64,000 bases of DNA from NCBI GenBank assembly GCA_965214245.1, contig CBDCBL010000009.1, forward strand, positions 961,422-1,025,421, written 5' to 3'. This DNA is from Acidobacteriota bacterium. Its GTDB lineage: Bacteria > Acidobacteriota > UBA890. The notes under the pieces were generated by a model, which was not told the origin of the DNA, searched no databases, and worked only from the letters and a program-made list of their open reading frames with translations. Positions 1 to 64,000 of this stretch are shown piece after piece. Position 1 is the stretch's first letter. Each line of letters begins with the position of its first letter. A program made the position numbers and the translations under genes.

Positions 1-20
1 TCCCGCTGCCGACCTCGTGG

Positions 21-2243
21 ATGGGCATGGCCTGGAGCCCCGATGGCGCGACGCTTTACGTCTCGGGCGGCAACGACCGCAGGGGCGAGTCAGCGCCGTT
101 GCACGTCTTTTCCTACGACCGTGGCGGCCCACCTTTCCTGACCCGCGTCAAAGCACCGGTCTTCGTCGAGACTTTCGAGGGGATGGCCGGAGATGACCCG
201 CAGGGGGTTCGCGCCTTTCCCGTCGAGGAGGGTGCCCCGAACCTGGGCCAGAACGTCTTCTGGTCGGGTCTCCTGCACCATCCGGCGCGCGACATCCTCT
301 ATGCGGCCAACCGCACGGCCGGCCACGTGGTGGTGTTCAACTCGGCGACCGGGGCGATCGAGGCACGAATCAGAACCGGGGTGAACCCTTACGACCTCCT
401 CCTCAGCCCCGACGCCAATACGCTCTACGTCTCCAACTGGGCCAGTGCCTCGGTGAGCGTCATCGACACGGAAACCCACACCGTGCGGCGGACGATCCAG
501 GTCGACGAGAACCCCAACGACATGACCCTCGGCAGCGACGGGCGACTGTGGGTCGCCTGTGCCAACGCCAACTCGGTCGTCGTCATCGATACCGCGATCG
601 AACGGGCGGTGGGCAAGATCATCACCTCGATGTGGAACAGGGACCCGGCCGGCTCGACGCCCAACTACTTGCTGCTCGACGACGACGAGGACACGCTCTA
701 CGTTGCCAACGCCGACAACAACAACCTCGCCGTCATCGACGTCACCGGTGGCGACGAAAGCCGCGTCCTCGGATTCATCCCGACGGCGACCTATCCGTCG
801 GCGTTGGCCATGTCCGCCGATGGAAGCAGGATTGCCGTCGGCTCGGGCAAGGGGACGTTTTCATCGTCGAACCTGCGCGGGCCCCACATCGGCGTGGACG
901 GCGGGGATCGAGTGCCTCCCGACGAGGGTGTCGGCGGCACGATCAAGACCCTCATGCGCGGCTCGGTCCATGTCTTCGAGGTGCCTTCTTCCGGCGCCGA
1001 GCTCAAAGCCCTCACTCGGCAGACCTACCGGAACACCCCGTACCACGAGGATCTGCTCGTCGAGGCGACAGCACCGGCGGGAGAGTCGATCATCCCGACC
1101 GTCGTCGGCCAAGCCTCCGCGATCAAGCACGTGATCTACGTCTTGAAAGAAAATCGTACCTACGATCAGTTTTTCGGCGACATCGAGAAGGGAAACGGCG
1201 ACCCGCGGATCGCCCTGTTCGGCCGCGAGATCACACCCAATCACCACGCCCTGGCCGAGCAGTTCGCGCTGGTCGACAACTACTACGTCGACGCCGAGGT
1301 CAGCGTCGACGGCCACTCGTGGTCCGACGCCGCCTACGCCACCGACTTCAACGAGAAGAACTGGCCGGCCGACTACGGAGGCATCGTGAGCCGGCCCCCC
1401 TATACCGACGCTGCTGAGCCGCCGGCAGGCTACATCTGGGAGCTGGCGGGCCGGGCCGGACTCACCTACCGGAGCTACGGGGAAAAGGCCGATCACCCGT
1501 CGCTCGTGGGCCATGCGGCGCCAGACTACCCGGGGTGGGGTGCCGACCTCGACGTCGAGAACGCCGAGGCGTTTCTCCGCGAGTTCGACGAGTACGAGCG
1601 CAACTACGAGAGCCTCGATCCGGAGGAGCGCTTGCCGAATTTCATCATGCTGCAGCTACCGAACGACCACACCTACGGAGGCAGTCCGGGGAGGCCGACG
1701 CCGGAGGCGTCCATGGCGGCCAACGATCTGGCCCTCGGGATGATCGTCGAGCGCATCACGCACAGCAGGTATTGGGCGGAGACGGCCATCTTTATCACCG
1801 AGGACGACGCCCAGGACGGCTCGGATCATGTCGACGCCCACCGCTCGATTGTCCTCGTCGTCAGCCCGTACACCAAGCGGGGCATCGTCGACAGCACGCA
1901 CTACACGTCCAGCTCGATCTTGCGCACCATCGAGCTGTTGCTCGGCCTACCGCCGTTGACCCAGTTCGACGCCGCCGCCACCCCCTTCTATAACGCCATG
2001 GGCACAACGCCCGATCCGACCCCCTACGCGGCTCTTCCGGTGAGCGTCGACCTGACGGCCGTTAACCCGGAAAGGGGCTACGGCGTGGAGGAATCGCTGG
2101 CAATGGACTTCAGCGAGTTCGACCGCACGCCGATGTTCGAGCTCAACGAGATCATCTGGAAGCTGGTAAAGGGCGTCGACTCGGAGATGCCGTTGCCGGT
2201 GTACCGTTACGACATCAGCGCCGTCTTTCCTCCGGGCCGTTGA
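21..2243 (+). CDS. YVTN-type beta-propeller fused to a phosphoesterase-family domain (phospholipase C / acid phosphatase-like). The 5' end may lie upstream of the window.
   Basis: N-terminal repeats of the form 'LYVSNWASASVSVIDT', 'LWVACANANSVVVIDT' and 'LYVANADNNNLAVIDV' are typical of YVTN/lactonase propellers. The C-terminal half carries the phosphoesterase hallmark 'IKHVIYVLKENRTYDQFFGD' and Asp-rich metal-site motifs. It is a long ORF in a high-GC background. Confidence 0.7.
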   Translation: MGMAWSPDGATLYVSGGNDRRGESAPLHVFSYDRGGPPFLTRVKAPVFVETFEGMAGDDPQGVRAFPVEEGAPNLGQNVFWSGLLHHPARDILYAANRTAGHVVVFNSATGAIEARIRTGVNPYDLLLSPDANTLYVSNWASASVSVIDTETHTVRRTIQVDENPNDMTLGSDGRLWVACANANSVVVIDTAIERAVGKIITSMWNRDPAGSTPNYLLLDDDEDTLYVANADNNNLAVIDVTGGDESRVLGFIPTATYPSALAMSADGSRIAVGSGKGTFSSSNLRGPHIGVDGGDRVPPDEGVGGTIKTLMRGSVHVFEVPSSGAELKALTRQTYRNTPYHEDLLVEATAPAGESIIPTVVGQASAIKHVIYVLKENRTYDQFFGDIEKGNGDPRIALFGREITPNHHALAEQFALVDNYYVDAEVSVDGHSWSDAAYATDFNEKNWPADYGGIVSRPPYTDAAEPPAGYIWELAGRAGLTYRSYGEKADHPSLVGHAAPDYPGWGADLDVENAEAFLREFDEYERNYESLDPEERLPNFIMLQLPNDHTYGGSPGRPTPEASMAANDLALGMIVERITHSRYWAETAIFITEDDAQDGSDHVDAHRSIVLVVSPYTKRGIVDSTHYTSSSILRTIELLLGLPPLTQFDAAATPFYNAMGTTPDPTPYAALPVSVDLTAVNPERGYGVEESLAMDFSEFDRTPMFELNEIIWKLVKGVDSEMPLPVYRYDISAVFPPGR

Positions 2244-2354
2244 TGTCCGGCGCTGGAGCGGTAGGCGCCGTCGCACAAGCGACGGAGACCCCCGCCACCC
2301 CGGGCACCCGGCGCCCTGTGCACTCGTAGTTCAGCCATCAACGAGGTCGACCTG

Positions 2355-3424
2355 ATGCTCCAAAGCGTCAATCGACGGTGCGGCGACTGCCGGACGCTGC
2401 TCGCCTCGCTGTTCGTCGCCGTGGTCGTCACTGCCGGTGCGTGCGACCGATCCGACCCCGGCGGCGTCGACGCCGCTGCCGCCGGCCTGCCGAGCGAGGT
2501 TTCCGTCAACTCCGGCCGGGGCAGCCAATACATCCAAGCGGCGGCGGTGGCGGCCATCGTTGAAAAGCACACGCCGATGAAAGGGTTCGCCGAGCCCACA
2601 CGGTCGCACGTCGCCGCCATGCCGCTGTTCCAGGAGAAGAAGCTCGATTTCATCTTCGTCAGCCAATCGGAGACCTACCTGGCCAATCGCGGCGAGGAGT
2701 ACTACGCGACGGTAGGGCCGACGCCGATCCGCGTGGTCGCGGCGGGCACGGAGATCATGTTCAGCTTCTTCACTCGTCCCGACAGCGGCATCACGAGTAT
2801 CGAGGAGCTGGCGGGCCGCAAGGTCATATGGGACACGCAGGCGGTGGGGGTCTTCTACTGGGCTGCGAAGTACGTCCTCGGCTGCTACGACCTCGAAGAC
2901 AAGGTGATCTCGATCCCGTCGCCGGCACCGATCGACCGCGCCGAAGCCCTGACGACGGGGAGCGTCGACGCCTACGCCTGCTCGACCCAGTTCCAGGCGA
3001 TGGAGGCGATCTACAGCTCGGTCGGCATGAGAATGATCGATATCCCGAGAGCATGCGCCGAACGCGTCCATGAGCTCTACCCGGCGTTGTACCCCGCAGT
3101 ATGCCCGCGCGCGGGTTCAACGGCGGCATGGTGTGAGCCGCGACGTGCCCGTGTTGGCGGCGAGCACGGCGCTGCAGGCCCGCGTCGATCTCGAGGATGA
3201 AGTGGTCTACGCCGTGCTCGAGGCGATCTACGATCATTTCGACGAGTTCGCCCGGGGCCCACCCGTCGCTGGAGTCGATGAGCCTCGACAGGGCGGTGTC
3301 GCTCGACTCGATCAACCCCTACCACATGGGTGCCATCCGCTTTTTCGAGGACAGGGGCATGTGGACAGCGGCCGCAAGCCGCATGCAGGAGCGGTTGCTG
3401 CGGGAGCTCGGAGCGACGAGATGA
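2355..3424 (+). pseudogene. TAXI-family TRAP transporter solute-binding protein. The reading frame is broken three times (near 3100, 3134 and 3255). This could be real pseudogenisation or indel sequencing errors.
   Basis: There is an N-terminal lipoprotein-like signal ('LFVAVVVTAGAC'). TAXI-like segments continue in three different frames: 'MPARGFNGGMV', then 'SRDVPVLAASTALQARVDLEDEVVYAVLEAIYDHFDEF', then 'HPSLESMSLDRAVSLDSINPYHMGAIRFFEDRGMW', which is the typical TAXI C-terminus. The shifts coincide with G/C runs such as 'gcccggggccc'. Confidence 0.55.
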
Positions 3425-3474
3425 CCCCGGGGCAGACCCGGGCTGACGAGATGACCCCGGGGCAGATCCGGGCT
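3415..3474. repeat. Two tandem copies of a 30-bp unit, GACGAGATGACCCCGGGGCAGA(C/T)CCGGGCT. Each copy contains an in-frame ATG and the palindromes CCCCGGGG and CCCGGG.
   Basis: Direct reading of the sequence: 3415-3444 and 3445-3474 differ at one position. Translated, this gives a duplicated 'DEMTPGQ(T/I)RA' at the TAXI / permease junction. Confidence 0.8.
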
Positions 3475-5784
3475 CAGGATGGGGCACCCGATCCCGCGCC
3501 CCCGCCGCGCGCCACCAAGATCTTCATCGTCGCTTTCTTCACCTACGAGCTGCTGTATCTCGTCGGTGCGTTCTCGACCCGTTACTTCTTCCTGTTGAGC
3601 GAGAGCCACCGCGCCATCTCGCTGAGCCTGATCATCATTCTGACCTTGTTGATGAAGCGCGGGCGCGCCGATCGCCAAGGACCGCCCGCCGCCGGCGGCA
3701 CCGCCGAGCGATCCGTTCCCTGGTACGACTACGCTCTCATGATCGCCGGCTGCGCCGGCTGCTTCTACATCGCCCCGACGTCGAAGATCGTCGAGCTGCA
3801 GCTCGCTTCTCCGGTAATCGAGCCGCTTGAGCTCACTCTCGGGATCGTCACGATCGCCGTGCTGCTGGAGGGAACGCGTCGCGTCGCGGGCCCGGTGCTG
3901 CCGGTCGTTCTCGTCGCCGCCCTGCTCTATGCGCTGTTCGCCAACCAGTTTCCGGGCCTGCTGTACGGTCGGGCCCACTCGTTCCCCCGCGTTATCGGCG
4001 AGGTGTACCTGTCGCTCGACGGCATCTTCGGCAACGTCATGCGGCTGTGGACCCGAATCCTGGTCGTGTTCCTGCTGTTCGGCGGTTTTCTGCACGCCTC
4101 CGGGGCGGGGCGCTTTTTCATCGAGCTGGCGCTGGCGTTGGCCGGACACCTGAGGGGCGGCCCGGCCAAGGTGGCGACGATCGCCAGCGGGCTGTTCGGC
4201 ACCGTGAGCGGCAGCGCCGCCGCCGACGTCGCCACAACCGGCGTCATCACGATTCCGATGATGAAGAGGCTCGGCTATCCGCCGGAGTTCGCGGGCGCCG
4301 TCGAGGCGGTCGCCTCGACCGGAGGCGTGTTGATGCCGCCCATGATGGGGATGGTGGCGTTCATGGTCGCCGAGTACCTCGACATGCCGTACATCGAGGT
4401 CTGCATCGCCGCGGCGCTGCCGGCGCTGTTGTACTACGGCAGCCTCTACTTGCTGGTCGACCTGGAATCCCGCAGGCTCGACCTCAGGGGCATTCCGCCC
4501 TCTGAGCTGCCTTCCCTGACCAAAACACTGAAGGAGGGTTGGTTCTTTTTCATTCCCCTCCTGGTGGTGGTGTACGCGCTGGCGGTGCTGCGGTACCCGC
4601 CCGGCCTGTGCGCCATCTACGGCCTCGTGGCACTGGTCGTCGTGACCAGCTTCAAGCGGGAGACGCGTTTCACCGCCGCTCGCACGATGGAGGCTTTCAT
4701 GCTCGCGGCACGCAGCTCATTGGTCGTGGCCATCATCTGCGGCTCGGTGGGCATCCTGATCGCCAGCGTCACCATGACCGGCGCCACCTTGCGGATGGGC
4801 GTGCTGCTGGTCGAAAGCAGTGGCGACAGCCTATTGGCGCTGCTCCTTCTAGCGGGCGTCGCCTCGCTCCTGCTCGGCACCGGTGTGCCGGCGATCGCCT
4901 CCTACCCGTTGCTGGCCGTCACCGTGGCCCCAGCCATCACGTCTCTCGGGGTTCCGCCGATCGCCGCCCACTTGTTCGTGCTCTATTGGGGCGTCAGCCA
5001 TTTGATCACCCCGCCGGTCGGCGGCACGCTCTACATCGCGGCATCGTTCTCCGGTGTCGGCATCTGGAGACAGGGGGCGCACGCCATGCGGCTGGGGATT
5101 GCCCTGTTCCTGGTGCCGTTCATCTTCTGCTACCACCCCGAGCTTCTGTTCGTCGGCGAGCTGCCACAGACGGCAATCCAGTTCGTGCTGGCGGCGCTGG
5201 CGATGGTCAGCGTCGCGGGCAGCTTCAGCGGGTCGCTGGAGGCGCTCTCGAGCCCCGTGTCGCGCGCCGGGTTGCTCGGCATGGCGGCAGGCTTGATCGT
5301 GCAAGGCACGATGGGGCTGTTCATCGGATTTGGAGCGCTCGGCGCCGTCGTCGCCGGCGTCCTCTTGCGTAGCGCCCGCTATCATTCGTCGAGCCCCCCG
5401 AGTCGCGAAAGGATCCGCGCTATTGAAGATCGACGTGTTCAGCCATATCCTGCCGCCCCGCTACTTGAAGGAGCGCAATGCCAAGGCGGCGTTCGGGGGC
5501 AGCCAGTACGCCCGCTACTACCGCGCCAATCCCGCCCTGACCGATCTCGAGCTCCGCTTCCGCGTGATGGACAAGTTCCCGGACGTCGTGCAAATTCTGA
5601 CCATCGCCGGGCCGAACGTCGAGAGCATCACCGAGCCTCGCGACTCCATCGAGCTCGCCGCGATCGCCAACGACGAGCTCGCGGAGCTGGTCGGCGCCCA
5701 CCCCGACCGCTTCGCCACCGCGGCGGCCTGCCTGCCGATGAACGACGTCGACGCGGCGCTGCGCGAGGCGGAACGGGCGATTGA
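3421..5784 (+). CDS. TRAP transporter fused permease (DctQ-DctM type 4TM/12TM fusion) partnering the TAXI binding protein. The true 3' end is uncertain: the last ~120 codons overlap the next gene and look non-native.
   Basis: About 650 aa of polytopic membrane protein with many hydrophobic helices ('IFIVAFFTYELLYLVGAF', 'LLVVVYALAVL' and others) directly downstream of the TAXI gene. The Arg-rich tail after 'GVLLRSARY' is an out-of-frame read through the amidohydrolase gene. A stop was probably lost or shifted near 5400. Confidence 0.65.
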   Translation: MTPGQTRADEMTPGQIRAQDGAPDPAPPPRATKIFIVAFFTYELLYLVGAFSTRYFFLLSESHRAISLSLIIILTLLMKRGRADRQGPPAAGGTAERSVPWYDYALMIAGCAGCFYIAPTSKIVELQLASPVIEPLELTLGIVTIAVLLEGTRRVAGPVLPVVLVAALLYALFANQFPGLLYGRAHSFPRVIGEVYLSLDGIFGNVMRLWTRILVVFLLFGGFLHASGAGRFFIELALALAGHLRGGPAKVATIASGLFGTVSGSAAADVATTGVITIPMMKRLGYPPEFAGAVEAVASTGGVLMPPMMGMVAFMVAEYLDMPYIEVCIAAALPALLYYGSLYLLVDLESRRLDLRGIPPSELPSLTKTLKEGWFFFIPLLVVVYALAVLRYPPGLCAIYGLVALVVVTSFKRETRFTAARTMEAFMLAARSSLVVAIICGSVGILIASVTMTGATLRMGVLLVESSGDSLLALLLLAGVASLLLGTGVPAIASYPLLAVTVAPAITSLGVPPIAAHLFVLYWGVSHLITPPVGGTLYIAASFSGVGIWRQGAHAMRLGIALFLVPFIFCYHPELLFVGELPQTAIQFVLAALAMVSVAGSFSGSLEALSSPVSRAGLLGMAAGLIVQGTMGLFIGFGALGAVVAGVLLRSARYHSSSPPSRERIRAIEDRRVQPYPAAPLLEGAQCQGGVRGQPVRPLLPRQSRPDRSRAPLPRDGQVPGRRANSDHRRAERREHHRASRLHRARRDRQRRARGAGRRPPRPLRHRGGLPADERRRRGAARGGTGD

Positions 5785-6427
5785 CGAGCTCGGGTTCCGG
5801 GGCGTGGAAATCTTCACGGACATCAACGGCAAGCCGCTGGACGCCCCCGACTTCTATCCCCTGTACGCGCGCATGGTGGAGTACGACCTCCCCATCCTGC
5901 TCCATCCCCGGCGCACCAACACGACGCCCGACTACGACGACGAGGCGACCTCTCGCTTCCTGATCTACACGAACTTCGGCTGGCCTTTCGAGACATCGAA
6001 GGCGATGGCGCGGCTGGCGTTCGGCGGCATCTTCGAGCGGTTTCCAACGCTCAAGATCATCACCCATCACGCCGGCGGCCTGATTCCCTACTTCGCCAAG
6101 CGCGTCGAGCTTTCGTGGGACTTCAACGAGACCCTGATGGGCTATCAACGCGATGGGCAGCCGGGCAGCATACCGCCGCTCGACGCCTATCGAATGTTCT
6201 ACTGTGACACCGCCATTCAGGGGAACACGCCGGCGTTGATGTGCGCCTACGACTTCTTCGGCGCCGATCACATGGTCTTCGCCACGGATTCGCCCTACGA
6301 CAGCCGCTTCGGGGAGCGCGTCTACCTGGAAACCGTGCCGGCGGTCGAGGCGATGCCGATCCCCGACGCCGAGAAGGAAAAGATCTTTCACGGCAACGCA
6401 CGACGACTGTTTCGTCTCCCCGGCTAG
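5423..6427 (+). CDS. Amidohydrolase_2 family metal-dependent hydrolase or decarboxylase (ACMSD / LigW / LigI-like).
   Basis: The protein begins '(L)KIDVFSHILPPRYL', a typical start for this family. His/Asp metal-ligand positions are conserved ('HHAGGLIPY', 'FATDSPY'). The proposed start is the TTG at 5423; the longer ORF from 5330 is Arg-rich and overlaps the permease. Confidence 0.75.
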   Translation: MKIDVFSHILPPRYLKERNAKAAFGGSQYARYYRANPALTDLELRFRVMDKFPDVVQILTIAGPNVESITEPRDSIELAAIANDELAELVGAHPDRFATAAACLPMNDVDAALREAERAIDELGFRGVEIFTDINGKPLDAPDFYPLYARMVEYDLPILLHPRRTNTTPDYDDEATSRFLIYTNFGWPFETSKAMARLAFGGIFERFPTLKIITHHAGGLIPYFAKRVELSWDFNETLMGYQRDGQPGSIPPLDAYRMFYCDTAIQGNTPALMCAYDFFGADHMVFATDSPYDSRFGERVYLETVPAVEAMPIPDAEKEKIFHGNARRLFRLPG

Positions 6428-6489
6428 CCGTGTCCGGTTTCAACTCTGCGGACCTTCACGCTTATGGTCAGGGCGCAGCGAGGTGCCTA

Positions 6490-6519
6490 TTGACGCGGTC
6501 AAAGACGCTCTCGTAGTCT
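6490..6519 (+). promoter_or_regulatory. Candidate sigma70-like promoter: TTGACG, an 18-bp spacer, then TAGTCT. It lies upstream of the gene at 6551, which has a GGAG ribosome-binding site 8 nt before its ATG.
   Basis: Hexamers read directly in the 123-bp intergenic region. No experimental support. Confidence 0.25.
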
Positions 6520-6550
6520 TCAGCCGAACCGACTTGATGGAGCACACAAT

Positions 6551-7981
6551 ATGCGCGTTATGAGGATCGAACGAATCGCCGCGACCGGAGCCCCGCTGCT
6601 TGCCCTCGTGGCTGCCGTTCTCATGCAGCCCGTCCCCGCAGCCGCCCAACAGGGTGCGTCGGATGAAGTGACTTTCACCCGAGACATCGCACCGATCCTG
6701 CAGCGCAGCTGTCAGAGATGCCACAACCCCCGCGGTATCGCTCCGATGCCGCTCATCGAATACGAGGACGTACGCCCCTATGCCCGGCAGATCATGCTGC
6801 GGACCGGCATCCGTGACTCCGCCGGAACGATGCCACCGTGGTACATCGAGAAGAACATCGGAATCCAATACTACAAGGACGACCCGTCGCTCAGCGATGC
6901 AGAGGTCGCCACCATCGTGGCCTGGGTGCGCGCCGATACTCCGCGTGGCAATCCGGAGGATATGCCACCACCCCGCGTTTGGGATGACCGGGCCGGATGG
7001 ACCGCCGGCGAGCCGGATCTGATCCTCGTACTCCCCGAGACCACGGTCGCGGCCGATGCACCGGATTGGTGGGGCGACATCGAAAGCGTGCCGACCGGAC
7101 TTAAAGAAGACCGGTACGTGGCCTCGGTGGAGATCAGGGAGATCAACGACGTTCCCAACCGCAACACTGAGGGCCGCAACACGGTAGGCGGACGTTACGT
7201 CGTCCACCATATGATCTGGAGCACCCGTATTCTCGAGGACGGGGAGGACACCAGCGCCGGTTCGGGTGGTGGGAGCGACAGCGTCAGCTGGCCGGTTCAC
7301 GAGGTCGGTCGCAACCCCGATATCTTCGACCCGGAGGGCGGCCGGCTCCTCAAGGCAGGCTCGAGCTTCGTGTCGAACTCTGTGCACCTGCACTCGAACG
7401 GCCGCGACACCAAGGCGCATCTGGAGATCGGCTTCCGCTTCCATCCGGTGGGCTACGAACCGAAGTACACGCGCTTTTTCTTCGGCCTCGGTAACAGCGT
7501 CGACATCGACATCAAGGCGATGGAGAAGGACCAGGAGCTCCACGCCTATGCGGTGCTCGATCAACCCACCAAGATCGTTACCTTCGAGCCCCACCTGCAC
7601 GCGCCCGGATCGCGAATGTGCTTGGAGGCGATCTGGGGCTTCAACGTCGAAACCCTGGCGTGCGTCGGCTATGACCACAACTGGGTAAGAGGCTACACCT
7701 TCGCGGATGATTACCAGCCGCTGCTGCCCAAGGGCACGGTCCTCCATATCATCGGCTACATGGACAACTCTCCCGAGAACACGATGGTCCCTGACCCGCG
7801 CAACTGGCAAGGATCGGGCAATCGGTCGGTGGCCAACATGTTCATCGATCTGGGGATGAGGCTCTCGATGACCGACGAGCAGTTCCAGCAGGAAATGGCC
7901 GAGCGACGAGAGCGGCTCGAGCTGACGGTGAACGACCATGTCATCGGCTGTCCGCTGTGCATGGTCATCCCGGGAAGGTAG
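6551..7981 (+). CDS. Secreted two-domain protein: an N-terminal mono-heme cytochrome c domain followed by a ~350-aa domain whose His/Met motifs resemble a type-II copper monooxygenase (peptidylglycine / dopamine-beta monooxygenase-like). The second assignment is tentative.
   Basis: There is a signal peptide, then 'DIAPILQRSCQRCHNP', which contains CxxCH in the context typical of planctomycete-type cytochrome c domains. Downstream motifs are 'VVHHMIW' (HHM), 'VHLHSNG' (HxHxxG) and 'HLHAPGSRM' with a Met about 70 aa after the HxH. This spacing is reminiscent of the CuH and CuM sites of the eukaryotic enzymes. Confidence 0.6.
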   Translation: MRVMRIERIAATGAPLLALVAAVLMQPVPAAAQQGASDEVTFTRDIAPILQRSCQRCHNPRGIAPMPLIEYEDVRPYARQIMLRTGIRDSAGTMPPWYIEKNIGIQYYKDDPSLSDAEVATIVAWVRADTPRGNPEDMPPPRVWDDRAGWTAGEPDLILVLPETTVAADAPDWWGDIESVPTGLKEDRYVASVEIREINDVPNRNTEGRNTVGGRYVVHHMIWSTRILEDGEDTSAGSGGGSDSVSWPVHEVGRNPDIFDPEGGRLLKAGSSFVSNSVHLHSNGRDTKAHLEIGFRFHPVGYEPKYTRFFFGLGNSVDIDIKAMEKDQELHAYAVLDQPTKIVTFEPHLHAPGSRMCLEAIWGFNVETLACVGYDHNWVRGYTFADDYQPLLPKGTVLHIIGYMDNSPENTMVPDPRNWQGSGNRSVANMFIDLGMRLSMTDEQFQQEMAERRERLELTVNDHVIGCPLCMVIPGR

Positions 7982-7985
7982 CCCG

Positions 7986-8998
7986 ATGAAGGGACGACCT
8001 GTTCGGTGGCGGCGGAGCGCCGCAGTCGTACGCGCCATGCTCGTCGCGCTGGCGCTGTCGCTGACCCATCAGGGAGGGGAGCCAACGCCCAGCTCTCGTA
8101 TACCAAGGGGCAGAACGTCTCGCCGGCGTTCGAGGGGTGGGAGCAAAATCCCGAAGGGTCTTTCAGCCTGGTGTTCGGCTACATGAACCGGAACTGGCTG
8201 GAGGAGCTCGATGTCCCGGTGGGGCCCGACAACAACATCTCTCCCGGGCCCGCCGAGCAGCGACAGCCCACCCACTTCCTGCCGCGACGCAACCGGTTTG
8301 TCTTCAAGGTCCGGGTGCCTACGGATTTCGGTGATCAGGAGATGGTCTGGACGCTCGCGACTCGGGGAAAGACCGAGTATGCGTACGGATCGCTGCGGCC
8401 CGACTACATCATCGACGATGTGGTCATCGCGTCCGAGACCGGAGCGCTCGGTGCCGGATCGAGTAGCCCGGAGTCGCGGGCCAACGTTGCCCCGGTCGTT
8501 ACGGTTCTCGGCGACGAAGTCCGAAGGACCATGGTGGGTCAGCCGCTGACCCTGGTCGCAACCGTCGCCGATGACGGGCTCCCGAGAGTCCGTCGCCGCT
8601 CCACTCCACCTGCGGAGGAGCCACCTTCGGAGGAGCCACCTGCGGAGGGGGCACCTGCGGAGGAGCCACCGAAACTGACCGCCCGACAGCTCCGTCCTCC
8701 GACGCGGATCACGGTGAACAAGCGGCTGGGGCTGCACCTGTCTTGGTTCGTCTTCCGCGGCGCCGGCGAGGTCAGCTTCGATCCGCCGCAGGTGAAGGTT
8801 TGGGAGGATACCCGGACCGGGGCGAATTCACCGTGGGCGCCGCTCTGGGCGCCACCGGAAGTCCCCGAGGATGGGCGCTGGGAGGTTGGCGTCACCTTCG
8901 ATCAGGCGGGAACCTACGTCCTTCGCGCGCGCGCCGATGATGGAGGTCTGTACCACGACGCGGACGTCACGATCCACGTCGCGGCTGCCAGCCGCTGA
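7986..8998 (+). CDS. Secreted hypothetical protein with a PAEEPP-type low-complexity linker. There is an apparent frameshift near 8075-8090 between the signal peptide and the body.
   Basis: The ATG at 7986 lies 4 nt after the upstream stop and encodes the signal peptide 'MKGRPVRWRRSAAVVRAMLVALALSL'. The body continues in another frame from about 8085 ('AQLSYTKGQNVSPAFEGW...'). The shift sits at a 'cagggaggggagcc' G-run. Confidence 0.45.
8606..8670 (+). repeat. Imperfect tandem ~18-bp repeats (CCACCTGCGGAGGAGCCA-like) that encode the PPAEEPPSEEPPAEGAPAEEPP linker.
   Basis: Direct reading of the sequence. Confidence 0.7.
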
Positions 8999-9000
8999 TA

Positions 9001-9231
9001 ATGTGGAAGTTCGTTGTCGGCTCGCTGCTGATCGTCGTGAGCCTCATCTTTTTCTACGAGGCCTGGACGTACTGGGACCAGCTCACGACGTGGGCGAGCT
9101 TCCTCGTCGGTGCCGCCAGCGGCGGTTGCCTGGCTGCCGGCCTCCTTGTCTTGCTATGGCGCCCAAGCCATCCCGCCACCCGTTATAAGGCCGAACTTCC
9201 GTCCCCGTGGGACCGGAACCGCTGGCGTTGA
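9001..9231 (+). CDS. Small (76 aa) membrane protein with two predicted transmembrane helices.
   Basis: Its ATG lies 2 nt after the upstream stop. Hydrophobic helices are 'FVVGSLLIVVSLIFFY' and 'WASFLVGAASGGCLAAGLLVLLW'. No homolog recognised. Confidence 0.4.
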   Translation: MWKFVVGSLLIVVSLIFFYEAWTYWDQLTTWASFLVGAASGGCLAAGLLVLLWRPSHPATRYKAELPSPWDRNRWR

Positions 9232-9323
9232 GTACCGCGAGGTTCAAAGAATCGTTGCTCGATTCTTGTCGCCCCGCTTGCGGGCGAGTACATTGACGCA
9301 ATCTTAGCTCTGGGAGGAAGAAG

Positions 9324-11384
9324 ATGAGAGCAGACCTGACACGCCGTCCGCGACGAATCCACGTCGTGCTTTGTTTCGCCTTGTCTCTGAGCGTCGGTCT
9401 CGCGGTTTCGCCACTGTCCGTGGGCCAGGAGCGTGGCAACCCTGTGGGCGAGTGGCGCTACCAAAGCGCCGACGCCTCGGGCACCCGCTACTCGCCTCTC
9501 GACCAGATCAACGGCGAGAATTTCGAGGATCTGGGGATCGCCTGGCTCTGGCGCGGCGACAACTTCAGCCCCGAGCCGCAGACAACCTCGCGCTCGACCC
9601 CCAGCTATATCGACGGAAGGCTCTACACAGTGGCCGGGTCGCGCCGCACGGTCGTGGCGATGAACCCCGCCACGGGCGAGACCATCTGGACGTACCGCGA
9701 GCCCAACACCCAGCGCTGGGAACGTTCCATGCGCGCCAGCTACGGCAAGGGCGTGGGCTACGGCGAGGTGGATGGCAACGGCGTCATTTACATCTCCACC
9801 CCCGGCTTTTTCCTCCACGCCCTGGATGCGCGGACCGGACGCCCCTTGGAGAACTGGGGTTCGACGGTACCGGTGGAGGGTTTTTCCACGACCGGAGTGG
9901 TGGACCTCCTGCCCGACCTGCTCACCGGCTGGGGCCCGTGGGAGGCGTACGAGGGCACGTATGATCCCGACTACGGGATCCCGCGAGAGCTCGGCTACAT
10001 CACCAGCTCATCGCCCCCGATCGTCGTCAACGGCACGGTGGTCGTCGGCAGCTCTGCCGAGCAAGGCTACAACCAGACTCGCATCGAGAACGTCCCGAAC
10101 GACATCCTGGCGTACGACGCCAAGACAGGCGAGTTCCGCTGGAAGTTCCACGTCATCCCGCGGCCCGGCGAGGTCGGCCACGAAACCTGGGAAAACGACG
10201 CCTGGAGATACACGGGAGACATTTCCTCCTGGGCCCCGCTGTCCGCCGACAACGAACGCGGCATCGTTTACGTTCCCACCAACCCACCGACCATCGATTA
10301 CTTCGGCGGCTTCCGCCCGGGCGCCAACTTGTTCGGCACCAGCGTCATCGCGCTCGACGTTTCAACGGGCGAGCGAGTGTGGCACTTCCAGACGGTCCAC
10401 AACGACCAGTGGAACTACGACCTTCCCAACGTACCGATCGTGGTGGACCTGACGGTTGACGGGGAGGAAATTCCCGCCGTCGTGCAAACCACCAAGCAGG
10501 GGTTTATCTTCGCGTTCAACCGAGAAACAGGTGTACCGATTTGGCCCATCGAGGAGCGCCCCGTGCCGGAATCGAACGTGCCCGGGAACTGGACGTCGGC
10601 CAACCAGCCCTACCCGACGAAGCCCGAGCCCTTCGAGTCCTTCGGCCTCGGCGACGACCGCGTCATCGACTTCACCCCCGAGCTCAAAGCAGAGGCCCTC
10701 GAGATCTTGTCCGAGTACCGGATCGGCGACCCCTACATGCCGCGGCTGTATACCGGCCACGACTCCGGTGTGCGCGACAACCTCCGCTGCTACGGCGGGC
10801 TGAACATCACGCATCCCGCCGCCATGGACCCGACAACGGGAATCCTGTACGTGTCGCACTCCATGGGGTGCAGCGGCGGCTCCGTGATGCCCGGCGCCGA
10901 GAAAGACGAACCCGACGACCCGGGCACCACCGGCTCGACAATCTCCGAGTGGGTCGCGGGCCCGAACGGACGCCTGCCCACGGTCCGCGGCCTACCGATC
11001 TTCAAACCGCCGTACAACGAGGCGTCCGCTTACGACATGAACACCGGCGAGCGACTCTACTCGGTGCCGATCGGCAAGCCCGCAGCGGTGCTCAAGAACC
11101 GTGCCGCCGAGATGGGCATCGACCTGTCCGAGGCGGGCGGTGGGCCCCATGCCATCCTGATGGTCACCGGCAGCGTGTTGCTCACCAGCGAGGTTCTCGC
11201 CGATAACCGCCCGGTCCTCACTGCCCGCGACAAAGCGACCGGTGAGCGCTTGGGCTCGGTCGAGCTACCGGCGCCGGCCCAGTACGGCATGATGACGTAT
11301 CTGCACGACGGACGGCAGTACATCGTGGTGCAGATCGGCGGTCGGGACTATCCGAGCTCGCTCGTGGCACTTGCCCTCCAGTGA
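9324..11384 (+). CDS. PQQ-dependent dehydrogenase (8-bladed quinoprotein) with a signal peptide; substrate unknown.
   Basis: The N-terminus 'GEWRYQSADASGTRYSPLDQINGENFEDLGIAWLWRG' is the canonical quinoprotein start. W-containing propeller repeats recur throughout. There is no adjacent Cys-Cys pair and no N-terminal transmembrane anchor. A GGGAGGAAG ribosome-binding site sits upstream. Confidence 0.85.
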   Translation: MRADLTRRPRRIHVVLCFALSLSVGLAVSPLSVGQERGNPVGEWRYQSADASGTRYSPLDQINGENFEDLGIAWLWRGDNFSPEPQTTSRSTPSYIDGRLYTVAGSRRTVVAMNPATGETIWTYREPNTQRWERSMRASYGKGVGYGEVDGNGVIYISTPGFFLHALDARTGRPLENWGSTVPVEGFSTTGVVDLLPDLLTGWGPWEAYEGTYDPDYGIPRELGYITSSSPPIVVNGTVVVGSSAEQGYNQTRIENVPNDILAYDAKTGEFRWKFHVIPRPGEVGHETWENDAWRYTGDISSWAPLSADNERGIVYVPTNPPTIDYFGGFRPGANLFGTSVIALDVSTGERVWHFQTVHNDQWNYDLPNVPIVVDLTVDGEEIPAVVQTTKQGFIFAFNRETGVPIWPIEERPVPESNVPGNWTSANQPYPTKPEPFESFGLGDDRVIDFTPELKAEALEILSEYRIGDPYMPRLYTGHDSGVRDNLRCYGGLNITHPAAMDPTTGILYVSHSMGCSGGSVMPGAEKDEPDDPGTTGSTISEWVAGPNGRLPTVRGLPIFKPPYNEASAYDMNTGERLYSVPIGKPAAVLKNRAAEMGIDLSEAGGGPHAILMVTGSVLLTSEVLADNRPVLTARDKATGERLGSVELPAPAQYGMMTYLHDGRQYIVVQIGGRDYPSSLVALALQ

Positions 11385-11470
11385 CCGTCGCGCGACAGCG
11401 AGAGCAGGCTGGGGCGACGCCGGCAAGTCGCAACCGTCGCTCACGGGGAACGACCCGATAGGAGAGTCTG

Positions 11471-12746
11471 ATGCGCACAGACAGCAGGTGGTCCAAACTC
11501 ACGACGTTAGGCGCAGTTCTGGTGGCCGTGGCGGTCGCGGGCTGTGCATCGCAGGGGACCGGGTCGGGGGGCGCGAGCAGTGAAAAGGCGCCTCCGATAC
11601 AGGGCGAGCGAGGGGCAGGAGCTCTTCGGCCATTACCAGAGACCGGAGCCTTTCCCCAGGCCCTTGCCAGACGATCTCCACTCGCACGACGGGTGGACTT
11701 GGGGGTCCGTGGGGGCGGTATTCGCTGAGAGCTCGGACCGGATCTGGATCGCGCAGCGCGGCGAGCTACCGCTGGCGGAGGGCGCCGACCCGTGGACACC
11801 CTACAGTCTGTTGAATCCCTCCAGGGGCAACGCGCCCGCCACGACCGACGGGATCAGCTCCACGTGTCGGGAGACGGGGAACCTGCGCGGTTACGAGAGG
11901 CGATTTTTCCATGTCATCTTCGTCGTCGACAGCGATGGCAATCTGGTTGACGAATGGCCGCAGCACGATGGGCTCTTCGGGGCGCAGCCCTGCGGGCGTG
12001 GGCCGCACAAGATCAAGATCAGCCCGTACGATCCCGACAAGCACGTTTGGGTCATCGACGACCAGCTGCACGTGATCTACAAATTCACCCAAGAGGGGGA
12101 GTTGGTGCACACGCTGGGTGAGTTGGGAGCGCAAGGACGCAGCCCCAACAACTTTGACCGTCCGACGGACATCGCCTGGCTTCCCGACGGGACATACTTC
12201 ATCAGTGATGGGTACGGAGGCACCCGGGTCGCGAAGTTCGACACCGACAACAACTTCATCATGGACTGGGGGGGACCCCCCGCCGATCCGGCCAACCCCG
12301 GCCCGAACGAGTTCAACACCGTCCACAGCATCGCAATCAGCGCCGACAGGAGAGTCTACGTCGTCGATCGCGCCCACGCTCGGATCCAGATATTCGACGA
12401 GAACGGCACCTTCCTGGACATGTTCTCGACAGGCCCCCGAGCCGCATCCCGACCGTACGCCCACGAGATCCTCCGTGATATGGAGACCGGAGAAGAGTTC
12501 ATCTGGGTCTCGGACGGTGGAACCCATCGAATCCTGAAATACGATCTGGATGGAAACTTCCTCTACAGCTGGGGCCGGCGGAGCGGGCAACGCGGCCAGT
12601 TCAACGGCCCACACTCGCTCACCGTCGATCCGGACGGGAACCTGTACACGGCGGAGGTGTTTGCCGGCCGCGTCCAGAAGTTCGTCCCGCGACTGAACGC
12701 CGACGCCGCGAAGCTGGCGGGGCATCAGCTGCGCGAATGGGACTGA
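11471..12746 (+). CDS. NHL-repeat (6-bladed beta-propeller) lipoprotein. There is an apparent frameshift near 11567-11590.
   Basis: The lipoprotein signal 'LVAVAVAGCAS' is in one frame. The NHL repeats ('RPTDIAWLPDGTYFISDGYGG', 'FNTVHSIAISADRRVYVVDRAHARIQIFDENG', 'FNGPHSLTVDPDGNLYTAEV') are in the frame of ORF 11544-12746. The shift falls at the run 'tcggggggcg'. Confidence 0.65.
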
Positions 12747-12759
12747 ACGAGAGACCACG

Positions 12760-12831
12760 GGAAACCTCCCCCATGCCGCCAGCGCCGAGCTGCTCGATGA
12801 TCTTGTAGGGGCCGAGGGAGGTGCCGATCAT
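12760..12831 (-). pseudogene. Truncated N-terminal stub of a second Ser/Thr kinase gene.
   Basis: It encodes 'MIGTSLGPYKIIEQLGAGGMGEV' and then degenerates, overlapping the 3' end of the NHL gene. About 49 bp match the 5' end of the intact kinase at 15439-15487 at roughly 42 of 49 positions. Confidence 0.45.
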
Positions 12832-13913
12832 CCAGAGCCGTCCGCCGGCACCCGCTGCTTCAACTCCTCGAACCAGTTGACGACGACGGTGAGCAGAACG
12901 GGCGCGCGGTTCATGTTCTCGACCATCAGGAAGCGATCGGTGCCAGGGTCGTAGTCGTACAACGTGCGGTAGCCTACGCCCGTGTTGAAGGTAGCAACCG
13001 AAAAGAGTGCTTCCCTCTCCACTCCGAAAACAGGCTCAGTTTCCAAGTGGGCAACCATCATCCGTTGATCCTGGATGTAGAAGAGCTCTGTTTCGTCGGG
13101 GCCCCACATCGGAGAATGGCCGCCAGCGTTGGAAACAGTGCTCCTGCTGTCAAAGCTGGGGAAGGGGCGAACGTACACCTCGTTGAGCCCCGTTGCCCGA
13201 GTTCCCCCCGTGGGGGAAACATAGGCCAACCAGCGACCATCGGGTGAGACCATCGGCGTTTGCTGGTTGAACTGGCCGTCGGGGTCCAGCGGATAAGACA
13301 CGGTCTGGTCTCCGTCCATCGAGATCATGCCGATTCTGCGCTGCTGCGTGGCATCGATCTGCTCGTGTGACAGGAGCTGCGTGCCTTTATTTGCCCAGGA
13401 GATCGGGAAAGCGTTGCCGCTCGTTCGCCAAAGCTCCTGGGGCTCGCTGCTGAAATCGGCATCGCTCCAATAGATCGCCCCACCGGAGGTGAACAGTACT
13501 TTCTCTCCGTCCAGCGTCCAGAGCGGCGCGGTGCCGCGGGCCAGTGGATTCCACGCGCCACCCTCGACGTCGTAGAGCCAGATTCCGCCAGACTCCACTG
13601 CGATCTGTCTGCCGTCGGGCGACAAGCGAACAGCACCGAGGTTGCGCTCACCCTCGAAAACGCTCGTGAAGTTTCCTTGCCGATCGACCCAGACGATCCG
13701 TTGGCGGCCTGGGCCAGGTCGCCGCCGCCGGACGGTACACAAGGTGGCCCTCCTCCGAGAACGTGTACCACGCCATGCCGTTGCCCGGCAGCATGCGAAC
13801 GCCCTGCTCCATGCGCACCGGGGGGCCCAGCACTTCGAGCCGCTCTGGGTCGAAGGGCACGGCCTCGAGCGTGCCTCCCGGCCGGGCGTAGACGACGTGC
13901 CCCGTTGTTGCAT
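12828..13913 (-). CDS. TolB-like / WD40-like beta-propeller domain. It is probably the C-terminal part of the kinase gene at 13648-15513, separated from it by a frameshift near 13720-13750.
   Basis: Repeats such as 'SPDGRQIAVESGGIWLYDVEGG', 'GMISMDGDQTVSYPLDPDG' and 'MVSPDGRWLAYVSPTGG' are typical of TolB-type propellers found on bacterial Ser/Thr kinases. It overlaps the kinase ORF out of frame. The first ~60 codons of this ORF look non-native. Confidence 0.6.
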   Translation of the reverse strand: MQQRGTSSTPGREARSRPCPSTQSGSKCWAPRCAWSRAFACCRATAWRGTRSRRRATLCTVRRRRPGPGRQRIVWVDRQGNFTSVFEGERNLGAVRLSPDGRQIAVESGGIWLYDVEGGAWNPLARGTAPLWTLDGEKVLFTSGGAIYWSDADFSSEPQELWRTSGNAFPISWANKGTQLLSHEQIDATQQRRIGMISMDGDQTVSYPLDPDGQFNQQTPMVSPDGRWLAYVSPTGGTRATGLNEVYVRPFPSFDSRSTVSNAGGHSPMWGPDETELFYIQDQRMMVAHLETEPVFGVEREALFSVATFNTGVGYRTLYDYDPGTDRFLMVENMNRAPVLLTVVVNWFEELKQRVPADGSG

Positions 13914-15513
13914 ACATCGGATCCGTACCCTGCTCGGCGACGATCGTTAGTTTGCCAGTGTCGAGTGAGACGACCCAGATGCCAGCGGTCGCGACGTCCG
14001 CCGTATCGCCCCAACCCTCCACAAGGACGCCTCTGCCGCCCGGCAAGAAATGTGGGCGGCCGTACCTGGCGATTCCTGCCTGGGCATCCCGTTCGGCGAC
14101 CAGGAAACGCTCGCCGCCGTTCTCGGAGATCCTCCAGAGGGAAAAGTCTTGGACGAAGATGATCTCGTCATCGGCCCACGTAGCTTCGCCCGGAGCGTCG
14201 TGAATGTTGAGAGGCGTCCCACTCGAAATCGGGATCTTCCAGAGGCCCTCCCCCGTTGAGTACCCGAGCCACTGGCTGTCGGGCGAGAAGAAGGAGCGGT
14301 CCTGCGTTATCCCGCTGTCCGGGACACCGGCGATCAGAGCAGATCCCTCTTGGTCGTTTGACTTATGGTAGATCTTGACACCGTCGACGCCGGCCACGCC
14401 CCACACGAGGTGCCGGCCGTCGGGTGATAGAAGCGGAGCAATCACAGCTCCAGCGGACGCCGGGATGCTGATGCTGAGTCGCTGCAATAGCCGCGGCTCC
14501 GACATGGGCGACCTGGCGGCGTTCCAAACCAACAAGCTTGCGATGGCCGCCACGACGACTACCGCCGCTGCGGCCAGGCTCAACCGAATCCGGCGCGGCC
14601 CGAGGACGACGGACGGGCCCGAGTCCCCTTCGGCGCTACCCAGTGGCACCGCCGAGCCCGAATCCTCGAGCTCAATCCTCGCATCGGCAATGTCGTGCAC
14701 GCGGCGGTCGGGATCCTTCCGCAGGCATCGCTCGATGAGCGCGCGCACCAAAGGCGGGGCCGCTGCAGGTAGCGCCCCCCAATTCGGGTCGGCCTCGAGG
14801 ATGGCAGCGAGCGTGTCGGCAACGGTCTCTCTATCGAACGCCCGCCGTCCAACCAAGGCTTCATAGAGAACACAACCGAACGCCCAGATGTCGGCCCGCT
14901 TGTCGAGCGCCTTGCCGCGCACTTGCTCGGGGCTCATGTAGGGGGCGGTGCCGAGGGTCACCCCTGTTTGCGTGCCCGCCATGGTCAGCGTCGGCGAGTG
15001 GCTCATGTCGGTTTCGCGTGGAGCGGCCTCGACCGTCTTCGCCAAGCCGAAATCGAGTACCTTAGCCTTCCCCTTCGGACTGATCAGGATATTCGCCGGC
15101 TTCAGATCCCGATGGATGATGCCCTCACCGTGGGCCGCCTCGAGAGCCTCGGCGATCTGCTTGCAGAGGTCCAGCGCCTCCTCGACCGGCATGGGCCCCC
15201 GGGAAAGCCGCCTCTCGAGAGACTCACCCTCGACGAGCTCGAGCACGAGAAAGCGGATACCGTCCGCTTCCTCGAGGCTGTGGATGGTGGCGATGTTGGC
15301 ATGGTTTAGGGCCGCCAGCAGGTGGGCTTCACGTTCCAGTCTGGCGAGACGATCCGGATCGGCGTTGAGCTCCTCGGGCAGGATCTTGATCGCCACCTCG
15401 CGCTTCAGCGTCGAATCCCGAGCCCGATACACCTCACCCATACCGCCAGCGCCTAGCTGCTCGATGATCTTGTAGTTACCGAGGTAGCGTAAGGAAAAAG
15501 GGCGTTTCTTCAC
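13648..15513 (-). CDS. Hanks-type Ser/Thr protein kinase with a transmembrane segment and the start of a periplasmic beta-propeller.
   Basis: Kinase motifs are present: 'LGAGGMGEVYRA' (Gly loop), 'VAIK', 'HRDLKPANILI', 'DFGLAK', 'APEQ'. A hydrophobic segment 'LAAAAVVVVAAIASLLVW' follows the kinase domain. The C-terminal ~25 aa are Arg-rich and look like they come after a frameshift. Confidence 0.85.
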   Translation of the reverse strand: MKKRPFSLRYLGNYKIIEQLGAGGMGEVYRARDSTLKREVAIKILPEELNADPDRLARLEREAHLLAALNHANIATIHSLEEADGIRFLVLELVEGESLERRLSRGPMPVEEALDLCKQIAEALEAAHGEGIIHRDLKPANILISPKGKAKVLDFGLAKTVEAAPRETDMSHSPTLTMAGTQTGVTLGTAPYMSPEQVRGKALDKRADIWAFGCVLYEALVGRRAFDRETVADTLAAILEADPNWGALPAAAPPLVRALIERCLRKDPDRRVHDIADARIELEDSGSAVPLGSAEGDSGPSVVLGPRRIRLSLAAAAVVVVAAIASLLVWNAARSPMSEPRLLQRLSISIPASAGAVIAPLLSPDGRHLVWGVAGVDGVKIYHKSNDQEGSALIAGVPDSGITQDRSFFSPDSQWLGYSTGEGLWKIPISSGTPLNIHDAPGEATWADDEIIFVQDFSLWRISENGGERFLVAERDAQAGIARYGRPHFLPGGRGVLVEGWGDTADVATAGIWVVSLDTGKLTIVAEQGTDPMYATTGHVVYARPGGTLEAVPFDPERLEVLGPPVRMEQGVRMLPGNGMAWYTFSEEGHLVYRPAAATWPRPPTDRLGRSARKLHERFRG

Positions 15514-15560
15514 TGGTAAAGTCCGGTTTGCCCAACCAACTCAACCAGGAGAAACGCCCT

Positions 15561-15737
15561 CATGGAATCGTATGTTGGCATCGACGCACACTGCAACGCG
15601 GGACTGGAGCTCGCCGCCATAGAGGCACGCAGTGGAGAACTGCTATGGCGGGACCGTTGTCGGCTCGATGGGGATCTGTTGCGAGAAGCGATCGGTCTGA
15701 TCTGCCCCATGTGTTTGGGCCACTTGTTAACTCATTG
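15561..15737 (+). pseudogene. N-terminal ~58-aa remnant of an IS110-family (DEDD) transposase.
   Basis: It encodes 'MESYVGIDAHCNAGLELAAIEARSGELL', matching the IS110-family N-terminal 'YVGIDV.K..L..A' signature. An AGGAGA ribosome-binding site lies 8 nt upstream. There is a premature stop, and the IS3-family element begins about 60 bp downstream. Confidence 0.45.
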
Positions 15738-15802
15738 AATCGGTGCTGACAAGAGGTTGTTGGAGCCAGCGGAGCGGAGCGCCGGTGCAACAACATCGCC
15801 TG

Positions 15803-16807
15803 TCAACGCGGTGAGACGGTGGACGCGTAATTAGTGAGCAAGGGTGGCAGGCTTGTTGATCCAGACGGCGGTGGGGAGTTGACGAAGCGCTCAGGCCGGG
15901 CCCGGTAGGCGGCCAGCAGGACTTCGGCACGCCGGTCGCGGGTCTGCTGGGCGAGTCCGTCCTGCACCGTCGCCGGAGTCATCAGGCCGATGCCCGAGTG
16001 GCGATGCTGGTAGTTGTACCAGTGGAAGAATGCCCGGCAGAAGAGACGGGCGTGTTCGATCGACTCGAAGCGAGCAGGGAACTCGGGTCGGTACTTGAGC
16101 GTCCTGAAGTGGGCCTCGGAGTAGGGATTGTCCGACGAGGTGTAGGGCCTCGAGTGTGTCTTGGTGACCCCGAGATCGGCGAGCAGGAAGGCGACCGGCT
16201 TGGAGGTCATCGAGCTGCCGCGGTCAGCGTGGATGGTGAGCTGATCAGGTCCGATGCGTTGCTGGAGCAGCGCCTGGTCGATGAGCTGCTCGGCCAAGGG
16301 ACCGCTCTCGCGGTGCTGGAGAGTCCAGCCCACCACGTAGCGGCTGAACACGTCGAGGATGACGTACAGGTAGAAGTAGGTCCACTTGGCAGGGCCTCGC
16401 AGTTTGGATATGTCCCACGACCACACCTCGTTGACTCGCTTGGCGAGCAGCTCGGGCTTGTTGTAGGGCGGGTGCACGAGCTGGTTGCGCCGCTCGCCGC
16501 CCTCGCCCTGGGCGGCGAGGATCCGGTACATCGTGCGCTCCGATGCCAGGTAGCGGCCTTCGTCCAGCAGCGTCGCCCATACCTGGGCAGGAGCGCAGTC
16601 GACGAACCGCTCGCTGTGCAACTCGGCGAGAACCTTCTGACGTTCGGGCTCCGACAGCGCCCTCGCCGGCTTGGGCCGCGGTCTGCTCGGTCGGGGCGCA
16701 GGCGGCCGGCGGCGGCGGTAGATCGTCGCGTGCGAGGCGCCCAGCGTCCGGCACGCCGGGCGAGTCCCGATGATGGGAGTGAGTTGTTCGACGGTTTGCT
16801 CGATCAT
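15803..16807 (-). CDS. IS3-family transposase OrfB (DDE / rve integrase core) of IS-A.
   Basis: 'VWSWDISKL...YLYVILDVFSRYVVGW...IHADRGSSMTS...HSRPYTSSDNPYSEAHFRTLKYR' contains the D, D(35)E integrase-core residues. Confidence 0.85.
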   Translation of the reverse strand: MIEQTVEQLTPIIGTRPACRTLGASHATIYRRRRPPAPRPSRPRPKPARALSEPERQKVLAELHSERFVDCAPAQVWATLLDEGRYLASERTMYRILAAQGEGGERRNQLVHPPYNKPELLAKRVNEVWSWDISKLRGPAKWTYFYLYVILDVFSRYVVGWTLQHRESGPLAEQLIDQALLQQRIGPDQLTIHADRGSSMTSKPVAFLLADLGVTKTHSRPYTSSDNPYSEAHFRTLKYRPEFPARFESIEHARLFCRAFFHWYNYQHRHSGIGLMTPATVQDGLAQQTRDRRAEVLLAAYRARPERFVNSPPPSGSTSLPPLLTNYASTVSPR

Positions 16808-17295
16808 CGCTTGGTAGTCGCGTTGGCGCCCCTGGGCTCGAGCAGCTCTCCCAGAAGCGCGGAGACGTTTCCCTGCACCTCGATTACTCGCCGTGCTTTC
16901 TCGAGCTCCGCCTCGGCCCGCTCGGCTCGGCGACGCAGGTTGGCAAGCTGCGCGTCTCGGGGATCGGGCGCCGGCCGGCCGCGTGGCTTAGCCAGCGCCA
17001 CCAATGCCCCGGCGTCACGCTGCTTGCGCCACACCGACAGATGCGACGAGTACAGCCCCTCGCGCCGCAGCAGCGCGCCGACCTCGCCGGGCTTCGAGCA
17101 CCCGTCCGCCTCGCGTACCACCCGGACCTTGTACTCGGCGGTGAACTTGCGGCGCCGTGGTCGCTCGACCAACTGGGGGTCGGGGGCCGGGACCGCGGGC
17201 TCGCGCGACGTCCGCTTTCGGTCGCCTCCGGCTCCCTGCACCGGACGTCCGGTGGCCTCGTGGTCTCCTGCACCGTTGTTGCTCAACTCCGACAT
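16804..17295 (-). CDS. IS3-family transposase OrfA (helix-turn-helix) of IS-A.
   Basis: HTH/leucine-zipper OrfA-like sequence ('RRKFTAEYKVRVVRE...'). It overlaps orfB by 4 nt, which is typical of the OrfAB frameshift arrangement. Confidence 0.75.
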   Translation of the reverse strand: MSELSNNGAGDHEATGRPVQGAGGDRKRTSREPAVPAPDPQLVERPRRRKFTAEYKVRVVREADGCSKPGEVGALLRREGLYSSHLSVWRKQRDAGALVALAKPRGRPAPDPRDAQLANLRRRAERAEAELEKARRVIEVQGNVSALLGELLEPRGANATTKR

Positions 17296-17323
17296 TCTTG
17301 TGTCTCCGACCTCGCCCTCTTGC

Positions 17324-18181
17324 TCAGTAATTATCCAACCTCCATCGTCTCACCCCACGTTGGACAGAGGGCGCAGCCGGCTGCAACAACATCGCTTCGG
17401 GTGCGGGTGGCCGATAGTCCAGCGAGCTATGGGGCCGCACGCGGTTGTACTGCTTGCGCCATCTCTCGATCAGAACCTCTGCCTCCTTAAGTGTGTAGAA
17501 GATCTCTCCGTTCAGGAGCTCGTCCCTGAGCTTGCCGTTGAAGCTCTCCACGTAGCCGTTCTCCCAGGGCGAGCCGGGCTCAATGAACAACGTCTTGACC
17601 CCGATCCGCCCAAGCCACTCCCGCACCACCTGGGCCGTGAACTCCGGCCCGTTGTCCGAGCGGATGTGATCCGGAACACCCCGGCTCACGAACAGCTCAG
17701 CGAGCCGCTCCAGCACGTTCTCGGAGTTCAGCCTCCTTGCCACATCGATCGCCAGGCACTCCCGTGTGTACTCGTCGACGATCGTCAGCAGACGAAGCGC
17801 TTTCCCGTCGTGCGTTCTCTCGTGCACGAAGTCGTACGCCCACACGTGATCTTTCCTTTCCGGCCGCAGCCGCACGCAGGACCCGTCGTTGAGCCACAAA
17901 CGTCCTCGCTTCGGCTGCTTGCGCGGCACTTTCAGCCCTTCACGTCGCCATAACCGCTCGATCCTCTTGTGATTGACGCGCCGGCCTTCACCCTGAAGCA
18001 GCGCCGTGATCCGACGGTACCCATAGCGCCCATACTGCGTCGCTAACTGACTCATTCGCTCAACGAGCGCCGTTTCGTCCTGAGGCACCTTGGCTCGATA
18101 CTGCTGCGTCGAGCGCCTCTGGCCGAGAACTCTGCAGGCCCGCCTCTCGGAGACCCCCAGCGACTGCTGTGCGTTCCGCAC
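17324..18181 (-). CDS. IS3-family transposase OrfB (DDE integrase core) of IS-B.
   Basis: 'VWAYDFV...LLTIVDEYTRECLAI...IRSDNGPEFTAQ...GSPWENGYVESFNGKLRDE...YNRVRPHSSLDYRPPAP' is a classic IS3 / IS2-group OrfB. Confidence 0.85.
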   Translation of the reverse strand: MRNAQQSLGVSERRACRVLGQRRSTQQYRAKVPQDETALVERMSQLATQYGRYGYRRITALLQGEGRRVNHKRIERLWRREGLKVPRKQPKRGRLWLNDGSCVRLRPERKDHVWAYDFVHERTHDGKALRLLTIVDEYTRECLAIDVARRLNSENVLERLAELFVSRGVPDHIRSDNGPEFTAQVVREWLGRIGVKTLFIEPGSPWENGYVESFNGKLRDELLNGEIFYTLKEAEVLIERWRKQYNRVRPHSSLDYRPPAPEAMLLQPAAPSVQRGVRRWRLDNY

Positions 18182-18204
18182 TGCCCGGCGTCGCCGCGCC
18201 GGGC

Positions 18205-18483
18205 TCAGAAGTTTCCCGACGAAGCTTCCTTCAAGATAGCGTTATCGAGCATCGTCTCGGCCAGCAACTTCTTCAGCCGGGCGTTCTCGCGCTCGAGCTC
18301 CTTGAGCCGCCGCGCCTGATCCACTCTCAGACCGCCGTACTCCTTCCGCCACCGGTAGTACGTGTTCTCGCTGATGCCCAGCGTCCGGCATACCTCCGGC
18401 GTCTTGACTCCCCGCGCCAGCTCCACCTCTGCCTCTCTGAGCTTGGCGATGATCTGCTCGACCGTGTAGCGCTTCCGTGCCAT
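18205..18483 (-). CDS. IS3-family transposase OrfA of IS-B.
   Basis: 'MARKRYTVEQIIAKLREAEVELARG...TYYRWRKEYGGLRVDQARRLKELERENARLKKLLAE' is a typical IS3 OrfA with HTH and leucine zipper. Confidence 0.85.
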   Translation of the reverse strand: MARKRYTVEQIIAKLREAEVELARGVKTPEVCRTLGISENTYYRWRKEYGGLRVDQARRLKELERENARLKKLLAETMLDNAILKEASSGNF

Positions 18484-18733
18484 TTATCCCCCTTCTCGAA
18501 CCCGTCTGAGAGCCTCAAATCCTAACTCTTAAACTGGCCCGACTATTGGGGGGCAGGTCACAGGCGCTCCAGCATGCAACCACGGAGTTGCAACGCTGGC
18601 TCATGAGCGACTACGGCTTCGACGAGCGCGGCGCCCTCGCTGCTGATGGGGCACGCGATGGAGTACGAGATTGCGCAGGTGGTCGACCCGACCTTTACGG
18701 TCGTGGCGAAGATGAGGAAGGATTTGTTGCCGT

Positions 18734-20399
18734 GAAGAAACCGCGCGGCGCCGGCTGTGCCACCGCGGCGCTTCTCGTGTGCGCATGCACATCGTGTACG
18801 GGCTCGACCGGCTGGGACGAGCCGGTTCTCGAGGAAGGCCAGGGCGCGCTGCGGATCACCGTGCGCGACGGCGACCGGGTGGTACCCGCCCGGCTGGAGC
18901 TGATGGATGACGAAGGTAACCCTCACTTCGTGCCGGACGCGGTGCCTGTCGGTGGTGATTGCGAAGATCACGATCGGCCGTTGAGTCCGGTCGAGGCCCG
19001 CGATCTCATGCGCGCCCCGTTTCACAACAGCGTCAGCGACACGCTGCAGTTCTACACCACGGGTCGCACGCAGCTCGCGCTGCGGCAGGGCACCTACACG
19101 CTCAAGGCACTCAAGGGACCGGAGTACCGGATGAGCACATATCCTGTGCAGATCGACGGCGGCCGCATCACTGAGCTGCAGGTACAAGTCGAGCCCTGGA
19201 TACGGATGGCGGAGCGCGGCTGGTACAGCGCCGACGCTCACCTGCACATCCCACGCCCCGACCCGTCGCAAGATTCCGCGATCAGTGCGTGGATGCGCGC
19301 CGAGGGTCTCAACGTTGCCAATCTCCTGCAGTGGGGCAACTCGCGCGGTTTCAACAACGCCGTGCAGTTTGCCTACGGCGCCGACGGCACCCATGCCGAC
19401 GCCGACGTGCTTCTTCTTCCGGGGCAAGAAAATCCACGAACAGGTCTCCTGGGCCACGCCATGATCCTCGCTCCGGACGCTCCCATCCGATACCCCGACG
19501 AGTACCTCGTGTATCGGCGTTTTTTCGAACAGGCCCGGGACCAGGGCGCGATCGCGGGGGTGGGACACAAAGGAAATTGGGGCGGCTACGAGGCTGTCGG
19601 TCTTCTCGCGCCCCGCGATTTGATCGACTTCATCGAGGTTTTCACCTTCAGGACGCCAGACTACGACCTCTGGTACGAGACCCTCAACGCCGGGTTTCGC
19701 ATCGCAGCGGTCGCCGGCTCCGACTTTCCGTGTGGTAGGGGGGGCGTTCCTCCGGGCGAGCAGAGGTTCTACGTCAGGTCGCCCGACCCGCTTACCGCGG
19801 AATCCTGGAAGGCGGGCCTTGCCGCGGGCCGGACCTTTGTAACCAACGGGCCGATGATCGAATTCGCAGTCGAAGGGCGAGAGATGGGCGACGAGGTGAC
19901 GCTCGATGCCCTCGGAAACGTGACCGCGGTGGGGAAGCTGCTCTTCGATCCCGACCGTGACCGCATACGAGTCGTCGACCTACTGCTGAACGGAAGAGTC
20001 GTGCAAACGTTTTCGACGGTGACCGGCGCGGGCCAGATCTCCTTTTCCGTTGAGGTTCCCATCGAGGGGTCGTCCTGGCTGGCGATGCGCAGCTTCGGCA
20101 CCAAGCTGAACACGCCGTCAGCTTGGCGCAACAGCTTCGCCCATTCCGGGCCGGTCTTCGTCGAGGTGCGAAACTTTCCGGCTCTGCGCGACGGCCCACG
20201 GGCACGGGCCGTGGTGCAAACCTGGCTCGATCGCCTGTCTGTCTTCCAGGGCATCGTTACGGATGAAAATCAGCTCGCTCAATTCGCATCCGCCGCCTCG
20301 GACGGCACATCCGCGGACGTCCTCATCGATCAGCGCTTCAACCTGCTACGCGAGATCCAGGAGTCCAAATGGCTACTCCAGAGCCGCTTGCAGCAGTGA
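18734..20399 (+). CDS. Lipoprotein metallohydrolase of the PHP-like / CehA-McbA type; tentative.
   Basis: A GTG start at about 18734 gives 'VKKPRGAGCATAALLVCACTSC', which contains a lipobox. The metal-binding 'YSADAHLHIP' HxH motif and later His/Asp residues ('GHAMILAPD', 'AGSDFP') are present. The ORF portion upstream of 18734 is read-through from the edge of IS-B. Confidence 0.55.
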
Positions 20400-22241
20400 C
20401 TACCGGATATAGCCGAGTGCGCGCAGAGCCTCGATTTGCTCCGGCGACAACTCGGCGTTGTCGGACGCCGTGAAACCGGCGGCCAAAATGCCTTGCGTGT
20501 CCCAATGCCGCTGCAAGGCAGCCGCATACTTGTCGACCATGTCCGGGTGGAGATCAGCCACGTCAACGACGCACTCCGGATCCAGGAGCAAATCGCAAAT
20601 GCGGACTTCGGTCGACGCAATGGGATCTTCGGCATGGAACACGGGGGAATGCCGCGACGCTCCCCAGCGACCGTCGATGATCTCCAGCCAGCCGGACATG
20701 ATGCCGTCGGGGAATGCGTACACCTCGTCCAACACCACGGGCCCACGCTCCATGTCCTCGCCCCGCAAAAATGAAGCCAGCGACTTGCCCTGCAGCGCTT
20801 GAGGAACCTCCGCGCCGGTGATCTCCAAAACGGTCGGCACGATATTCATCATCGAAACCGGCTGCTCGATGCGCCTCGGTTCGAGATGGCCCGGCCAGAT
20901 GAAGATCATCGGCACCCGGGTTCGCATCGAGCCCATGATCGGAGCGGTGCGGTCGGGGATCTCCTCCAGATCACCGATGCCGTGGGCGCTGCCGTGATCG
21001 CTGGCGATTATCAGCAGCATGTTGTCCCACTCTCCACGGGCTTTCAAGTCGCCGACGAGCCGCCGCAGCTGGGCGTCGTTGTGGAGCATCGACTCGTCGT
21101 AGAGCCCTTTGGCTATCGAGAAGAACTCATGGCGATCGATGCCCGTCTCTTCGAACATCGCCAGCGGGTATCTCCAGGCATGCAGCCATTGCGGCCGGGA
21201 CAAGCGGAGGGCGGCGGCCAGCTCGCGTTCCCAGGCATAGAACTGCTCACGCTCCGCTGCTGTCGTGAAGCTTCCCAAGAACGGTTCGACGGGTTGCCAG
21301 GGCCAATGTACATCGGTCGTTTGGAGGTGAACCCAGTACGGCCAGGCCGGATAGGCACGCCGCCACTGCCAAAAGTTCGCGTGCAGCTCGACGCTCGAGA
21401 CGGCGTTATGGGCTACGCCGCCGTCACGAAGCAAGTCGAGGCCTCGCTCCAGGCCCGTCATCCGGCCGGCAAAAGGATTCGAGGTAATCGACGCCGTCAG
21501 ATACCCGACCTCGTGCAGGTACTCGCCGATGGTGCGCGCTCCGGCCGGCAGCCGTGCGGTCTGGTCGTCGGTGGCTCGCAGCGCGCTGCTGTGCAGAGAC
21601 GTCAGAAAGCTCGGCGTGGAGATCTTGGTCCACGTTGAAGGGCTGTATGCACGTTCGAATACGATGCCCTCCGCGGCCAGCTCCTCCAGAAACGGCGTCG
21701 TCGGCCGTTCGTACCCGTAGACGCTCATGTAGTCGGCACCTGCGGCATCGATAACGTAGAAGATGACGTTGGGCCGGTCGGAGGGAACGTCGCTGAACAG
21801 CGTCGGCGCAGCCCACGACGCCTCCGCTCCTATTTCCCCGGAGATCGTCTCGAAGACCAAATCGATGTCCTGCCCTGCCCACTCGGACAGGCTGACTCGA
21901 TGTATCTGCCAGTTCTCAGAATCGGTGTACGTCTCGTCGAGCACAACCGTTTCACGGTCACCGTTCCGAGCGACGATGCGGTACGTAATCGTCGTCTCGT
22001 CCTCGGCATTAGACAGGGAAACACTCAGGCTGGGCTCCGCCGGCACGCGGACCTGGAATGTCAACCGGCTCGCCGTCTTGGTCCCAATCGAACGCCGCCA
22101 CGCAATTCCCCGCTTTGCATAGGTGATGGCGGGGCGTACTACGCGGGGATCGGGGTCGTTGTAAACGGCCTCGTCGAGGATTTCCTCGAGATGGATCGGT
22201 CGGATCGGCGCATCGCTGCCGCCACACCCGAAGCTGATCAA
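20400..22241 (-). CDS. Sulfatase-like hydrolase or transferase of the alkaline-phosphatase superfamily. It is probably a lipoprotein and lacks the canonical C/S-x-P-x-R formylglycine motif.
   Basis: 'PNVIFYVIDAAGADYMSVYGYERPTTPFLEELAAEGIVFERAY' matches the metal-site N-terminal block of sulfatases. 'MLLIIASDHGSAHG' matches the C-terminal block. Where CxPxR is expected, the sequence reads 'SPSTWTKISTPS'. Confidence 0.7.
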   Translation of the reverse strand: MISFGCGGSDAPIRPIHLEEILDEAVYNDPDPRVVRPAITYAKRGIAWRRSIGTKTASRLTFQVRVPAEPSLSVSLSNAEDETTITYRIVARNGDRETVVLDETYTDSENWQIHRVSLSEWAGQDIDLVFETISGEIGAEASWAAPTLFSDVPSDRPNVIFYVIDAAGADYMSVYGYERPTTPFLEELAAEGIVFERAYSPSTWTKISTPSFLTSLHSSALRATDDQTARLPAGARTIGEYLHEVGYLTASITSNPFAGRMTGLERGLDLLRDGGVAHNAVSSVELHANFWQWRRAYPAWPYWVHLQTTDVHWPWQPVEPFLGSFTTAAEREQFYAWERELAAALRLSRPQWLHAWRYPLAMFEETGIDRHEFFSIAKGLYDESMLHNDAQLRRLVGDLKARGEWDNMLLIIASDHGSAHGIGDLEEIPDRTAPIMGSMRTRVPMIFIWPGHLEPRRIEQPVSMMNIVPTVLEITGAEVPQALQGKSLASFLRGEDMERGPVVLDEVYAFPDGIMSGWLEIIDGRWGASRHSPVFHAEDPIASTEVRICDLLLDPECVVDVADLHPDMVDKYAAALQRHWDTQGILAAGFTASDNAELSPEQIEALRALGYIR

Positions 22242-22482
22242 CCCCGCCAGCAGCGCAGCGCCGAGCGCCGCAAGCCGACCGGAGGGCTGGCGAGCAGACT
22301 GGAATATGGGCTCAAGGTCATCGTCGCTTTTCCGCGCCCCAAGGGCCGATCAGCCAACCGCATCAGACACCCGAATCTGCCGCGCCGCAAGTCGAGACAG
22401 GCACGCCCCTTTGCTCCCCGCGCACATGTTACACGGTCGGCAAGTCGCGAGATGGCGCCGGAAATGCTGGCCCACCCCATGG

Positions 22483-22501
22483 TTCACCACGGCCTGCTAG
22501 G
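22483..22501. repeat. Copy 1 of a 19-bp exact repeat, TTCACCACGGCCTGCTAGG. It ends 8 bp upstream of the putative GTG start of the SLC13 gene.
   Basis: Identical 19-mer at 50473-50491. Direct reading of the sequence. Confidence 0.6.
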
Positions 22502-22509
22502 ATCCGCGT

Positions 22510-24018
22510 GTGCTGAACACCAACGGGCTGCGCACCAAGATCGGGCTTTTCGGCGTTCCCGCGGTGGCGCTGGCCCTGCTGCTGTTCGTCGACCTCGAGC
22601 CCGGTCGGCCCCAGATCACCCGCATGGCTGTGGTGGCAGTGCTGATGGCCGGCTGGTGGATCACAGAGGCGATCCCCATCCCGGTGACGTCGCTGTTGCC
22701 GGTGGCGATGTTCCCGTTGCTTGGCATCCTCGACGGAAAACTCACCGCGTCGCTGTACTTCAACGACACTATCTTTCTGTTCATCGGCGGCTTCATATTC
22801 GCCCTGGCGATGCAGAAATGGAACCTGCACCGACGCATCGCGCTGCGCATCATCCTGATCCTCGGCTCGGGACCGATGCGCCTGATGCTTGGCTTCATGG
22901 TGGCGACGTGGTTTCTGTCGATGTGGATCTCCAACACCGCCACAACCATGATGATGGTGCCCATGGCGCTGGCGATTACCGTGCAGCTGAAGGACCAGTT
23001 CGGCGCGGCAAGGGTAGCGAACTACACTGTGGGGTTGCTGCTCGCCGTGGCCTACGCGGCGTCGATCGGCGGCATCGCTACCATCATCGGCACACCGCCC
23101 AACCTGTCGTTCCGCCGCATCTTCGCCATCCTGTTCCCGCGGGCGCCGGAGATCTCCTTTGCTGACTGGTTCATCTTCGCCCTGCCGCTATCGGTCGTGT
23201 TCTTGCTCATCTGCTGGGGGCTGCTCGGGCGCATGTTCGCCCGCGATGTCGGCATCGACCCGCAGAACACGGACATGTTCCGCCGTGAGTACAAAAAGCT
23301 CGGCCTGATGAGGTTCGAGGAGCGCGCAGTGCTCATGCTTTTCTGCTTGCTGGTGTTCCTCTGGATGTTTCGCCGCGACCTGTTCTTCCTGCCCGGCTGG
23401 TCGCGGCTGCTGCCGAACCCCGACCTCGCCCACGACGGGACTGTCGCCATCGTCATCGCCATCATCCTCTTTCTCATTCCGGCGCGCTCGGGCTCCGCCG
23501 AGCGGCTGATGGACTGGGAGACGGCGGTGAAGCTCAAGTGGGGCATCGTGCTGTTGTTCGGTGGTGGTTTCGCGCTCGCTGGTGGTTTCACCGAGTCGGG
23601 GTTGTCAGCCTGGCTCGGCAGCCGGCTGGCGGCCTTCGCCGATTTTCCGCCCATCGTCCTGGTGCTGGTTACCTGCACCGCGCTGACCTTTCTCACCGAG
23701 CTCACCTCCAACGCCGCCACCATCGAGATGGCGCTGCCGGTGCTCGGCTCGCTCGCGGTGGCTATCGACGTCAACCCACTGCTGCTCATGGTGCCGGCGA
23801 CTCTGAGTTCCTCGTGCGCCTTCATGCTGCCGGTAGCGACGCCCCCCAACGCCATCGCCTTCGGCACCGGCGAGCTGTCGATGAAGGACATGGTGCGTGC
23901 CGGCATCCTTCTCAACCTCGTCGGCATCTTGCTGATCACTGCGGCGATCTACCTGCTTGGGCTTGTGGCCTTGGGTATCGACCTGAACGTCATGCCCGAC
24001 TGGGCCGTGGGGTCGTAG
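22510..24018 (+). CDS. SLC13 / DASS-family Na+-coupled anion (di-/tricarboxylate or sulfate) symporter.
   Basis: 'AVLMAGWWITEAIPIPVTSLLPVAMFPLLGI' is the family signature. There are about 13 transmembrane segments, with a duplicated hairpin motif in the C-terminal half ('NAATIEMALPV'). Confidence 0.85.
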   Translation: MLNTNGLRTKIGLFGVPAVALALLLFVDLEPGRPQITRMAVVAVLMAGWWITEAIPIPVTSLLPVAMFPLLGILDGKLTASLYFNDTIFLFIGGFIFALAMQKWNLHRRIALRIILILGSGPMRLMLGFMVATWFLSMWISNTATTMMMVPMALAITVQLKDQFGAARVANYTVGLLLAVAYAASIGGIATIIGTPPNLSFRRIFAILFPRAPEISFADWFIFALPLSVVFLLICWGLLGRMFARDVGIDPQNTDMFRREYKKLGLMRFEERAVLMLFCLLVFLWMFRRDLFFLPGWSRLLPNPDLAHDGTVAIVIAIILFLIPARSGSAERLMDWETAVKLKWGIVLLFGGGFALAGGFTESGLSAWLGSRLAAFADFPPIVLVLVTCTALTFLTELTSNAATIEMALPVLGSLAVAIDVNPLLLMVPATLSSSCAFMLPVATPPNAIAFGTGELSMKDMVRAGILLNLVGILLITAAIYLLGLVALGIDLNVMPDWAVGS

Positions 24019-24100
24019 CGACCGCCGCCAGATCCCGGCGTCGCCTGCAAGGTGATGTTGGAGTCATCGTCGATGAGGCACGGACTTCTGCCTCAGGGCA

Positions 24101-25633
24101 CTAGCCGTCGATCACTTCGTCGACGTCCAGCCGTGGGAAAAGCGCCTCGGCCGGCTGCAACTGCCGCGGCACCAACGCCGGGTCGAAGAGATCGTCGAGG
24201 CGCCAGTCGGACGCTGGGACGTCCCAGCCCAGCGCCGACGCCATTGCAACCGTTCGCTCGGGCATGACCGGGTGCAACAGCACGGCGACCTGACGGATCG
24301 CGGCGGCAAGCTCGGCAAGCACGGCGTCCAAATCGGCGGCTCGTTCAGGATCCTTGGCCAACTCCCAGGGCGCCTGCTCCTGGATGGCGGAGTTCGCCGC
24401 CGAGACGATCTGCCAGGCCGCCTTGATGGCCGCCTGCAGCTCGTAATGCTGCATCGCTTCGCGGTATTCCGCTACCGCGTGCTCGGCAACCGCGCCGAGA
24501 CCGGTGATCGACCCGCCGGGAGAGCCGTTCAACGTGCCGTCGCGATACTTCATGGCCATCCCGATCGTCCGCTGCAGGAGGTTGCCGAGATCGTTGGCCA
24601 GATCGGCGTTGTAGCGCGCGATCAGCCTCTCATGATCGAAATCGAAGTCGCGACCGAACGGCGCTTCGCGCAGCAGGAAGTAGCGCAGCGCGTCGGCGCC
24701 GAAGTACTCGGCAGTGCTCACCGGATCCATGGCGTTGCCCATGCTCTTGCTCATGCGACCACCGCCGGTAAGCACCCAACCGTGGCCGTAGATCGTCTTG
24801 GGCAGCGGCAAGCCGGCCGACATCAACATCGCCGGCCAAATGACAGCGTGGAACCGCGTGATGTCCTTGCCCACTAGATGCACGTCGGCCGGCCAGAACT
24901 TCTGATAACAGTCGGTTTCGTCGGGAAACCCTGTGGCAGCCAGGTAGTTGGTCAAGGCGTCGAACCACACGTAGATCGCCTGCCCCTCGTGCCCCGGCAT
25001 CGGAATTCCCCAACCGTCGCTGGCGCGCGAGGCGCTGATGTCCTCGAGGCCTTCCCTCAGCAACGAGAGGAGCTCATTGCGCCGCACCTCCGGCTGTACA
25101 AAATCGGGATTCTCCTCGTAGTGGGCGAGCAGCCGGTCGGTGTAGTCGGAGAGGCGGAAGAAGACGTTCTCCTCTTCGCGAAACTCCGGCTCTGTTTCGT
25201 GCACCGGACAGGTGCCATCGACCAGATCGCGATCTTGGTAATAGGCCTCGCAGCTGACGCAGTACCAGCCGGTGTACGTACCGTTGTAGAAGTCGCCCGC
25301 CGCCGCGGTGCGCTCGACCAACGCCAACACCGCCCGCTTGTGTCGCTCCTCCGTCGTCCGGATAAAATCGTCGAACTCGACGTTGACCGCCGCCCACGCC
25401 TGACGAAAAACGTCCGCCATCCGATCGGTGAACTCGAGCGGGTCGAGCCCCTCCTCTTGAGCCTTCCGCTCGACATTCTGCGAGTGCTCGTCGAGGCCCA
25501 TGAGAAAGAACACGTCCTCCCCCGCCAGCCGCTGGTAGCGCGCGATCGTGTCGGCGGCGATCTTTTCGTACGCCGTACCGATGTGGGGCTGGCTGTTCGG
25601 ATAGTCGATGGCACAGGTGATGTAAAAGCTCAT
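24101..25633 (-). CDS. metG: Methionine--tRNA ligase.
   Basis: The HIGH motif ('PHIGTAY') and KMSKS motif ('RMSKSMGN') are present. The start is taken at 'MSFYITCAIDYPN'. The upstream Arg-rich extension was rejected. Confidence 0.9.
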   Translation of the reverse strand: MSFYITCAIDYPNSQPHIGTAYEKIAADTIARYQRLAGEDVFFLMGLDEHSQNVERKAQEEGLDPLEFTDRMADVFRQAWAAVNVEFDDFIRTTEERHKRAVLALVERTAAAGDFYNGTYTGWYCVSCEAYYQDRDLVDGTCPVHETEPEFREEENVFFRLSDYTDRLLAHYEENPDFVQPEVRRNELLSLLREGLEDISASRASDGWGIPMPGHEGQAIYVWFDALTNYLAATGFPDETDCYQKFWPADVHLVGKDITRFHAVIWPAMLMSAGLPLPKTIYGHGWVLTGGGRMSKSMGNAMDPVSTAEYFGADALRYFLLREAPFGRDFDFDHERLIARYNADLANDLGNLLQRTIGMAMKYRDGTLNGSPGGSITGLGAVAEHAVAEYREAMQHYELQAAIKAAWQIVSAANSAIQEQAPWELAKDPERAADLDAVLAELAAAIRQVAVLLHPVMPERTVAMASALGWDVPASDWRLDDLFDPALVPRQLQPAEALFPRLDVDEVIDG

Positions 25634-25637
25634 CAGA

Positions 25638-26396
25638 TCACGGGTCGAAATTCTTGTTGTCGTAGCTGCACAGGTCCTCGATGCAGCACGCCCAGCACTT
25701 CGGCCGGCGCGCGTGGCACACCTCCCTGCCATAGCGGATCACATTCATGTGCAGTGGATACATGATCTCGTCGGGAACGTGCTGCTGGATGTCGCGGTTG
25801 GCACGTCCCAAGTCGCGCGTCTCGACGATCCCGAGCCGCTGCAGGATACGGTGCACGTGCGTGTCGACCGGAAAAGCAGGCAAGCGCAAAGAGAATAGCA
25901 GGATGCAGTTGATGCTCTTGGCCCCGACGCCCTTGTAACCGGCAAGCTCGGCGCGCGCTTCCTCGATGCCGAGCTCGCCGAGGTAGTCGAACTCGTAGTC
26001 GCCGCGCTGTTTGTGGAGCTGGCGCAGCAACTGCTTGATGCGCTGCGCCTTGGTGCGATGCAATCCGCCGATCTCGATCGCCTTGGCGATTGTCGTCACC
26101 CGGGCTCGGGCGATTTCTTCCCAGTTGTCGAAGCGCCGCCACAACGAAGCCCAGGCGCGATCACGGTTCGTGTCGGTGGTGTTCTGCGACAGGATGGTGA
26201 ACACGACCTCATCGAGCGGCGGTTGGAACGACTCCTGCCGCGGCGTGCCGTACTTGTCGCGCAGGCGGTCCTGCAGCACGAGTAAGGCTTCGCGAATCGA
26301 CGCGTCGCCGGGCGCCACCGGCGGCAATGGTTGCGGGCGTGGCGGTCGTTTCTTGCGGCTCCTGCCGCCGGGTCGTGCCGGCGCGCCGCCGCTCAC
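25638..26396 (-). CDS. Endonuclease III-family HhH-GPD DNA glycosylase with a [4Fe-4S] cluster.
   Basis: An HhH-GPD core ('ELAGYKGVGAKSINCILLF...PVDTHVHRI') is followed by a C-x6-C-x2-C-x5-C cluster ('CHARRPKCWACCIEDLC'). Confidence 0.8.
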   Translation of the reverse strand: MSGGAPARPGGRSRKKRPPRPQPLPPVAPGDASIREALLVLQDRLRDKYGTPRQESFQPPLDEVVFTILSQNTTDTNRDRAWASLWRRFDNWEEIARARVTTIAKAIEIGGLHRTKAQRIKQLLRQLHKQRGDYEFDYLGELGIEEARAELAGYKGVGAKSINCILLFSLRLPAFPVDTHVHRILQRLGIVETRDLGRANRDIQQHVPDEIMYPLHMNVIRYGREVCHARRPKCWACCIEDLCSYDNKNFDP

Positions 26397-27730
26397 GGGG
26401 CCGCGACGAGCTTGTCAGCCAGGTACTCGGCCAGGGCGTCGAGCGCGACGCGCTCCTGTTCCATCGTGTCGCGGTCGCGCACCGTCGCCTTGCCGTCGTC
26501 GAGACTGTCGAAGTCGAAAGTCACGCAAAACGGCGTGCCTACCTCGTCCTCGCGGCGGTAGCGCTTGCCGATGCTGCCCTGCTCGTCGTACAGCACGTTG
26601 AATCGACTCTGCAGATCGTCGGCGAGCTTGCGGGCCGGCTCGCCGATCTTCTTGGAGAGCGGAAACACGGCGACCTGACGCGGCGCGATGTGGGGCGCCA
26701 AGCGCAACACCGTCCGCTCCTCGCCATCGACTTCGTCGACCGTAAAAGCGTCGGCGAGCACGGTCAACACGGTGCGGTCCAAGCCCGCCGAGATCTCGAT
26801 CACCGACGGAACGTACTTCTCCTGGCGGGCTTCGTCGAAGTACGCCTGATCCTTGCCGGAGTGCTCGTTGTGCATGCTCAGGTCGAAGTTGCCGCGGTTG
26901 GCAATACCTTCGAGCTCCTGCCAGCCGAACGGAAACTCGTACTCGACGTCGGTCGTGTAGCGGGCGTAATGGGCGAGCTCGTCGGCGTCGTGCTCGCGGA
27001 ATCGGAGTCGCTCCTCACGCACGCCGAGGGCCAGATACCACTGCATGCGCGCCTCGCGCCAGTAGTCGAACCACTGCCGCTCTTCGCTCTCGTGCACGAA
27101 GAACTCCATCTCCATCTGCTCGAACTCACGCGAGCGGAACGTGAAGTTGCGCGGTGTCACCTCGTTGCGAAACGCCTTGCCGCGCTGCGCGATGCCGAAC
27201 GGCACTTTCATGCGCGTCGTCATCTGCACATTGCGGAAGTTCACGAAAATCGCTTGTGCCGTCTCGGGCCGCAGATAGGCAACCGATTGCGAGTCCTTCG
27301 TGGCCCCAACAGACGTCTCGAACATGAGACCGAAATCGCGTGGCTCGGTGAGCTCGCCGCCGCAGTTGGGGCATTCCTTCGGTAGCTCCGACACTCCGAG
27401 ATCACGTACCAGGTGGTCGGTGCGGTAACGCCTCTTGCACTCGGTGCAGTCGACCATCACGTCGTAGAAGCTGGCGACGTGGCCCGAGGCCTCCCAAACC
27501 TTCGGGTGCATGATGATCGAGGCGTCGTAGCCGACGACATCTTCACGCTGCCGCACGACGCGGTCCCACCAAAATTCGAACACGTTGTTCTTCAGCTCAA
27601 CGCCCAAGGGACCGTAATCCCAGAAACCGTTGAGACCGCCGTAGATCTCACTGCTTTGGAAGATGTAGCCGCGCCGCTTGCACAGCGAAACGAGCGGTTC
27701 GAGGCCTTCGAGCTGTTGATCTTCGGACAT
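26393..27730 (-). CDS. glyQS: Glycine--tRNA ligase (class II, alpha2-type).
   Basis: 'MSEDQQLEGLEPLVSLCKRRGYIFQSSEIYGGLNGFWDYGPLGVELKNN' is the canonical GlyRS N-terminus. Class II motifs 2 and 3 are present. Confidence 0.9.
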   Translation of the reverse strand: MSEDQQLEGLEPLVSLCKRRGYIFQSSEIYGGLNGFWDYGPLGVELKNNVFEFWWDRVVRQREDVVGYDASIIMHPKVWEASGHVASFYDVMVDCTECKRRYRTDHLVRDLGVSELPKECPNCGGELTEPRDFGLMFETSVGATKDSQSVAYLRPETAQAIFVNFRNVQMTTRMKVPFGIAQRGKAFRNEVTPRNFTFRSREFEQMEMEFFVHESEERQWFDYWREARMQWYLALGVREERLRFREHDADELAHYARYTTDVEYEFPFGWQELEGIANRGNFDLSMHNEHSGKDQAYFDEARQEKYVPSVIEISAGLDRTVLTVLADAFTVDEVDGEERTVLRLAPHIAPRQVAVFPLSKKIGEPARKLADDLQSRFNVLYDEQGSIGKRYRREDEVGTPFCVTFDFDSLDDGKATVRDRDTMEQERVALDALAEYLADKLVAAP

Positions 27731-27887
27731 GCGCAGATTCTATCCGCAGGAAGCAGCGACTGCTGAAGGCTGCGGGCCGTCAGGCCTGGCAAGACCCTGA
27801 TCGAGTCTGGTTGTGGCGTCGAGAGACTTGCCCGGACTTCTCAAGGGGTGGCTACGGCTAGAGTGAAGACAATAGTGACGCGGCACA

Positions 27888-29081
27888 CTAGAGCTCGGCG
27901 GCGTGCTCCTGCACCTTGGCAAGCGCCCGGGCGATGTCGATGGCGTCGTCTTCCCCGGCGAGCAGCGCCTGCTGGCGGAACCACACGGCATCGCGGGCGC
28001 AGGCGCTCTCCGCCGCCGGGCACTCATCTTTACGATAACGCACGCCCGCGGTGTCGCTCCGGAACAGCGGCTGGTCGTACGGCGGCGACAGGTACCCGCT
28101 GGTCGTCGGCACTCCTTCGGCGTTGAGCGCCTCCACGATCCTGCTCTTCGGCGCATCGGCGAACGAGCCCGGATCGAGGCGAACGATCACCAAATGCCAG
28201 GAATGCCGGTCGCCGGCGGCGAGGGCCTGTCCCGTAACGCCGGGGATGTGCTCGAGCTCCGCGCGCAGGGCGCAAGCGTTGCGGTCGCGCCGCTCCAGCT
28301 GCTCGGGATAGCGATCGAGCTGCGCGTTGAGCACGGCGCCCTGGAATTCACTGAGTCGGAAGTTGCCGCCGAACACGGTGTGCAGATAGCGGTCGCCGAC
28401 GGCGCCACGGCCGCAATCGGCCAACGCCCGACAGCGTGCCGCCAAGGCGTCGTCGTTGGTCAAGATGATGCCGCCTTCGCCGGCTGTGATGTTCTTGCTC
28501 GCCTGAAACGAGAACGCGCCGGCGTCGCCGAGCGCGCCGACCGGGCGCCCTCCCGAAGTGCTACCCCAGGCCTGCGCCGCATCCTCGACAACGCGCAAAT
28601 CGTGCTGCGCCGCAAATCCGTTGATCGCCTCCATGTTTGCTGCCCGCCCACCCAGATGCACGGGCATCAGCGCCGCCGTCGCCTCGCCGACCATCTCGTG
28701 GGCGCGCTCGACGTCGAGGCAGAGGGTCACTGGATCGACGTCGGCAAACACCGGAACACAGCCGGCGCGCAGCACCGCCGTCGCCGAGGCGACGAACGTG
28801 TACGCCGGAATGATCACCTCGGCGCCCGGTTCCAGCTGCAACGCTTCGAGCCCCAGGTGAAGACCGACCTCGCCGTTGGCGACGCAAATGCCGTGCGCCG
28901 CTCCCTGGTACGCCGCGAAGCTCGCTTCGAACCGACGCACCGCCGTGCCGTGGCTGCTCGTCCAGTTGCCCGACTCCAGTACGGCGCGCAGCCCCTCGAG
29001 CTCTTCCGGACCACCCTGAGGCCAATGCGGGTACGGAGCATCGCGCACCGGCGCACCGCCGTTGATAGCCAGATTCACCAC
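27888..29081 (-). CDS. DegT/DnrJ/EryC1/StrS-family PLP-dependent sugar aminotransferase.
   Basis: Characteristic N-terminal region ('INGGAPVR...WPQ...ELEGLRAVLESGNWTS...G') and a Lys-containing PLP motif. Confidence 0.85.
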   Translation of the reverse strand: MVNLAINGGAPVRDAPYPHWPQGGPEELEGLRAVLESGNWTSSHGTAVRRFEASFAAYQGAAHGICVANGEVGLHLGLEALQLEPGAEVIIPAYTFVASATAVLRAGCVPVFADVDPVTLCLDVERAHEMVGEATAALMPVHLGGRAANMEAINGFAAQHDLRVVEDAAQAWGSTSGGRPVGALGDAGAFSFQASKNITAGEGGIILTNDDALAARCRALADCGRGAVGDRYLHTVFGGNFRLSEFQGAVLNAQLDRYPEQLERRDRNACALRAELEHIPGVTGQALAAGDRHSWHLVIVRLDPGSFADAPKSRIVEALNAEGVPTTSGYLSPPYDQPLFRSDTAGVRYRKDECPAAESACARDAVWFRQQALLAGEDDAIDIARALAKVQEHAAEL

Positions 29082-30172
29082 TACAACAGGTCCTCCAGGC
29101 CCGAATCCTTGAGGCGCTCGCGCAACAGCTTGATGTCCTGGCTGCGATCGAGCGCCGCGACAAGCAACACATCGCCCGTGTACACGACGGCCAGATTATC
29201 GACGCCCAGCAGGGCGACGTGGCAATCCGGCGCGTGCACCAGATTGGCAACGGAATCCACGTCGATAACCGACCCGAAGGCGACGTTGTCGCCGGCATTG
29301 TTGTCCGTGACCTCTTGGAGCGCAGCCCACGAACCGACGTCGGACCAGTCGAACGGCGCCTTGACGGTGGCTACGTTCGACGCCCGCTCCATGACGCCGA
29401 AGTCGATCGAGGTCGCCGGCATGGCGGCGTAGGCGGCAGCGCGCTCGTCCGCTTCGCCGGCGGCGGTCATCCGGTCGGCCGCCTGACGGGCCTCGGGAAG
29501 TTGCTCCTGGAGCGCCTCGTTGATGTCAGCGACCGTCCACACGAAGATGCCGCCGTTCCACAGGAAATTGCCCGCTGCGATGTAACTCTCCGCAGTCGGC
29601 AGGTCGGGCTTCTCACGGAATTGATCCACACGGTAGACCTCGATACCGGCGGCGGCACCGTCGATCGGCATCTCGTCGCCCGCCTCGATGTAACCGTAGC
29701 CGGTTTCCGGATAGCGGGGCGGCACCCCGAAGGTCACCAGCGACTGATATTGCACCGCACACCGCGCCGCGGCATCGACCGACGAGCGAAACGCTTCCAG
29801 ATCGGTGATCAGGTGGTCGGCCGGCATCACGACGGTTACGGCGGCGGCGTCGCGACCGGCGATCTCCGTGGTTGCCCAGGCGATGCACGGCGCCGTGTTG
29901 CGCGCCTGCGGCTCGAGCAAGAGGTTGTCGCCCGGCAACTCGGGAAGCTGCTCGCGCGTCAGCTCGTCGTAACCGGCCGTCGTGACCACGAGGACTTCTT
30001 CGGGGCCGTCGACCACCTCAAGGGCGCGGTCCCAGGTGGTTTGCAGCAGCGAGCGGCTGCCGGTGATGTTGAGAAACTGCTTGGGGAGGCTGCGCCGCGA
30101 CAGCGGCCAGAACCGCGTGCCGCCGCCACCGGCCATGATGACGGCGAACACGTGTGGGTTGCGATCGGCCAC
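29081..30172 (-). CDS. manC: Mannose-1-phosphate guanylyltransferase.
   Basis: 'VIMAGGGGTRFWPLSRRSLPKQF' is the nucleotidyltransferase G-loop typical of GMP / ManC. Confidence 0.85.
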   Translation of the reverse strand: MADRNPHVFAVIMAGGGGTRFWPLSRRSLPKQFLNITGSRSLLQTTWDRALEVVDGPEEVLVVTTAGYDELTREQLPELPGDNLLLEPQARNTAPCIAWATTEIAGRDAAAVTVVMPADHLITDLEAFRSSVDAAARCAVQYQSLVTFGVPPRYPETGYGYIEAGDEMPIDGAAAGIEVYRVDQFREKPDLPTAESYIAAGNFLWNGGIFVWTVADINEALQEQLPEARQAADRMTAAGEADERAAAYAAMPATSIDFGVMERASNVATVKAPFDWSDVGSWAALQEVTDNNAGDNVAFGSVIDVDSVANLVHAPDCHVALLGVDNLAVVYTGDVLLVAALDRSQDIKLLRERLKDSGLEDLL

Positions 30173-30173
30173 C

Positions 30174-31550
30174 CTAGCCCTCCGCCACCCCGAGCTCCGC
30201 CTCGATACGCGCCAGCCGCTCGTTGAACAACTGCTGGATCTCTTCGAGGCGCTCCGGACTCTCGGCTTCGAAGCGCAGCACGATAACGGGTTGCGTGTTC
30301 GACGGCCGCGCTAGCCCCCAACCGCCGTCGAACGCAGCGCGGACGCCGTCGATATCGATCACCTCGAACTCCGCGGCGAGCTCGTCGCGCAACCGGTCGC
30401 AAATTTGGAACTTCGCCTGCTCGGTGGAGTCGTAGCGAATCTCGGGTGTTGCAAAGGTCTCCGGCAGGTCTGCCAACAGCTCGGAAAAACTGCCGTCTTG
30501 ACGCGAGGCGATCTCGAGCAGCTTGGCGCCGGCATAGATGGCGTCGTCGTGCCCGAAGAAATTCTCCGAGAAGAACAGGTGGCCGCTCATTTCGCCGGCC
30601 AACAAGGCGTTTTCCCGTTGCATCTTTTCTTTGATGAGCGAGTGGCCGGTTTTCCACATGATGGGCCGCCCGCCGTGCGCCTCGATGTCGTCAGCCAGCT
30701 GCTGCGAGCACTTCACGTCGAAGATCACCGCGGCGCCGGGGTTGCGCTCGAGTAGATCTCGGGCCAGCAGAATCGTCAGCCGGTCGCCCCACACGATGTC
30801 GCCGTTCTCGTCGATAATTCCGAGGCGATCGGCATCGCCGTCGAAACCGAGGCCGACGTCGAGATGCCGTCCCACGACCGTCGCCCGCAAATCGACCACC
30901 GCCTCTTCGAGTGTCGGATCCGGGTGATGGTTGGGGAAATTGCCGTCGACCTCCGAGTACATCTCCACGACTTCGCAACCGAGCTCGCGATAGAACCCCG
31001 GCGCGATGGGCCCCGCCACACCGTTGCCTGAGTCGACGGCGATCTTCAGCGGCCTCTGCAGATGAACGCGCTCACGCAACATGTCCGTGTAGGCGGAAAC
31101 GAGGTTCGTGGTCTTGCGCACGCCGGAACCAGCTTCGAGGTCGCCGATCTCGATGCGGTGACGCAACACTTGAAGCCCGGCACCGAAGATGGTTTGCGTG
31201 CCGAGACAGGTCTTGAAGCCGTTGTACTCCGGCGGGTTGTGACTCCCCGTCACCTGGATCCCACCGTGGGCGCTGAGCTCATGTAGTCCGAAGTAGAACA
31301 GCGGAGTCGGCCCTTCGCCGATATCGATGACGTCGCATCCGGTCGACAAGATGCCCTCGGTAAGCGCCGCCGCCAACTCCGGCCCCGACAGGCGGCCGTC
31401 GCGACCTACCAAGCAGCGGCTGCCGCCGGTGGCGATGACCTCGCTACCGAAAGCACGCCCGACCAGCTCCGCCACATCCGGGGTGAGGTCCTCCCCGACG
31501 ACTCCGCGGATGTCGTAGGCCCGAAAGATCTCAGACGAAACGATTGCCAT
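30174..31550 (-). CDS. manB: Phosphomannomutase / phosphoglucomutase.
   Basis: 'IFRAYDIRG' at the N-terminus, the 'TGSHNPPEYNGFK' active-site serine loop, and the metal loop 'GFDGDADR'. The start is taken at 'MAIVSSEIF'. Confidence 0.85.
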   Translation of the reverse strand: MAIVSSEIFRAYDIRGVVGEDLTPDVAELVGRAFGSEVIATGGSRCLVGRDGRLSGPELAAALTEGILSTGCDVIDIGEGPTPLFYFGLHELSAHGGIQVTGSHNPPEYNGFKTCLGTQTIFGAGLQVLRHRIEIGDLEAGSGVRKTTNLVSAYTDMLRERVHLQRPLKIAVDSGNGVAGPIAPGFYRELGCEVVEMYSEVDGNFPNHHPDPTLEEAVVDLRATVVGRHLDVGLGFDGDADRLGIIDENGDIVWGDRLTILLARDLLERNPGAAVIFDVKCSQQLADDIEAHGGRPIMWKTGHSLIKEKMQRENALLAGEMSGHLFFSENFFGHDDAIYAGAKLLEIASRQDGSFSELLADLPETFATPEIRYDSTEQAKFQICDRLRDELAAEFEVIDIDGVRAAFDGGWGLARPSNTQPVIVLRFEAESPERLEEIQQLFNERLARIEAELGVAEG

Positions 31551-31698
31551 TCTTGGTCTCCTCGGCGAACTCCTGGCAGCATGGCGCCGCTCCGGGGTGG
31601 CCGTGCGCCCCCGCCACAGCCACTTCACTCTCTGATCGGGCGCCTCGAGCGCCTCAGGATAACCCGCCACGGGGCGGATCCGCAGGGTCCTCGTGGTC

Positions 31699-32826
31699 CT
31701 AGGCTGTGAACCGCTCGTAACGGATCAGGTTGTCGCGGATCCGGTCTTCGAGCACTTCGTGCCCGAGCCCGACGCCGGTGGGCACCGTGACATAGCCGTC
31801 GTCCGCGACCTCCACCGCCGGCTCGATGAGGTCTTCGTGCCAGTAGCGCTTCGACGCCGACAGGTCTCCGGGCATCTGGAAGTTCGGCAACGAGGCAAGC
31901 GCGATGTTGTGCAGCCGGCCGATTCCTGACTCGAGCATGCCGCCGCACCAGACCGGAATGTCGCGCGCCGCACACAAATCGTGCACCGCCAGAGCAGCGG
32001 CGCGACCGCCGAGGCGCGACGCCTTGATGTTGACGATCCGGCAGGCCTCGGCATCGAGCGCCCGTTGCGCGTGGTGCGGCGAGTGGATGGCCTCGTCGAG
32101 GCATATCGCTGTCTCGAGCTCGGCCTGCAGCTCCGCGTGCACCTCGATATCGTCATGCGCCAACGGTTGTTCGATCATCAGCAAGTTGAAAGGATCAAGC
32201 TTCTTGAGGTCATCGATGTCATCGCGCCCATAACCGCAGTTGCCGTCGACCATCAGGGGAATGTCCCCGAATCGCTCGCGCACGGGCACGACGACGGTGA
32301 CATCCATCCCGGGTTCGATCTTCAGCTTGATGCGCTGGTAGCCCTGCCCGAGTCCGTTCGTGATCTGATCGGCGAGCACTTCGAAATCCTGCTGGATGCC
32401 GAGCGAGATGCCTACCGGGATACGCTCGTTCGTGGCGCGGCCGTTGGCGTACAGGCTCTGCAGCGAGATGCCCCGGCGCACCGCCTCGAGATCCCACAGC
32501 GCCTCCTCGACGACGCCACGGGCCATCGGATGCCAACGCCATGAGGCAAAGTGCTCGGCGTAAGCCGTCGCCGTCCCCTCCTCGGGCCAGTCTTCGCCCA
32601 ACACCACCGGTGCCACGAAATTCTCGATGATGCTCCAGCAGGTTGCGGTGGTTTCGTACGAGTACAACGGCTCGCCGTCGGCACCCGACTCGCCCCAGCC
32701 GCTGACGCCGTCGGCTGATGCTTTAACCAACAGGATCTCGCGCTCCTCCGTGGTCCCGAATGAGGTGGTGAACTGCCCGACCATCTGCATTTTGATCCGG
32801 AAAAGTTCCAGTGATTCGACCTTCAT
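31699..32826 (-). CDS. Enolase-superfamily enzyme of the MR/MLE subgroup: N-succinylamino-acid racemase, o-succinylbenzoate synthase or dipeptide-epimerase-like.
   Basis: A capping domain followed by a barrel with metal ligands in 'IKLKIEPG', 'DGNCGY' and 'IEQP', and the catalytic Lys pattern of MLE-subgroup members. Confidence 0.8.
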   Translation of the reverse strand: MKVESLELFRIKMQMVGQFTTSFGTTEEREILLVKASADGVSGWGESGADGEPLYSYETTATCWSIIENFVAPVVLGEDWPEEGTATAYAEHFASWRWHPMARGVVEEALWDLEAVRRGISLQSLYANGRATNERIPVGISLGIQQDFEVLADQITNGLGQGYQRIKLKIEPGMDVTVVVPVRERFGDIPLMVDGNCGYGRDDIDDLKKLDPFNLLMIEQPLAHDDIEVHAELQAELETAICLDEAIHSPHHAQRALDAEACRIVNIKASRLGGRAAALAVHDLCAARDIPVWCGGMLESGIGRLHNIALASLPNFQMPGDLSASKRYWHEDLIEPAVEVADDGYVTVPTGVGLGHEVLEDRIRDNLIRYERFTA

Positions 32827-32829
32827 CGA

Positions 32830-33696
32830 CTACTCCTGCACGCCATCTACTTCGAGCTCACCGCGCTCGAACAAGTAGACGGTCTTCGACTCGCCGCGAT
32901 CGTCCAGCCGGGTGCGGGCACACTCGCGGGCGAAATACCCTTTCGCAAAGTATCCGGTGAAGACGGCCCGCGTCGCCTCCCGCCACGCGGTCGCGACACC
33001 GTGGTCGTGCTCCTTGACCTCCTGGACGCTGCCCGGGATCTCGCAGCGCAAGCGGCGGGCATCGAGATCGAGGTTCGGCTCGCCGGGCGCCCAGCCATCG
33101 GCCTGCAACACCCACGGGGCATCGACGTCACCGACAACCAGCGACTCGAACAATTCGGAACGTCGCCCTTCCTGGAGCGCCGCAACGCGTGGCGAATCCA
33201 TCATCCACTTGAGCGTCAGGCGATCGGTGGTCGTTCCGGAGTGCAGCCTGCTCGTGGTCGCGCCGTACAGATTGACGTCGTAGTGATCGGCCAAGCCACC
33301 GAGCTTGCCGAAGTTCAGACAAGCGTTCTTCGATTCGAGCGGATCAAACGTCCACACCATGATCACAAGTCCCCCCGCCAGGCAGATGTCCCGCTGCGCC
33401 CACTTCAGCCGCGTGCCCAGCCCCGCGTCTTGTGCTTCGTCATCGACAGCGAGCATGTGCGAGCAGTGCACCACGCGCCCCTGGTTGTCACGACCCAGGA
33501 ATCCGTAGCAAAAGCCGCGCAACTCGTCGTCGGCGTCGAATGCCCCGAGGACCAATCCGCCCCATTTCTGGGCCGTGACCAGATTGGTTTGGGGGATGAT
33601 GTCGATATCGTCGGCAAATGCCCACGCCTTGGATTGCAGTCGCTCGCACGCCTTGTATTCCTCGAACGTCTCGAGGCGCCTCAATGTGTAGCTCAT
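32830..33696 (-). CDS. GNAT-like acyltransferase-fold protein; tentative. It is translationally coupled upstream of the enolase-superfamily gene.
   Basis: 'VVHCSHMLAVDDEAQDAGLGTRLKWAQRDICLAGGLVIMVWTFDPLESKNACLNFGKLGG' resembles GNAT motif A / B. A 3-nt gap separates it from the downstream gene. Confidence 0.5.
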   Translation of the reverse strand: MSYTLRRLETFEEYKACERLQSKAWAFADDIDIIPQTNLVTAQKWGGLVLGAFDADDELRGFCYGFLGRDNQGRVVHCSHMLAVDDEAQDAGLGTRLKWAQRDICLAGGLVIMVWTFDPLESKNACLNFGKLGGLADHYDVNLYGATTSRLHSGTTTDRLTLKWMMDSPRVAALQEGRRSELFESLVVGDVDAPWVLQADGWAPGEPNLDLDARRLRCEIPGSVQEVKEHDHGVATAWREATRAVFTGYFAKGYFARECARTRLDDRGESKTVYLFERGELEVDGVQE

Positions 33697-33706
33697 GCCG
33701 TTTGTC

Positions 33707-33721
33707 TGGTCAGCACCCTGC
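33707..33721. repeat. Copy 1 of the 15-bp motif TCAGCACCCTGCTAG. It overlaps the TAG stop of the Nif3 gene.
   Basis: The same 15-mer occurs at 37580-37594. Both share CCTGCTAG with the 19-mer repeats. Confidence 0.5.
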
Positions 33722-34476
33722 TAGATTCCCGTCGGGTGTTCGATCCACTCCGTGGCCACACCGAATCGTCCGGCAAGCCATTCACCCACAGCTTTCACGC
33801 CGAACGTCTCCGTGGCGTAATGGCCGCCGAACAAGCAGTGAATGCCATGGTCGCGCGCCGCGTGATATGCCTCGTGCACCGGTTCACCGGTAACGAAGCA
33901 GTCGGCGCCCGCGGCCACGGCGTCATTCAAGAAGCTGCAGCCGCGGCCCGTTACGACCGCGATGCGGTGGATCTGCTCGGGACCGAACGACCAAATGAGT
34001 GGTTCCTCACATCCGGCGGCGGCGAGGCGGCCGGCGAGCCCACCCGGATCGCCGGGCGGATCTAGCGTCGCCAGCGCGCCCAGCTCAGTGCCTCCGAGCA
34101 ATCCGAAGCTGCCATCTACGCGGGCACCGAGGGCGCCGGCCAGCAACACGTTGTTGCCGACCTCCGGGTGGGCATCGAGCGGCAGGTGCGCCGCGTACAC
34201 GGAGAGACCGGCAGCGAAGCACGCTTTTACCCGCCCCGCCGTAATGCCGGTCAACGCCGACTGCGGGCCCCAAAACAACCCGTGGTGCACGAGCAGGAGC
34301 TGGCAATCGGCGTCGACGGCCGCATCGATCGTCGCCTGTGCAGCATCCACGGCAAGAGCCACGCGCTCAATGGACGCCCCACCCTCGACCTGCAGGCCGT
34401 TGAGCGAAGCGTCCTCGGTGCCCGTGATATCGAGATATTCGTCGAGGGCAGCGATGATCTCGTCCCGTTGCGCCAT
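33721..34476 (-). CDS. Nif3-family dinuclear-metal-centre protein (YqfO / YbgI-like).
   Basis: 'LNGLQVEGG...IERVALAVDA...LLVHHGLFWG' at the N-terminus and 'HYATETFG' at the C-terminus. Confidence 0.85.
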   Translation of the reverse strand: MAQRDEIIAALDEYLDITGTEDASLNGLQVEGGASIERVALAVDAAQATIDAAVDADCQLLLVHHGLFWGPQSALTGITAGRVKACFAAGLSVYAAHLPLDAHPEVGNNVLLAGALGARVDGSFGLLGGTELGALATLDPPGDPGGLAGRLAAAGCEEPLIWSFGPEQIHRIAVVTGRGCSFLNDAVAAGADCFVTGEPVHEAYHAARDHGIHCLFGGHYATETFGVKAVGEWLAGRFGVATEWIEHPTGI

Positions 34477-34484
34477 GGCTCCCT

Positions 34485-35798
34485 TCAGTCGGCGTCGCTG
34501 ACCGAATACGGACCGGCGACGGCCACGCCACACCGATCCGGATGCAGTCGCCGTAACGCCACCTCCTGTATCTGCTCGGCACTCACTCCGCCGATCAGAT
34601 CCGGGAAGCGAGAGAAGTAATCGAGACCCAAACGATACTGCTCCATGGCGTGGAGCGCCCCCGCCATCCCCTCGTTGGTTTCGAAGGTCCGCGGCAACGA
34701 GCGAATGATCGCCGAGCGCGCATCGTCGAGCTCCTCCTTGCCGACCGCCTCGGTTTGCATCCTCGTCATTTCCTCCAAGATGCAGTCGACGGCGGCATCA
34801 ACGTTGGCGGCGTCGACACCGGCACGCACGACGAACGGACTGGGACCGACGCTGGCCCCGAGCGCCGAGTATGCGTAGTACGCCATACCCTTTTCCTCGC
34901 GAATGCTGTGCCCCAGGCGTCCGCCCATGGCGAAGCGGCCGAGAATCATGTTCATCACCGCGGCGGCGTAGTAGTCGTCGTCTTGGCGACGCATCCCGGG
35001 ATGGCCCAGTGCCAGGTCGGCCTGGGCTTTGTTGCTCATCGTCTTGGCACGACGCTCGACCCCCGCCGGTGGCTCGACGTCCGCGATGTTCGGCAGCGCC
35101 GCAGGAAGGCCTCCGCCGTCGGGACCCTGGACGCCGGTTGCAGCCGTCCAATCGGTAAACGCCTCGGTGACGGCCACGGTAACGCGTTCCACGTCGACCG
35201 CCCCGACGACCACGACCACCGCGCCACCGGGACCGAAGTGTGTCTCGTGAAAGGCGGCGAGATCGTCGCGCGTAATGCGTTGAATCGTTTCCTCGGTTCC
35301 GAGCAACCGCCAGGCGTAGGGGTGTTCCTCGGGGTAGATCGAAGCGCGCAACAAGTCGGTCGAGATCTGCCCGGTATCGTCGGCGTCCTCGCCAATCGCC
35401 GTGAGAATGTCGCCGCGCAGCTTCTCTGTTTCCGCCACCGGAAATGCAGGCATCATGACGCACTCGGCGATCAGCTCGATCATGGACGTGAAGTCGGCGG
35501 CGCGTGACTTCGTGCCCACGCCGGCGGTGTGGCGCGACGCCCCGGCGCTGAGCAAAGCACCGGTGAAGTCGAGGAGCTCGCCGATCGCTTCTTTGCTGCG
35601 CTTTGCCGTACCGCGTTTGAGCATGGCGGCGGCGAAACCCGCCAGACCCAACGTCTCTCGGGTCTCGAAGGCGCCTCCGGCAGCGAGTCGGATGCTCACG
35701 TTGACCGCCGGCGACGCGGGGTTTTCTTGAGCAAGCACGGTCACGCCGTTGGGCAACACGAAGCGGGTCGGCTCGAAGTTGATCGCGGCAGTGCTCAT
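34485..35798 (-). CDS. M16-family peptidase subunit that lacks the HxxEH zinc motif; probably the non-catalytic partner.
   Basis: M16 fold signatures without an inverted zincin motif. There is a 4-nt overlap with the upstream catalytic subunit. Confidence 0.8.
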   Translation of the reverse strand: MSTAAINFEPTRFVLPNGVTVLAQENPASPAVNVSIRLAAGGAFETRETLGLAGFAAAMLKRGTAKRSKEAIGELLDFTGALLSAGASRHTAGVGTKSRAADFTSMIELIAECVMMPAFPVAETEKLRGDILTAIGEDADDTGQISTDLLRASIYPEEHPYAWRLLGTEETIQRITRDDLAAFHETHFGPGGAVVVVVGAVDVERVTVAVTEAFTDWTAATGVQGPDGGGLPAALPNIADVEPPAGVERRAKTMSNKAQADLALGHPGMRRQDDDYYAAAVMNMILGRFAMGGRLGHSIREEKGMAYYAYSALGASVGPSPFVVRAGVDAANVDAAVDCILEEMTRMQTEAVGKEELDDARSAIIRSLPRTFETNEGMAGALHAMEQYRLGLDYFSRFPDLIGGVSAEQIQEVALRRLHPDRCGVAVAGPYSVSDAD

Positions 35799-37093
35799 GC
35801 CACGGGTCGAGGTCGGAACCAGCCGACCGTCCTGTTGCTCGCCGACAAACGGCCGGCGGCTACCTCACGAACCTGCTCTGCTGTGATTGCCTCGATTTCT
35901 TCGGGGATGGTCCCGAAACGGCCGCGTGCGCCGATCGTGGTGAAGAAGCCGAGCTGGTGGGCAATTCGCGTGACGCCCTCGTCATCGTAGGCAAGCTCAG
36001 CGAGCAGCTGGTTCTTGGCCTTGCGCAGGGCGTGATCGGACGGCTTGGTTCCAGCCGCGGCGTCGAGCGCGCTGAACAGAGCCTCTTCGATGGCCGTCTC
36101 GGCGACACCGTCACGGACGGTTGCGGAAATGCTGTAGAGATAGGGTTGCTCGGTGGGCAGCAAGGCGCTCGACACGCCGCTGACCAACTCCGGCTCGACC
36201 AACGCCCCGTAGAGCGGTGACGTCGTACGCGCGTTGCGGCCGAAGCCGCCCGACCAAAGGCTGATGCCCTTGCCTCCGGAGAGCACGGCGTCGGCAACCA
36301 GCAGGCTCACGAAATCATCGTCCGCGAACGCCGGTGCATGGTAGGCGACCTCGATGTAGCGCGTCGTTCCGGGCCGTTCGACGACGACGCGCCGCTCGCC
36401 CTCCTGATCCGGTTCACGCGTCCGTACGCCGGCCGGTAGATCGCCCGAAGGAATGCCGCCGAAACGCTTCTCCACCGCCGCAAGCGCGGCGTCGTTGTCG
36501 ACGTCACCGGTAACCACCAAGGTCGCATTGTTGGGCACGTAGTAGCTTCGGTAGTGGGCATACAGCTCATCGCGGCCCATGGCCTCGAGGTCCGACAACC
36601 AGCCGATCACCGGCCAGCCGTAGGGATGAGCGCGAAACGCCGCCGCTGCGACCTCGTTGCCGAGCAAATAAGCGGGGTTGTTCTCGTTGCCCTGGAGCTC
36701 CGAGATGATCACCGTGCGTTCCGATTCGAACTCCTCGGGATCGTAGAGACAGTCGGTCATGCGCTCTGCTTCGATCCGCAGGGCCAGGTCGAGAGCATCC
36801 GCCGCCAGGGTTTCGAAATAGGTCGTCTGGTCGATCCAGGTGTAGCCGTTCCAGGTACCGCCGGCGCGCTCGATCCACACCTTCAGGTCCTCGCGCGAGA
36901 TGCCGCGCGTGCCCTTGAAGTTCATGTGCTCCACCCAATGGGACGCGCCCGTCGTGCCGGGCGCCTCGTTCTTGGATCCGACGTGGTACCAGCACCAAAC
37001 CGACACCAACGGCGCCGTGTGCAACGGCTGGATCAGCACCTTCAGGCCGTTGCCGAGCTGCTCCTCGATGATGCTGTCACCGTTACCCCGCAT
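35795..37093 (-). CDS. M16-family (pitrilysin-like) zinc peptidase, catalytic subunit.
   Basis: 'GASHWVEHMNFKGT' contains the HxxEH inverted zinc-binding motif. The downstream Glu is present. Confidence 0.85.
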   Translation of the reverse strand: MRGNGDSIIEEQLGNGLKVLIQPLHTAPLVSVWCWYHVGSKNEAPGTTGASHWVEHMNFKGTRGISREDLKVWIERAGGTWNGYTWIDQTTYFETLAADALDLALRIEAERMTDCLYDPEEFESERTVIISELQGNENNPAYLLGNEVAAAAFRAHPYGWPVIGWLSDLEAMGRDELYAHYRSYYVPNNATLVVTGDVDNDAALAAVEKRFGGIPSGDLPAGVRTREPDQEGERRVVVERPGTTRYIEVAYHAPAFADDDFVSLLVADAVLSGGKGISLWSGGFGRNARTTSPLYGALVEPELVSGVSSALLPTEQPYLYSISATVRDGVAETAIEEALFSALDAAAGTKPSDHALRKAKNQLLAELAYDDEGVTRIAHQLGFFTTIGARGRFGTIPEEIEAITAEQVREVAAGRLSASNRTVGWFRPRPVA

Positions 37094-37152
37094 ATCTCAA
37101 CGCCCTCCTGCTGCGGGCGCCGAGCCGCGCGCGAGACATGCGGGGCTACCCG

Positions 37153-37533
37153 TCATTGTTCGCCGCCCTTGGCGAAAAGCGACGGCTGGTACTCGGCCAT
37201 CAGCCGCCGCGTCGGTTCGTCGGCCGGCACAAAGGCCGGCTGCAGCACGTTGACTCGCCACACGTATCGCCGGGGATCGAGGCGACCTACGGTGCAGGTG
37301 ACGTCCATCGTGCCGTAAAAGCTCGAAACCACCGCGGCGTCGCAGGTAACAGGCCCCCGCTGCGCCAGAAAATCGCCGAGCGGCACCTTGCCCTCAGCAT
37401 CGTATTCGGCGACCACCTCGATCGAGCGCCGCACGTCGCCGGCAGCGTGCAGCTGATAGAGCGTATAGCTGGCCACGATGCCCAGCAGCATCGTAGGCAG
37501 CACCAGGAACCAGTTGTCACGACTTATCCGCAT
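37153..37533 (-). CDS. Hypothetical small protein with an N-terminal transmembrane helix.
   Basis: An ORF with the hydrophobic start 'WFLVLPTMLLGIVASYTLY'. No recognisable domain. Confidence 0.4.
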   Translation of the reverse strand: MRISRDNWFLVLPTMLLGIVASYTLYQLHAAGDVRRSIEVVAEYDAEGKVPLGDFLAQRGPVTCDAAVVSSFYGTMDVTCTVGRLDPRRYVWRVNVLQPAFVPADEPTRRLMAEYQPSLFAKGGEQ

Positions 37534-37566
37534 AGGCTATTCCGCTGGACCAGGCGATTCGCGTGT

Positions 37567-37594
37567 CTAGCAGGGTTCTTCAGCACCCTGCTAG
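37567..37594. terminator. Perfect hairpin CTAGCAGGGT-TCTTCAGC-ACCCTGCTAG (10-bp stem) overlapping the nhaC stop codon. Candidate intrinsic terminator or attenuator; there is no downstream T-run.
   Basis: Direct reading of the sequence. It lies between the nhaC stop and the start of the next minus-strand gene. Confidence 0.4.
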
Positions 37595-39033
37595 CCCACT
37601 AACATCCCGGCAATGAAGTACAGCACCGTGGCGATGCTGCCGCCGATCAGCGCGTACGGCAGCTGCGTGACGACGTGCTCGATGTGATCGACACCGGCCG
37701 ACAACGACGAAATAACCGTCGTATCGGAGATCGGCGAGCAGTGGTCGCCGAAGATGCCGCCGCCAAGCACCGCGGCGGTGATCAGTGCCACCGAAGCGTC
37801 GAGCGTGAAGGCAACGGGAATGGCGATCGGAAACATGATCGCCCAGGTTCCCCACGAGGTGCCGGTCGCGAAGGCGATGAATCCGGAAGCCACGAAGATG
37901 AGCGGTGCCGCGGTCACCGCGTTGATCCACGGACTCACCGTTGCCGCGACCCATGGTCCGGTGCCCAACCCACGGCACACGGCACCGAGCGCCAAGGCCA
38001 GGGTTAAAATCGTCGCGACGCCGATGAGCTCACGGAAACCGACGACCGCGAGCTCGGCCATTCGCGGAAACGAAAAGAACCCCTGTGCCCGGTACATGAT
38101 CATCGCCGTGGCCACACCGGCAGAGACCGCCCACAGCACTGATAGCGAGCCGGACCCGGCCAAAATGCGCTGCAACACGGTGGCACCCGGATCGCCGCCC
38201 CCCGTGACCCAAAGCCCGACGGGCATGGTGAACACCGTCACCAGCACCGGCAACACCATATTGATGGCGCGCTCCGGCGGCGGCTCTCGGGCGGTTTCTT
38301 CGCCGGTTGCGACATCGGCCGACGCCAGTGTCTGCTCGGGCAATGCCCCGCTGCGCCCCTCGAGCGCTGCCTGCTCGGCCTTGCGCATGGGACCGATGTG
38401 CCAGCCGGTCAGCGCCACAAGGATCACGATGAGCATCGCGGTGATCGCGTAGAAGTTCAGCGGCACTGCCGAGACCAGCGTCGGAATGGGATCGAGCCCC
38501 TCAGCGGCCAGCAAGGTGAGCACGTAGGCACCCCAGGCGTTGAGCGGAATCAAGATACAGATGGGCGCCGATGTGGAGTCGCACATGTAGGCAAGCTTGG
38601 CGCGCGACAACTTGACCCTGTCGTACAGGGGCCGCGATACGGCGCCGGTAACGAGGCAGGTAATGTTCGACTCGATGAAAATCGATGTGCCCACGATGAT
38701 CGACAACACCTGGGCAGATACCGGTCCCCGCACCCAGCCGCGCTGCACCATCCAGTTGGCAAAGCCGTGCACACCACCCGATTCGCGCATCAGCACGATC
38801 AGGGCGCCGACGACCAGCGTGAACATCAAGACCTCGGCGTTGCCCCGATTCGTGACCACCACGATGAGCTGCTCGATCGACCCCGTCGCCCCGACGAGCG
38901 GATTCCAGCTCGCCAGGATCGTTGTACCGAGGAGGATTCCGGTGAACAACGACAGGTAGACCTGGCGGGTGATCAACGCCAGCGCGATTGCCGTGATCGG
39001 GGGAAGAATCGAGATCCATCCGTACGTGTCCAT
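37591..39033 (-). CDS. nhaC: NhaC-family Na+/H+ antiporter.
   Basis: About 12 transmembrane segments. 'AIALALITRQVYLSLFTGILLG' and 'LIPLNAWGAYV' are typical of the family. Confidence 0.85.
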   Translation of the reverse strand: MDTYGWISILPPITAIALALITRQVYLSLFTGILLGTTILASWNPLVGATGSIEQLIVVVTNRGNAEVLMFTLVVGALIVLMRESGGVHGFANWMVQRGWVRGPVSAQVLSIIVGTSIFIESNITCLVTGAVSRPLYDRVKLSRAKLAYMCDSTSAPICILIPLNAWGAYVLTLLAAEGLDPIPTLVSAVPLNFYAITAMLIVILVALTGWHIGPMRKAEQAALEGRSGALPEQTLASADVATGEETAREPPPERAINMVLPVLVTVFTMPVGLWVTGGGDPGATVLQRILAGSGSLSVLWAVSAGVATAMIMYRAQGFFSFPRMAELAVVGFRELIGVATILTLALALGAVCRGLGTGPWVAATVSPWINAVTAAPLIFVASGFIAFATGTSWGTWAIMFPIAIPVAFTLDASVALITAAVLGGGIFGDHCSPISDTTVISSLSAGVDHIEHVVTQLPYALIGGSIATVLYFIAGMLVG

Positions 39034-39044
39034 GGGGCGTGATC

Positions 39045-39491
39045 CTATAGCAAAGAGCGGACGACGGCGTTTGCCGCCTTGCCGTCGAGACGGCCCTTGT
39101 AGCGGCTCATCAACTCGCCCATGACGCGACCCATGTCGGCAGGTGACGCGGCGCCGATGTCGGCGATGACTTGGTGAACCGCGGCGGCGAGCTCGTCACC
39201 GTCGAGCTGTTCCGGAAGGTAGCCGCGCAACACCTCGATCTCGGCACGCTCGTCGTCGGCGCGGTCCTGACGTCCGCCTTTTTCGAATTGCTCGGCGGCC
39301 TCCTGGCGCTGTTTGACGGCGCGCTGCAAGACCTCGACGACCTCGTCGTCGCTGAGATCTTCGCGGTTGGCGATCTTGCGGTTGTGCGCTTCCGCCAGCA
39401 CCATGCGCAGCACGCGCAGCGCCACAGCGTCGCGCGCCTTCATGGCCGTAGTGAGATCGCTTTGCAGTCGTTCGAGCATGGTGCCGGGCAC
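39045..39491 (-). CDS. GatB/YqeY-domain protein.
   Basis: 'LQSDLTTAMKARDAVALRVLRMVLAEAHNRKI...EVLQRAVKQRQEAAEQF...GRVMGELMSRYKGRLDGKAAN' is a YqeY-like helical domain. Confidence 0.8.
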   Translation of the reverse strand: MPGTMLERLQSDLTTAMKARDAVALRVLRMVLAEAHNRKIANREDLSDDEVVEVLQRAVKQRQEAAEQFEKGGRQDRADDERAEIEVLRGYLPEQLDGDELAAAVHQVIADIGAASPADMGRVMGELMSRYKGRLDGKAANAVVRSLL

Positions 39492-39553
39492 CTCCAGAGG
39501 GAGCGTTCATTCTACGCCAATCAAGACGCCGACAAGCACCCTGGTAGACTCAC

Positions 39554-40315
39554 GTGATGGACCGAGCTCATCCCGACCTCAAGCTCTACTACACCGGAGC
39601 GGCCCGCCTTCGCTATCCGGTGCAGTGCCTGCTCACGGCACTGTGGACGGCGCTCTGGGGCAGCGCCTCCCTGGTGATCTCGCTCTTCGACCGGCGCGGC
39701 CGAGGCGTCCACGCCTGCGCCCGCAACTGGGGAGCCTGGATCCTTCAGACCTGCCGGGTCAAGGTCGATGTCGAGGGCATCGAGCATCTCGAAGCGGGCA
39801 AGTCGTACGTCGTGATGGCGAATCACAAGAGCCTGTTCGACATTCCGACGATGCTCACCTCCCTGCCCTTTCCATTCCGCATGCTCGCCAAGGCGTCGCT
39901 GTTTCGCATTCCTTTCATGGGTTGGTACATGTCGCGGGTCGGCTATATCCCTGTCGAGCGAGAGGATCCGAAGCAGGCGCGCTCGAGTCTCGAGGAGGCA
40001 GCGAAACGCGTCGTGTCGGGTCTGTCGGTGGTCATTTTCCCCGAAGGCACCCGCCAACCAGAGGGAAAGATCGCCCGCTTCAAGCGCGGCGGCGTGAACC
40101 TGGCGCATGCCGCCGGCGTGCCGGTTGTGCCGGTCGCCATTCTCAACAGCGGGCGGCTGTTACCGCGCGGCTCGTGGCACGCCGATCCCGGTGTGATCCG
40201 CGTCAAGATCGGTCAACCACTCGACCCGAGCGAGTTCACCGAGCCGCGGGCGCTGGCCGATGCGATCCGTGACGCGGTGATCGCGATGACCGAAGAGCGG
40301 CGTGAAGCGGCGTGA
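39554..40315 (+). CDS. plsC: 1-acyl-sn-glycerol-3-phosphate acyltransferase.
   Basis: The HX4D motif ('ANHKSLFDIP') and the 'FPEGTR' motif are present. Confidence 0.85.
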   Translation: MMDRAHPDLKLYYTGAARLRYPVQCLLTALWTALWGSASLVISLFDRRGRGVHACARNWGAWILQTCRVKVDVEGIEHLEAGKSYVVMANHKSLFDIPTMLTSLPFPFRMLAKASLFRIPFMGWYMSRVGYIPVEREDPKQARSSLEEAAKRVVSGLSVVIFPEGTRQPEGKIARFKRGGVNLAHAAGVPVVPVAILNSGRLLPRGSWHADPGVIRVKIGQPLDPSEFTEPRALADAIRDAVIAMTEERREAA

Positions 40316-40625
40316 CGATGAGGTGCAGCCACCCATGACGACGCAACGAGACGAGAGCTCTTCTCCGCCGGTTGATGCCGACGCCCTCGCCGATGAGAAC
40401 CGGCGCCTGAAGCGCCTGCGCTTCCTCGTGTCCTTGACCTCCGCGGAGCTAATGCAGGCGGATCTGACACTCGACGAAGCACACGCGGTCGTTGAGCGCA
40501 TGCGGGCTGCGGCGATGGCGCTGTTTCCCGGCAGCGAGGCACAGTTCGACTTGATCTACCGGACGAGGTTTGCGCGGATTATCCGCGAGCGGTTCGGCGC
40601 CGTCACCGGGGAGCCCATGCATTGA
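40302..40625 (+). CDS. Hypothetical protein (107 aa), co-oriented between plsC and the rhomboid gene.
   Basis: An ORF overlapping both neighbours by a few nt, which suggests a coupled operon. No motif recognised. Confidence 0.4.
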   Translation: MKRRDDEVQPPMTTQRDESSSPPVDADALADENRRLKRLRFLVSLTSAELMQADLTLDEAHAVVERMRAAAMALFPGSEAQFDLIYRTRFARIIRERFGAVTGEPMH

Positions 40626-41329
40626 TTCCGCTGCGCGATGACAACCCGACCCACATCACGCCGTGGGTAAACCACGGACTAGTGGCCGCCAACATCGCGG
40701 TGTTCATCTACCAGGGCCTGCTGCTGCGCGAGAGCAACGAAGCCTACGTCGGGTTCGTGCAACAGCTCGCGGTGACGCCGAGCCAGTTGCTGTCGCCCTC
40801 GACCTGGTCGCAGACGGCGATCCCGGCGCCACTGACGTTGTTCACCTCGATGTTCGTGCACGGCGGCATCTTCCACCTGGCGGGCAACATGCTCTATCTG
40901 TGGGTTTTCGGCGACAACATCGAGGACACGCTGGGCCACGCCAAGTACTTGCTGTTCTACATCGTGTGCGGTCTCGGCGCCGCGGTCTCGCAGGTCATGA
41001 TCGACCCGGGAAGTTCCGTTCCCATGGTCGGCGCCAGCGGCGCCATCGCCGGTGTGCTCGGCGCGTATCTGGTGTTGCACCCGCAAGCCAACGTGCTGAC
41101 GTTCGTCTTTCTGGTTTTCTTCATCCGGGTCATGTATTTGCCTGCGGCACTTCTGTTGGGCATCTGGTTCTTCATTCAGATTTTCTCGGCGTTCACCGGC
41201 GGCGGCGGCGTTGCCTGGTACGCCCACATCGGCGGCTTCCTGGTCGGCGTGCTGCTGGTGAGCCTGTTCAGCGGCTCCGATCGCGGCCGGCCGCACCGCC
41301 AGCGCGGCAACCTCCACGTCGTGCACTGA
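40622..41329 (+). CDS. Rhomboid-family intramembrane serine protease.
   Basis: 'HLAGNMLYLWVFG', the catalytic 'GASGAIAG' (GxSG) motif and 'AHIGGFLVG' (catalytic His) are present. Confidence 0.85.
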   Translation: MIPLRDDNPTHITPWVNHGLVAANIAVFIYQGLLLRESNEAYVGFVQQLAVTPSQLLSPSTWSQTAIPAPLTLFTSMFVHGGIFHLAGNMLYLWVFGDNIEDTLGHAKYLLFYIVCGLGAAVSQVMIDPGSSVPMVGASGAIAGVLGAYLVLHPQANVLTFVFLVFFIRVMYLPAALLLGIWFFIQIFSAFTGGGGVAWYAHIGGFLVGVLLVSLFSGSDRGRPHRQRGNLHVVH

Positions 41330-41374
41330 CCCTAGTGTTGGAAGTGTGGTGGGGCTGGCAAGTGGGACTTACGT

Positions 41375-43036
41375 ATGAGCATCAAGATCTTCCGTGGCGC
41401 TGAGATCCTCACGCTTGATTCGGACACCCCGACCGTCGAGGCACTGCGTGTCGAGGGGGAGAAGATCACCGCTGTCGGCTCGCTCGACGAGGTCGACGCC
41501 GCGTCGGCGGACGAAACGATCGACCTCGAGGGTGGCTGCCTCATTCCCAGCCTCAAGGACCATCACCTGCATCTGACCGCGGTCGGGCTTGCCCTCTTGA
41601 ACGCCGAAGAAGACGAGCGGGTGAACCTCGACCTGGCGGGCGCCGCCTCAGCCGACGAGATCGTCGAGCGCGTCCGCGAACGAGCAAGCCGGGTGGAGCC
41701 GGGTCTCTGGATACTCGGCATGGGATGGAACCAGCACGACTGGGGCACGCCCGAGTTGCCGTCGCACGAGGCGCTGAGCGTCGCGGTTCCGGACCACCCC
41801 GTGTTCCTGGTTCGTATCGATGCCCATTCGGCTTGGGTAAACGACGCGGCGATGCGCGCCGCCGAAATTTCCGAGATGGATACCGATCCTTACGGCGGCG
41901 AGATTCGCCGTAATGCCGGCGGCGCCCCGTCGGGCATGTTACTCGAGCGCGCCGTCGAGCCGGTGCTCGACGAGATCCCCGGACTCGCCGGCTGGGAAAT
42001 ACGCGCGGCGTTCGGCCATGCCGCCGACGCGCTGGCGGCGCGCGGCGTGACCGAGGTTTTCGACGCCGGCTTCATGGCCAGCCCGGCGATGGTCAGCATG
42101 ACGGTCGATTTCGAGCTCTACCTCGAGCTGCTGGCGTGGTCCGATGCCGAGTCGCCGCTCGCCGTCGACGTGAACTTGATGATCCCGTCGCCGAGCCCGC
42201 TGGCCGACAAGATCGTCGCCGATCCCGACGCCTATCGGGAGCTTTCGCCGCGCCACCGGGTGACCCATATCAAGCTCTTTGCCGACGGTGCTTTCGGCAG
42301 CCGAGGCGCCGCGCTCGGCCATCCATACGTCGACGACCCGAGCACCCGCGGCTTCATGTGTATGAGCGATGCGGAATTGCTGCACGAAACGCGACGCGCC
42401 ATCGAGGCCGGCCTCGACATCTCCACGCATGCCATCGGCGACGATGCCGTGCATCGGGTTCTGAACGCCTACAGCACGGTGGCCGATGCCACCGGCGCCG
42501 ACCCCCGCCGTTTCCGCATCGAGCACTTCGCCTATGCCTCGGCTGACGACATCCGTCGCGCCGCTGCAGCGGGATTCGTGCTCGTCGCGCAGCCACAGTT
42601 CATCGACCCCGACGCCAACGGCAAGGCGATGGAGGACTGGCGGCTGGGAGCGGAGAGCGGCGATCGGGTGTATCCGTGGAAGACACTGCACGACCTGGGT
42701 GCCAACCTGGCGATGTCGTCGGACTACTACATCGCCCCGGGCCCGGCGCTTCTCGATTTCTACGTTGCCTTCTCGCGCTGCAACCGGGAGGGACTGCCGA
42801 ACGACGGCTGGCAGCCGCAGGAGCGACTATCCCGCGTCGAGAGCCTACGCATGGCAACGGCGCTACGCCCGGCTGGCGGCGGCGATCAGCGCGGCGGCGT
42901 GCTGCGCGCCGGAGAACCGGCAGACCTGGCGTTGCTGTCGGCCAATCCCCTCACCGCAGATCCGTTGGAGATTCTCGGGATCGATGTAACGGCGACATTC
43001 CGCCGCGGCGAGCCCACTTTTCCCGACTCGGGCTAG
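41375..43036 (+). CDS. Amidohydrolase_3-family metal-dependent hydrolase.
   Basis: 'DHHLHLTAVG' (HxH), the later 'IDAHSAWVN', and the 'HAIGD' and 'IEHFAYAS' metal-ligand motifs. Confidence 0.8.
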   Translation: MSIKIFRGAEILTLDSDTPTVEALRVEGEKITAVGSLDEVDAASADETIDLEGGCLIPSLKDHHLHLTAVGLALLNAEEDERVNLDLAGAASADEIVERVRERASRVEPGLWILGMGWNQHDWGTPELPSHEALSVAVPDHPVFLVRIDAHSAWVNDAAMRAAEISEMDTDPYGGEIRRNAGGAPSGMLLERAVEPVLDEIPGLAGWEIRAAFGHAADALAARGVTEVFDAGFMASPAMVSMTVDFELYLELLAWSDAESPLAVDVNLMIPSPSPLADKIVADPDAYRELSPRHRVTHIKLFADGAFGSRGAALGHPYVDDPSTRGFMCMSDAELLHETRRAIEAGLDISTHAIGDDAVHRVLNAYSTVADATGADPRRFRIEHFAYASADDIRRAAAAGFVLVAQPQFIDPDANGKAMEDWRLGAESGDRVYPWKTLHDLGANLAMSSDYYIAPGPALLDFYVAFSRCNREGLPNDGWQPQERLSRVESLRMATALRPAGGGDQRGGVLRAGEPADLALLSANPLTADPLEILGIDVTATFRRGEPTFPDSG

Positions 43037-43209
43037 CCGCGGCGAGAGATCCCTCGAGGCAGCCTGTGGTCCGTCGACCGTACAAACCGTCAAAAGGGAT
43101 TGAATCCACCCCCCCCCTGGGTCGTCAAACTGTGCACACACGTACGTCTTCGTGCCCACTACGACACAGAAAATCGGCGCACTTGGTCAGCACGGAGAGG
43201 GGTTTGGGA

Positions 43210-43593
43210 ATGGGGTGGCGGACAGCTGTACTCGCAATTTGCCTTGTTGCGACGGGCGCTTGCCGTATGGACGGTGTCGAAGTGATCCCCATGCCGGACG
43301 GACTCATCGGTACCTGGGAAACGGACAATCTCGAGTACGCTGACCGCTTTTTTACTTTGTCGACAGACGAGTTCGAGCTCCTCCTGATCGGCACGGGCAC
43401 TTCGATCCCGGCACGCTACCAGATCGATGCCGTGACCAGGATACGCGACGACATCGGCCTGCTGCACACGATCGAGTACTCCGATACCGACGGCACGGAC
43501 TACCACATGGCGTTCTATTACGACCCCGCTGGCGATGGGAACCTCAGGTTGAAGAACCAACTCAACATGACTTGGCGAAAGAAGGGGCGCTAG
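43210..43593 (+). CDS. Small lipoprotein (about 127 aa), hypothetical.
   Basis: 'MGWRTAVLAICLVATGAC' contains a lipobox. Its stop codon abuts the ATG of the next gene. Confidence 0.5.
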   Translation: MGWRTAVLAICLVATGACRMDGVEVIPMPDGLIGTWETDNLEYADRFFTLSTDEFELLLIGTGTSIPARYQIDAVTRIRDDIGLLHTIEYSDTDGTDYHMAFYYDPAGDGNLRLKNQLNMTWRKKGR

Positions 43594-44187
43594 ATGGCCG
43601 CGAAGCCCTACAAGCGCCGGCGAATTCTCATCGATCGGCTGCAAATACGGCTGCTCACCATTACGTTGCTGTATTTCACCGCCGCCGCCACGATCTTCGT
43701 GGCGGCGCTGTTTACACCCCTGATGTTGCAGCTCACCGGCGAGACCGAAACGCCCCAAGCACGAGCCGCCATTGCCACCGAGTTTCTCACCCTGCACACG
43801 CGCTTCTGGCCGGCAATCCTGCTCACGTTCGGGTTGCTTGCGGTGCACTCGATTTTCACGTCGCATCGCATCGCCGGCCCGCTGTTCCGCTTCCGCATGG
43901 TCTTCAAGGAGATGCAGGACGGCAACTTGGTGCCGTTCGCCAGCATCCGCGAGCGCGACCTGCTGGGCAATGAAGCCGCGGCTCTCAACGCCATGTTGGT
44001 GTCGCTGCGCGAACGCGTTTCCGGCATTGCCGAGGAGCAGCGCTACTCACGAGAACAGTTCGAGCATTTGAGGAGGGCTATCCGATCCAACTCGGAAGAG
44101 GATGTCGCCTCTCATATGACCGGCCTGGAGGAAGGTTTGACCGGGCTCGGCGAACGGCTCGGCGGCTTCAAGCTAAGAAAGAGCTGA
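43594..44187 (+). CDS. Membrane protein with two transmembrane helices, a HAMP-like segment and a coiled coil, but no output domain.
   Basis: Two hydrophobic helices, then 'SHRIAGPLFRFRMVFKEMQDGNL', which is a HAMP AS1-like signature, then a helical tail. Confidence 0.55.
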   Translation: MAAKPYKRRRILIDRLQIRLLTITLLYFTAAATIFVAALFTPLMLQLTGETETPQARAAIATEFLTLHTRFWPAILLTFGLLAVHSIFTSHRIAGPLFRFRMVFKEMQDGNLVPFASIRERDLLGNEAAALNAMLVSLRERVSGIAEEQRYSREQFEHLRRAIRSNSEEDVASHMTGLEEGLTGLGERLGGFKLRKS

Positions 44188-44289
44188 ACCATGGATGCGC
44201 GTCCGCAGCCGATGATTATCTCGAGGGCCCGCCGGGCCTCGGTACGGGCCCGGCTCGAGCCACGGCTGCGCAACCCGCTGCTGCACGAC

Positions 44290-44772
44290 ATGCGGCGCTC
44301 CTGGAGCAGGGCGTTCTCGATGATCGAGATTCTCATTATCGTCGCCATTCTGGGTACCATCGTGGCAATCGCCCTGCCCCAATACATGGAGTCGCTCGAC
44401 AACGCGCGGGTGGCACGCGCCATCGGTGACATCGTGGCGATGAGCTCGGAAGTCGGCCTCTTCTGGTTCGACAACGGCAGGTATCCCACCACCCTCGCGG
44501 AAATTGGTCGCGGCGCCATGGAGGACCCGTACGGCCAGGCCTACTTCTACAAGGACCTCGTTGCTGCCGCGAAAGGCGGCGGCAAGGGCGGTGGGGGCGC
44601 CAGCGCCGGCGGCCGCAAGGACAGGTTCATCGTTCCGGTAAACTCCGACTTCGACCTGTACAGTGCGGGAAAAGATGGAACCACGGTCTTGGCGTTCACC
44701 GCCAAGACAAGCCTCGACGACATCGTCCGGGCCAACAACGGCGGCTTCATCGGCCTCGCCGAAGACTTCTGA
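44290..44772 (+). CDS. Type II secretion major pseudopilin (GspG) or type IV pilin-like protein.
   Basis: The prepilin-type N-terminus is 'RAFSMIEILIIVAILGTIVAIALPQY'. The GspG-like body includes 'ARVARAIGDIVAMSSEVGLFWFDNGRYPTTLAEI...DPYGQAYFYK...FDLYSAGKDG'. The start is uncertain; the ORF opens at 44191. Confidence 0.7.
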   Translation: MRRSWSRAFSMIEILIIVAILGTIVAIALPQYMESLDNARVARAIGDIVAMSSEVGLFWFDNGRYPTTLAEIGRGAMEDPYGQAYFYKDLVAAAKGGGKGGGGASAGGRKDRFIVPVNSDFDLYSAGKDGTTVLAFTAKTSLDDIVRANNGGFIGLAEDF

Positions 44773-46958
44773 TGCCCAACAACCCGGAGCCCGATCAGTC
44801 GACGCCGCAAGCGGCGTCGCGCTGGACCCTGCTGACCAGTAGGGTCGCGCGCCGCATCTTCCTGCTGTTCATCGTTTGTGCCCTGGTGCCGATCACGGTG
44901 CTCGCTGTGTACTCCTTCAGTCGTGTCAGTAGCCAGCTATACGAGCACGGCGAGGAGCGGCTCCACGACGCAGTGCGGGCAACCGGACAGGGCATCGCCG
45001 AGCGTCTCCTGTTGCTCGAGGCCGAGCTCCGCCTCCTTCCGGGCCTCCCCCCTGTGGAGCCGGAGACAGAAGTAGTGGCCGGGTCGGAAGAGTTCAATTG
45101 GGTGACCGGCGCTCGCTTTCTGAGCGTTGCCGCGGTTGACGGCGACGAAGCCACGTTACTGCGCGGATCGGCAGCGGCCCCCGTTCCCGAACTCGGCCCG
45201 GCCGAACGAGCTCACCTTGCCGGCGGTGGCACCGTGCTGTGGACTCAGATTCTCCCGGGAGCGCCGCCGCTCATCGTGCTGGTTCAGCAGCCCGACCACG
45301 ACGCCCCGGGGCGGCTGCTCGTCGGGTGGGTCGATCCGCGTTTCGTGTGGGCCGGCGGCGCCGGCTCGTTGCCGCGCAACACCGAGCTCTGCGTTTTTGA
45401 CCACACGCACGCCGCTCTGTTCTGTACGCGCCCAACCGACGGCGTCGTGCCCCCTGACGTTCATGCGGAGATCGAAGCAGGGAATTCGGACAACTTCGAG
45501 TGGGAGATCGACGGCGACGAGTACATCGCCAGCCGCTGGGCCATGCCACTGGCCTCTCAATTCGTCGTTCCACAATGGACGATGATGCTGAGCGAAGCAA
45601 AGGCCGACTTGTTGAAGCCGATGGATGCTTTCCGCCGCGCCTTTCCGATGGTCATCTTGCTGTCGCTGTGGCTGGTGGCGTTGCTCAGCGTCCAGCAGAT
45701 CCGCCGCAGCTTGGTGCCGCTCGAACGTCTCCACGAAGGCACGCGCCGCATCGCCAAGCGCGAATTCGACGTCAGCGTCGAGATCGACAGTGGCGACGAG
45801 TTCGAGGAACTGGCGGACTCGTTCAACCGCATGGCGGGACGTCTCGACAAGCAATTCACGGCGCTGGCAGCCATCGCCGACATCGACCGGACCATCCTGT
45901 CGAGCCTCAACATCGAAGAGATCGTCGAAACGGTTCTCTTTCGTATGTCTGATCTGGTCGCCTGCGACTCGGTGAGCGTGACGCTGATGTCCCCGGACCA
46001 ACAAAAAGTACCCCGCACCTACACCCTTCCCCCGGGCGCCAAGTTTCGCCCTTCGGTCGAGACCACGTTCTTCACCCAGGCCGATTTTCGTCGCTTCAGC
46101 CGCTCCCCGGTGCATTCGAAAATCGAGCCGGGCACCCCGATTCCATCGTTCGTGGCGCCGATGGCGCGCGCCGGCTGCAAGCGCTTCGTCGTCCTGCCGA
46201 TGTTCATCCGCGAGGAGGCGTCGGGCGCTATCGCTCTCGGATTTATCGAGGCGCCGACCTACCACGACGATGATCTCGAGCAGGTGCGCCAGCTTACCGA
46301 TCAGGTCGCCGTAGCCTTGGCGAACACGCATCTCGTGGAAGATCTCGACGCGCTCAACTGGGGAGCGTTGACGGCGTTGGCCCGCGCTGTCGATGCCAAG
46401 TCACCGTGGACCGCGGGCCACTCCGAGCGGGTCACCAGCATGGGCATCCGGCTCGGCGACAAGCTGAAGCTCACCGCCGACGAGATCGACATCCTGCACC
46501 GCGGCGGCCTGCTCCACGACGTCGGCAAGATCGGCGTCCCCGCGGCGATCCTCGACAAGCCCGGCAAGCTCACCGATGAGGAATTCGACATCATGAAGCA
46601 GCACCCGGCGATCGGCGCCAACATCCTGCAGCCGATTGCCGCCTACGCCGACGTCCTGCCGATCGTCCGCCACCACCACGAGCGCTGGGACGGGGCGGGA
46701 TATCCCGACGGCCTGGCCCACAAGAAGATTCATTTTTTCGCGCGCATTTACGCGGTGGCCGACGTCTACGACGCCCTCGTGTCTGATCGTCCGTACCGCG
46801 ACGGATTCTCGCTCGAGAAGATCATTGCGATGATCGTCGAGGGGCGCGGCAGCCATTTCGATCCCGAAGTGGTCGATGCGTTCCTCCGCGTGATGGAGGA
46901 CGAAGCCGAGCAAGCCGAGCAAGCCGAGCAGGTCTCCGAAGCCGTCGAATCACCCTGA
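44772..46958 (+). CDS. Membrane sensor with a periplasmic domain, a transmembrane segment, HAMP, GAF and an HD-GYP phosphodiesterase domain.
   Basis: An N-terminal transmembrane segment ('IFLLFIVCALVPITVLAVY') and a second ('MVILLSLWLVALLSV') flank a region of roughly 270 aa. HAMP is at 'RRIAKREFDVSVEIDSGDEFEELADSFNRMAGRL'. The HD-GYP core is 'HSERV...LLHDVGKIGVP...RHHHERWDGAGYPDGL'. The C-terminus carries an EQAEQAEQ repeat. Confidence 0.85.
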   Translation: MPNNPEPDQSTPQAASRWTLLTSRVARRIFLLFIVCALVPITVLAVYSFSRVSSQLYEHGEERLHDAVRATGQGIAERLLLLEAELRLLPGLPPVEPETEVVAGSEEFNWVTGARFLSVAAVDGDEATLLRGSAAAPVPELGPAERAHLAGGGTVLWTQILPGAPPLIVLVQQPDHDAPGRLLVGWVDPRFVWAGGAGSLPRNTELCVFDHTHAALFCTRPTDGVVPPDVHAEIEAGNSDNFEWEIDGDEYIASRWAMPLASQFVVPQWTMMLSEAKADLLKPMDAFRRAFPMVILLSLWLVALLSVQQIRRSLVPLERLHEGTRRIAKREFDVSVEIDSGDEFEELADSFNRMAGRLDKQFTALAAIADIDRTILSSLNIEEIVETVLFRMSDLVACDSVSVTLMSPDQQKVPRTYTLPPGAKFRPSVETTFFTQADFRRFSRSPVHSKIEPGTPIPSFVAPMARAGCKRFVVLPMFIREEASGAIALGFIEAPTYHDDDLEQVRQLTDQVAVALANTHLVEDLDALNWGALTALARAVDAKSPWTAGHSERVTSMGIRLGDKLKLTADEIDILHRGGLLHDVGKIGVPAAILDKPGKLTDEEFDIMKQHPAIGANILQPIAAYADVLPIVRHHHERWDGAGYPDGLAHKKIHFFARIYAVADVYDALVSDRPYRDGFSLEKIIAMIVEGRGSHFDPEVVDAFLRVMEDEAEQAEQAEQVSEAVESP
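46905..46931 (+). repeat. Three copies of a 9-bp tandem repeat (GCCGAGCAA / GCCGAGCAG) encoding AEQAEQAEQ at the C-terminus of the HD-GYP sensor.
   Basis: Direct reading of the sequence. Confidence 0.8.
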
Positions 46959-47015
46959 CGTAGGCGTAGCCCGGACTTGTCTACGAGATACGTCGCGCAG
47001 TAGCCACCCGTTGAG

Positions 47016-48254
47016 CTAACGCTCGCCGACGGCCGTTTCGAGAGCCCGGTCCAGATCGCCGATCAAGTCGTCGACGTTTTCGATGCCGACCGAAAGCCGC
47101 ACCAAGCCTTCGGTGATTCCCATGTAGCCACGCCGCTCTTCCGGGAGATGCCGGTGGGAGGTCATCGCTGGAATCAGCACCAGACTCTCCAAATCGCCGA
47201 GCGTGCTCACCGGTCGCCACAGTTCGAGCGTGTCGAGGAAGCGGCGCGTCGTCTCGCCGGTTGCGCCGACGATCTCGAAGGCGACCAGGGAGCCGTAGTG
47301 GCCGTGCGGGAACAGACGCTCGAGCGTCGCCTGTTCGCGCGGGTTGTCGCGGCGTCCGACTCCCGGGTAGTGAACCTGCTCGACAGTATGATGCGTATTC
47401 AGGTGGGCGGCGATCTGTTGCGTATTGGTGCACTGGCGCTCGACACGCAGCGGCAGCGTGCGTATGCCGCGCAATACCAGCCAGGCGGTAAACGGATCCG
47501 CGATCGTGCCGTCGAGCTTGCGCCGCGCCTTGGCAGCTTCGATGAGCTCAGCGGATCCCGACAGGACCCCGGCGACGACGTCCCCGTGACCGCCGAGAAA
47601 CTTGGTGGCCGAATGCGCGACCAGCGTCACCCCGTGCTCGATGGGCCGCAGCAAGCAAGGTGGCGTGAACGTGGCGTCGACGATCAACGGCACGTGGGTG
47701 TCACGACAAGCCGGACCCAAAGAATCGAGGTCGACAAGGTAGGTCAGCGGATTCGACAAGGACTCGCAATACACAGCCGCCGGCGCCTCGTCGCGCACCG
47801 ACTTCGAGGTAAACGAGCGGTCGGCAAAGTCGACGTAGACAATCTGCCAGTCGTTGCGCTCGGCTTCCCGCTCCAGCCAGGTAATCGTGGTGCCGTACAG
47901 GTCACGGGCCGTCAATATCTTGGAGCCTCGCGGCAGGTCGAGGGCAGCGAAGGCGCCGGCGATCGCCGCCATGCCGGACGAGTACGCCGCCGCGCTTTCA
48001 GCCCCTTCGAGGTCGGCGATCGCCGCTTCGAGCGCGTCGACCGTCGGGTTGTGGTAGCGGCCGTAGACGTAACCGCTGCGCTCGCCGGCGTAGACCTTGT
48101 CGATCGCGTCGGCGCTGTTCTGCTCGAACGCGGAGCTGGCGTAGATCGGCGTGGAGGTCGGCGTACCGACAGCGGGCTCTACGTCCTTGCCGGCTCGCAC
48201 GGCGCGGGTGTCGAAGTGCCGGGTACGGCCCTCGTCGCCCGCTGTGTCGCTCAC
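47016..48254 (-). CDS. Cys/Met-metabolism PLP-dependent enzyme (cystathionine gamma-synthase / O-acylhomoserine sulfhydrylase-like).
   Basis: 'PIYASSAFE' at the N-terminus, the PLP-lysine motif '[18 protein letters not shown]', and 'VHYPG' at the C-terminus. The ORF's Arg-rich N-terminal extension was rejected. The start is taken at the GTG near 48254, adjacent to the sucD stop. Confidence 0.8.
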
Positions 48255-49147
48255 CCGGTGTCCGTACCCTCGCCGGTGCCGAGAATGTCGCCCATCGTCG
48301 CGCCGATGGCCGCCGGGCTCTCGACCACGGTGGCTCCCGCCTCGGACAGAACCTTCATCTTCTCGTCGGCGGTGCCTTTGCCACCGGCGATGATGGCGCC
48401 GGCGTGACCCATGCGCTTGCCCGGTGGCGCGGTGCGTCCGGCAATGAACGCGACGACGGGCAAAGGGTAGTCGTCGGCCAGATAGGCCGCCGCCTCTTCT
48501 TCCGCCGTTCCGCCGATTTCGCCGATCAACACGACCCCGTTGGTTTGCTCGTCCTCGGCAAACATCTCGAGGCAATCCTTGAACGTCGTACCGATAACGG
48601 GATCACCCCCGATTCCTACGGAGGTCGACTGGCCCAAACCTACGCGGGTCAGCTGGTCGACGGCCTCATATGTGAGGGTGCCGCTCCGCGAGATTACGCC
48701 CACAGACCCCTCCTGGTGGACGAATCCAGGCATTATGCCGACCTTACACTGCCCCGGCGAAATCACGCCGGGGCAGTTGGGCCCGACTAGGCGGGTGCCC
48801 CGATCGCGGCAGTAGGCGACCGTGTCGACCATGTCGAGCGTCGGAATGCCTTCGGTGATGCAGATCGCCAAGCGTACGCCGGCGCCGGCCGCCTCCATCA
48901 CCGCGTCGGCGGCAAAAGCCGGCGGCACGAAGATCAGCGACACATCGGCGCCCGTCTCGCCCACCGCCCTCTCGACGGTGTCGAACACCGGCACCGAAGC
49001 CTCGAAATTCTGACCGCCCTTGCCGGGCGTGACGCCCGCGACGATCTGCGTGCCGTACTCGATGCACTGCTTGGCGTGGAACGAACCTTCGGATCCCGTG
49101 ATGCCCTGCACCACAACCTTGCTGTCGGCGTGAACCAGGATGCTCAT
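48251..49147 (-). CDS. sucD: Succinate--CoA ligase, alpha subunit.
   Basis: '[17 protein letters not shown]', the CoA-binding region and the phosphohistidine loop 'GHAGAII' are present. Confidence 0.9.
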
Positions 49148-50313
49148 CGGCCCGCCTCCACCGCCTTGCGCGCCGCTTCGTCGAGCGTCTCGGCAACGAT
49201 GAACTCCAGCGAAGATTCGTTCAGGAGGGCGCGACCCTCTGCGGCGTTAGTTCCCTGCAGGCGCACGACCACCGGCACGCCAACCTTTATCTGATCGATC
49301 GCCTCGATGATGCCCTTGGCAACGCGATCGCCTCGCACGATGCCTCCGAAGATATTGATCAGCACGCTGTTGAGCTTCGGCGCCTGCATCAGGATCTTGA
49401 AAGCTGCCGCAACACGATCCACCGACGCCCCGCCGCCGACGTCGAGGAAATTCGCCGGCGACCCGCCGGCCAGCAGAATCTCGTCCATCGTCGACATCGC
49501 CAGCCCGGCGCCGTTGACCATGCAACCAACCGTCCCATCGAGCGAGATGTACGAGAGGTCGTGCTCGGCTGCGGCAACTTCGAGCGCGTCGTCTTCGCTC
49601 CGGTCGCGGAGCTCCTCGAGATCGGGGCGCCGGAACAACGCGTTGTCGTCGATGTTGATTTTGGCGTCCAGCGCCATGACCTCACCGTCTCCGGTCACCA
49701 CCAACGGGTTGATCTCGGCCAGGGAGGCATCGAGATCGCAAAACATGGCGGCGAGCTTCTCGATGATCGCCGCGGCGCCGCGCTGCGTTTTGCCGCTCAG
49801 TCCGAGACGGAACGCCAGGCGCGAGGCCTCGTACGCTTGCAGCCTCCAACCCGGCGCGATCCACTCGTTGTAGATCGCATCAGGCGTGTTGGCCGCAACC
49901 TCTTCGATCTCCACGCCGCCCTCGGACGAGGCGATGATTACCGGACAGCGGCGCGAGCGGTCGATGGTGATGCCGAGGTACAGCTCGTTGGCGATATCGA
50001 TACCGCCCTCGACCAAGACGCGACGGACGTTGACACCGTCGGCCCCGGTCTGCGGCGTGACGAGCCGGGTACCGAGCATCGCCCCGGCCAGCTCTCCGGC
50101 TTCTTCGGGAGCCTTGGCGATCTTGATGCCACCGCCCTTGCCGCGGCCGCCGGCGTGCACCTGGGCCTTGACCGCGAAGATTTCGTAGCCCTGCTCGGCG
50201 AGCATTGCGGCGGCGGCCACCGCGGCGGCGGCGCTGTCGGCGACGGCGCTCTCGGGCACGGGGACCCCGAATTGGCGCAGCAGCGCCTTTGACTGGAATT
50301 CGTGAAGCTTCAA
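49144..50313 (-). CDS. sucC: Succinate--CoA ligase, beta subunit.
   Basis: '[20 protein letters not shown]' and an ATP-grasp fold. There is a 4-nt overlap with sucD. Confidence 0.9.
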
Positions 50314-50472
50314 CGTTGCGACAGTAGGTTGGGCCAGCGGTGATAGGCGGCCGCCGCGATGCCGATCTTGATGGCATCACCCGGAAAATCACTCGGAGCG
50401 AGGCTACCCAGGTGCGGTGTGTCGGTCAAGTTGCCCTCGCCCGCAAGACCCACGCGCCAGACCCATCACCCT

Positions 50473-50491
50473 TTCACCACGGCCTGCTAGG
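50473..50491. repeat. Copy 2 of the 19-bp exact repeat TTCACCACGGCCTGCTAGG. It overlaps the TAG stop of the DAHP synthase gene, in the 170-bp gap before sucC.
   Basis: Identical 19-mer at 22483-22501. Confidence 0.6.
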
Positions 50492-51506
50492 CTATCGATC
50501 TTCCCAGCGCCGGCGCGATCTGCCGCAGCTGCTCCATGAGCTCCTCGAACTGCTCGGGGTAGAGCGACTGGGGACCGTCCGACATGGCCTTCTCCGGGTT
50601 CGGGTGGACCTCGATCATCAGCCCGTCGGCGCCCGCCGCCACGGCGGCACGGGCCAACGGCGCCACCTTGTCGCGAATGCCGGTCGCGTGGCTCGGATCG
50701 GCGATGATCGGCAAGTGTGTCACCTGCTGCACCACCGGAATCGCCGAGACATCGAACGTGTTGCGCAGGGCGGTCTCGAACGTTCGGATACCGCGCTCGC
50801 AGAAGACCACCTTGTGGTTGCCGCCGGCCAGGATGTACTCCGCCGACATCAGCATCTCTTCGATGGTCGCCGACAACCCGCGCTTCAACAGCACCGGCTT
50901 GTCGACCTTGCCCAGAGCCTTGAGCAACGAGAAGTTCTGCATGTTGCGGGCGCCGACCTGGAAGATGTCGACATATTCGCTCATCAATTCGACCTGCGAG
51001 GTGTCCATGACCTCCGACACCGTGCCCATGCCGTGCGCATCGGCAGCCTCGCGCAGGAAACGAAGCCCTTCGCCGCCCAGCCCTTGAAACGAGTACGGCG
51101 ATGTACGCGGCTTGTAGGCGCCGCCACGCAACACTTTGGCGCCGGCCTTGGCAACGATCTCGGCGACCTGGTGGATCTGTTCTTCGCCTTCTATCGAGCA
51201 GGGGCCGGCCATCACCACCACGGATTCATCGCCGATGCGCGCGCCATCGATCGAAATCACCGAGTTCTCGGCCCGAAACGAGCGCGACACCAGCTTGTAC
51301 GGCTTGCTGATGCGGAAGACTTCCTTGACGCCGTCGAGAACCTCGAGCTCGCGAGGATCGACCTCTTCAACGTTACCCCCTACCGCACCAACCACCGTGC
51401 GCTCGGCCCCGCTGGATCGGTGGGCGTCGAAGCCGAGCGCCGTCAACCGTTGAATGACGTGTTCGATCTGGGGCTCCGAGGCGCCCTGTCTCATGACAAT
51501 GACCAT
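50487..51506 (-). CDS. 3-deoxy-7-phosphoheptulonate (DAHP) synthase, type I-beta, with an N-terminal regulatory domain.
   Basis: DAHPS-family barrel motifs are present: '[10 protein letters not shown]', '[18 protein letters not shown]', 'VGARNMQNF', 'KRG'. The start is taken at 'MVIVMRQG'. Confidence 0.85.
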
Positions 51507-51549
51507 GCCGTTTCCTCCCAGCCCCCGCACGAGAGCTTTCGTTATCGTG

Positions 51550-51858
51550 TCAACTCTTGTCATCGCTCTTGTGAACAAATCTTTCGAGGCGCCGCGCCTC
51601 ATCGAGGATGCGCTCGAAAAGACGCCGGATGGCGCCGTCATCGAGCGGGCCCTTATTGGCGGCGACCACGCTTTCGAAGATCTTCTCTTCCCGATCCGGC
51701 TGATAAACAGCCTCGCCCAGGACCTCCTTGGCGTCGCCGATGCGCTGCACGTGCGTCGCCCGCTCGCTCAGCAGACGCACGATCTCCTGGTCGATTTTGT
51801 CGATTTCGACGCGGGCCGCGTCGATCGCGCTGGGCGCGCTATCCTTCGGATCGTTCAT
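51550..51858 (-). CDS. Chorismate mutase (AroQ class).
   Basis: '[26 protein letters not shown]...REEKIFESV' matches AroQ helical-bundle motifs. It sits between trpA and the DAHP synthase gene. Confidence 0.7.
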
Positions 51859-52718
51859 GTCTTTGTTCCCCCGCCAGGGTTGTTCGTTTCCGCGAGTTCG
51901 TCTGCCGCGGCACGCAGCGGCGCGAGCACGCGAGCCGCCGCGATGGCCGGATCGTCGCCATCCGCCTCGATTGCGTCAATCAGGGCGCTGCCTACCACGA
52001 CGCCGTCGACGTGTGGTCCCAACGCCGTGACGTGGGCGCCGCGCTTGATGCCGAAACCGACCACGAACGGCTTGACCGCCAGCCGTCGCATCCGCTGCAG
52101 GAATTCTATAGTTCGATCGTCGATAACGCTGCGCGCCCCGGTGACCCCGGTAACGGTGACGCAGTAATTGAAGTGCGTCGACGCCTCGTCGACCTTCAGA
52201 ACGCGATCATCGGGGGCGTTGGGGGCAACCAGAAACGTCGCTGATAAGCCATGTTGCCTGCAGCCTTGCAGGTAATCGGCCGCCTCGTCGGGTGGCAGGT
52301 CGGGGACGATCAGCCCATCGACACCCGCGGCCACGGCGTCGGTGAAAAATCGATCCAAACCGTAGGCGATGAGGGGATTCAGGTATCCCATCAGCACTAC
52401 CGGGGTAATCAAGGCGTCGCCGCGCAACTCGCGTACAACGTCGAGTGTACCCGCCACGGTCGTGCCGTTGCGCAGCGCCACCTCGCTGGAGCGCTGGATG
52501 GTCGGGCCGTCAGCCAGCGGATCGGAGAAGGGCATACCGATCTCGACGATATCGGCGCCGGCTTCAGCCATCGCCGCGACGATGGGTCGGGTTGCGTCGG
52601 CAGTCGGATAACCGGCCGTGACGAACGGGATCACCAGCGGTCTACCAGCCGCGCGACCGGCGGCAAACGCCGCCTCGATGCGCGTGCCGCCTCTCGGTTC
52701 GCTCGTCAGGTCGTTCAT
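51855..52718 (-). CDS. trpA: Tryptophan synthase, alpha subunit.
   Basis: 'IPFVTAGYP...[22 protein letters not shown]' is the canonical TrpA sequence. Confidence 0.9.
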
Positions 52719-53949
52719 CGACGCAGGTCCTGGTCGGGGTGGGCTTCGAGATGCCCGGCGATGGTCTCGACGTCTTTGTCGCCGCGCCCCGAGAGGCAAA
52801 CGACGATTCGGTCATCGCTGCCGAGCTCGCCACCGGCGGCCATCTCGTAGAGCTTGGCGATGGCGTGGGCGCTCTCCAGCGCCGGGATGATCCCGTCGCC
52901 GCGCGACAGTCGTTGCAGCGCTTCAACGGCCTGCCGGTCGGTAACCGCCGTGTAGGCGACGCGACCCGAGTCCTTCAGGAAGGAGTGCTGCGGCCCGACG
53001 CCGGGATAGTCGAGGCCCGCCGAAATCGAATGCGCCGGTTCCACCTGACCGTCGGCGTTCTGCAGCAAGTACGAGCGCGCACCGTGCAGCACGCCAACCC
53101 GGCCGCGGCACAGGGTGGCGGAGTGTTCGCCGCTGTCGACCCCATGACCAGCGGCCTCCACCCCCATCATGCGGACGTCGTCATCGAGCCACTCGGCGAA
53201 CAAGCCCATCGCGTTGCTGCCACCGCCGACACAGGCGAGAAGCAATGTCGGCGGCGCTTCACCGGCAGCCGCTAGCTGCTCCTTGACCTCGCGACCGATG
53301 ACCGCTTGAAAATCACGTACCAGAGCCGGATACGGGTGCGGGCCGACGACCGAGCCGAGTATGTAGAACGTCGATTCGACGTTCGTTACCCAGTCACGGA
53401 TGGCCTCGTTGGTAGCGTCCTTCAGCGTTCGGCTGCCCGAGGAAACCGGCACCACCCGGGCCCCCAGCAGCTCCATGCGGAACACGTTCAGGCGCTGGCG
53501 GCGCATGTCTTCCTCGCCCATGTACACGGTGCAATCGAGGCCGAACATCGCGGCGACCGTGGCGCTGGCGACACCGTGTTGCCCGGCTCCGGTCTCGGCG
53601 ATGACGCGCTGCTTGCCCATGCGCTGCGCCAGCAGTCCCTGCCCGATCGTGTTGTTGATCTTGTGTGCCCCGGTGTGCAAAAGGTCCTCGCGCTTCAACC
53701 AAACCGCGGCGCCGCCGAGCTCTGCGGCGAGGCCCGGAGCCGCGTACAACGGCGTCGGGCGGCCAGCGTAGTCGCGAAGCAAGAGGTCCAGCCGTTCGTT
53801 GAACCCAGGATCGCACATCGCCTCGGCGTGGGCTTCCTCGAGCTCTACCAGCGCCGGGATCAGCGTCTCGGGGACGTAGCGGCCGCCGAACTCGCCGAAG
53901 CGACCGCCTTCGTCGGGAAGCGATGCGTGCGTGATCGAGTCGCTCATCG
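52715..53949 (-). CDS. trpB: Tryptophan synthase, beta subunit.
   Basis: '[15 protein letters not shown]...[16 protein letters not shown]...GAGQHGVA' is the canonical TrpB sequence. The long upstream ORF extension, which overlaps trpF and trpC, was rejected. Confidence 0.9.
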
Positions 53950-54576
53950 GTAGGCCTCCAGCGCCACGGCGAAGCGGCGTAGCTCGTCGTGGTCTTTGCG
54001 GCCCGGGCTCTCCTCGACGCCGGAGGAAACGTCGATTCCCCATGGCCTCACGCTCTCGACGGCAACGGCCAGGTTGTCGACGTTGAGGCCGCCGGCCAGA
54101 ACGACGCAGTGGGATCCGGCCAGCGCCGCCGCCACCGGCCAGTTGGATTTCTCTCCCGTGCCGCCGTACTCGCCGGGTACCGACGCGTCCAGCAGCAGCG
54201 TGCAGTCCGCGTACGCCGACGCCCGCTCGGCGGCCTCTTCTGCGGAGGTCTCCGTTGACAAGCGCAACGCTTTCCACGACGGGCGGGGCGCCGCGGCACA
54301 GACTTCGGGCGACTCGTCGCCGCTGAGCTGCACGAGGTCGAGCGGCACCCGGGTGGCGGCGGCGGCCAGCTCCTCGATGGACGCGTCGACAAACACACCG
54401 ACCTTGTGCACGGACTCGGGCACCTGCCGCGCGACTTCCGCCGCGGTATCGAGATCGATGAGCCGCGGGCTGTGCGGCCAGAACACGAAGCCCAGAGCGT
54501 TGGCGCCGGCAGCCACTGCGGCGCGGGCGTCGGCCTCGTTGGTAATGCCGCAGACCTTCCAGTACAAGCCGCTCAT
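53944..54576 (-). CDS. trpF: Phosphoribosylanthranilate isomerase.
   Basis: '[32 protein letters not shown]' is typical of TrpF. Confidence 0.85.
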
Positions 54577-55442
54577 AGCAAGTGCGCCCCCTCGAACGGA
54601 CCCGGGGTCGATGCCTCACTCGCCACCTCAGACTCGGCCGCAGCGGCGCCCGCATCGACGAGCTCGCGCAGAATATCGCCCGGCTCCTCCGCCGTGACCA
54701 GCGCCGTGCCCACGAGCACGGCGTCGAATCGGGCCGCGGCGACGCGGCCAACGTCAGCCGCCGCCGAGATTGCACTCTCCGCCACCGAAACGACGTCGCC
54801 CGGCAACTCCTCCGCCAGCCTGATCGCGTGCTCGGAGTCGACCTCCATGGTGTCGAGATTGCGATTGTTGATGCCCACCAAACCGCTTGCCGCTTGCACC
54901 GCGGGTACCAACAACTCGGGACGATGAAACTCCACCAACGCATCGAGACCGACGCTATGCGCCGCCTCGACGAACTCCGCGAGGGCTGCGCCGTCGAGCA
55001 GCTCGGCGATCAGCAGCACGGCCGAGGCTCCGGCGCTCGCCGCGCGGAAAATCTGGTACAGCTCGACAACGAAGTCCTTGCGTAACGTGGGCAGCTCGAG
55101 GCTGGCGCTAACCGCCTCCAGATGATTGATCGAGCCGGCGAAAAATTGCTCCTCCGTGAGCACGGAAATCGCCGCCGCGCCGCCGTCAGCGTAGCAGGTC
55201 GCCAGCTCGAGGGGCTCGAAGGGATCGCGCAACGTGCCGCTGAGCGGGCTCGCGCCCTTCACCTCGGCGATCACCGAAACGCCGGGCGGCCGCAGGGCAG
55301 CTCGGAATCTGCCGGGACCGCCGCTGCGCGCTCCCAGCGCTTCGGTCTCGCTGCGCAATGCGGCTTCCGACACATGCCCCCGTTGGCGCGCGGTGGTAAA
55401 CCGCGCCGCCTCGACGAGATCGGACAGGTGCAAGCGGCTCAC
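54573..55442 (-). CDS. trpC: Indole-3-glycerol-phosphate synthase.
   Basis: '[13 protein letters not shown]', 'LRKDF', 'LLIA' and 'GINNRNL' are IGPS signatures. Confidence 0.85.
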
Positions 55443-56458
55443 GCTACCGCCTCGCCGGTCGCCCGGATCAGCTGGTCGAGTCGCTCGCCTGCTTCGCCGC
55501 TGTCAATCGCGCCCCGGGCCATTTCCAGCCCCTGCGCCAGATCGGCGGCGGAACCACTCGCGTAGATCGCGGCGCCGGCATTCAGCAGCACGATATCGGC
55601 GTGCGGTCCCGGCTCGCCATCGAGAATCCGGCGCACCACGGCGGCATTTTCCTCGCCATCGCCTCCGGCCACCTGCTCCGCCGTTGCCCGTGGCAAACCC
55701 AGATTCTCGGCGTCAATCTCATACGTACGGACGTCCACCCCATCCCACTCGGCAACGCGGCTGGGACCGAGTGTCGACAGCTCGTCGAGCCCACCGGCGC
55801 CGTGAACCACGAGTGCCCGAACCGCACCTAGCTCGCCCAGCACCCGGGCCAGGGTCTCGGTCAGTGTGCCGTCGTACACGCCGACGAGCTGGCGGCGCGC
55901 CCCGGCCGGGTTGGTGAGCGGACCGAGCACGTTGAATATCGTGCGGATCGCCAGCTCCCGGCGCGGTCCGACGGCATGCTTCATCGCCGGGTGCTGGAAC
56001 GGCGCGAAGAGAAAGGCGATCCCCACCTCGTCGAGGATTCGTGCCTGCCGCCCTGGATCGTCGATCAACGTCACGCCGAGCGCTTCGAGCACATCGGCGC
56101 TGCCGCATTTGCTCGATACCCCACGGTTGCCATGCTTGGCCATGCGTACGCCGGCGCCCGCGGCGACGAGCGCCGCGGCAGTCGAGACGTTGATCGTCCC
56201 GGCACCATCGCCGCCGGTTCCCGCCGTGTCGACGAGATCGTCGGTGGCGACCTCGACACGAACGGCAGCGGCGCGCATCGCCTCGGCGCTGCCGGCGATC
56301 TCATCGACGGTTTCGCCCTTCATGCGCAGCGCCACGAGGTAGCCGGCCACCTGCGCCGGCGTGGCATCGCCTTGCATGATCGTTTGCATCGCCGCGCGTG
56401 CCTCCTCGCGCGTCAGATCGACGCCGCGCACCGCACTGTCGATGGCCGTCTCGAGCAT
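55439..56458 (-). CDS. trpD: Anthranilate phosphoribosyltransferase.
   Basis: 'DTAGTGGDGAGTINVSTAAALVAAGAG...AKHGNRGVSSKCGSADVLEALG' is typical of TrpD. Confidence 0.9.
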   Translation of the reverse strand: MLETAIDSAVRGVDLTREEARAAMQTIMQGDATPAQVAGYLVALRMKGETVDEIAGSAEAMRAAAVRVEVATDDLVDTAGTGGDGAGTINVSTAAALVAAGAGVRMAKHGNRGVSSKCGSADVLEALGVTLIDDPGRQARILDEVGIAFLFAPFQHPAMKHAVGPRRELAIRTIFNVLGPLTNPAGARRQLVGVYDGTLTETLARVLGELGAVRALVVHGAGGLDELSTLGPSRVAEWDGVDVRTYEIDAENLGLPRATAEQVAGGDGEENAAVVRRILDGEPGPHADIVLLNAGAAIYASGSAADLAQGLEMARGAIDSGEAGERLDQLIRATGEAVA

Positions 56459-56463
56459 CGCGC

Positions 56464-57078
56464 TTATTCCCCTCCGCCGGCAGATCGATTGACGGAGGCG
56501 GGCTCCGCCGCGCCCGCGGCGATCAAGAAATTCCGCAGCATTTGCGGACCGTCGGGCGTGGCGATCGATTCCGGATGAAACTGCACGCCGTACAGTGGCC
56601 ACTTACTGTGCCGGATGCCCATCACCAACCCTTCGTCGGTCCAGGCGGTGACCTCGAGCTGCTCCGGAAGCCGGTCGCGCTCGACGACCAGCGAATGGTA
56701 GCGCGCCGCCTCCAAAGGTTCGGGCAGGCCGGCGAACAAACCGTCGCCGTTGTGATGCACCTGGCCCGTCTTGCCGTGCACCACCACGGGAGCACGCTGC
56801 ACGACGCCGCCCAGAGTCGCCGCGATCACCTGGTGCCCCAAGCAAACCCCGAGTGTGGGCACCGTCGGCCCCAGATGTTCGACGAGCTCGCAGCAACAGC
56901 CCGCGTCCTCGGGCCGCCCGGGACCCGGCGACATGACGATCGCGTCGGGGGCCAGCTCGCGAACAGCGTCGACGTCGACCGCGTCGTTGCGGCGCACGTC
57001 GACGTCGACACCGAGCTCGCCGAAGGCCTGCACGAGGTTGAACGTGAACGAGTCGTAGTTGTCGATGACCAGGATCAT
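56464..57078 (-). CDS. trpG: Anthranilate synthase component II (glutamine amidotransferase).
   Basis: 'MILVIDNYDSFTFNLVQ...GVCLGHQ...HSL' gives the class-I glutamine amidotransferase triad. Confidence 0.85.
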   Translation of the reverse strand: MILVIDNYDSFTFNLVQAFGELGVDVDVRRNDAVDVDAVRELAPDAIVMSPGPGRPEDAGCCCELVEHLGPTVPTLGVCLGHQVIAATLGGVVQRAPVVVHGKTGQVHHNGDGLFAGLPEPLEAARYHSLVVERDRLPEQLEVTAWTDEGLVMGIRHSKWPLYGVQFHPESIATPDGPQMLRNFLIAAGAAEPASVNRSAGGGE

Positions 57079-58640
57079 GACGAGACTACGCTGTCGAGGT
57101 TTTCGGGCGGTGCCACGGTCGCCTCTTCGGCCTCGGTGGCCCAGGCCAGGGCCTGCAACGCCGCCGCCGCCTTCTGGTTGGTCTCGTCGTACTCGCGCGT
57201 CGGCACCGAGTCGGTGACAATGCCGGCACCGGCCTGCACGTGCGCGCGGCCGTCCTTCATGACGATCGTGCGGATGGCGATACACGAATCGAGATTGCCG
57301 GCGAAATCCGCGTACAAGATGGCCCCCGCGTACACACCGCGGGCCTGGGGCTCGAGGTCGTCGATGATCTCCATCGCGCGGATCTTCGGCGCACCACTCA
57401 CCGTACCCGCGGGGAAAGCGGCGAACAGCGCCTCGAATGGGCCGAGCTCCGACCGCAGCATCCCCTTGACGCTGGAGACGATATGCATGACGTGCGAATA
57501 GCGCTCCACGATCATGTACTCCGGCACCTCGACGGTACCGTATTCGGCCACCCGGCCGACATCGTTGCGACCCAGGTCGATGAGCATCAGATGCTCGGCG
57601 CATTCCTTTTCGTTGGCGAGAAGTTCCGCTTCCAGCTCTTGGTCCGCGGCGGGATTCGCGCCGCGCGGCCGGGTGCCGGCGATCGGCCGATTCTCTACCA
57701 CGCCGCCGCTGACCCGCACCAACATTTCGGGTGACGAACCGACGATGTGGGCGTCGCCGGTATCGAGCAGGAACATATACGGCGACGGATTGATGGCACG
57801 CAACGCCCGATACACGCTCAGCGGCGGCGCCGTCGTGCGGCGGCTGAGGCGCCGCGACAGCACGATCTGAAACGCGTCGCCGGCAGCAATGAGCTCCTGG
57901 GCGGCGCTCACCACGTCGCAGAATTCATCGTGTCCGAGGCTCTCGTCGACGTCTTCGCCGATCTCGAGGTCGATCCCCGTTCGATCGCCATGGATCCGAT
58001 CGAGCGGTGCCGCGTCGCGCGGCTCAGCGTCGAGCACCGCCGACAGCTCCCCCAACCGGTCGATTGCCTGCTCGTACGCGCGGCGCAGCTCGGTTTCGCC
58101 GGCGCCGGCCTCGATGCGTGCGTTGGCCACCAGAACGACGCGATGGCGCAGGTGGTCGAAGGCCAGCACCGTGTCGTAGTAAGCGAGGCTTACCCACGGC
58201 ATGTCGGGATCGGACGAATTGGCAGCCGGGATGCGTTCGACCCAACGGACGGCGTCGTAGCCAATGTAGCCCACGGCACCGCCGGTAAACGGCGGAGCTC
58301 CCGGGGCCGGCTCGGCACGATACCGGAGCTGCAAAGCGGCCAGCGCCTCTACGGGGTCGCCCTCGATGCGTCGCTCGGTGCCGTCCGGTTGGCGCTCTGT
58401 CAGCCCATCGGCATCACCCTCGACCTCGAGAAACGGATCGCCCCCCAGAAACGAATAGCGCCCGATGTGCTCGCCGCCCTCGGCGCTCTCCAGCAGGAAC
58501 GGGCGTCGCAAGCGACCGATGATGCGCAGGTAGGCGCCAACCGGCGTCAGCAGGTCGGCCAGGCGCTCGGCGCACACGGGCACGAAGTTCCCCCGTTTCG
58601 CCGCGGCGGCGAAGTCTTCGAAATCCGGGAACACACGCAT
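57075..58640 (-). CDS. trpE: Anthranilate synthase component I.
   Basis: '...FQIVLSRR...GTRPRG...IDLGRNDVGRV...GAPKIRAMEIIDDLE' are chorismate-binding enzyme motifs. The start is taken at 'MRVFPDFEDF'. Confidence 0.9.
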   Translation of the reverse strand: MRVFPDFEDFAAAAKRGNFVPVCAERLADLLTPVGAYLRIIGRLRRPFLLESAEGGEHIGRYSFLGGDPFLEVEGDADGLTERQPDGTERRIEGDPVEALAALQLRYRAEPAPGAPPFTGGAVGYIGYDAVRWVERIPAANSSDPDMPWVSLAYYDTVLAFDHLRHRVVLVANARIEAGAGETELRRAYEQAIDRLGELSAVLDAEPRDAAPLDRIHGDRTGIDLEIGEDVDESLGHDEFCDVVSAAQELIAAGDAFQIVLSRRLSRRTTAPPLSVYRALRAINPSPYMFLLDTGDAHIVGSSPEMLVRVSGGVVENRPIAGTRPRGANPAADQELEAELLANEKECAEHLMLIDLGRNDVGRVAEYGTVEVPEYMIVERYSHVMHIVSSVKGMLRSELGPFEALFAAFPAGTVSGAPKIRAMEIIDDLEPQARGVYAGAILYADFAGNLDSCIAIRTIVMKDGRAHVQAGAGIVTDSVPTREYDETNQKAAAALQALAWATEAEEATVAPPENLDSVVSS

Positions 58641-58926
58641 GCACCTTGACCGTTCTGTCAACGGCCCAGCCTCCGTCGTTTTATTTGTCAGGGAAAAGCG
58701 AAGAAACGGAAGCCGGCCCCTACCGGGTCCAGGACCAATATCGCCAGGCGTACGGGGCCAGCATAGACGGAGCGGGCGCGCCGAGACGGCGGTGCCGGAT
58801 TGCGGTGATGTCGCGCATAGCGGTCGCTCCGTTGATGAAGCAGGATGGTAGCAACGTCGCGACACGACGGTCAATCGGCGCGGCAGTTTTAGCGTTGCCG
58901 TACCGACAGCTCTGCGAGCCGGCGGG
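58641..58926 (-). promoter_or_regulatory. 286-bp region immediately 5' of trpE and containing its promoter. No Trp-codon leader peptide or attenuator was recognised.
   Basis: This is the only sizeable non-coding gap in the trp / aro block. Small hairpins are present (for example CCGTT-gacag-AACGG just upstream of the trpE ATG). No functional element identified. Confidence 0.3.
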
Positions 58927-59757
58927 CTACCCGGCCTGGAACAACGCGCCGAGCATCGCGAACAACGTGCCGAACGCCCACAGGATGGCACCCAACACTA
59001 TCGCCATCCCCTTCGACAGCTTCAGCAGCGCCATCGAACCGGACACGATCAGTACCATCCACCAGAGGCTGAACAGGTCGATGCGCATGAACAGCGCGTT
59101 GAGCCAGCCCGGCGTGTCGCCCGAGAACCCGAGCAGCTCGAAGAGCAAGTCGAGACCGAGCGTCGGCGTCATCTCCTGGATGTCTTGGGCGCGGCGTATC
59201 TCCGGCGGATTCATCTGCAGGATGATGGTTACGTACGCGCTGTAAAGCAGCGGTTTGATGACCGCCGCGTCGCTGGCCAACGCGAAGCTGCGGCCGAACG
59301 TCACCTTGCCGCCCATGATCGTGGCGATCAGCCAGATCGTCAGGGCAACGACGGCGATCATCAGCAAGATGAAAAGGACGCCCGCGTAGGCAGTGATGTC
59401 GGCGACCCAGGCCATCGTTGCAGCGGACTGGCGTAACTGTTCCTCGGTTACGTCGCCCTGAGCCTGCATGGCCGAGCGGGCGCCGGCAATCATGGCCTGC
59501 CGGGTGAACGGCAAGTTGATGAACCCCAGAACGGTTTGCAGCACGCCGATCCAGAGGGCGATCCAGATACCCAGCAGCGGGCGGGCGTCGAGCGCTCTCC
59601 AGCAATCGGCCGGACCGAGAATGGCGTTGAAGAAGGGGCCGAAGATGGCCGCGGCGCCGCTGGGGGCCTCCTCGCCGTCGGAATAGGAGGGCTCCTCGGT
59701 GATGTCCGCCGTCACGGATTCCGATGCGGTGTCGTAGCCGTCCTGCTCGTCGCTCAT
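58927..59757 (-). CDS. Yip1-domain integral membrane protein.
   Basis: The start is taken at 'MSDEQDGYD', giving an acidic N-terminus, followed by five hydrophobic helices ('LLGIWIALWIGVLQTVLGF', 'VLFILLMIAVVALTIWLIATI' and others). Confidence 0.6.
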   Translation of the reverse strand: MSDEQDGYDTASESVTADITEEPSYSDGEEAPSGAAAIFGPFFNAILGPADCWRALDARPLLGIWIALWIGVLQTVLGFINLPFTRQAMIAGARSAMQAQGDVTEEQLRQSAATMAWVADITAYAGVLFILLMIAVVALTIWLIATIMGGKVTFGRSFALASDAAVIKPLLYSAYVTIILQMNPPEIRRAQDIQEMTPTLGLDLLFELLGFSGDTPGWLNALFMRIDLFSLWWMVLIVSGSMALLKLSKGMAIVLGAILWAFGTLFAMLGALFQAG

Positions 59758-59780
59758 GTCGCTCTCCTCATGGGTCGGCG

Positions 59781-61322
59781 TTATCCGGGATTCTCTCCCA
59801 AAGCTTCGAGCGCCGCGGCACGCAACCCGTCGAGCGGTTCGATCGAGCGGTCTCCGGTCAAAAGGCAGTACTGGGCGGCGGCCTGGCGGACGAACATTTC
59901 GAGGCCGTCCACGGTGGTGCAGCCCCGCGCCGCGGCTTCCCGCAACAAGACCGTGCGCCGCGGACGGTACACCATGTCGACGACAACCTCGGTTCCCTGG
60001 AGCCATGCGACGGGGAACGGCACCTCCGATTCGGCGCCGCCGCCCTGCATGCCGACCGGTGTGGCGTTGATGACGATATCGAACCTGCGGTCGGCGAGCT
60101 GCTCGAGCGGCGCCGACGCGCTGCCGGCGAACTGCGCCACCGCGTCAGCACGCTCGGCGGTTCGATTGAACACCGTCACCTCGGCGCCGGCTTGGCGAAG
60201 CGCCACCGCCGCGGCGCGCGCCGCGCCGCCGGCGCCGACGAGAGCAACAACCGAGGCGACCGACACCTCGACGACTGTTTCCGCCGCCTCGACGATCGCG
60301 GTGGCGTCCGTGTTGTACCCGACCCAGCCTTCGGGGCTCGCCACGACCGTGTTCACCGCGCCGATCTTCTCGGCGAGCGGATCGAGCTCCACGCAGCGGG
60401 CCGCCATCTCTTCCTTGAACGGCATCGTCACGCTCAAACCGCGAATGGCGGTTTGCTCGGCGAAGTCGACGATCGGGGCGAGCTGCGGCCCGGCCAGGGG
60501 CACATAGGCCAGATCGACGCCTTGCTCCTGAAACACGGCGTTGAACATCGCCGGCGACAGCGAGTGCGAAATCGGGTGGCCGATCAGGCCGCAGAACTCG
60601 GTACCCGTGCCCCATCCAGGCACTCGAAAGTCGTTGATCAGCCGGTCGACCGGCCACTGACCGGGCGCCACGGCCGCGGTCACCGACGGCGCCGCGTACA
60701 TGATGGCGGCGGCGTGGGCGACTGCCAGGAGGCGACTCGCCGCCCCCCCGTCGCCCATGCAAAAGCAGGTCGCCCGTTGCCCGCCGTCGGCCAGCGCGCG
60801 ACCTGCCTGCAACAGCGGCAGCGCCTCGGCGGGCGACTCCGCCGTCGCCACCAGCTTGGCGACGGACGGTCGCAGCTGCCGCACTCGCTGGACGCGTAAA
60901 TCCAGGTCCGCGGGGCGTGGCTCTTGCCAATGGTGCGAGACGACAACGGGGCACCTCGCCGCCGCAAGGAAGCCCTCGACCCAATCGGCATCGAGCTCGA
61001 CGTCAACGAAGGCTGCGCCGGACGCGGCGGCAATGTCGAGCAACGCCCGCCTGTCTTCCTCAGAGGCGGCGTATCCGCCGCCCTGCCACTTCGGCCGCAG
61101 CGTGAATCCCACAGGTGTCGGACCAGCCGTCACGACCCCCTGCAGATCATCGCCGCTGAGCGCCAGTGGATCGTCCAGGCTGTCGAGGCGCACCTCGATC
61201 AAGTCGGCGCCTTCGACACCGTGCATCTTGGCGCGCAGCGACGCGAGATCGGGCGCCCCCAGGCTCACACAGATCTGGCAGCGATCGTACGGCCACGGCG
61301 GCGGTTGGTTCGTATCGATCAC
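59781..61322 (-). CDS. Bifunctional 3-dehydroquinate dehydratase (type I) / shikimate dehydrogenase fusion.
   Basis: The N-terminal half has AroD-type motifs ('ICVSL', 'ADLIEVRLD'). The C-terminal half has AroE motifs ('GLIGHPISHSLSP', 'NTD', the NADP Rossmann 'ALVGAGGAARA'). A GTG start lies about 20 nt after the JAMM stop. Confidence 0.8.
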   Translation of the reverse strand: MIDTNQPPPWPYDRCQICVSLGAPDLASLRAKMHGVEGADLIEVRLDSLDDPLALSGDDLQGVVTAGPTPVGFTLRPKWQGGGYAASEEDRRALLDIAAASGAAFVDVELDADWVEGFLAAARCPVVVSHHWQEPRPADLDLRVQRVRQLRPSVAKLVATAESPAEALPLLQAGRALADGGQRATCFCMGDGGAASRLLAVAHAAAIMYAAPSVTAAVAPGQWPVDRLINDFRVPGWGTGTEFCGLIGHPISHSLSPAMFNAVFQEQGVDLAYVPLAGPQLAPIVDFAEQTAIRGLSVTMPFKEEMAARCVELDPLAEKIGAVNTVVASPEGWVGYNTDATAIVEAAETVVEVSVASVVALVGAGGAARAAAVALRQAGAEVTVFNRTAERADAVAQFAGSASAPLEQLADRRFDIVINATPVGMQGGGAESEVPFPVAWLQGTEVVVDMVYRPRRTVLLREAAARGCTTVDGLEMFVRQAAAQYCLLTGDRSIEPLDGLRAAALEALGENPG

Positions 61323-61342
61323 TGAGTCATCGTCCGCCGCGG

Positions 61343-61753
61343 TCACGCCGAGTCTCCTTCGATGGTCAGGGGGACGAAGCGGTCCCGCTCGAAGCGCCAG
61401 CACGCCGAGTTCGTCGATTCGCCGCCGGCGCAGGCGACGATCAGATAGAGCCAACGACCCCAGGCGTCTTGCCGATCCGTGCTCGAGGGTTCGGGCACGC
61501 CGTCGGGGTGAGAGTGATAAACGCCGAGCAGATCCTTGCCATTGCGAGGCGCTGCGCGCATCGCCTCGAACACCTGGTGAGCGTCGATGTGAAAGCGGTC
61601 GTCACGGGAAGCCCGATTGACGGCCGGTCGGGCCGCCTCGATCGAGTAGCCCGAGCCCTTGTCCTCACCCAGAAGAAACCCACAGGCTTCGGCCGGGTAG
61701 CGGCGGCGACACTCCTCTTCCACCTGCGCGCTGACCGAGTCGGGAACGCGGAC
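61343..61753 (-). CDS. JAMM/MPN+ metalloprotease of the Mec+ / CysO-type deconjugase family.
   Basis: 'EACGFLLGE' and 'LLGVYHSHPDGVPEPSSTD' form the JAMM motif E...HxH...S..D. The start is uncertain within about 25 nt. It lies immediately downstream of thiF / moeB. Confidence 0.75.
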   Translation of the reverse strand, partial: VRVPDSVSAQVEEECRRRYPAEACGFLLGEDKGSGYSIEAARPAVNRASRDDRFHIDAHQVFEAMRAAPRNGKDLLGVYHSHPDGVPEPSSTDRQDAWGRWLYLIVACAGGESTNSACWRFERDRFVPLTIEGDSA

Positions 61754-61757
61754 CTTG

Positions 61758-62564
61758 TCAGTCGCTGTTGTCACGGCACACCGCGACCGCGGTAGGTTTC
61801 TCGATCGACGGCTCGTCACCACACAGCGCGCAGCGGGTATCCCGCCGCACGCGGACCGAGCGAAACGAGTTCTCCATCACATCGATCAGCAAGAGGCGCC
61901 CGAGCAACGACGAGCCGAGGCCGATGATCAGCTTGATGGTCTCGGTGGCGAGGATCGTGCCGACAACCCCGGGCAGCGAAGCCAGCACGCCGGCCTCGCG
62001 GCATGGAGCCTGCTCGGGCGGCGGCACGGGGAACACACACCGGTAACAAGGCCCGAGCGGCGAGTGGATCACCGTGAGTTGGCCCTCGAACTGGTAAATG
62101 CTGCCGGTTACCAGCGGCAGCCCGCCGAGCACACAGGCGTCGTTGACCACGTAGCGTGTCGCGAAGTTGTCGCTGCCGTCGACCACGAGATCCCAACCAT
62201 CGATCAGCTCATCGACGTTCGACGCGCTCAGGCGCTCGACGATCGGCAGCAGCTCGACGTCGGGATTCATCTTCCGGAGGCATTCGGCGGCGGCCGTGGC
62301 CTTGTCGCTTCCGAGATCGTCGACACCGAAGAGGATCTGTCGTTGTAGGTTCGATCGATCGACGATGTCGTCGTCCAGCAGCCCGAGCCTGCCGACGCCG
62401 GCGGCGGCCAGATACTGGGCAGTGGGACATCCCAAGCCGCCGACACCGATCAGCAACACGCTGGAGTCCAGGAGGCGGCGCTGCCCCTCGACACCGATTT
62501 TCGGCAGTGTGAGGTGCGCCTGGTAGCGCTCTGTCTGCTCCACGGAGAGGCGTCCGCCGCTCAT
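61758..62564 (-). CDS. ThiF/MoeB/HesA-family E1-like adenylyltransferase.
   Basis: The Rossmann motif 'VLLIGVGGLGCPTAQYLAAAGVG', 'DRSNLQRQ' and C-terminal CxxC motifs ('CYRC', 'CALC') are present. Confidence 0.85.
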   Translation of the reverse strand: MSGGRLSVEQTERYQAHLTLPKIGVEGQRRLLDSSVLLIGVGGLGCPTAQYLAAAGVGRLGLLDDDIVDRSNLQRQILFGVDDLGSDKATAAAECLRKMNPDVELLPIVERLSASNVDELIDGWDLVVDGSDNFATRYVVNDACVLGGLPLVTGSIYQFEGQLTVIHSPLGPCYRCVFPVPPPEQAPCREAGVLASLPGVVGTILATETIKLIIGLGSSLLGRLLLIDVMENSFRSVRVRRDTRCALCGDEPSIEKPTAVAVCRDNSD

Positions 62565-63508
62565 TGCACCTTCTCGGATCCCGGCAAGTTCCAGTGGATC
62601 GGCGCCGAGCGTCGATAATCTTCGGACTCCACCTGGATGGTGGTGTGGGTGATCGAGAACTCGTCGCGCAGCAGCTGATTGACGCGGCCGAGCAGCGCGT
62701 CACACTCGGTCAACGAACCGAGGCGAACCTCGACGTGGCACGACAGCGCCGGCATGCCGGAGGTCAAACTCCAGATGTGCAGGTCGTGCACGCCGATGAC
62801 ACCGTTGAGCTTGGCGATGGCCACGCCGACTTCCTTGAGCTCCATGCCCGCGGGGATCGCCTCCAGCAGAACGTCGACCGACTCACGCAGCAGGCGATAG
62901 GCACCGATGATGATGATCACACCGATCAGAATCGACAGGATCGGGTCGATCAAGTAGTTGCCGGTCATCCACATGAAGACGCCACCGGCCACAACTGCCA
63001 CCGACGACAGCAAGTCGCCGAGCACGTGCAGATAGGCGCCGCGCATGTTCAGGCTGCCGTGATGACCCGACAGGAACATCAGGCCGAAGGCGTTGGCGAC
63101 CAGACCGATGGTCGCCACCAACAGCATCGTTCCGGTGGACACTTGCGGCGGTTCGAACAGGCGCTCGTAGCCCTCCCAAAAGATGAACAGCGACATGACC
63201 ACCAGCGTCACGCCGTTTACCAGGGCCGCTAGCACCTCGAGGCGGTACCAGCCGTACGTCTTTCGATGCGTCGGCGGGCGGGTGGCGAACCCCAACGCCA
63301 CGTAAGCAAGGCCGATGGCCAGCGCATCGGTGAGCATGTGTCCGGCGTCGGCAAGCAACGCCAAGCTGTTGGAAAGAATGCCGCCGACGACCTCGGCCAC
63401 CAGAATGGTCGCGGTGAGCCACAGCGCCATGCGCAGGCCGCGGCGTTCACCCTCGCGATGGCGACCACTGGCGTCGCCATGTCCGTGGTCGTGACTGTGG
63501 AGGTGCAT
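62561..63508 (-). CDS. Cation diffusion facilitator (CzcD / ZitB-like) metal efflux transporter.
   Basis: The N-terminus is His-rich ('HLHSHDHGHGD'). 'LADAGHMLTD' and 'HVLGDLLSS' are the transmembrane metal-site motifs. A cytoplasmic domain follows. Confidence 0.85.
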   Translation of the reverse strand: MHLHSHDHGHGDASGRHREGERRGLRMALWLTATILVAEVVGGILSNSLALLADAGHMLTDALAIGLAYVALGFATRPPTHRKTYGWYRLEVLAALVNGVTLVVMSLFIFWEGYERLFEPPQVSTGTMLLVATIGLVANAFGLMFLSGHHGSLNMRGAYLHVLGDLLSSVAVVAGGVFMWMTGNYLIDPILSILIGVIIIIGAYRLLRESVDVLLEAIPAGMELKEVGVAIAKLNGVIGVHDLHIWSLTSGMPALSCHVEVRLGSLTECDALLGRVNQLLRDEFSITHTTIQVESEDYRRSAPIHWNLPGSEKVQ

Positions 63509-63580
63509 GGGCGAATTCTAGCAGGCCGTGCCAATAGGGAGGTCGTTGCGACCACCGTGGCCGCAGGCTGCGAATCGGCC

Positions 63581-64000
63581 TCAGGCCGTTGCCGCGCGGC
63601 CGATAACTTGCAACAGGATGTGTGCTGCGTTCGCCGCGGTGATCTCCGTCGGATCGAGCGCCGGCGCCATCTCGACGAGGTCGAGCGCAACGACCGGCTG
63701 CCGATTCCAGATGGCCCGCAGCAGCTCGAGTACCTGACGGATGTCGGGCCCACCGGCTACCGGATATCCGGTGCCCGGCGCGTGCGCCGGATCGAGGACG
63801 TCGATGTCGAGGCTGATATACAGGTCCTTGCCGTCGGTCGCGTCGTGGATCTCCTCGGCCAATGCCTCGCCGCCCAGCTCTCTCCAGGGCGCCGCAGGAA
63901 CGACCAAGCCGGCGGTATCCATGATCTCGAGCTCCTCGACGGCATAGGAGCGCACTCCAGCGATGCAGGTGTCGCCGGCGGCGAAACCGGCACGGTCCCA
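63581..64000 (-). CDS. Arginase / agmatinase / formiminoglutamase-family ureohydrolase. Only the C-terminal part is in the window; the gene continues beyond 64000.
   Basis: 'DLYISLDIDVLDPAHAPGTGYPVAGG' is the S-x-D-x-D-x-x-DP-x-x-APG-T-G-T-P signature. The reading frame stays open to the window edge. Confidence 0.7.
   Translation of the reverse strand, partial: WDRAGFAAGDTCIAGVRSYAVEELEIMDTAGLVVPAAPWRELGGEALAEEIHDATDGKDLYISLDIDVLDPAHAPGTGYPVAGGPDIRQVLELLRAIWNRQPVVALDLVEMAPALDPTEITAANAAHILLQVIGRAATA

Follow-up and report, generated by a model that had tools for sequence, protein, structure and literature searches.

Organization of the locus

The window, a 64,000-nucleotide stretch of DNA from an Acidobacteriota bacterium, carries on its forward strand five co-directional open reading frames (ORFs), all of them present where the original prediction had placed them. 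The first, g1 (positions 6551 to 7981), encodes a predicted 476-aa secreted protein in which a c-type cytochrome is fused to a dicopper monooxygenase-like core of the kind found in peptidylglycine alpha-hydroxylating monooxygenase (PHM) and dopamine beta-monooxygenase (DBM). It is followed by g2 (7986 to 8998, with its ORF at 8006 to 8998), initially listed as a secreted unknown and described below as a conserved partner protein lying in two frames; by a 76-aa ORF with two hydrophobic helices (9001 to 9231), recognized by ORF calling and lineage specific; by g3 (9324 to 11384), a periplasmic beta-propeller of the PQQ-dependent dehydrogenase family; and by g4 (11471 to 12746, with the NHL ORF at 11544 to 12746), a six-bladed NHL lipoprotein (PF01436, E=3e-16) that resembles peptidylamidoglycolate lyase (PAL) and also lies in two frames. 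Export or membrane signals had been ascribed to all five genes, but those of g2 and g4 are out of frame.

g1 opens with a predicted Sec signal peptide (residues 1 to 32; 6551 to 6646), whose hydrophobic core leads into AAA, with cleavage putatively placed before the following Q. The cytochrome domain spans approximately residues 38 to 135 (6662 to 6955) and the two-lobed beta-sandwich core approximately residues 150 to 455 (6998 to 7915). g3 matches PF01011, an eight-bladed quinoprotein propeller model, over the full length of the model (positions 1 to 595 of 595, E=4.7e-150), and all NCBIfam PQQ dehydrogenase subfamily models scored it below their cutoffs. No CxxCH motif occurs in the g3 sequence; with no cytochrome domain of its own, the enzyme would need an external acceptor.

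An N-terminal cytochrome c domain in g1

For conservation analysis of g1, we used a close set of 120 homologs and a divergent set of 28 relatives at 30 to 68% identity. The mono-heme c domain that had been proposed from the CQRCH motif is borne out: the motif lies at residues 54 to 58 (6710 to 6724), and C54, C57, and H58 are invariant in all 120 close homologs. Conserved APM66 and M94PPW motifs supply candidate axial methionines, and the structure model places three helices in the region (residues 42 to 53, 71 to 85, and 116 to 127), so that the CxxCH motif, axial Met candidate, and helical core of a class I c-type cytochrome are all represented. Every full-length member of the divergent set likewise has a CxxCH motif and a cytochrome domain. 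The Pfam model Cytochrome_CBB3 matched g1 at E=0.002 (18.7 bits) and its relatives at down to 7e-5 and up to 23.3 bits, in each case below the gathering score. The PSCyt1 model (PF07635), suggested in the original prediction, matched neither g1 at E<=0.1 nor the 28 family members at E<=10, a search in which very weak matches may be hidden by HMMER filters.

A candidate PHM/DBM-like copper core

The original prediction had also pointed to a layout of HHM, HxHxxG, and Met motifs resembling that of copper monooxygenases. The motifs exist and all six ligands align with those of PHM; the spacings of ~72 and ~70 aa given for them were wrong. g1 contains HHM at residues 219 to 221 and two HxHxxG motifs, HLHSNG at 279 to 284 and HLHAPG at 348 to 353. 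In PHM (1PHM/1SDW), which shares the order HHM...H...HxHxxG...(S/D)xM, the successive intervals are 64, 70, and 70 aa (HH, H, HxH, M), as opposed to 59, 69, and 80 aa between H219/H220, H279, H348xH350, and M430 in g1. An hhalign comparison of a diverse family alignment with PHM (E=9e-4) paired VVHHM with TVHHM, SVHLH with QVHYG, and PHLHAPG with VHTHHLG. It thereby equated H219/H220 (codons at 7205 to 7210) and H279 (7385 to 7387) with the CuH ligands H107/H108 and H172 of PHM, and H348/H350 (7592 to 7600) with the CuM ligands H242/H244, the ligand identities of PHM being taken from PMC12164859. The last candidate CuM ligand, M430 (7838 to 7840), fell on M314 of PHM (RSVANM430 on TSSDEM314) only in a permissive extended alignment (E=0.025); distant family members carry at this position an S-x-D-E-M motif, as PHM does. 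The nearer methionines M356 and M404 were considered as CuM ligands and rejected because they are not conserved among distant relatives.

Conservation of these residues, which had been proposed as a check, is high. The candidate CuH ligands are kept in 26 to 27 of the 28 divergent members and in all 120 close homologs, and H348, H350, and M430 are kept in 28, 27, and 25 of the 28, respectively, and again in all 120. Such near invariance indicates, at the level of sequence, that the motif pattern is not a chance occurrence.

Structure comparison agrees with the alignment. In a Foldseek search with the g1 model (mean pLDDT 67, moderate confidence), PHM and DBH chains filled ranks 1 to 30 (E of 9e-7 to 6e-5), and the two-domain beta-sandwich core was recovered; structural Z scores were 14 to 16 against PHM/DBH and at most 7.8 against everything else. 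Among domain models, in the proposed hmmscan check, neither Pfam (even at E<=10) nor NCBIfam copper monooxygenase models matched g1 itself; of its relatives, P0329 reached 24.8 bits against PF03712 (Cu2_monoox_C; cutoff, 23 bits), with weaker matches of P0305 to the same model (E=0.15) and of P0323 to PF01082 (E=0.017). These comparisons relate the bacterial g1 to the copper enzymes behind amidated peptide hormones and noradrenaline.

The resemblance has limits. Identity to PHM is ~14%, and g1 is bacterial and predicted to be periplasmic. Against five disulfides in PHM, g1 has one conserved cysteine pair in its core, C357/C371, which we assign as a disulfide. A C-terminal CPLC motif (C467/C470; 7949 to 7960) belongs to the closer subfamily, being invariant in the 120 close homologs and present in 11 of the 28 divergent members. 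Like DBH, tyramine beta-monooxygenase, and MOXD1 (4ZEL), g1 is a multidomain protein with an extra N-terminal domain; DBH, however, has a DOMON and a dimerization domain where g1 has a heme c cytochrome and a separate partner containing a PKD domain. The comparison with DBH-type enzymes gave no sign of a phenylethylamine substrate.

In PHM, N316 and Y318 bind the C-terminal carboxylate/backbone of the substrate. R240 binds its carboxylate (PMC12164859). In the alignment N316, Y318, and R240 are replaced in g1 by I432, L434, and E346, respectively; position 346 is E or Q in 26 of the 28 divergent members, position 432 is variable, and position 434 is L, W, or F. Because this carboxylate clamp is replaced, a peptidylglycine is an unlikely substrate, and the substrate of g1 is probably not a C-terminal glycine. 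With E/Q346 in place of R240, the site would be suited to a substrate that is neutral or positively charged.

g2 is the constant partner of g1

In 130 of 131 loci, the gene that immediately follows g1 is g2. In four distant relatives (P0328, P0381, P0314, and P0335) the two are fused, in either order, with the g2 part matching by blastp at E values of 1e-38 to 1e-50. This synteny and these fusions single out g2 as the obligate partner of g1, rather than either the PQQ or the NHL gene. It consists of an N-terminal domain of no recognizable fold and a C-terminal PKD/Ig-like domain; searches of g2 for Pfam matches, PDB matches, and cofactor motifs found none, and its structure model is poor. The original prediction had overlooked the partnership of g2, along with the frameshifts in g2 and the NHL gene.

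In the present assembly, a tandem duplication of 5 bp (GGGAG GGGAG, 8072 to 8081) splits the g2 signal-peptide frame (7986 to 8071, starting at ATG 7986) from the mature frame (8078 to 8998). The duplication is absent from a 99.7%-identical sister assembly (L163), which encodes the intact protein (P0121). With no in-frame signal peptide on g2, this strain may lack an active g1-g2 module; alternatively, the frameshift may be an assembly error.

The PQQ and NHL neighbors

The original prediction had linked g1 to the PQQ and NHL genes and had let its case depend on that linkage in homologs. The linkage is not conserved across the 162 related loci. The order g1-g2-PQQ-NHL is shared only by a 92% relative (L001) and the sister assembly, the only loci in which a g3 ortholog adjoins the pair; the 76-aa ORF, too, is found only in L001 among the 162 and is also called in the sister assembly. 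In 7 other loci the neighborhood of the pair includes distant PQQ-like genes (28 to 38% identity); as a whole, PQQ-like genes occur nearby in 8 of 162 loci and are not enriched (4 near versus 4 far). Of the 162 loci, 9 have a PAL-like gene within 4.3 kb of the pair and 6 have one within 1.1 kb; these 6 represent four arrangements (L019, L025, L050/L063, and L126/L149) and several PAL subfamilies 27 to 51% identical to one another. Their enrichment in a 1.2-kb zone, a threshold chosen post hoc, has p=0.002 over all loci and p=0.02 over independent arrangements. More than 90% of loci have neither a PAL-like nor a PQQ gene nearby. On this gene-order evidence, the PQQ and NHL genes are lineage-specific neighbors and not conserved parts of the module, and the PAL-like genes that adjoin the pair in a small number of unrelated lineages are no more than suggestive.

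g4 itself is closer to PAL than had been proposed on grounds of a shared propeller fold. In the PDB it matches PAL (3fvz, E=4e-20), with ~30 to 35% identity over part of the protein. Pairwise alignment with the 3FVZ sequence places R72, H155, Y224, H261, R276, and H357 of g4 on R533, H585, Y654, H690, R706, and H786 of PAL. H585, H690, and H786 reportedly form the zinc-binding His triad (attributed to Chufan et al. 2009). The structural calcium site of PAL is formed by the side chain of D787 together with two backbone carbonyls. The suggested check of the metal ligands thus gave a split result: the zinc triad is kept, but D787 is replaced by serine (S358). The catalytic Tyr654/Arg706 dyad, confirmed in PMC10303134, is also kept. 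Some g4 homologs are already named peptidylamidoglycolate lyase by JGI. Unlike PAL as a domain of PAM, g4 is a lipoprotein. One G too many in the run at 11602 to 11604 puts its signal frame (11471 to ~11601, from ATG 11471, with lipobox VAGC) out of register, and one G has to be removed for it to join the NHL frame. The gene is frameshifted in the sister assembly as well; L001 has an intact 424-aa version. In another organism the g4 ortholog sits in an unrelated context, with a g1-like gene beside g2 on a different contig of the same sample.

Other neighbors of the pair recur within single lineages. In Pseudohongiella-type loci it is flanked by genes with CopC domains and by a gene of the SURF1 family, and in 10 acidobacterial loci ACIII-like genes come after it; this is circumstantial support for a connection with copper and respiration. 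No conserved neighbor indicating a substrate was found among the related loci.

Proposed function and alternatives

We consider it reasonably likely that g1 and g2 form a PHM/DBM-type enzyme, a periplasmic, two-subunit, noncoupled binuclear copper monooxygenase in which the fused mono-heme cytochrome c replaces ascorbate as the electron donor. The protein would be exported by Sec and heme attached at CQRCH. The cytochrome domain, which probably supplies the electrons to the copper core, would be reduced by the periplasmic respiratory pool (soluble cytochromes c, bc1, or ACIII) and would pass single electrons to CuH (H219, H220, and H279) and on to CuM (H348, H350, and M430), the ligands being those assigned by alignment. 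By homology, CuM would activate O2 for hydroxylation of a periplasmic substrate at a C-H bond. g2 would be a stoichiometric partner that may be required in substrate binding or presentation, or in assembly. Delivery of electrons from heme to a secreted or periplasmic catalyst has precedents in the cytochrome domain of cellobiose dehydrogenase, which serves lytic polysaccharide monooxygenases (LPMOs), and in quinohemoprotein alcohol dehydrogenases with a fused cytochrome c. As is proposed for g1, a cytochrome domain, either built in or dedicated, donates or accepts single electrons, but the folds and cofactors are unrelated, there is no PHM-type core, and the heme of cellobiose dehydrogenase is of type b and on a separate protein.

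The same neighborhood could be read, in line with the original prediction, as a bacterial PAM-like pathway, in which g1 would add a hydroxyl group to a carbon adjacent to nitrogen, the NHL lipoprotein would cleave the resulting carbinolamide, and the PQQ dehydrogenase would feed electrons to the g1 cytochrome. The PAL-type residues and 3fvz match of g4, the PAL-like genes close to the pair elsewhere, and the lack of a cytochrome in g3 all suit such a pathway. We nevertheless regard it as quite unlikely, given the unenriched PQQ-like genes, the unlinked g4 ortholog, the frameshifts in g4, and the loss of the glycine-carboxylate ligands of PHM. PHM-like and PAL-like genes are not consistently coupled; the latter are enriched near the pair but far from obligate. 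Unlike PHM, g1 is not fused to a PAL domain, and it would need a separate partner protein, g2.

A different possibility is that the PHM scaffold serves only as an electron-transfer and O2-binding unit, and not a C-H hydroxylase, in an oxidoreductase with a respiratory or detoxifying role whose substrate is a small inorganic molecule or O2 itself. In its favor, identity across phyla is unusually high (62 to 75% between Gemmatimonadota, Acidobacteriota, and Gammaproteobacteria), PHM substrate-binding residues are lost and substrate-related neighbors absent, and the pair recurs beside ACIII-like, SURF1-family, and CopC genes. However, each such neighbor is limited to one lineage (10 to 17 of 162 loci), a large non-redox partner such as g2 fits substrate handling better, and every characterized protein with this fold hydroxylates C-H bonds, with O2 reduction tightly coupled (PMC12164859); we judge this reading unlikely. 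Very improbable is that the beta-sandwich is a noncatalytic binding module (a PNGase F- or CBM-like jelly roll) on a cytochrome, with structural or coincidental His and Met residues. The missing Pfam match of g1 would allow it, but relatives reach Cu2_monoox_C, the Z scores single out PHM/DBH, and the six aligned ligand positions are conserved at 30 to 68% identity while neighboring His and Met residues drift.

Distribution and significance

To our knowledge, noncoupled binuclear copper monooxygenases (PHM, DBM, and TBM) are almost all from eukaryotes. They are ascorbate dependent, PHM drawing on soluble ascorbate, and how electrons travel to CuH and then across the ~11 A that separate it from CuM continues to be debated. 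In the searchable literature we found no ascorbate-independent, cytochrome c-fused version, in line with the initial view that the architecture is uncharacterized. The g1 family is a very large, highly conserved bacterial one that combines six PHM-type ligands with a covalent cytochrome c and an obligate partner subunit. The module would be genetically tractable and spectroscopically addressable, and its heme could both inject electrons from within and report on their transfer to CuH and CuM.

It is tempting to see in the pair a bacterial branch of the PHM/DBM enzymes that is widespread and coupled to the respiratory chain, with cytochrome c in place of ascorbate and g2 presenting a periplasmic substrate. 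In some lineages this branch would work with PAL-like lyases in a prokaryotic oxidative N-dealkylation or amidation-type reaction, which would make it the bacterial equivalent of the enzyme that amidates peptides in animals, or even its precursor. We offer this broader picture as a speculation of low probability.

The g1-g2 module occurs in at least 583 species-level genomes from at least four phyla. The g1 core family comprises at least 1653 clusters at 50% identity, and the g2 family has over 6400 at the 90% level. Both are large protein families without annotation in current domain databases, and they point to a possible unrecognized periplasmic oxygenation in bacteria that are abundant in soils and marine waters (Gemmatimonadota, Acidobacteriota, and Pseudohongiella).

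Gene content of the cluster

ORF calling placed five co-directional plus-strand genes between window positions 6551 and 12746. g1 (6551-7981, 476 aa) encodes the fusion of a cytochrome c domain to a core resembling the eukaryotic enzymes PHM and DBH, and g2 (8006-8998 by the ORF call) encodes its conserved partner. These are followed by a 76-aa ORF with two hydrophobic helices (9001-9231), which begins 3 nt past the g2 stop codon, by g3 (9324-11384), a full-length PQQ-dependent dehydrogenase propeller (PF01011, E=4.7e-150), and by g4 (11544-12746), an NHL-repeat protein (Pfam E=3e-16). The sole Pfam match for g1 was to cytochrome c (PF13442, E=0.002) and sub-threshold, the initial Pfam scan returned nothing for g2, and NCBIfam added nothing for either; neither database covers the g1 core or g2. 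The 76-aa membrane ORF was considered as part of the module and rejected for lack of conservation beyond that lineage, being kept only in the closest relatives, L001 (92% identical) and the sister assembly L163 (99.7% identical). A promoter and terminator scan of 6300-13000 was uninformative.

Predicted fold and putative copper ligands of g1

The g1 motifs singled out in the original prediction are real: CQRCH at residues 54-58, HHM at 219-221, and two HxHxxG motifs at 279-284 and 348-353. The ligand spacing proposed from them was wrong, the actual arrangement being HH, 59 aa, H, 69 aa, HxH, 80 aa, M, whereas the corresponding PHM intervals (HH/H/HxH/M) are 64, 70, and 70. Homologues at 62-92% identity fall into more than 6640 90%-identity clusters, nearly all unnamed or labelled "cytochrome c family protein". 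An AlphaFold2 model of g1 built on 49 homologues had a mean pLDDT of 67, with the beta-sandwich region mostly confident. When this model was searched with Foldseek, DBH and PHM chains occupied ranks 1-30 (E 9e-7 to 6e-5, probability 1.00); structural similarity to the copper-monooxygenase fold is thus present, and the fold claim stands. Neither g1 by itself nor a shallow profile of its family turned up anything relevant in sequence searches of the PDB, the sole match being that of the haem motif to hydrazine synthase (E=0.21).

For comparison with PHM, the rat core sequence was validated against 1SDW_A, and the copper ligand sets were those of PMC12164859. Neither an alignment of close g1 homologues (Neff 1.9) nor global-mode hhalign with the g1 family yielded an alignment to PHM; only a diverse alignment succeeded. 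An exhaustive HMMER search with the g1 C-terminal domain recovered, at E<=1e-3, at least 1653 representative clusters, some of them full-length relatives at 30-45% identity. An alignment of 28 diverse family members (A3) matched PHM by hhalign at E=9e-4 with three motifs superposed: VVH219H220M of g1 over TVH107H108M of PHM, SVH279LH over QVH172YG, and PH348LH350APG over VH242TH244HLG. The methionine motif, GNRSVANM430 over GGTSSDEM314, was aligned only in a more permissive run (E=0.025); distant family members carry a literal D-E-M at the M430 position. The putative ligands, H219, H220, and H279 for CuH and H348, H350, and M430 for CuM, are conserved in 26, 27, 27, 28, 27, and 25 of the 28 A3 sequences. 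Five other residues (H250, H331, M356, H376, and M404) are invariant in the close family and drift across A3.

Pfam scanning of divergent members provides what appear to be transitive sequence links to the copper monooxygenases. P0329 exceeds the Cu2_monoox_C cut-off (PF03712, 24.8 versus 23 bits, E=1.7e-5) and P0323 weakly matches PF01082 (E=0.017), although g1 itself matches neither. Every full-length divergent member has a CxxCH cytochrome domain directly N-terminal of the core, and the suggested PSCyt1 family was never matched among the family members scanned. We do not class g1 with the peptidylglycine monooxygenases because, in the alignment, other residues stand where PHM grips the carboxylate of peptidylglycine (E346 for R240, I432 for N316, and L434 for Y318); position 346 is E or Q in 26 of the 28 A3 members. 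Rather, we place g1 in the broader superfamily of non-coupled dicopper monooxygenases, as one of its divergent members.

A separate C-terminal feature of g1, G-C-P-L-C (a CxxC at residues 467-470, window 7949-7960), is invariant in the close subfamily and absent farther out. It may serve in Cu(I) handling or be redox-active.

The g1-g2 pair and its neighbours

We sampled 162 related loci, 80 from genomes, 80 from metagenomes, and two contigs from an exact look-up. Of the 131 loci that extend 1.3 kb or more downstream, 130 have a g2 homologue following g1, and clustering of flanking ORFs across all 162 showed every other gene to be limited to about 10% of loci or fewer. In addition, four distant representatives are Rosetta-stone fusions of g1 and g2 (blastp E 1e-38 to 1e-50 for the g2 part), with the g2-like region N-terminal to the cytochrome-plus-core in P0328 and P0381 and C-terminal to it in P0314 and P0335. 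Because of this adjacency, the fusions, and the lack of any other common neighbour, g1 and g2 are predicted to be one functional unit. The g2 AlphaFold model was poor (pLDDT 53), a g2 profile found nothing in the PDB, and Pfam scanning gave only weak PKD and YtkA-like hints.

The analysis shows a predicted secreted protein that joins a CxxCH domain to a PHM/DBM-type core with all six putative ligand positions and is consistently paired with g2. The mechanism that we favour, with some confidence, is hydroxylation driven by haem c. The haem would take electrons from periplasmic carriers and pass them singly to CuH; CuM would activate O2 and hydroxylate a C-H bond of a probably non-carboxylate substrate; and g2 may bind or present the substrate, or stabilise the enzyme. 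An oxidoreductase role directed at inorganic substrates or O2 itself is unlikely, and a non-catalytic module is highly improbable.

The original prediction went further, having PHM-like g1, PAL-like g4, and the g3 PQQ dehydrogenase act together in one pathway, which we regard as slightly less probable still than the inorganic or O2-directed role. The full window order (TRAP transporter, amidohydrolase, g1, g2, small ORF, PQQ, NHL) occurs elsewhere only in L001 and L163. PQQ-like genes (28-38% identity) accompany the pair in 7 other loci, or 8 of 162 counting L001, with no enrichment around it (four near versus four far), and the proposed PQQ linkage is not supported. The likeness of g4 to PAL, by contrast, extends beyond a shared fold: g4 matches PAL in the PDB (3FVZ, E=4e-20) and, aligned to a validated PAL sequence, keeps R533, H585, Y654, H690, R706, and H786. 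The equivalents of the His residues that form the Zn-binding triad of PAL are thereby retained, but the Ca ligand D787 is changed, the sole such change among the residues aligned. The g4 family comprises at least 2838 clusters, some members being named peptidylamidoglycolate lyase by JGI. The Tyr/Arg dyad of PAL (Y654 and R706), likewise retained in g4, is documented in PMC10303134.

At L019, L025, L050/L063, and L126/L149, a PAL-like gene that retains the majority or the full set of these residues is found no more than 1.1 kb from the pair. These genes stand in four different arrangements and come from different subfamilies, and two further loci have one at greater distance. Relative to the sequence sampled, such genes are enriched in a 1.2-kb zone (p=0.002, or 0.02 with related loci counted once), the threshold being chosen post hoc. 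However, more than 90% of loci have no PAL-like gene near the pair, and P0455, a g4 orthologue, sits amid peptidase genes rather than beside it; in the same sample, the g2 homologue P0145 and an adjoining 475-aa g1-like gene (no Pfam hit) are on another contig. NHL linkage is thus no general feature, and the PHM-PAL pairing is possibly a real association, weak and lineage-dependent, but does not define the system.

Other neighbours are likewise lineage-specific and are consistent with a copper protein connected to the electron pool of periplasmic respiration. Pseudohongiella-type loci, exemplified by L125 (6566-13396), combine the pair with a second, tandem g2 paralogue (9037-9966 and 10263-11219), two CopC-domain genes (11228-11875, minus strand; 12872-13396, plus strand), and a SURF1-family gene immediately upstream. 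In about 10 acidobacterial loci, the pair is followed by genes for an ACIII-like multihaem cytochrome of the c7/c3 type and a molybdopterin-family subunit (L038, 4041-6176; L091, 3030-3611), which hints at a respiratory electron source.

The catalytic scaffold is a known one; what seems new is its fusion to an electron donor, its obligate partner, and its place in the bacterial periplasm. In keeping with the prediction that the architecture is uncharacterised, the full-text literature searched, with incomplete coverage, held no paper on a bacterial cytochrome-c-fused PHM/DBM homologue, which is absence of evidence only.

Upstream of g1 on the plus strand (2355-6427) are a TAXI-type TRAP transporter (NMT1_3 receptor and DctM-family permease) and then an Amidohydro_2 family enzyme, an order found before the pair at no related locus besides L001 and L163.

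Apparent frameshifts and local rearrangements

All five genes had been credited with secretion or membrane signals, but in the window those of g2 and g4 are out of frame. The g2 signal peptide (MKGRPVRWRRSAAVVRAMLVALALSLTHQG, ATG 7986) is separated from mature g2 by a perfect tandem duplication of GGGAG at 8072-8081; L163 lacks the duplication and encodes an intact g2 protein, P0121, and in L001 g2 is split differently. In g4, an extra G in the run at 11602-11604, relative to L001, puts the NHL part in a different frame from the lipoprotein signal (ATG 11471, lipobox VAGC). The sister assembly shares the extra G; in L001, g4 is an intact 424 aa. Either pseudogenisation (for g2, as a strain polymorphism) or assembly error accounts for these breaks; the contigs look like low-coverage long-read assemblies, judging from record names such as ctg586010_6x_l.

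On the minus strand at 12828-15513, the ORF of a Ser/Thr protein kinase (13648-15513) shares ~265 nt, read in another frame, with that of a PD40 beta-propeller (12828-13913), and the two may be a single kinase-propeller gene broken by a further frameshift; L163 also shows an in-frame indel of 18 nt at ~14489. Transposase/integrase (rve-type) ORFs lie at 15800-17900, a segment that matches L163 in rearranged, inverted order, and an IS element has therefore moved or flipped between the assemblies.

Follow-up and report, generated by a model that had tools for sequence, protein, structure and literature searches.

To our knowledge, the flow of information from the cell envelope to c-di-GMP is largely obscure, and for the majority of c-di-GMP enzymes with a periplasmic sensor domain the signal is not known. 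Pilins have so far been recognised as signals in a few model organisms, and these were pilins of complete pili. In the YfiBNR (TpbB) system, a c-di-GMP enzyme composed of two transmembrane (TM) helices, a periplasmic domain and a HAMP domain is under the control of a lipoprotein together with a small periplasmic protein. Intramembrane contact allows the membrane sensor PilS of Pseudomonas aeruginosa to read the inner-membrane pilin PilA (Kilmury and Burrows 2016, as cited in PMC6058289), and in Caulobacter crescentus PilA signals through PleC-PleD to c-di-GMP (PMC7196804).

Here we describe a lone pilin-like gene that is paired with a membrane sensor of its own. The pairing recurs in hundreds of species of bacteria and suggests that a pilus-subunit fold is used as a receptor part governing c-di-GMP or kinase signalling. 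Our literature search found no paper on this pilin-sensor module.

Organisation of the locus

The window, i.e., the whole 64-kb stretch of DNA that was analysed, contains four genes on the + strand, referred to below as g1 to g4, of which g1 and g2 abut, g2 and g3 lie 3 nt apart, and g3 and g4 overlap by 1 nt:

43210..43593, + strand: g1, small periplasmic lipoprotein of 127 aa
43594..44187, + strand: g2, 197-aa protein with two TM helices and a HAMP-like domain
44191..44772, + strand: g3, GspG-like prepilin of 193 aa (stop codon included)
44772..46958, + strand: g4, HAMP-GAF-HD-GYP sensor of 728 aa

A GGAG is located about 12 nt 5' of the ATG of g1, and a public gene call (P0330) gives the same 127 aa for this protein. 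The g1 stop codon TAG (43591-43593) abuts the g2 ATG at 43594, an ACC separates the g2 TGA from the g3 ATG at 44191, and the TGATG at 44770-44774 combines the stop codon of g3 with the start codon of g4. The initial annotation had described a tight unit of lipoprotein, HAMP-only two-helix protein, GspG-like prepilin and HAMP-GAF-HD-GYP sensor; all its coordinates and junctions hold, and each of the four assignments was confirmed. Its remark that no other secretion or pilus genes occur nearby also stands: the Pfam scan found no T2SS or type IV pilus families among the 30 large ORFs of the 64-kb window or in an annotated 11.5-kb copy, and only one ORF with a class-III-like signal is present in the window.

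The pilin-like protein

The g3 product is divided as follows:

44191..44313, + strand: leader of 41 aa, Arg-rich, ending in ...WSRA, with a predicted prepilin-peptidase site between A-1 and F+1
44314..44772, + strand: mature part, starting with FSMIE and containing E+5 and P+22 (stop codon included)

An internal ATG at 44290, corresponding to an 8-aa leader, was considered as an alternative start and is disfavoured, since relatives of 62-84% identity have kept the amino-acid sequence of the 41-aa leader; the start at 44191 is also supported by how the genes are called and overlap in relatives. Of the class III signal assumed earlier, F+1, E+5 and P+22 were recovered, but the residue at -1 is Ala, not Gly, and the 41-aa leader is unusually long; the score against N_methyl (PF07963) is 14.8 bits, the cut-off being 21.2. 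Across 77 members of the pilin family, position -1 is occupied by Gly in 58, Ala in 18 and Ser in one. F+1 and E+5 are kept in every identified member, and P+22 in 73 of the 77.

The T2SSG family (PF08334) was matched with 28.5 bits (cut-off 21), over profile positions 2-38 of 108 only, and the GspG equivalog TIGR01710 with 47.5 bits, below its cut-off of 88.85 and aligned over residues 40-101 only. In the predicted structure, the globular head has the GspG fold. The mature protein runs from the α1 helix through a small β head and a Gly-rich loop into a highly conserved C-terminal region, RKDRF(L/I)VPxNSDFDLYSxGKDG...DDIVRANNGGFIGL, and its invariant residues D155, D162, D176 and D177 could, judging from the alignment, form a calcium-binding site in the C-terminal loop. 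The head is the best conserved part of the pilin (3.41 bits versus 2.85 for the N-terminal part of α1, α1N), whereas surface-exposed major pilins exhibit the reverse pattern.

The sensor

The following regions were delineated in g4:

44772..44912, + strand: N-terminus and TM1, residues 1-47, with the motif L.S.VARR...LF..CAL.P
44913..45611, + strand: periplasmic domain, residues 48-280, about 233 aa, divergent double-Cache (tandem PAS-like) by structure model
45612..45857, + strand: TM2 and HAMP, residues 281-305 and 306-362 (structure model)
45909..46319, + strand: GAF, residues 380-516 (PF01590, PF13185 and PF13492, all above cut-offs)
46377..46871, + strand: HD-GYP, residues 536-700 (PF13487 HD_5, 123.9 bits)

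The periplasmic domain deserves special attention. The initial annotation was right about its presence, but gave its size as about 270 aa instead of about 233. Residues 1-305 matched no Pfam family at E<=0.1, and none was precomputed for any homologue. The structure model places a long N-terminal helix and two PAS-like α/β modules between the two TM helices, by which we assign the domain to a family-specific divergent double-Cache fold that is missed by Pfam.

The HAMP domain scores 51.4 bits with PF00672 (Pfam span 310-359). Both HD-GYP motifs, LLHDVGK and HHERWDGAGYP, are intact in the translation, so that g4 is predicted to be a c-di-GMP phosphodiesterase; the same two motifs are kept in 47 of 48 HD-GYP domains of the family partners. 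Conservation along 67 sensors with less than 80% identity amounts to 2.58 bits per column in TM1, compared with 2.68 in HAMP and 1.39-1.59 in the periplasmic modules. The membrane-proximal module is better conserved than the distal one, which with 1.39 bits ranks lowest among the structured regions. We propose TM1 as the intramembrane contact site for the pilin helix.

Accessory components

The g1 protein has a signal peptide and Cys19 in ...LVATGAC; MGWRTAVLAICLVATGAC, as read from the sequence. The lipobox Cys aligns with [GA]-C in most homologues, and the Thr at -3 is atypical. Homologues share the lipobox-type Cys together with conserved G34, W36, Y43, N116, Q117 and W122; no match was found in Pfam, NCBIfam or PDB. 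Found at 29 of the 38 HD-GYP loci and at eight of the nine kinase loci, either upstream or downstream of the pilin-sensor pair depending on the locus, g1 is an accessory, frequent third component of the module.

In g2, profile comparison located one further feature:

43864..44037, + strand: HAMP-like domain, about residues 91-148 of g2

This domain is invisible to Pfam in a single-sequence scan. It follows directly after a TM helix; the g2 protein also has a coiled coil and lacks an output domain. The g2 profile matches the TM2-HAMP region of the sensor (hhalign, 94.9%, E 4.3e-8) and that of Tsr (6s1k residues 190-318; hmmsearch, E 5e-8), with G95, P96, R119, D122 and N132 being invariant.

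Another observation is the in-frame fusion of g2 to the pilin, found at locus L073, in the seven clusters that were checked (P0200, P0217, P0222, P0260, P0305, P0313 and P0319) and in about 16 of the 150 best representatives. The topology is consistent, as the cytoplasmic C-terminus of g2 runs into the N-in pilin helix. The g2 protein is an optional adaptor, fused to the pilin in several lineages. These fusions pose the question whether prepilin peptidase can cut internally, at a site preceded by a HAMP protein with two TM helices.

Distribution and conserved linkage

The pilin has relatives in at least 585 species from many phyla, and the C-terminal head alone (E<=1e-10) defines a family of 448 clusters at 50% identity. 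We have compared 79 loci of different species for which 1.5 kb or more of downstream sequence was available: in 75 of them the next gene encodes a sensor with the g4-type periplasmic domain and HAMP. The gaps between the two genes are mostly -4 to +16 nt, and unrelated genes flank the pair in the different loci; recurrence in such different surroundings places the adjacency beyond chance. Reverse searches from sensor homologues revealed the pilin just upstream in three cases out of three. Pilin and sensor divergences are correlated (Pearson 0.67), which proves little, as adjacent genes co-inherit anyway. The module has a cultured carrier, Curvibacter sp. PAE-UM (locus L053).

Homologues are syntenic, as the proposal of the initial annotation required; however, it is the pilin-sensor pair that is conserved, whereas the full four-gene order of the window was found in only five of 62 loci. 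The core of the module is two genes, with g1 as a frequent third and g2 as an optional fourth. Behind the same periplasmic domain, the sensor output is GAF-HD-GYP in 31 loci, HD-GYP in 14, GGDEF-EAL in 21 and hybrid histidine kinase in seven. Since the outputs vary and include histidine kinases, the pilin goes with the input module rather than with c-di-GMP as such. A definition of the module by c-di-GMP had to be abandoned: its core is the pilin plus the double-Cache/HAMP input, and the output is interchangeable.

A second class-III ORF lies within 8 kb in only four of 78 loci. Neither the window nor about ten further neighbourhoods annotated with Pfam showed any T2SS or type IV pilus machinery, and no gsp or pil cluster adjoins the pilin in any of these.

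Proposed function and alternatives

We give a somewhat better than even chance to the reading of g1-g4 as a dedicated pilin-plus-sensor signalling module, with the pilin as a membrane-anchored signalling partner. The initial annotation had suggested the pilin as a possible ligand or partner of the sensor, and this is what comparative genomics favours. The reading is supported by the recurrent linkage of the pilin to one sensor input with varying outputs, by the solitary pilin, by a TM1 as conserved as HAMP, by the head being the best conserved part of the pilin, by the g2-pilin fusions (a Rosetta-stone argument) and by precedents of pilins that signal to sensors via a transmembrane helix. Against it stands the retention of G/A-1, F+1, E+5 and P+22, expected of a filament subunit that is still processed and polymerised. 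Moreover, as the periplasmic domain of the sensor is weakly conserved, a conserved interface between head and Cache is not evident. The gene anatomy, the predicted folds and the linkage of the pilin to the input module are the established part of this account.

Mechanistically, g3 would be made as a prepilin, enter the inner membrane via its hydrophobic α1 helix and probably be cleaved by a prepilin peptidase encoded elsewhere. It would build no filament of its own but act as a co-receptor or ligand for the g4 input module, its TM helix packing on the unusually conserved TM1 of g4 and its strongly conserved periplasmic head lying beside the membrane-proximal half of the double-Cache domain. 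An altered state of the pilin could then be relayed via TM2 and HAMP to GAF-HD-GYP, candidate triggers being a cue from the envelope or periplasm that binds, or the g1 lipoprotein capturing or releasing the pilin. As a result, c-di-GMP hydrolysis would change; in relatives the same input would drive GGDEF-EAL proteins or histidine kinases. The g2 adaptor may cooperate with the pilin at the N-terminal, cytoplasmic side of the latter.

Alternatively, g3 might be a true filament subunit, extracted from the membrane by a T2SS or type IV pilus machine elsewhere, with g4 reading the membrane pool by TM-TM contact and coupling secretion, pilus activity or surface contact to c-di-GMP. Such sensing of the pilin pool would agree with the assembly-type features kept in the family (E+5 in all, P+22 in 73/77), the GspG-like predicted fold of g3, the highly conserved TM1 and the direct precedents of PilS and PleC with PilA (PMC6058289, PMC7196804). 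We consider it unlikely, as the head is better conserved than α1N, neither machinery nor minor pseudopilins lie nearby in any locus examined, -1 is Ala in 18/77 members and the window protein has a 41-aa leader; besides, the two extra TM helices of the g2-pilin fusions would block extraction unless cleaved off.

The pilin could also be cargo or a structural gene placed under the c-di-GMP control of the sensor, with no contact between the proteins. The operon includes an HD-GYP enzyme that looks active by its motifs, and c-di-GMP controls pilus and secretion ATPases in other bacteria. Yet the output can be exchanged, even for histidine kinases, which make no c-di-GMP, it is the periplasmic/TM input that co-occurs strictly with the pilin, a sensor of this family without a pilin was not encountered in the three reverse checks, and pilins fused to a HAMP adaptor point to signalling rather than cargo, which makes this explanation improbable. 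Coincidental adjacency or an assembly artefact, i.e., an isolated pseudogene-like GspG remnant beside an unrelated sensor, might be suspected from the origin of the window in an uncultured organism's assembly and from Pfam and TIGR matches spanning only the N-terminal part of the pilin, but is refuted by the synteny (75/79 loci in many phyla) and has a very small chance given the 448 clusters recognised by the head alone, the recurrence of the same g3 protein on several contigs that are independent and reach 1.36 Mb, and a GC3 of 0.79-0.84 resembling that of neighbouring genes.

Beyond the pilin-plus-sensor signalling module itself, a more far-reaching and doubtful proposal is that the pilin fold was taken over, in many phyla, as a non-filament subunit of a new class of heteromeric envelope receptor, with peptidase cleavage as a maturation or signalling step. 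This receptor would consist of the pilin, a dedicated double-Cache/HAMP transducer, the lipoprotein and the HAMP adaptor; in the fusion proteins the whole two-helix adaptor would serve as a leader of about 200 aa. If the signalling module is borne out, the concept of pilins as signals would reach a dedicated and widespread receptor architecture, and many proteins annotated as 'general secretion pathway protein G' would be unrelated to secretion. In any case, the module provides a genetically tractable handle, i.e., a sensor input that comes with one specific pilin-fold partner.

Comparison with known systems

Compared with the major pseudopilin GspG, g3 has an additional Gly-rich loop, an RKDRFLVPxNS insertion and a NNGGFIGLAxx(F/Y) C-terminal extension, and in the window clade Ala at -1 and the 41-aa leader. 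GspG is encoded in a gsp operon with GspC-M, secretin, ATPase and minor pseudopilins, whereas the g3 family has a sensor as neighbour and no gsp operon in the loci examined.

The PilA-PilS pair resembles g3-g4 in that an inner-membrane pilin is read by a membrane sensor, which for g3-g4 is only proposed. However, PilS has six TM segments and no periplasmic domain, and g4 two TM helices and a 233-aa double-Cache domain; PilA comes from a complete pilus system, of which it forms the major subunit, and g3 is an orphan with no pil genes nearby. PilA-PilS regulates pilA transcription, and the pilin-sensor module has c-di-GMP enzymes or kinases as its predicted outputs. With PilA-PleC the likeness, again only proposed for g3-g4, is a membrane pilin whose signal, received by a sensor that has a periplasmic domain, shifts c-di-GMP. 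The Caulobacter crescentus PilA, though, is a Tad/Flp-type pilin from a full pilus locus, its gene is not adjacent to that of the sensor, and the PleC-PleD route consists of a kinase and a response-regulator cyclase, unlike g4.

Co-receptor/sensor pairs of the LuxP-LuxQ type are a further parallel, but there the partner is a soluble periplasmic binding protein, in contrast to the membrane-anchored pilin fold of g3. No part of YfiBNR is homologous to g1-g4, with YfiR being soluble, YfiB OmpA-like and the output a cyclase, but both are multi-part envelope modules built around a c-di-GMP enzyme.

Gene organisation and genomic context

All four plus-strand genes proposed by the initial annotation were found at 43210-46958, with the junctions as it had described them: the ATG of g2 directly follows the TAG of g1 (43591/43594), 3 nt (ACC) lie between the g2 stop and the g3 start, and g3 and g4 overlap by 1 nt through the TGATG at 44770-44774.

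43210-43593, + strand: g1, lipoprotein, 127 aa; gene call identical to public record P0330
43594-44187, + strand: g2, two-helix HAMP protein, 197 aa
44191-44772, + strand: g3, GspG-like pilin, 193 aa; gene call identical to public record P0001
44772-46958, + strand: g4, HAMP-GAF-HD-GYP sensor with periplasmic domain, 728 aa

The third-position G+C of these genes is typical for genes of the window (65% G+C). Pfam recognised T2SSG in the N-terminal part only of g3, and HAMP, GAF and HD_5 in g4, with no match in g1, g2 or g4 residues 1-305. An Rfam scan of 42800-47200 returned no RNA element, and therefore no c-di-GMP riboswitch; the promoter scan found none, and terminator-like sites did not exceed chance. 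The 3' end of g4 contains a 9-nt tandem repeat (GCCGAGCAA x3, 46905-46935) encoding AEQAEQAEQ in the C-terminal tail.

The reported isolation of the pilin was borne out: no T2SS or type IV pilus genes were detected among 30 large ORFs (Pfam) or in L001, an annotated 11.5-kb copy of the locus, and the whole window contains one class-III-signal-like ORF. The scanned ORFs and L001 encode housekeeping functions (trp operon, sucCD, aminoacyl-tRNA synthetases and sugar-nucleotide enzymes) plus two IS integrases. Features of the surroundings are as follows.

6551-7981: 476-aa ORF, gene-like codon bias, no Pfam family at E ≤ 1e-5
8006-8998: 330-aa ORF, gene-like codon bias, no Pfam family at E ≤ 1e-5
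15803-18181, - strand: two IS-like ORFs with rve-family integrase cores (334 and 285 aa), separated by a 163-aa ORF, amid housekeeping DNA
18546-20399: 617-aa ORF, gene-like codon bias, no Pfam family at E ≤ 1e-5
32830-33696: 288-aa ORF, gene-like codon bias, no Pfam family at E ≤ 1e-5
50487-61454, - strand: tryptophan and aromatic amino-acid biosynthesis cluster (DAHP synthase, TrpA, a PALP-domain ORF, IGPS, TrpD, TrpE and a fused dehydroquinase-shikimate dehydrogenase)

The PALP-domain ORF, which has a long N-terminal extension, is probably TrpB. Three mechanically called ORFs (47016-48575, 52715-54943 and 57075-58991) carry domain-free N-terminal extensions of 100-350 aa, and their true starts therefore probably lie further downstream.

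Distribution and linkage of pilin and sensor

Searching with the pilin retrieved about 970 relatives, and when one genome per species was scanned, at least 585 species had a relative. The nearest among the matches listed come from metagenome-assembled genomes of Acidobacteriota. Carrier phyla include Acidobacteriota, Gemmatimonadota, Desulfobacterota, Methylomirabilota, Nitrospirota, Aminicenantes and Verrucomicrobiota, along with Beta- and Gammaproteobacteria; one carrier is the cultured Curvibacter sp. PAE-UM, whose pilin is paired with a GGDEF-EAL sensor. With the C-terminal head alone (93 aa) as query, 448 clusters at 50% identity were matched at E ≤ 1e-10. One protein record, P0181 (14 matched stretches), was discarded as an ankyrin-repeat protein whose match is a repeat artefact. 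In public sources the pilin goes by no name other than 'general secretion pathway protein G' or 'prepilin-type cleavage/methylation domain-containing protein'.

Of the 79 loci in which 1.5 kb or more lies 3' of the pilin, 75 have as the next gene one for a g4-type periplasmic domain followed by HAMP. Most gaps between both genes fall between -4 and +16 nt, and what flanks the pair is unrelated from locus to locus. An ORF-calling artefact explains at least one of the four exceptions. At one of the few loci that break the pairing, in Methylomirabilales (L015:2239-3543), two pilin-family genes stand in tandem and no sensor is recognisable 3' of them.

The outputs of the partner sensors are diverse: GAF-HD-GYP (31 loci), HD-GYP (14), (GAF-)GGDEF-EAL (21) and hybrid histidine kinase (7), and sensor homologues also include simple HAMP-HisKA-HATPase kinases. 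We rejected a scheme in which GGDEF is degenerate and every partner acts as a phosphodiesterase, as GGDEF is kept in 11 of the 21 GGDEF-EAL proteins. Conversely, starting from the periplasmic domain, a T2SSG-like gene was directly upstream in all three cases checked (two kinases and one HD-GYP). Because of these linkage, output-type and reverse-check data, we conclude that the conserved companion of the pilin is the input module of the sensor (TM1, the divergent double-Cache periplasmic domain of predicted fold, and TM2/HAMP), not its cytoplasmic enzymatic output. Divergence of the pilin head correlates with that of the periplasmic domain (Pearson 0.67), which is expected for co-inherited neighbours and gives weak support.

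Transposases flank or interrupt the module in the related loci L004-L006. Two near-identical metagenome contigs (L005:8001-12371 and L006:8001-11150) carry DDE transposases that split or interrupt the HD-GYP sensor 3' of the pilin; in this lineage the module is in decay.

The sensor

The structure predicted for g4 residues 1-370 (pLDDT 81) runs from TM1 through a long helix (24-87) and two putative alpha/beta modules (116-187 and 204-276) to TM2 and HAMP. Both the HD and the HHERWDGAGYP motifs of the HD-GYP domain are intact, and c-di-GMP hydrolysis would fit as the predicted output.

Conservation was calculated per region for 67 sensors of less than 80% identity. TM1, with the motif L.S.VARR...LF..CAL.P, reaches 2.58 bits per column, close to HAMP (2.68), followed by TM2 (2.14) and the proximal (1.59) and distal (1.39) Cache modules. 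Conservation of TM1 at the level of HAMP suggests a specific intramembrane partner, for which the pilin's alpha1N helix, conserved to the same degree, would be the obvious candidate. Our guess is that the sensor residues R27/R28 and the pilin residue E+5 sit equally deep, at the membrane's cytoplasmic face.

The pilin-like protein

The N-terminus of g3 reads ...RRSWSRA↓FSMIEILIIVAILGTIVAIALPQY. The class III signal looked for there is present in part: F+1, E+5 and P+22 are in place, and position -1 is occupied by Ala. Of 77 family members whose site is recognisable, 58 have Gly at -1, 18 have Ala and one has Ser, and P+22 occurs in 73. The leader is Arg-rich and 41 aa long. Since its sequence is kept in relatives whose mature part is 62-84% identical, we retained the start at 44191; the internal ATG at 44290 is less likely.

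The GspG equivalog model scored 47.5 bits on g3 against a cut-off of 88.85, aligning to the alpha1 helix only, and matches of the family profile to solved pilins and pseudopilins were likewise confined to this helix. Unlike GspG, the family has a Gly-rich loop of variable length, a segment RKDRFLVPxNS and a C-terminal extension NNGGFIGLAxx(F/Y). Conservation peaks in the C-terminal head (3.41 bits per column, versus 2.85 in alpha1N), whereas exposed major pilins have the opposite pattern.

Accessory genes

Profile searches for g1 and g2 covered 62 loci with full flanks, and the g2 count was filtered against cross-hits to the sensors' own HAMP.

Occurrence of g1 and g2 by output of the partner sensor
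HD-GYP: 38 loci; g1 in 29; g2 in 13
Histidine kinase: 9 loci; g1 in 8; g2 in 1
GGDEF-EAL (proteobacterial): 13 loci; g1 in 0; g2 in 0

The order g1-g2-pilin-sensor does recur, but in a minority (5 of the 62 loci); pilin-sensor-g1 is the most frequent, and g1 may stand upstream of the pilin-sensor pair, between both genes or downstream. Common to g1 homologues are a signal peptide containing a lipobox-type Cys and the conserved residues G34, W36, Y43, N116, Q117 and W122. Neither a known family nor a solved relative turned up for g1: its profile matched nothing below E 0.7 among PDB sequences, and a word-matching search of a large protein collection returned close relatives only, a limit of word matching.

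The g2 product has two TM helices. TM2 and the next segment align to TM2-HAMP of the sensor (hhalign 94.9%, E 4e-8) and to Tsr residues 190-318 (E 5e-8); a coiled coil without output domain follows the HAMP-like segment. In locus L073, and likewise in no fewer than seven separate clusters at 50% identity (checked in P0200, P0217, P0222, P0260, P0305, P0313 and P0319), g2 is fused in frame to the pilin, with the motif G↓F(T/S)LIE intact between both parts. About 16 of the best 150 representatives have a fusion-matching length (347-431 aa). The topology fits, with the cytoplasmic end of g2 running into the N-in, C-out pilin helix.

Pilin heads of the fusion clade have, in their Gly-rich loop, a CxxCxxxC motif (e.g., GTCHACTNTCVPPGAARKDR; P0200, P0217, P0305, P0319 and L073:7248-8516), which the window protein lacks. 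This motif could serve the periplasmic head as a metal, redox or disulfide element.

Aminicenantes-type loci (L036:3698-10992, L043:29-7735 and L075:4459-8929) have one pilin and two sensor-plus-g1 sets, arranged as sensorA-g1A-(g2)-pilin-sensorB-g1B, and a single pilin may thus serve two sensors.

A putative pilin-sensor signalling module

The curated libraries Pfam, NCBIfam and PADLOC hold no model for g1, g2, the periplasmic domain or this pilin subfamily. No description of a pilin-plus-Cache or pilin-plus-HAMP module was found in the full-text literature covered, beyond which one may exist.

These findings are in keeping with a dedicated signalling module, with the pilin-like protein as the putative partner of the sensor input module. 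Four observations make us favour a resident membrane co-receptor: the high conservation of the pilin head, the solitary state of the pilin, the frequency of Ala at -1 and the existence of fusions to a two-TM adaptor. These same four points count against a sensor that reads the pool of unassembled pilin of an assembled filament, an explanation kept alive by the retention of E+5 and P+22. That the pilin is merely a regulated target of the sensor is disfavoured, because its link is to the input module and persists when the output is exchanged for kinases.

Several known systems offer parallels to such a module. In LuxP-LuxQ, a partner protein is read by a tandem PAS domain. Pilins themselves signal in three further systems: PilA, read by PilS inside the membrane, according to a passage of PMC6058289 citing Kilmury and Burrows 2016; PilA of Caulobacter, whose membrane pool activates PleC-PleD so that c-di-GMP rises (PMC7196804); and the minor pilins, which together with PilY1 act on FimS-AlgR (PMC5979040).
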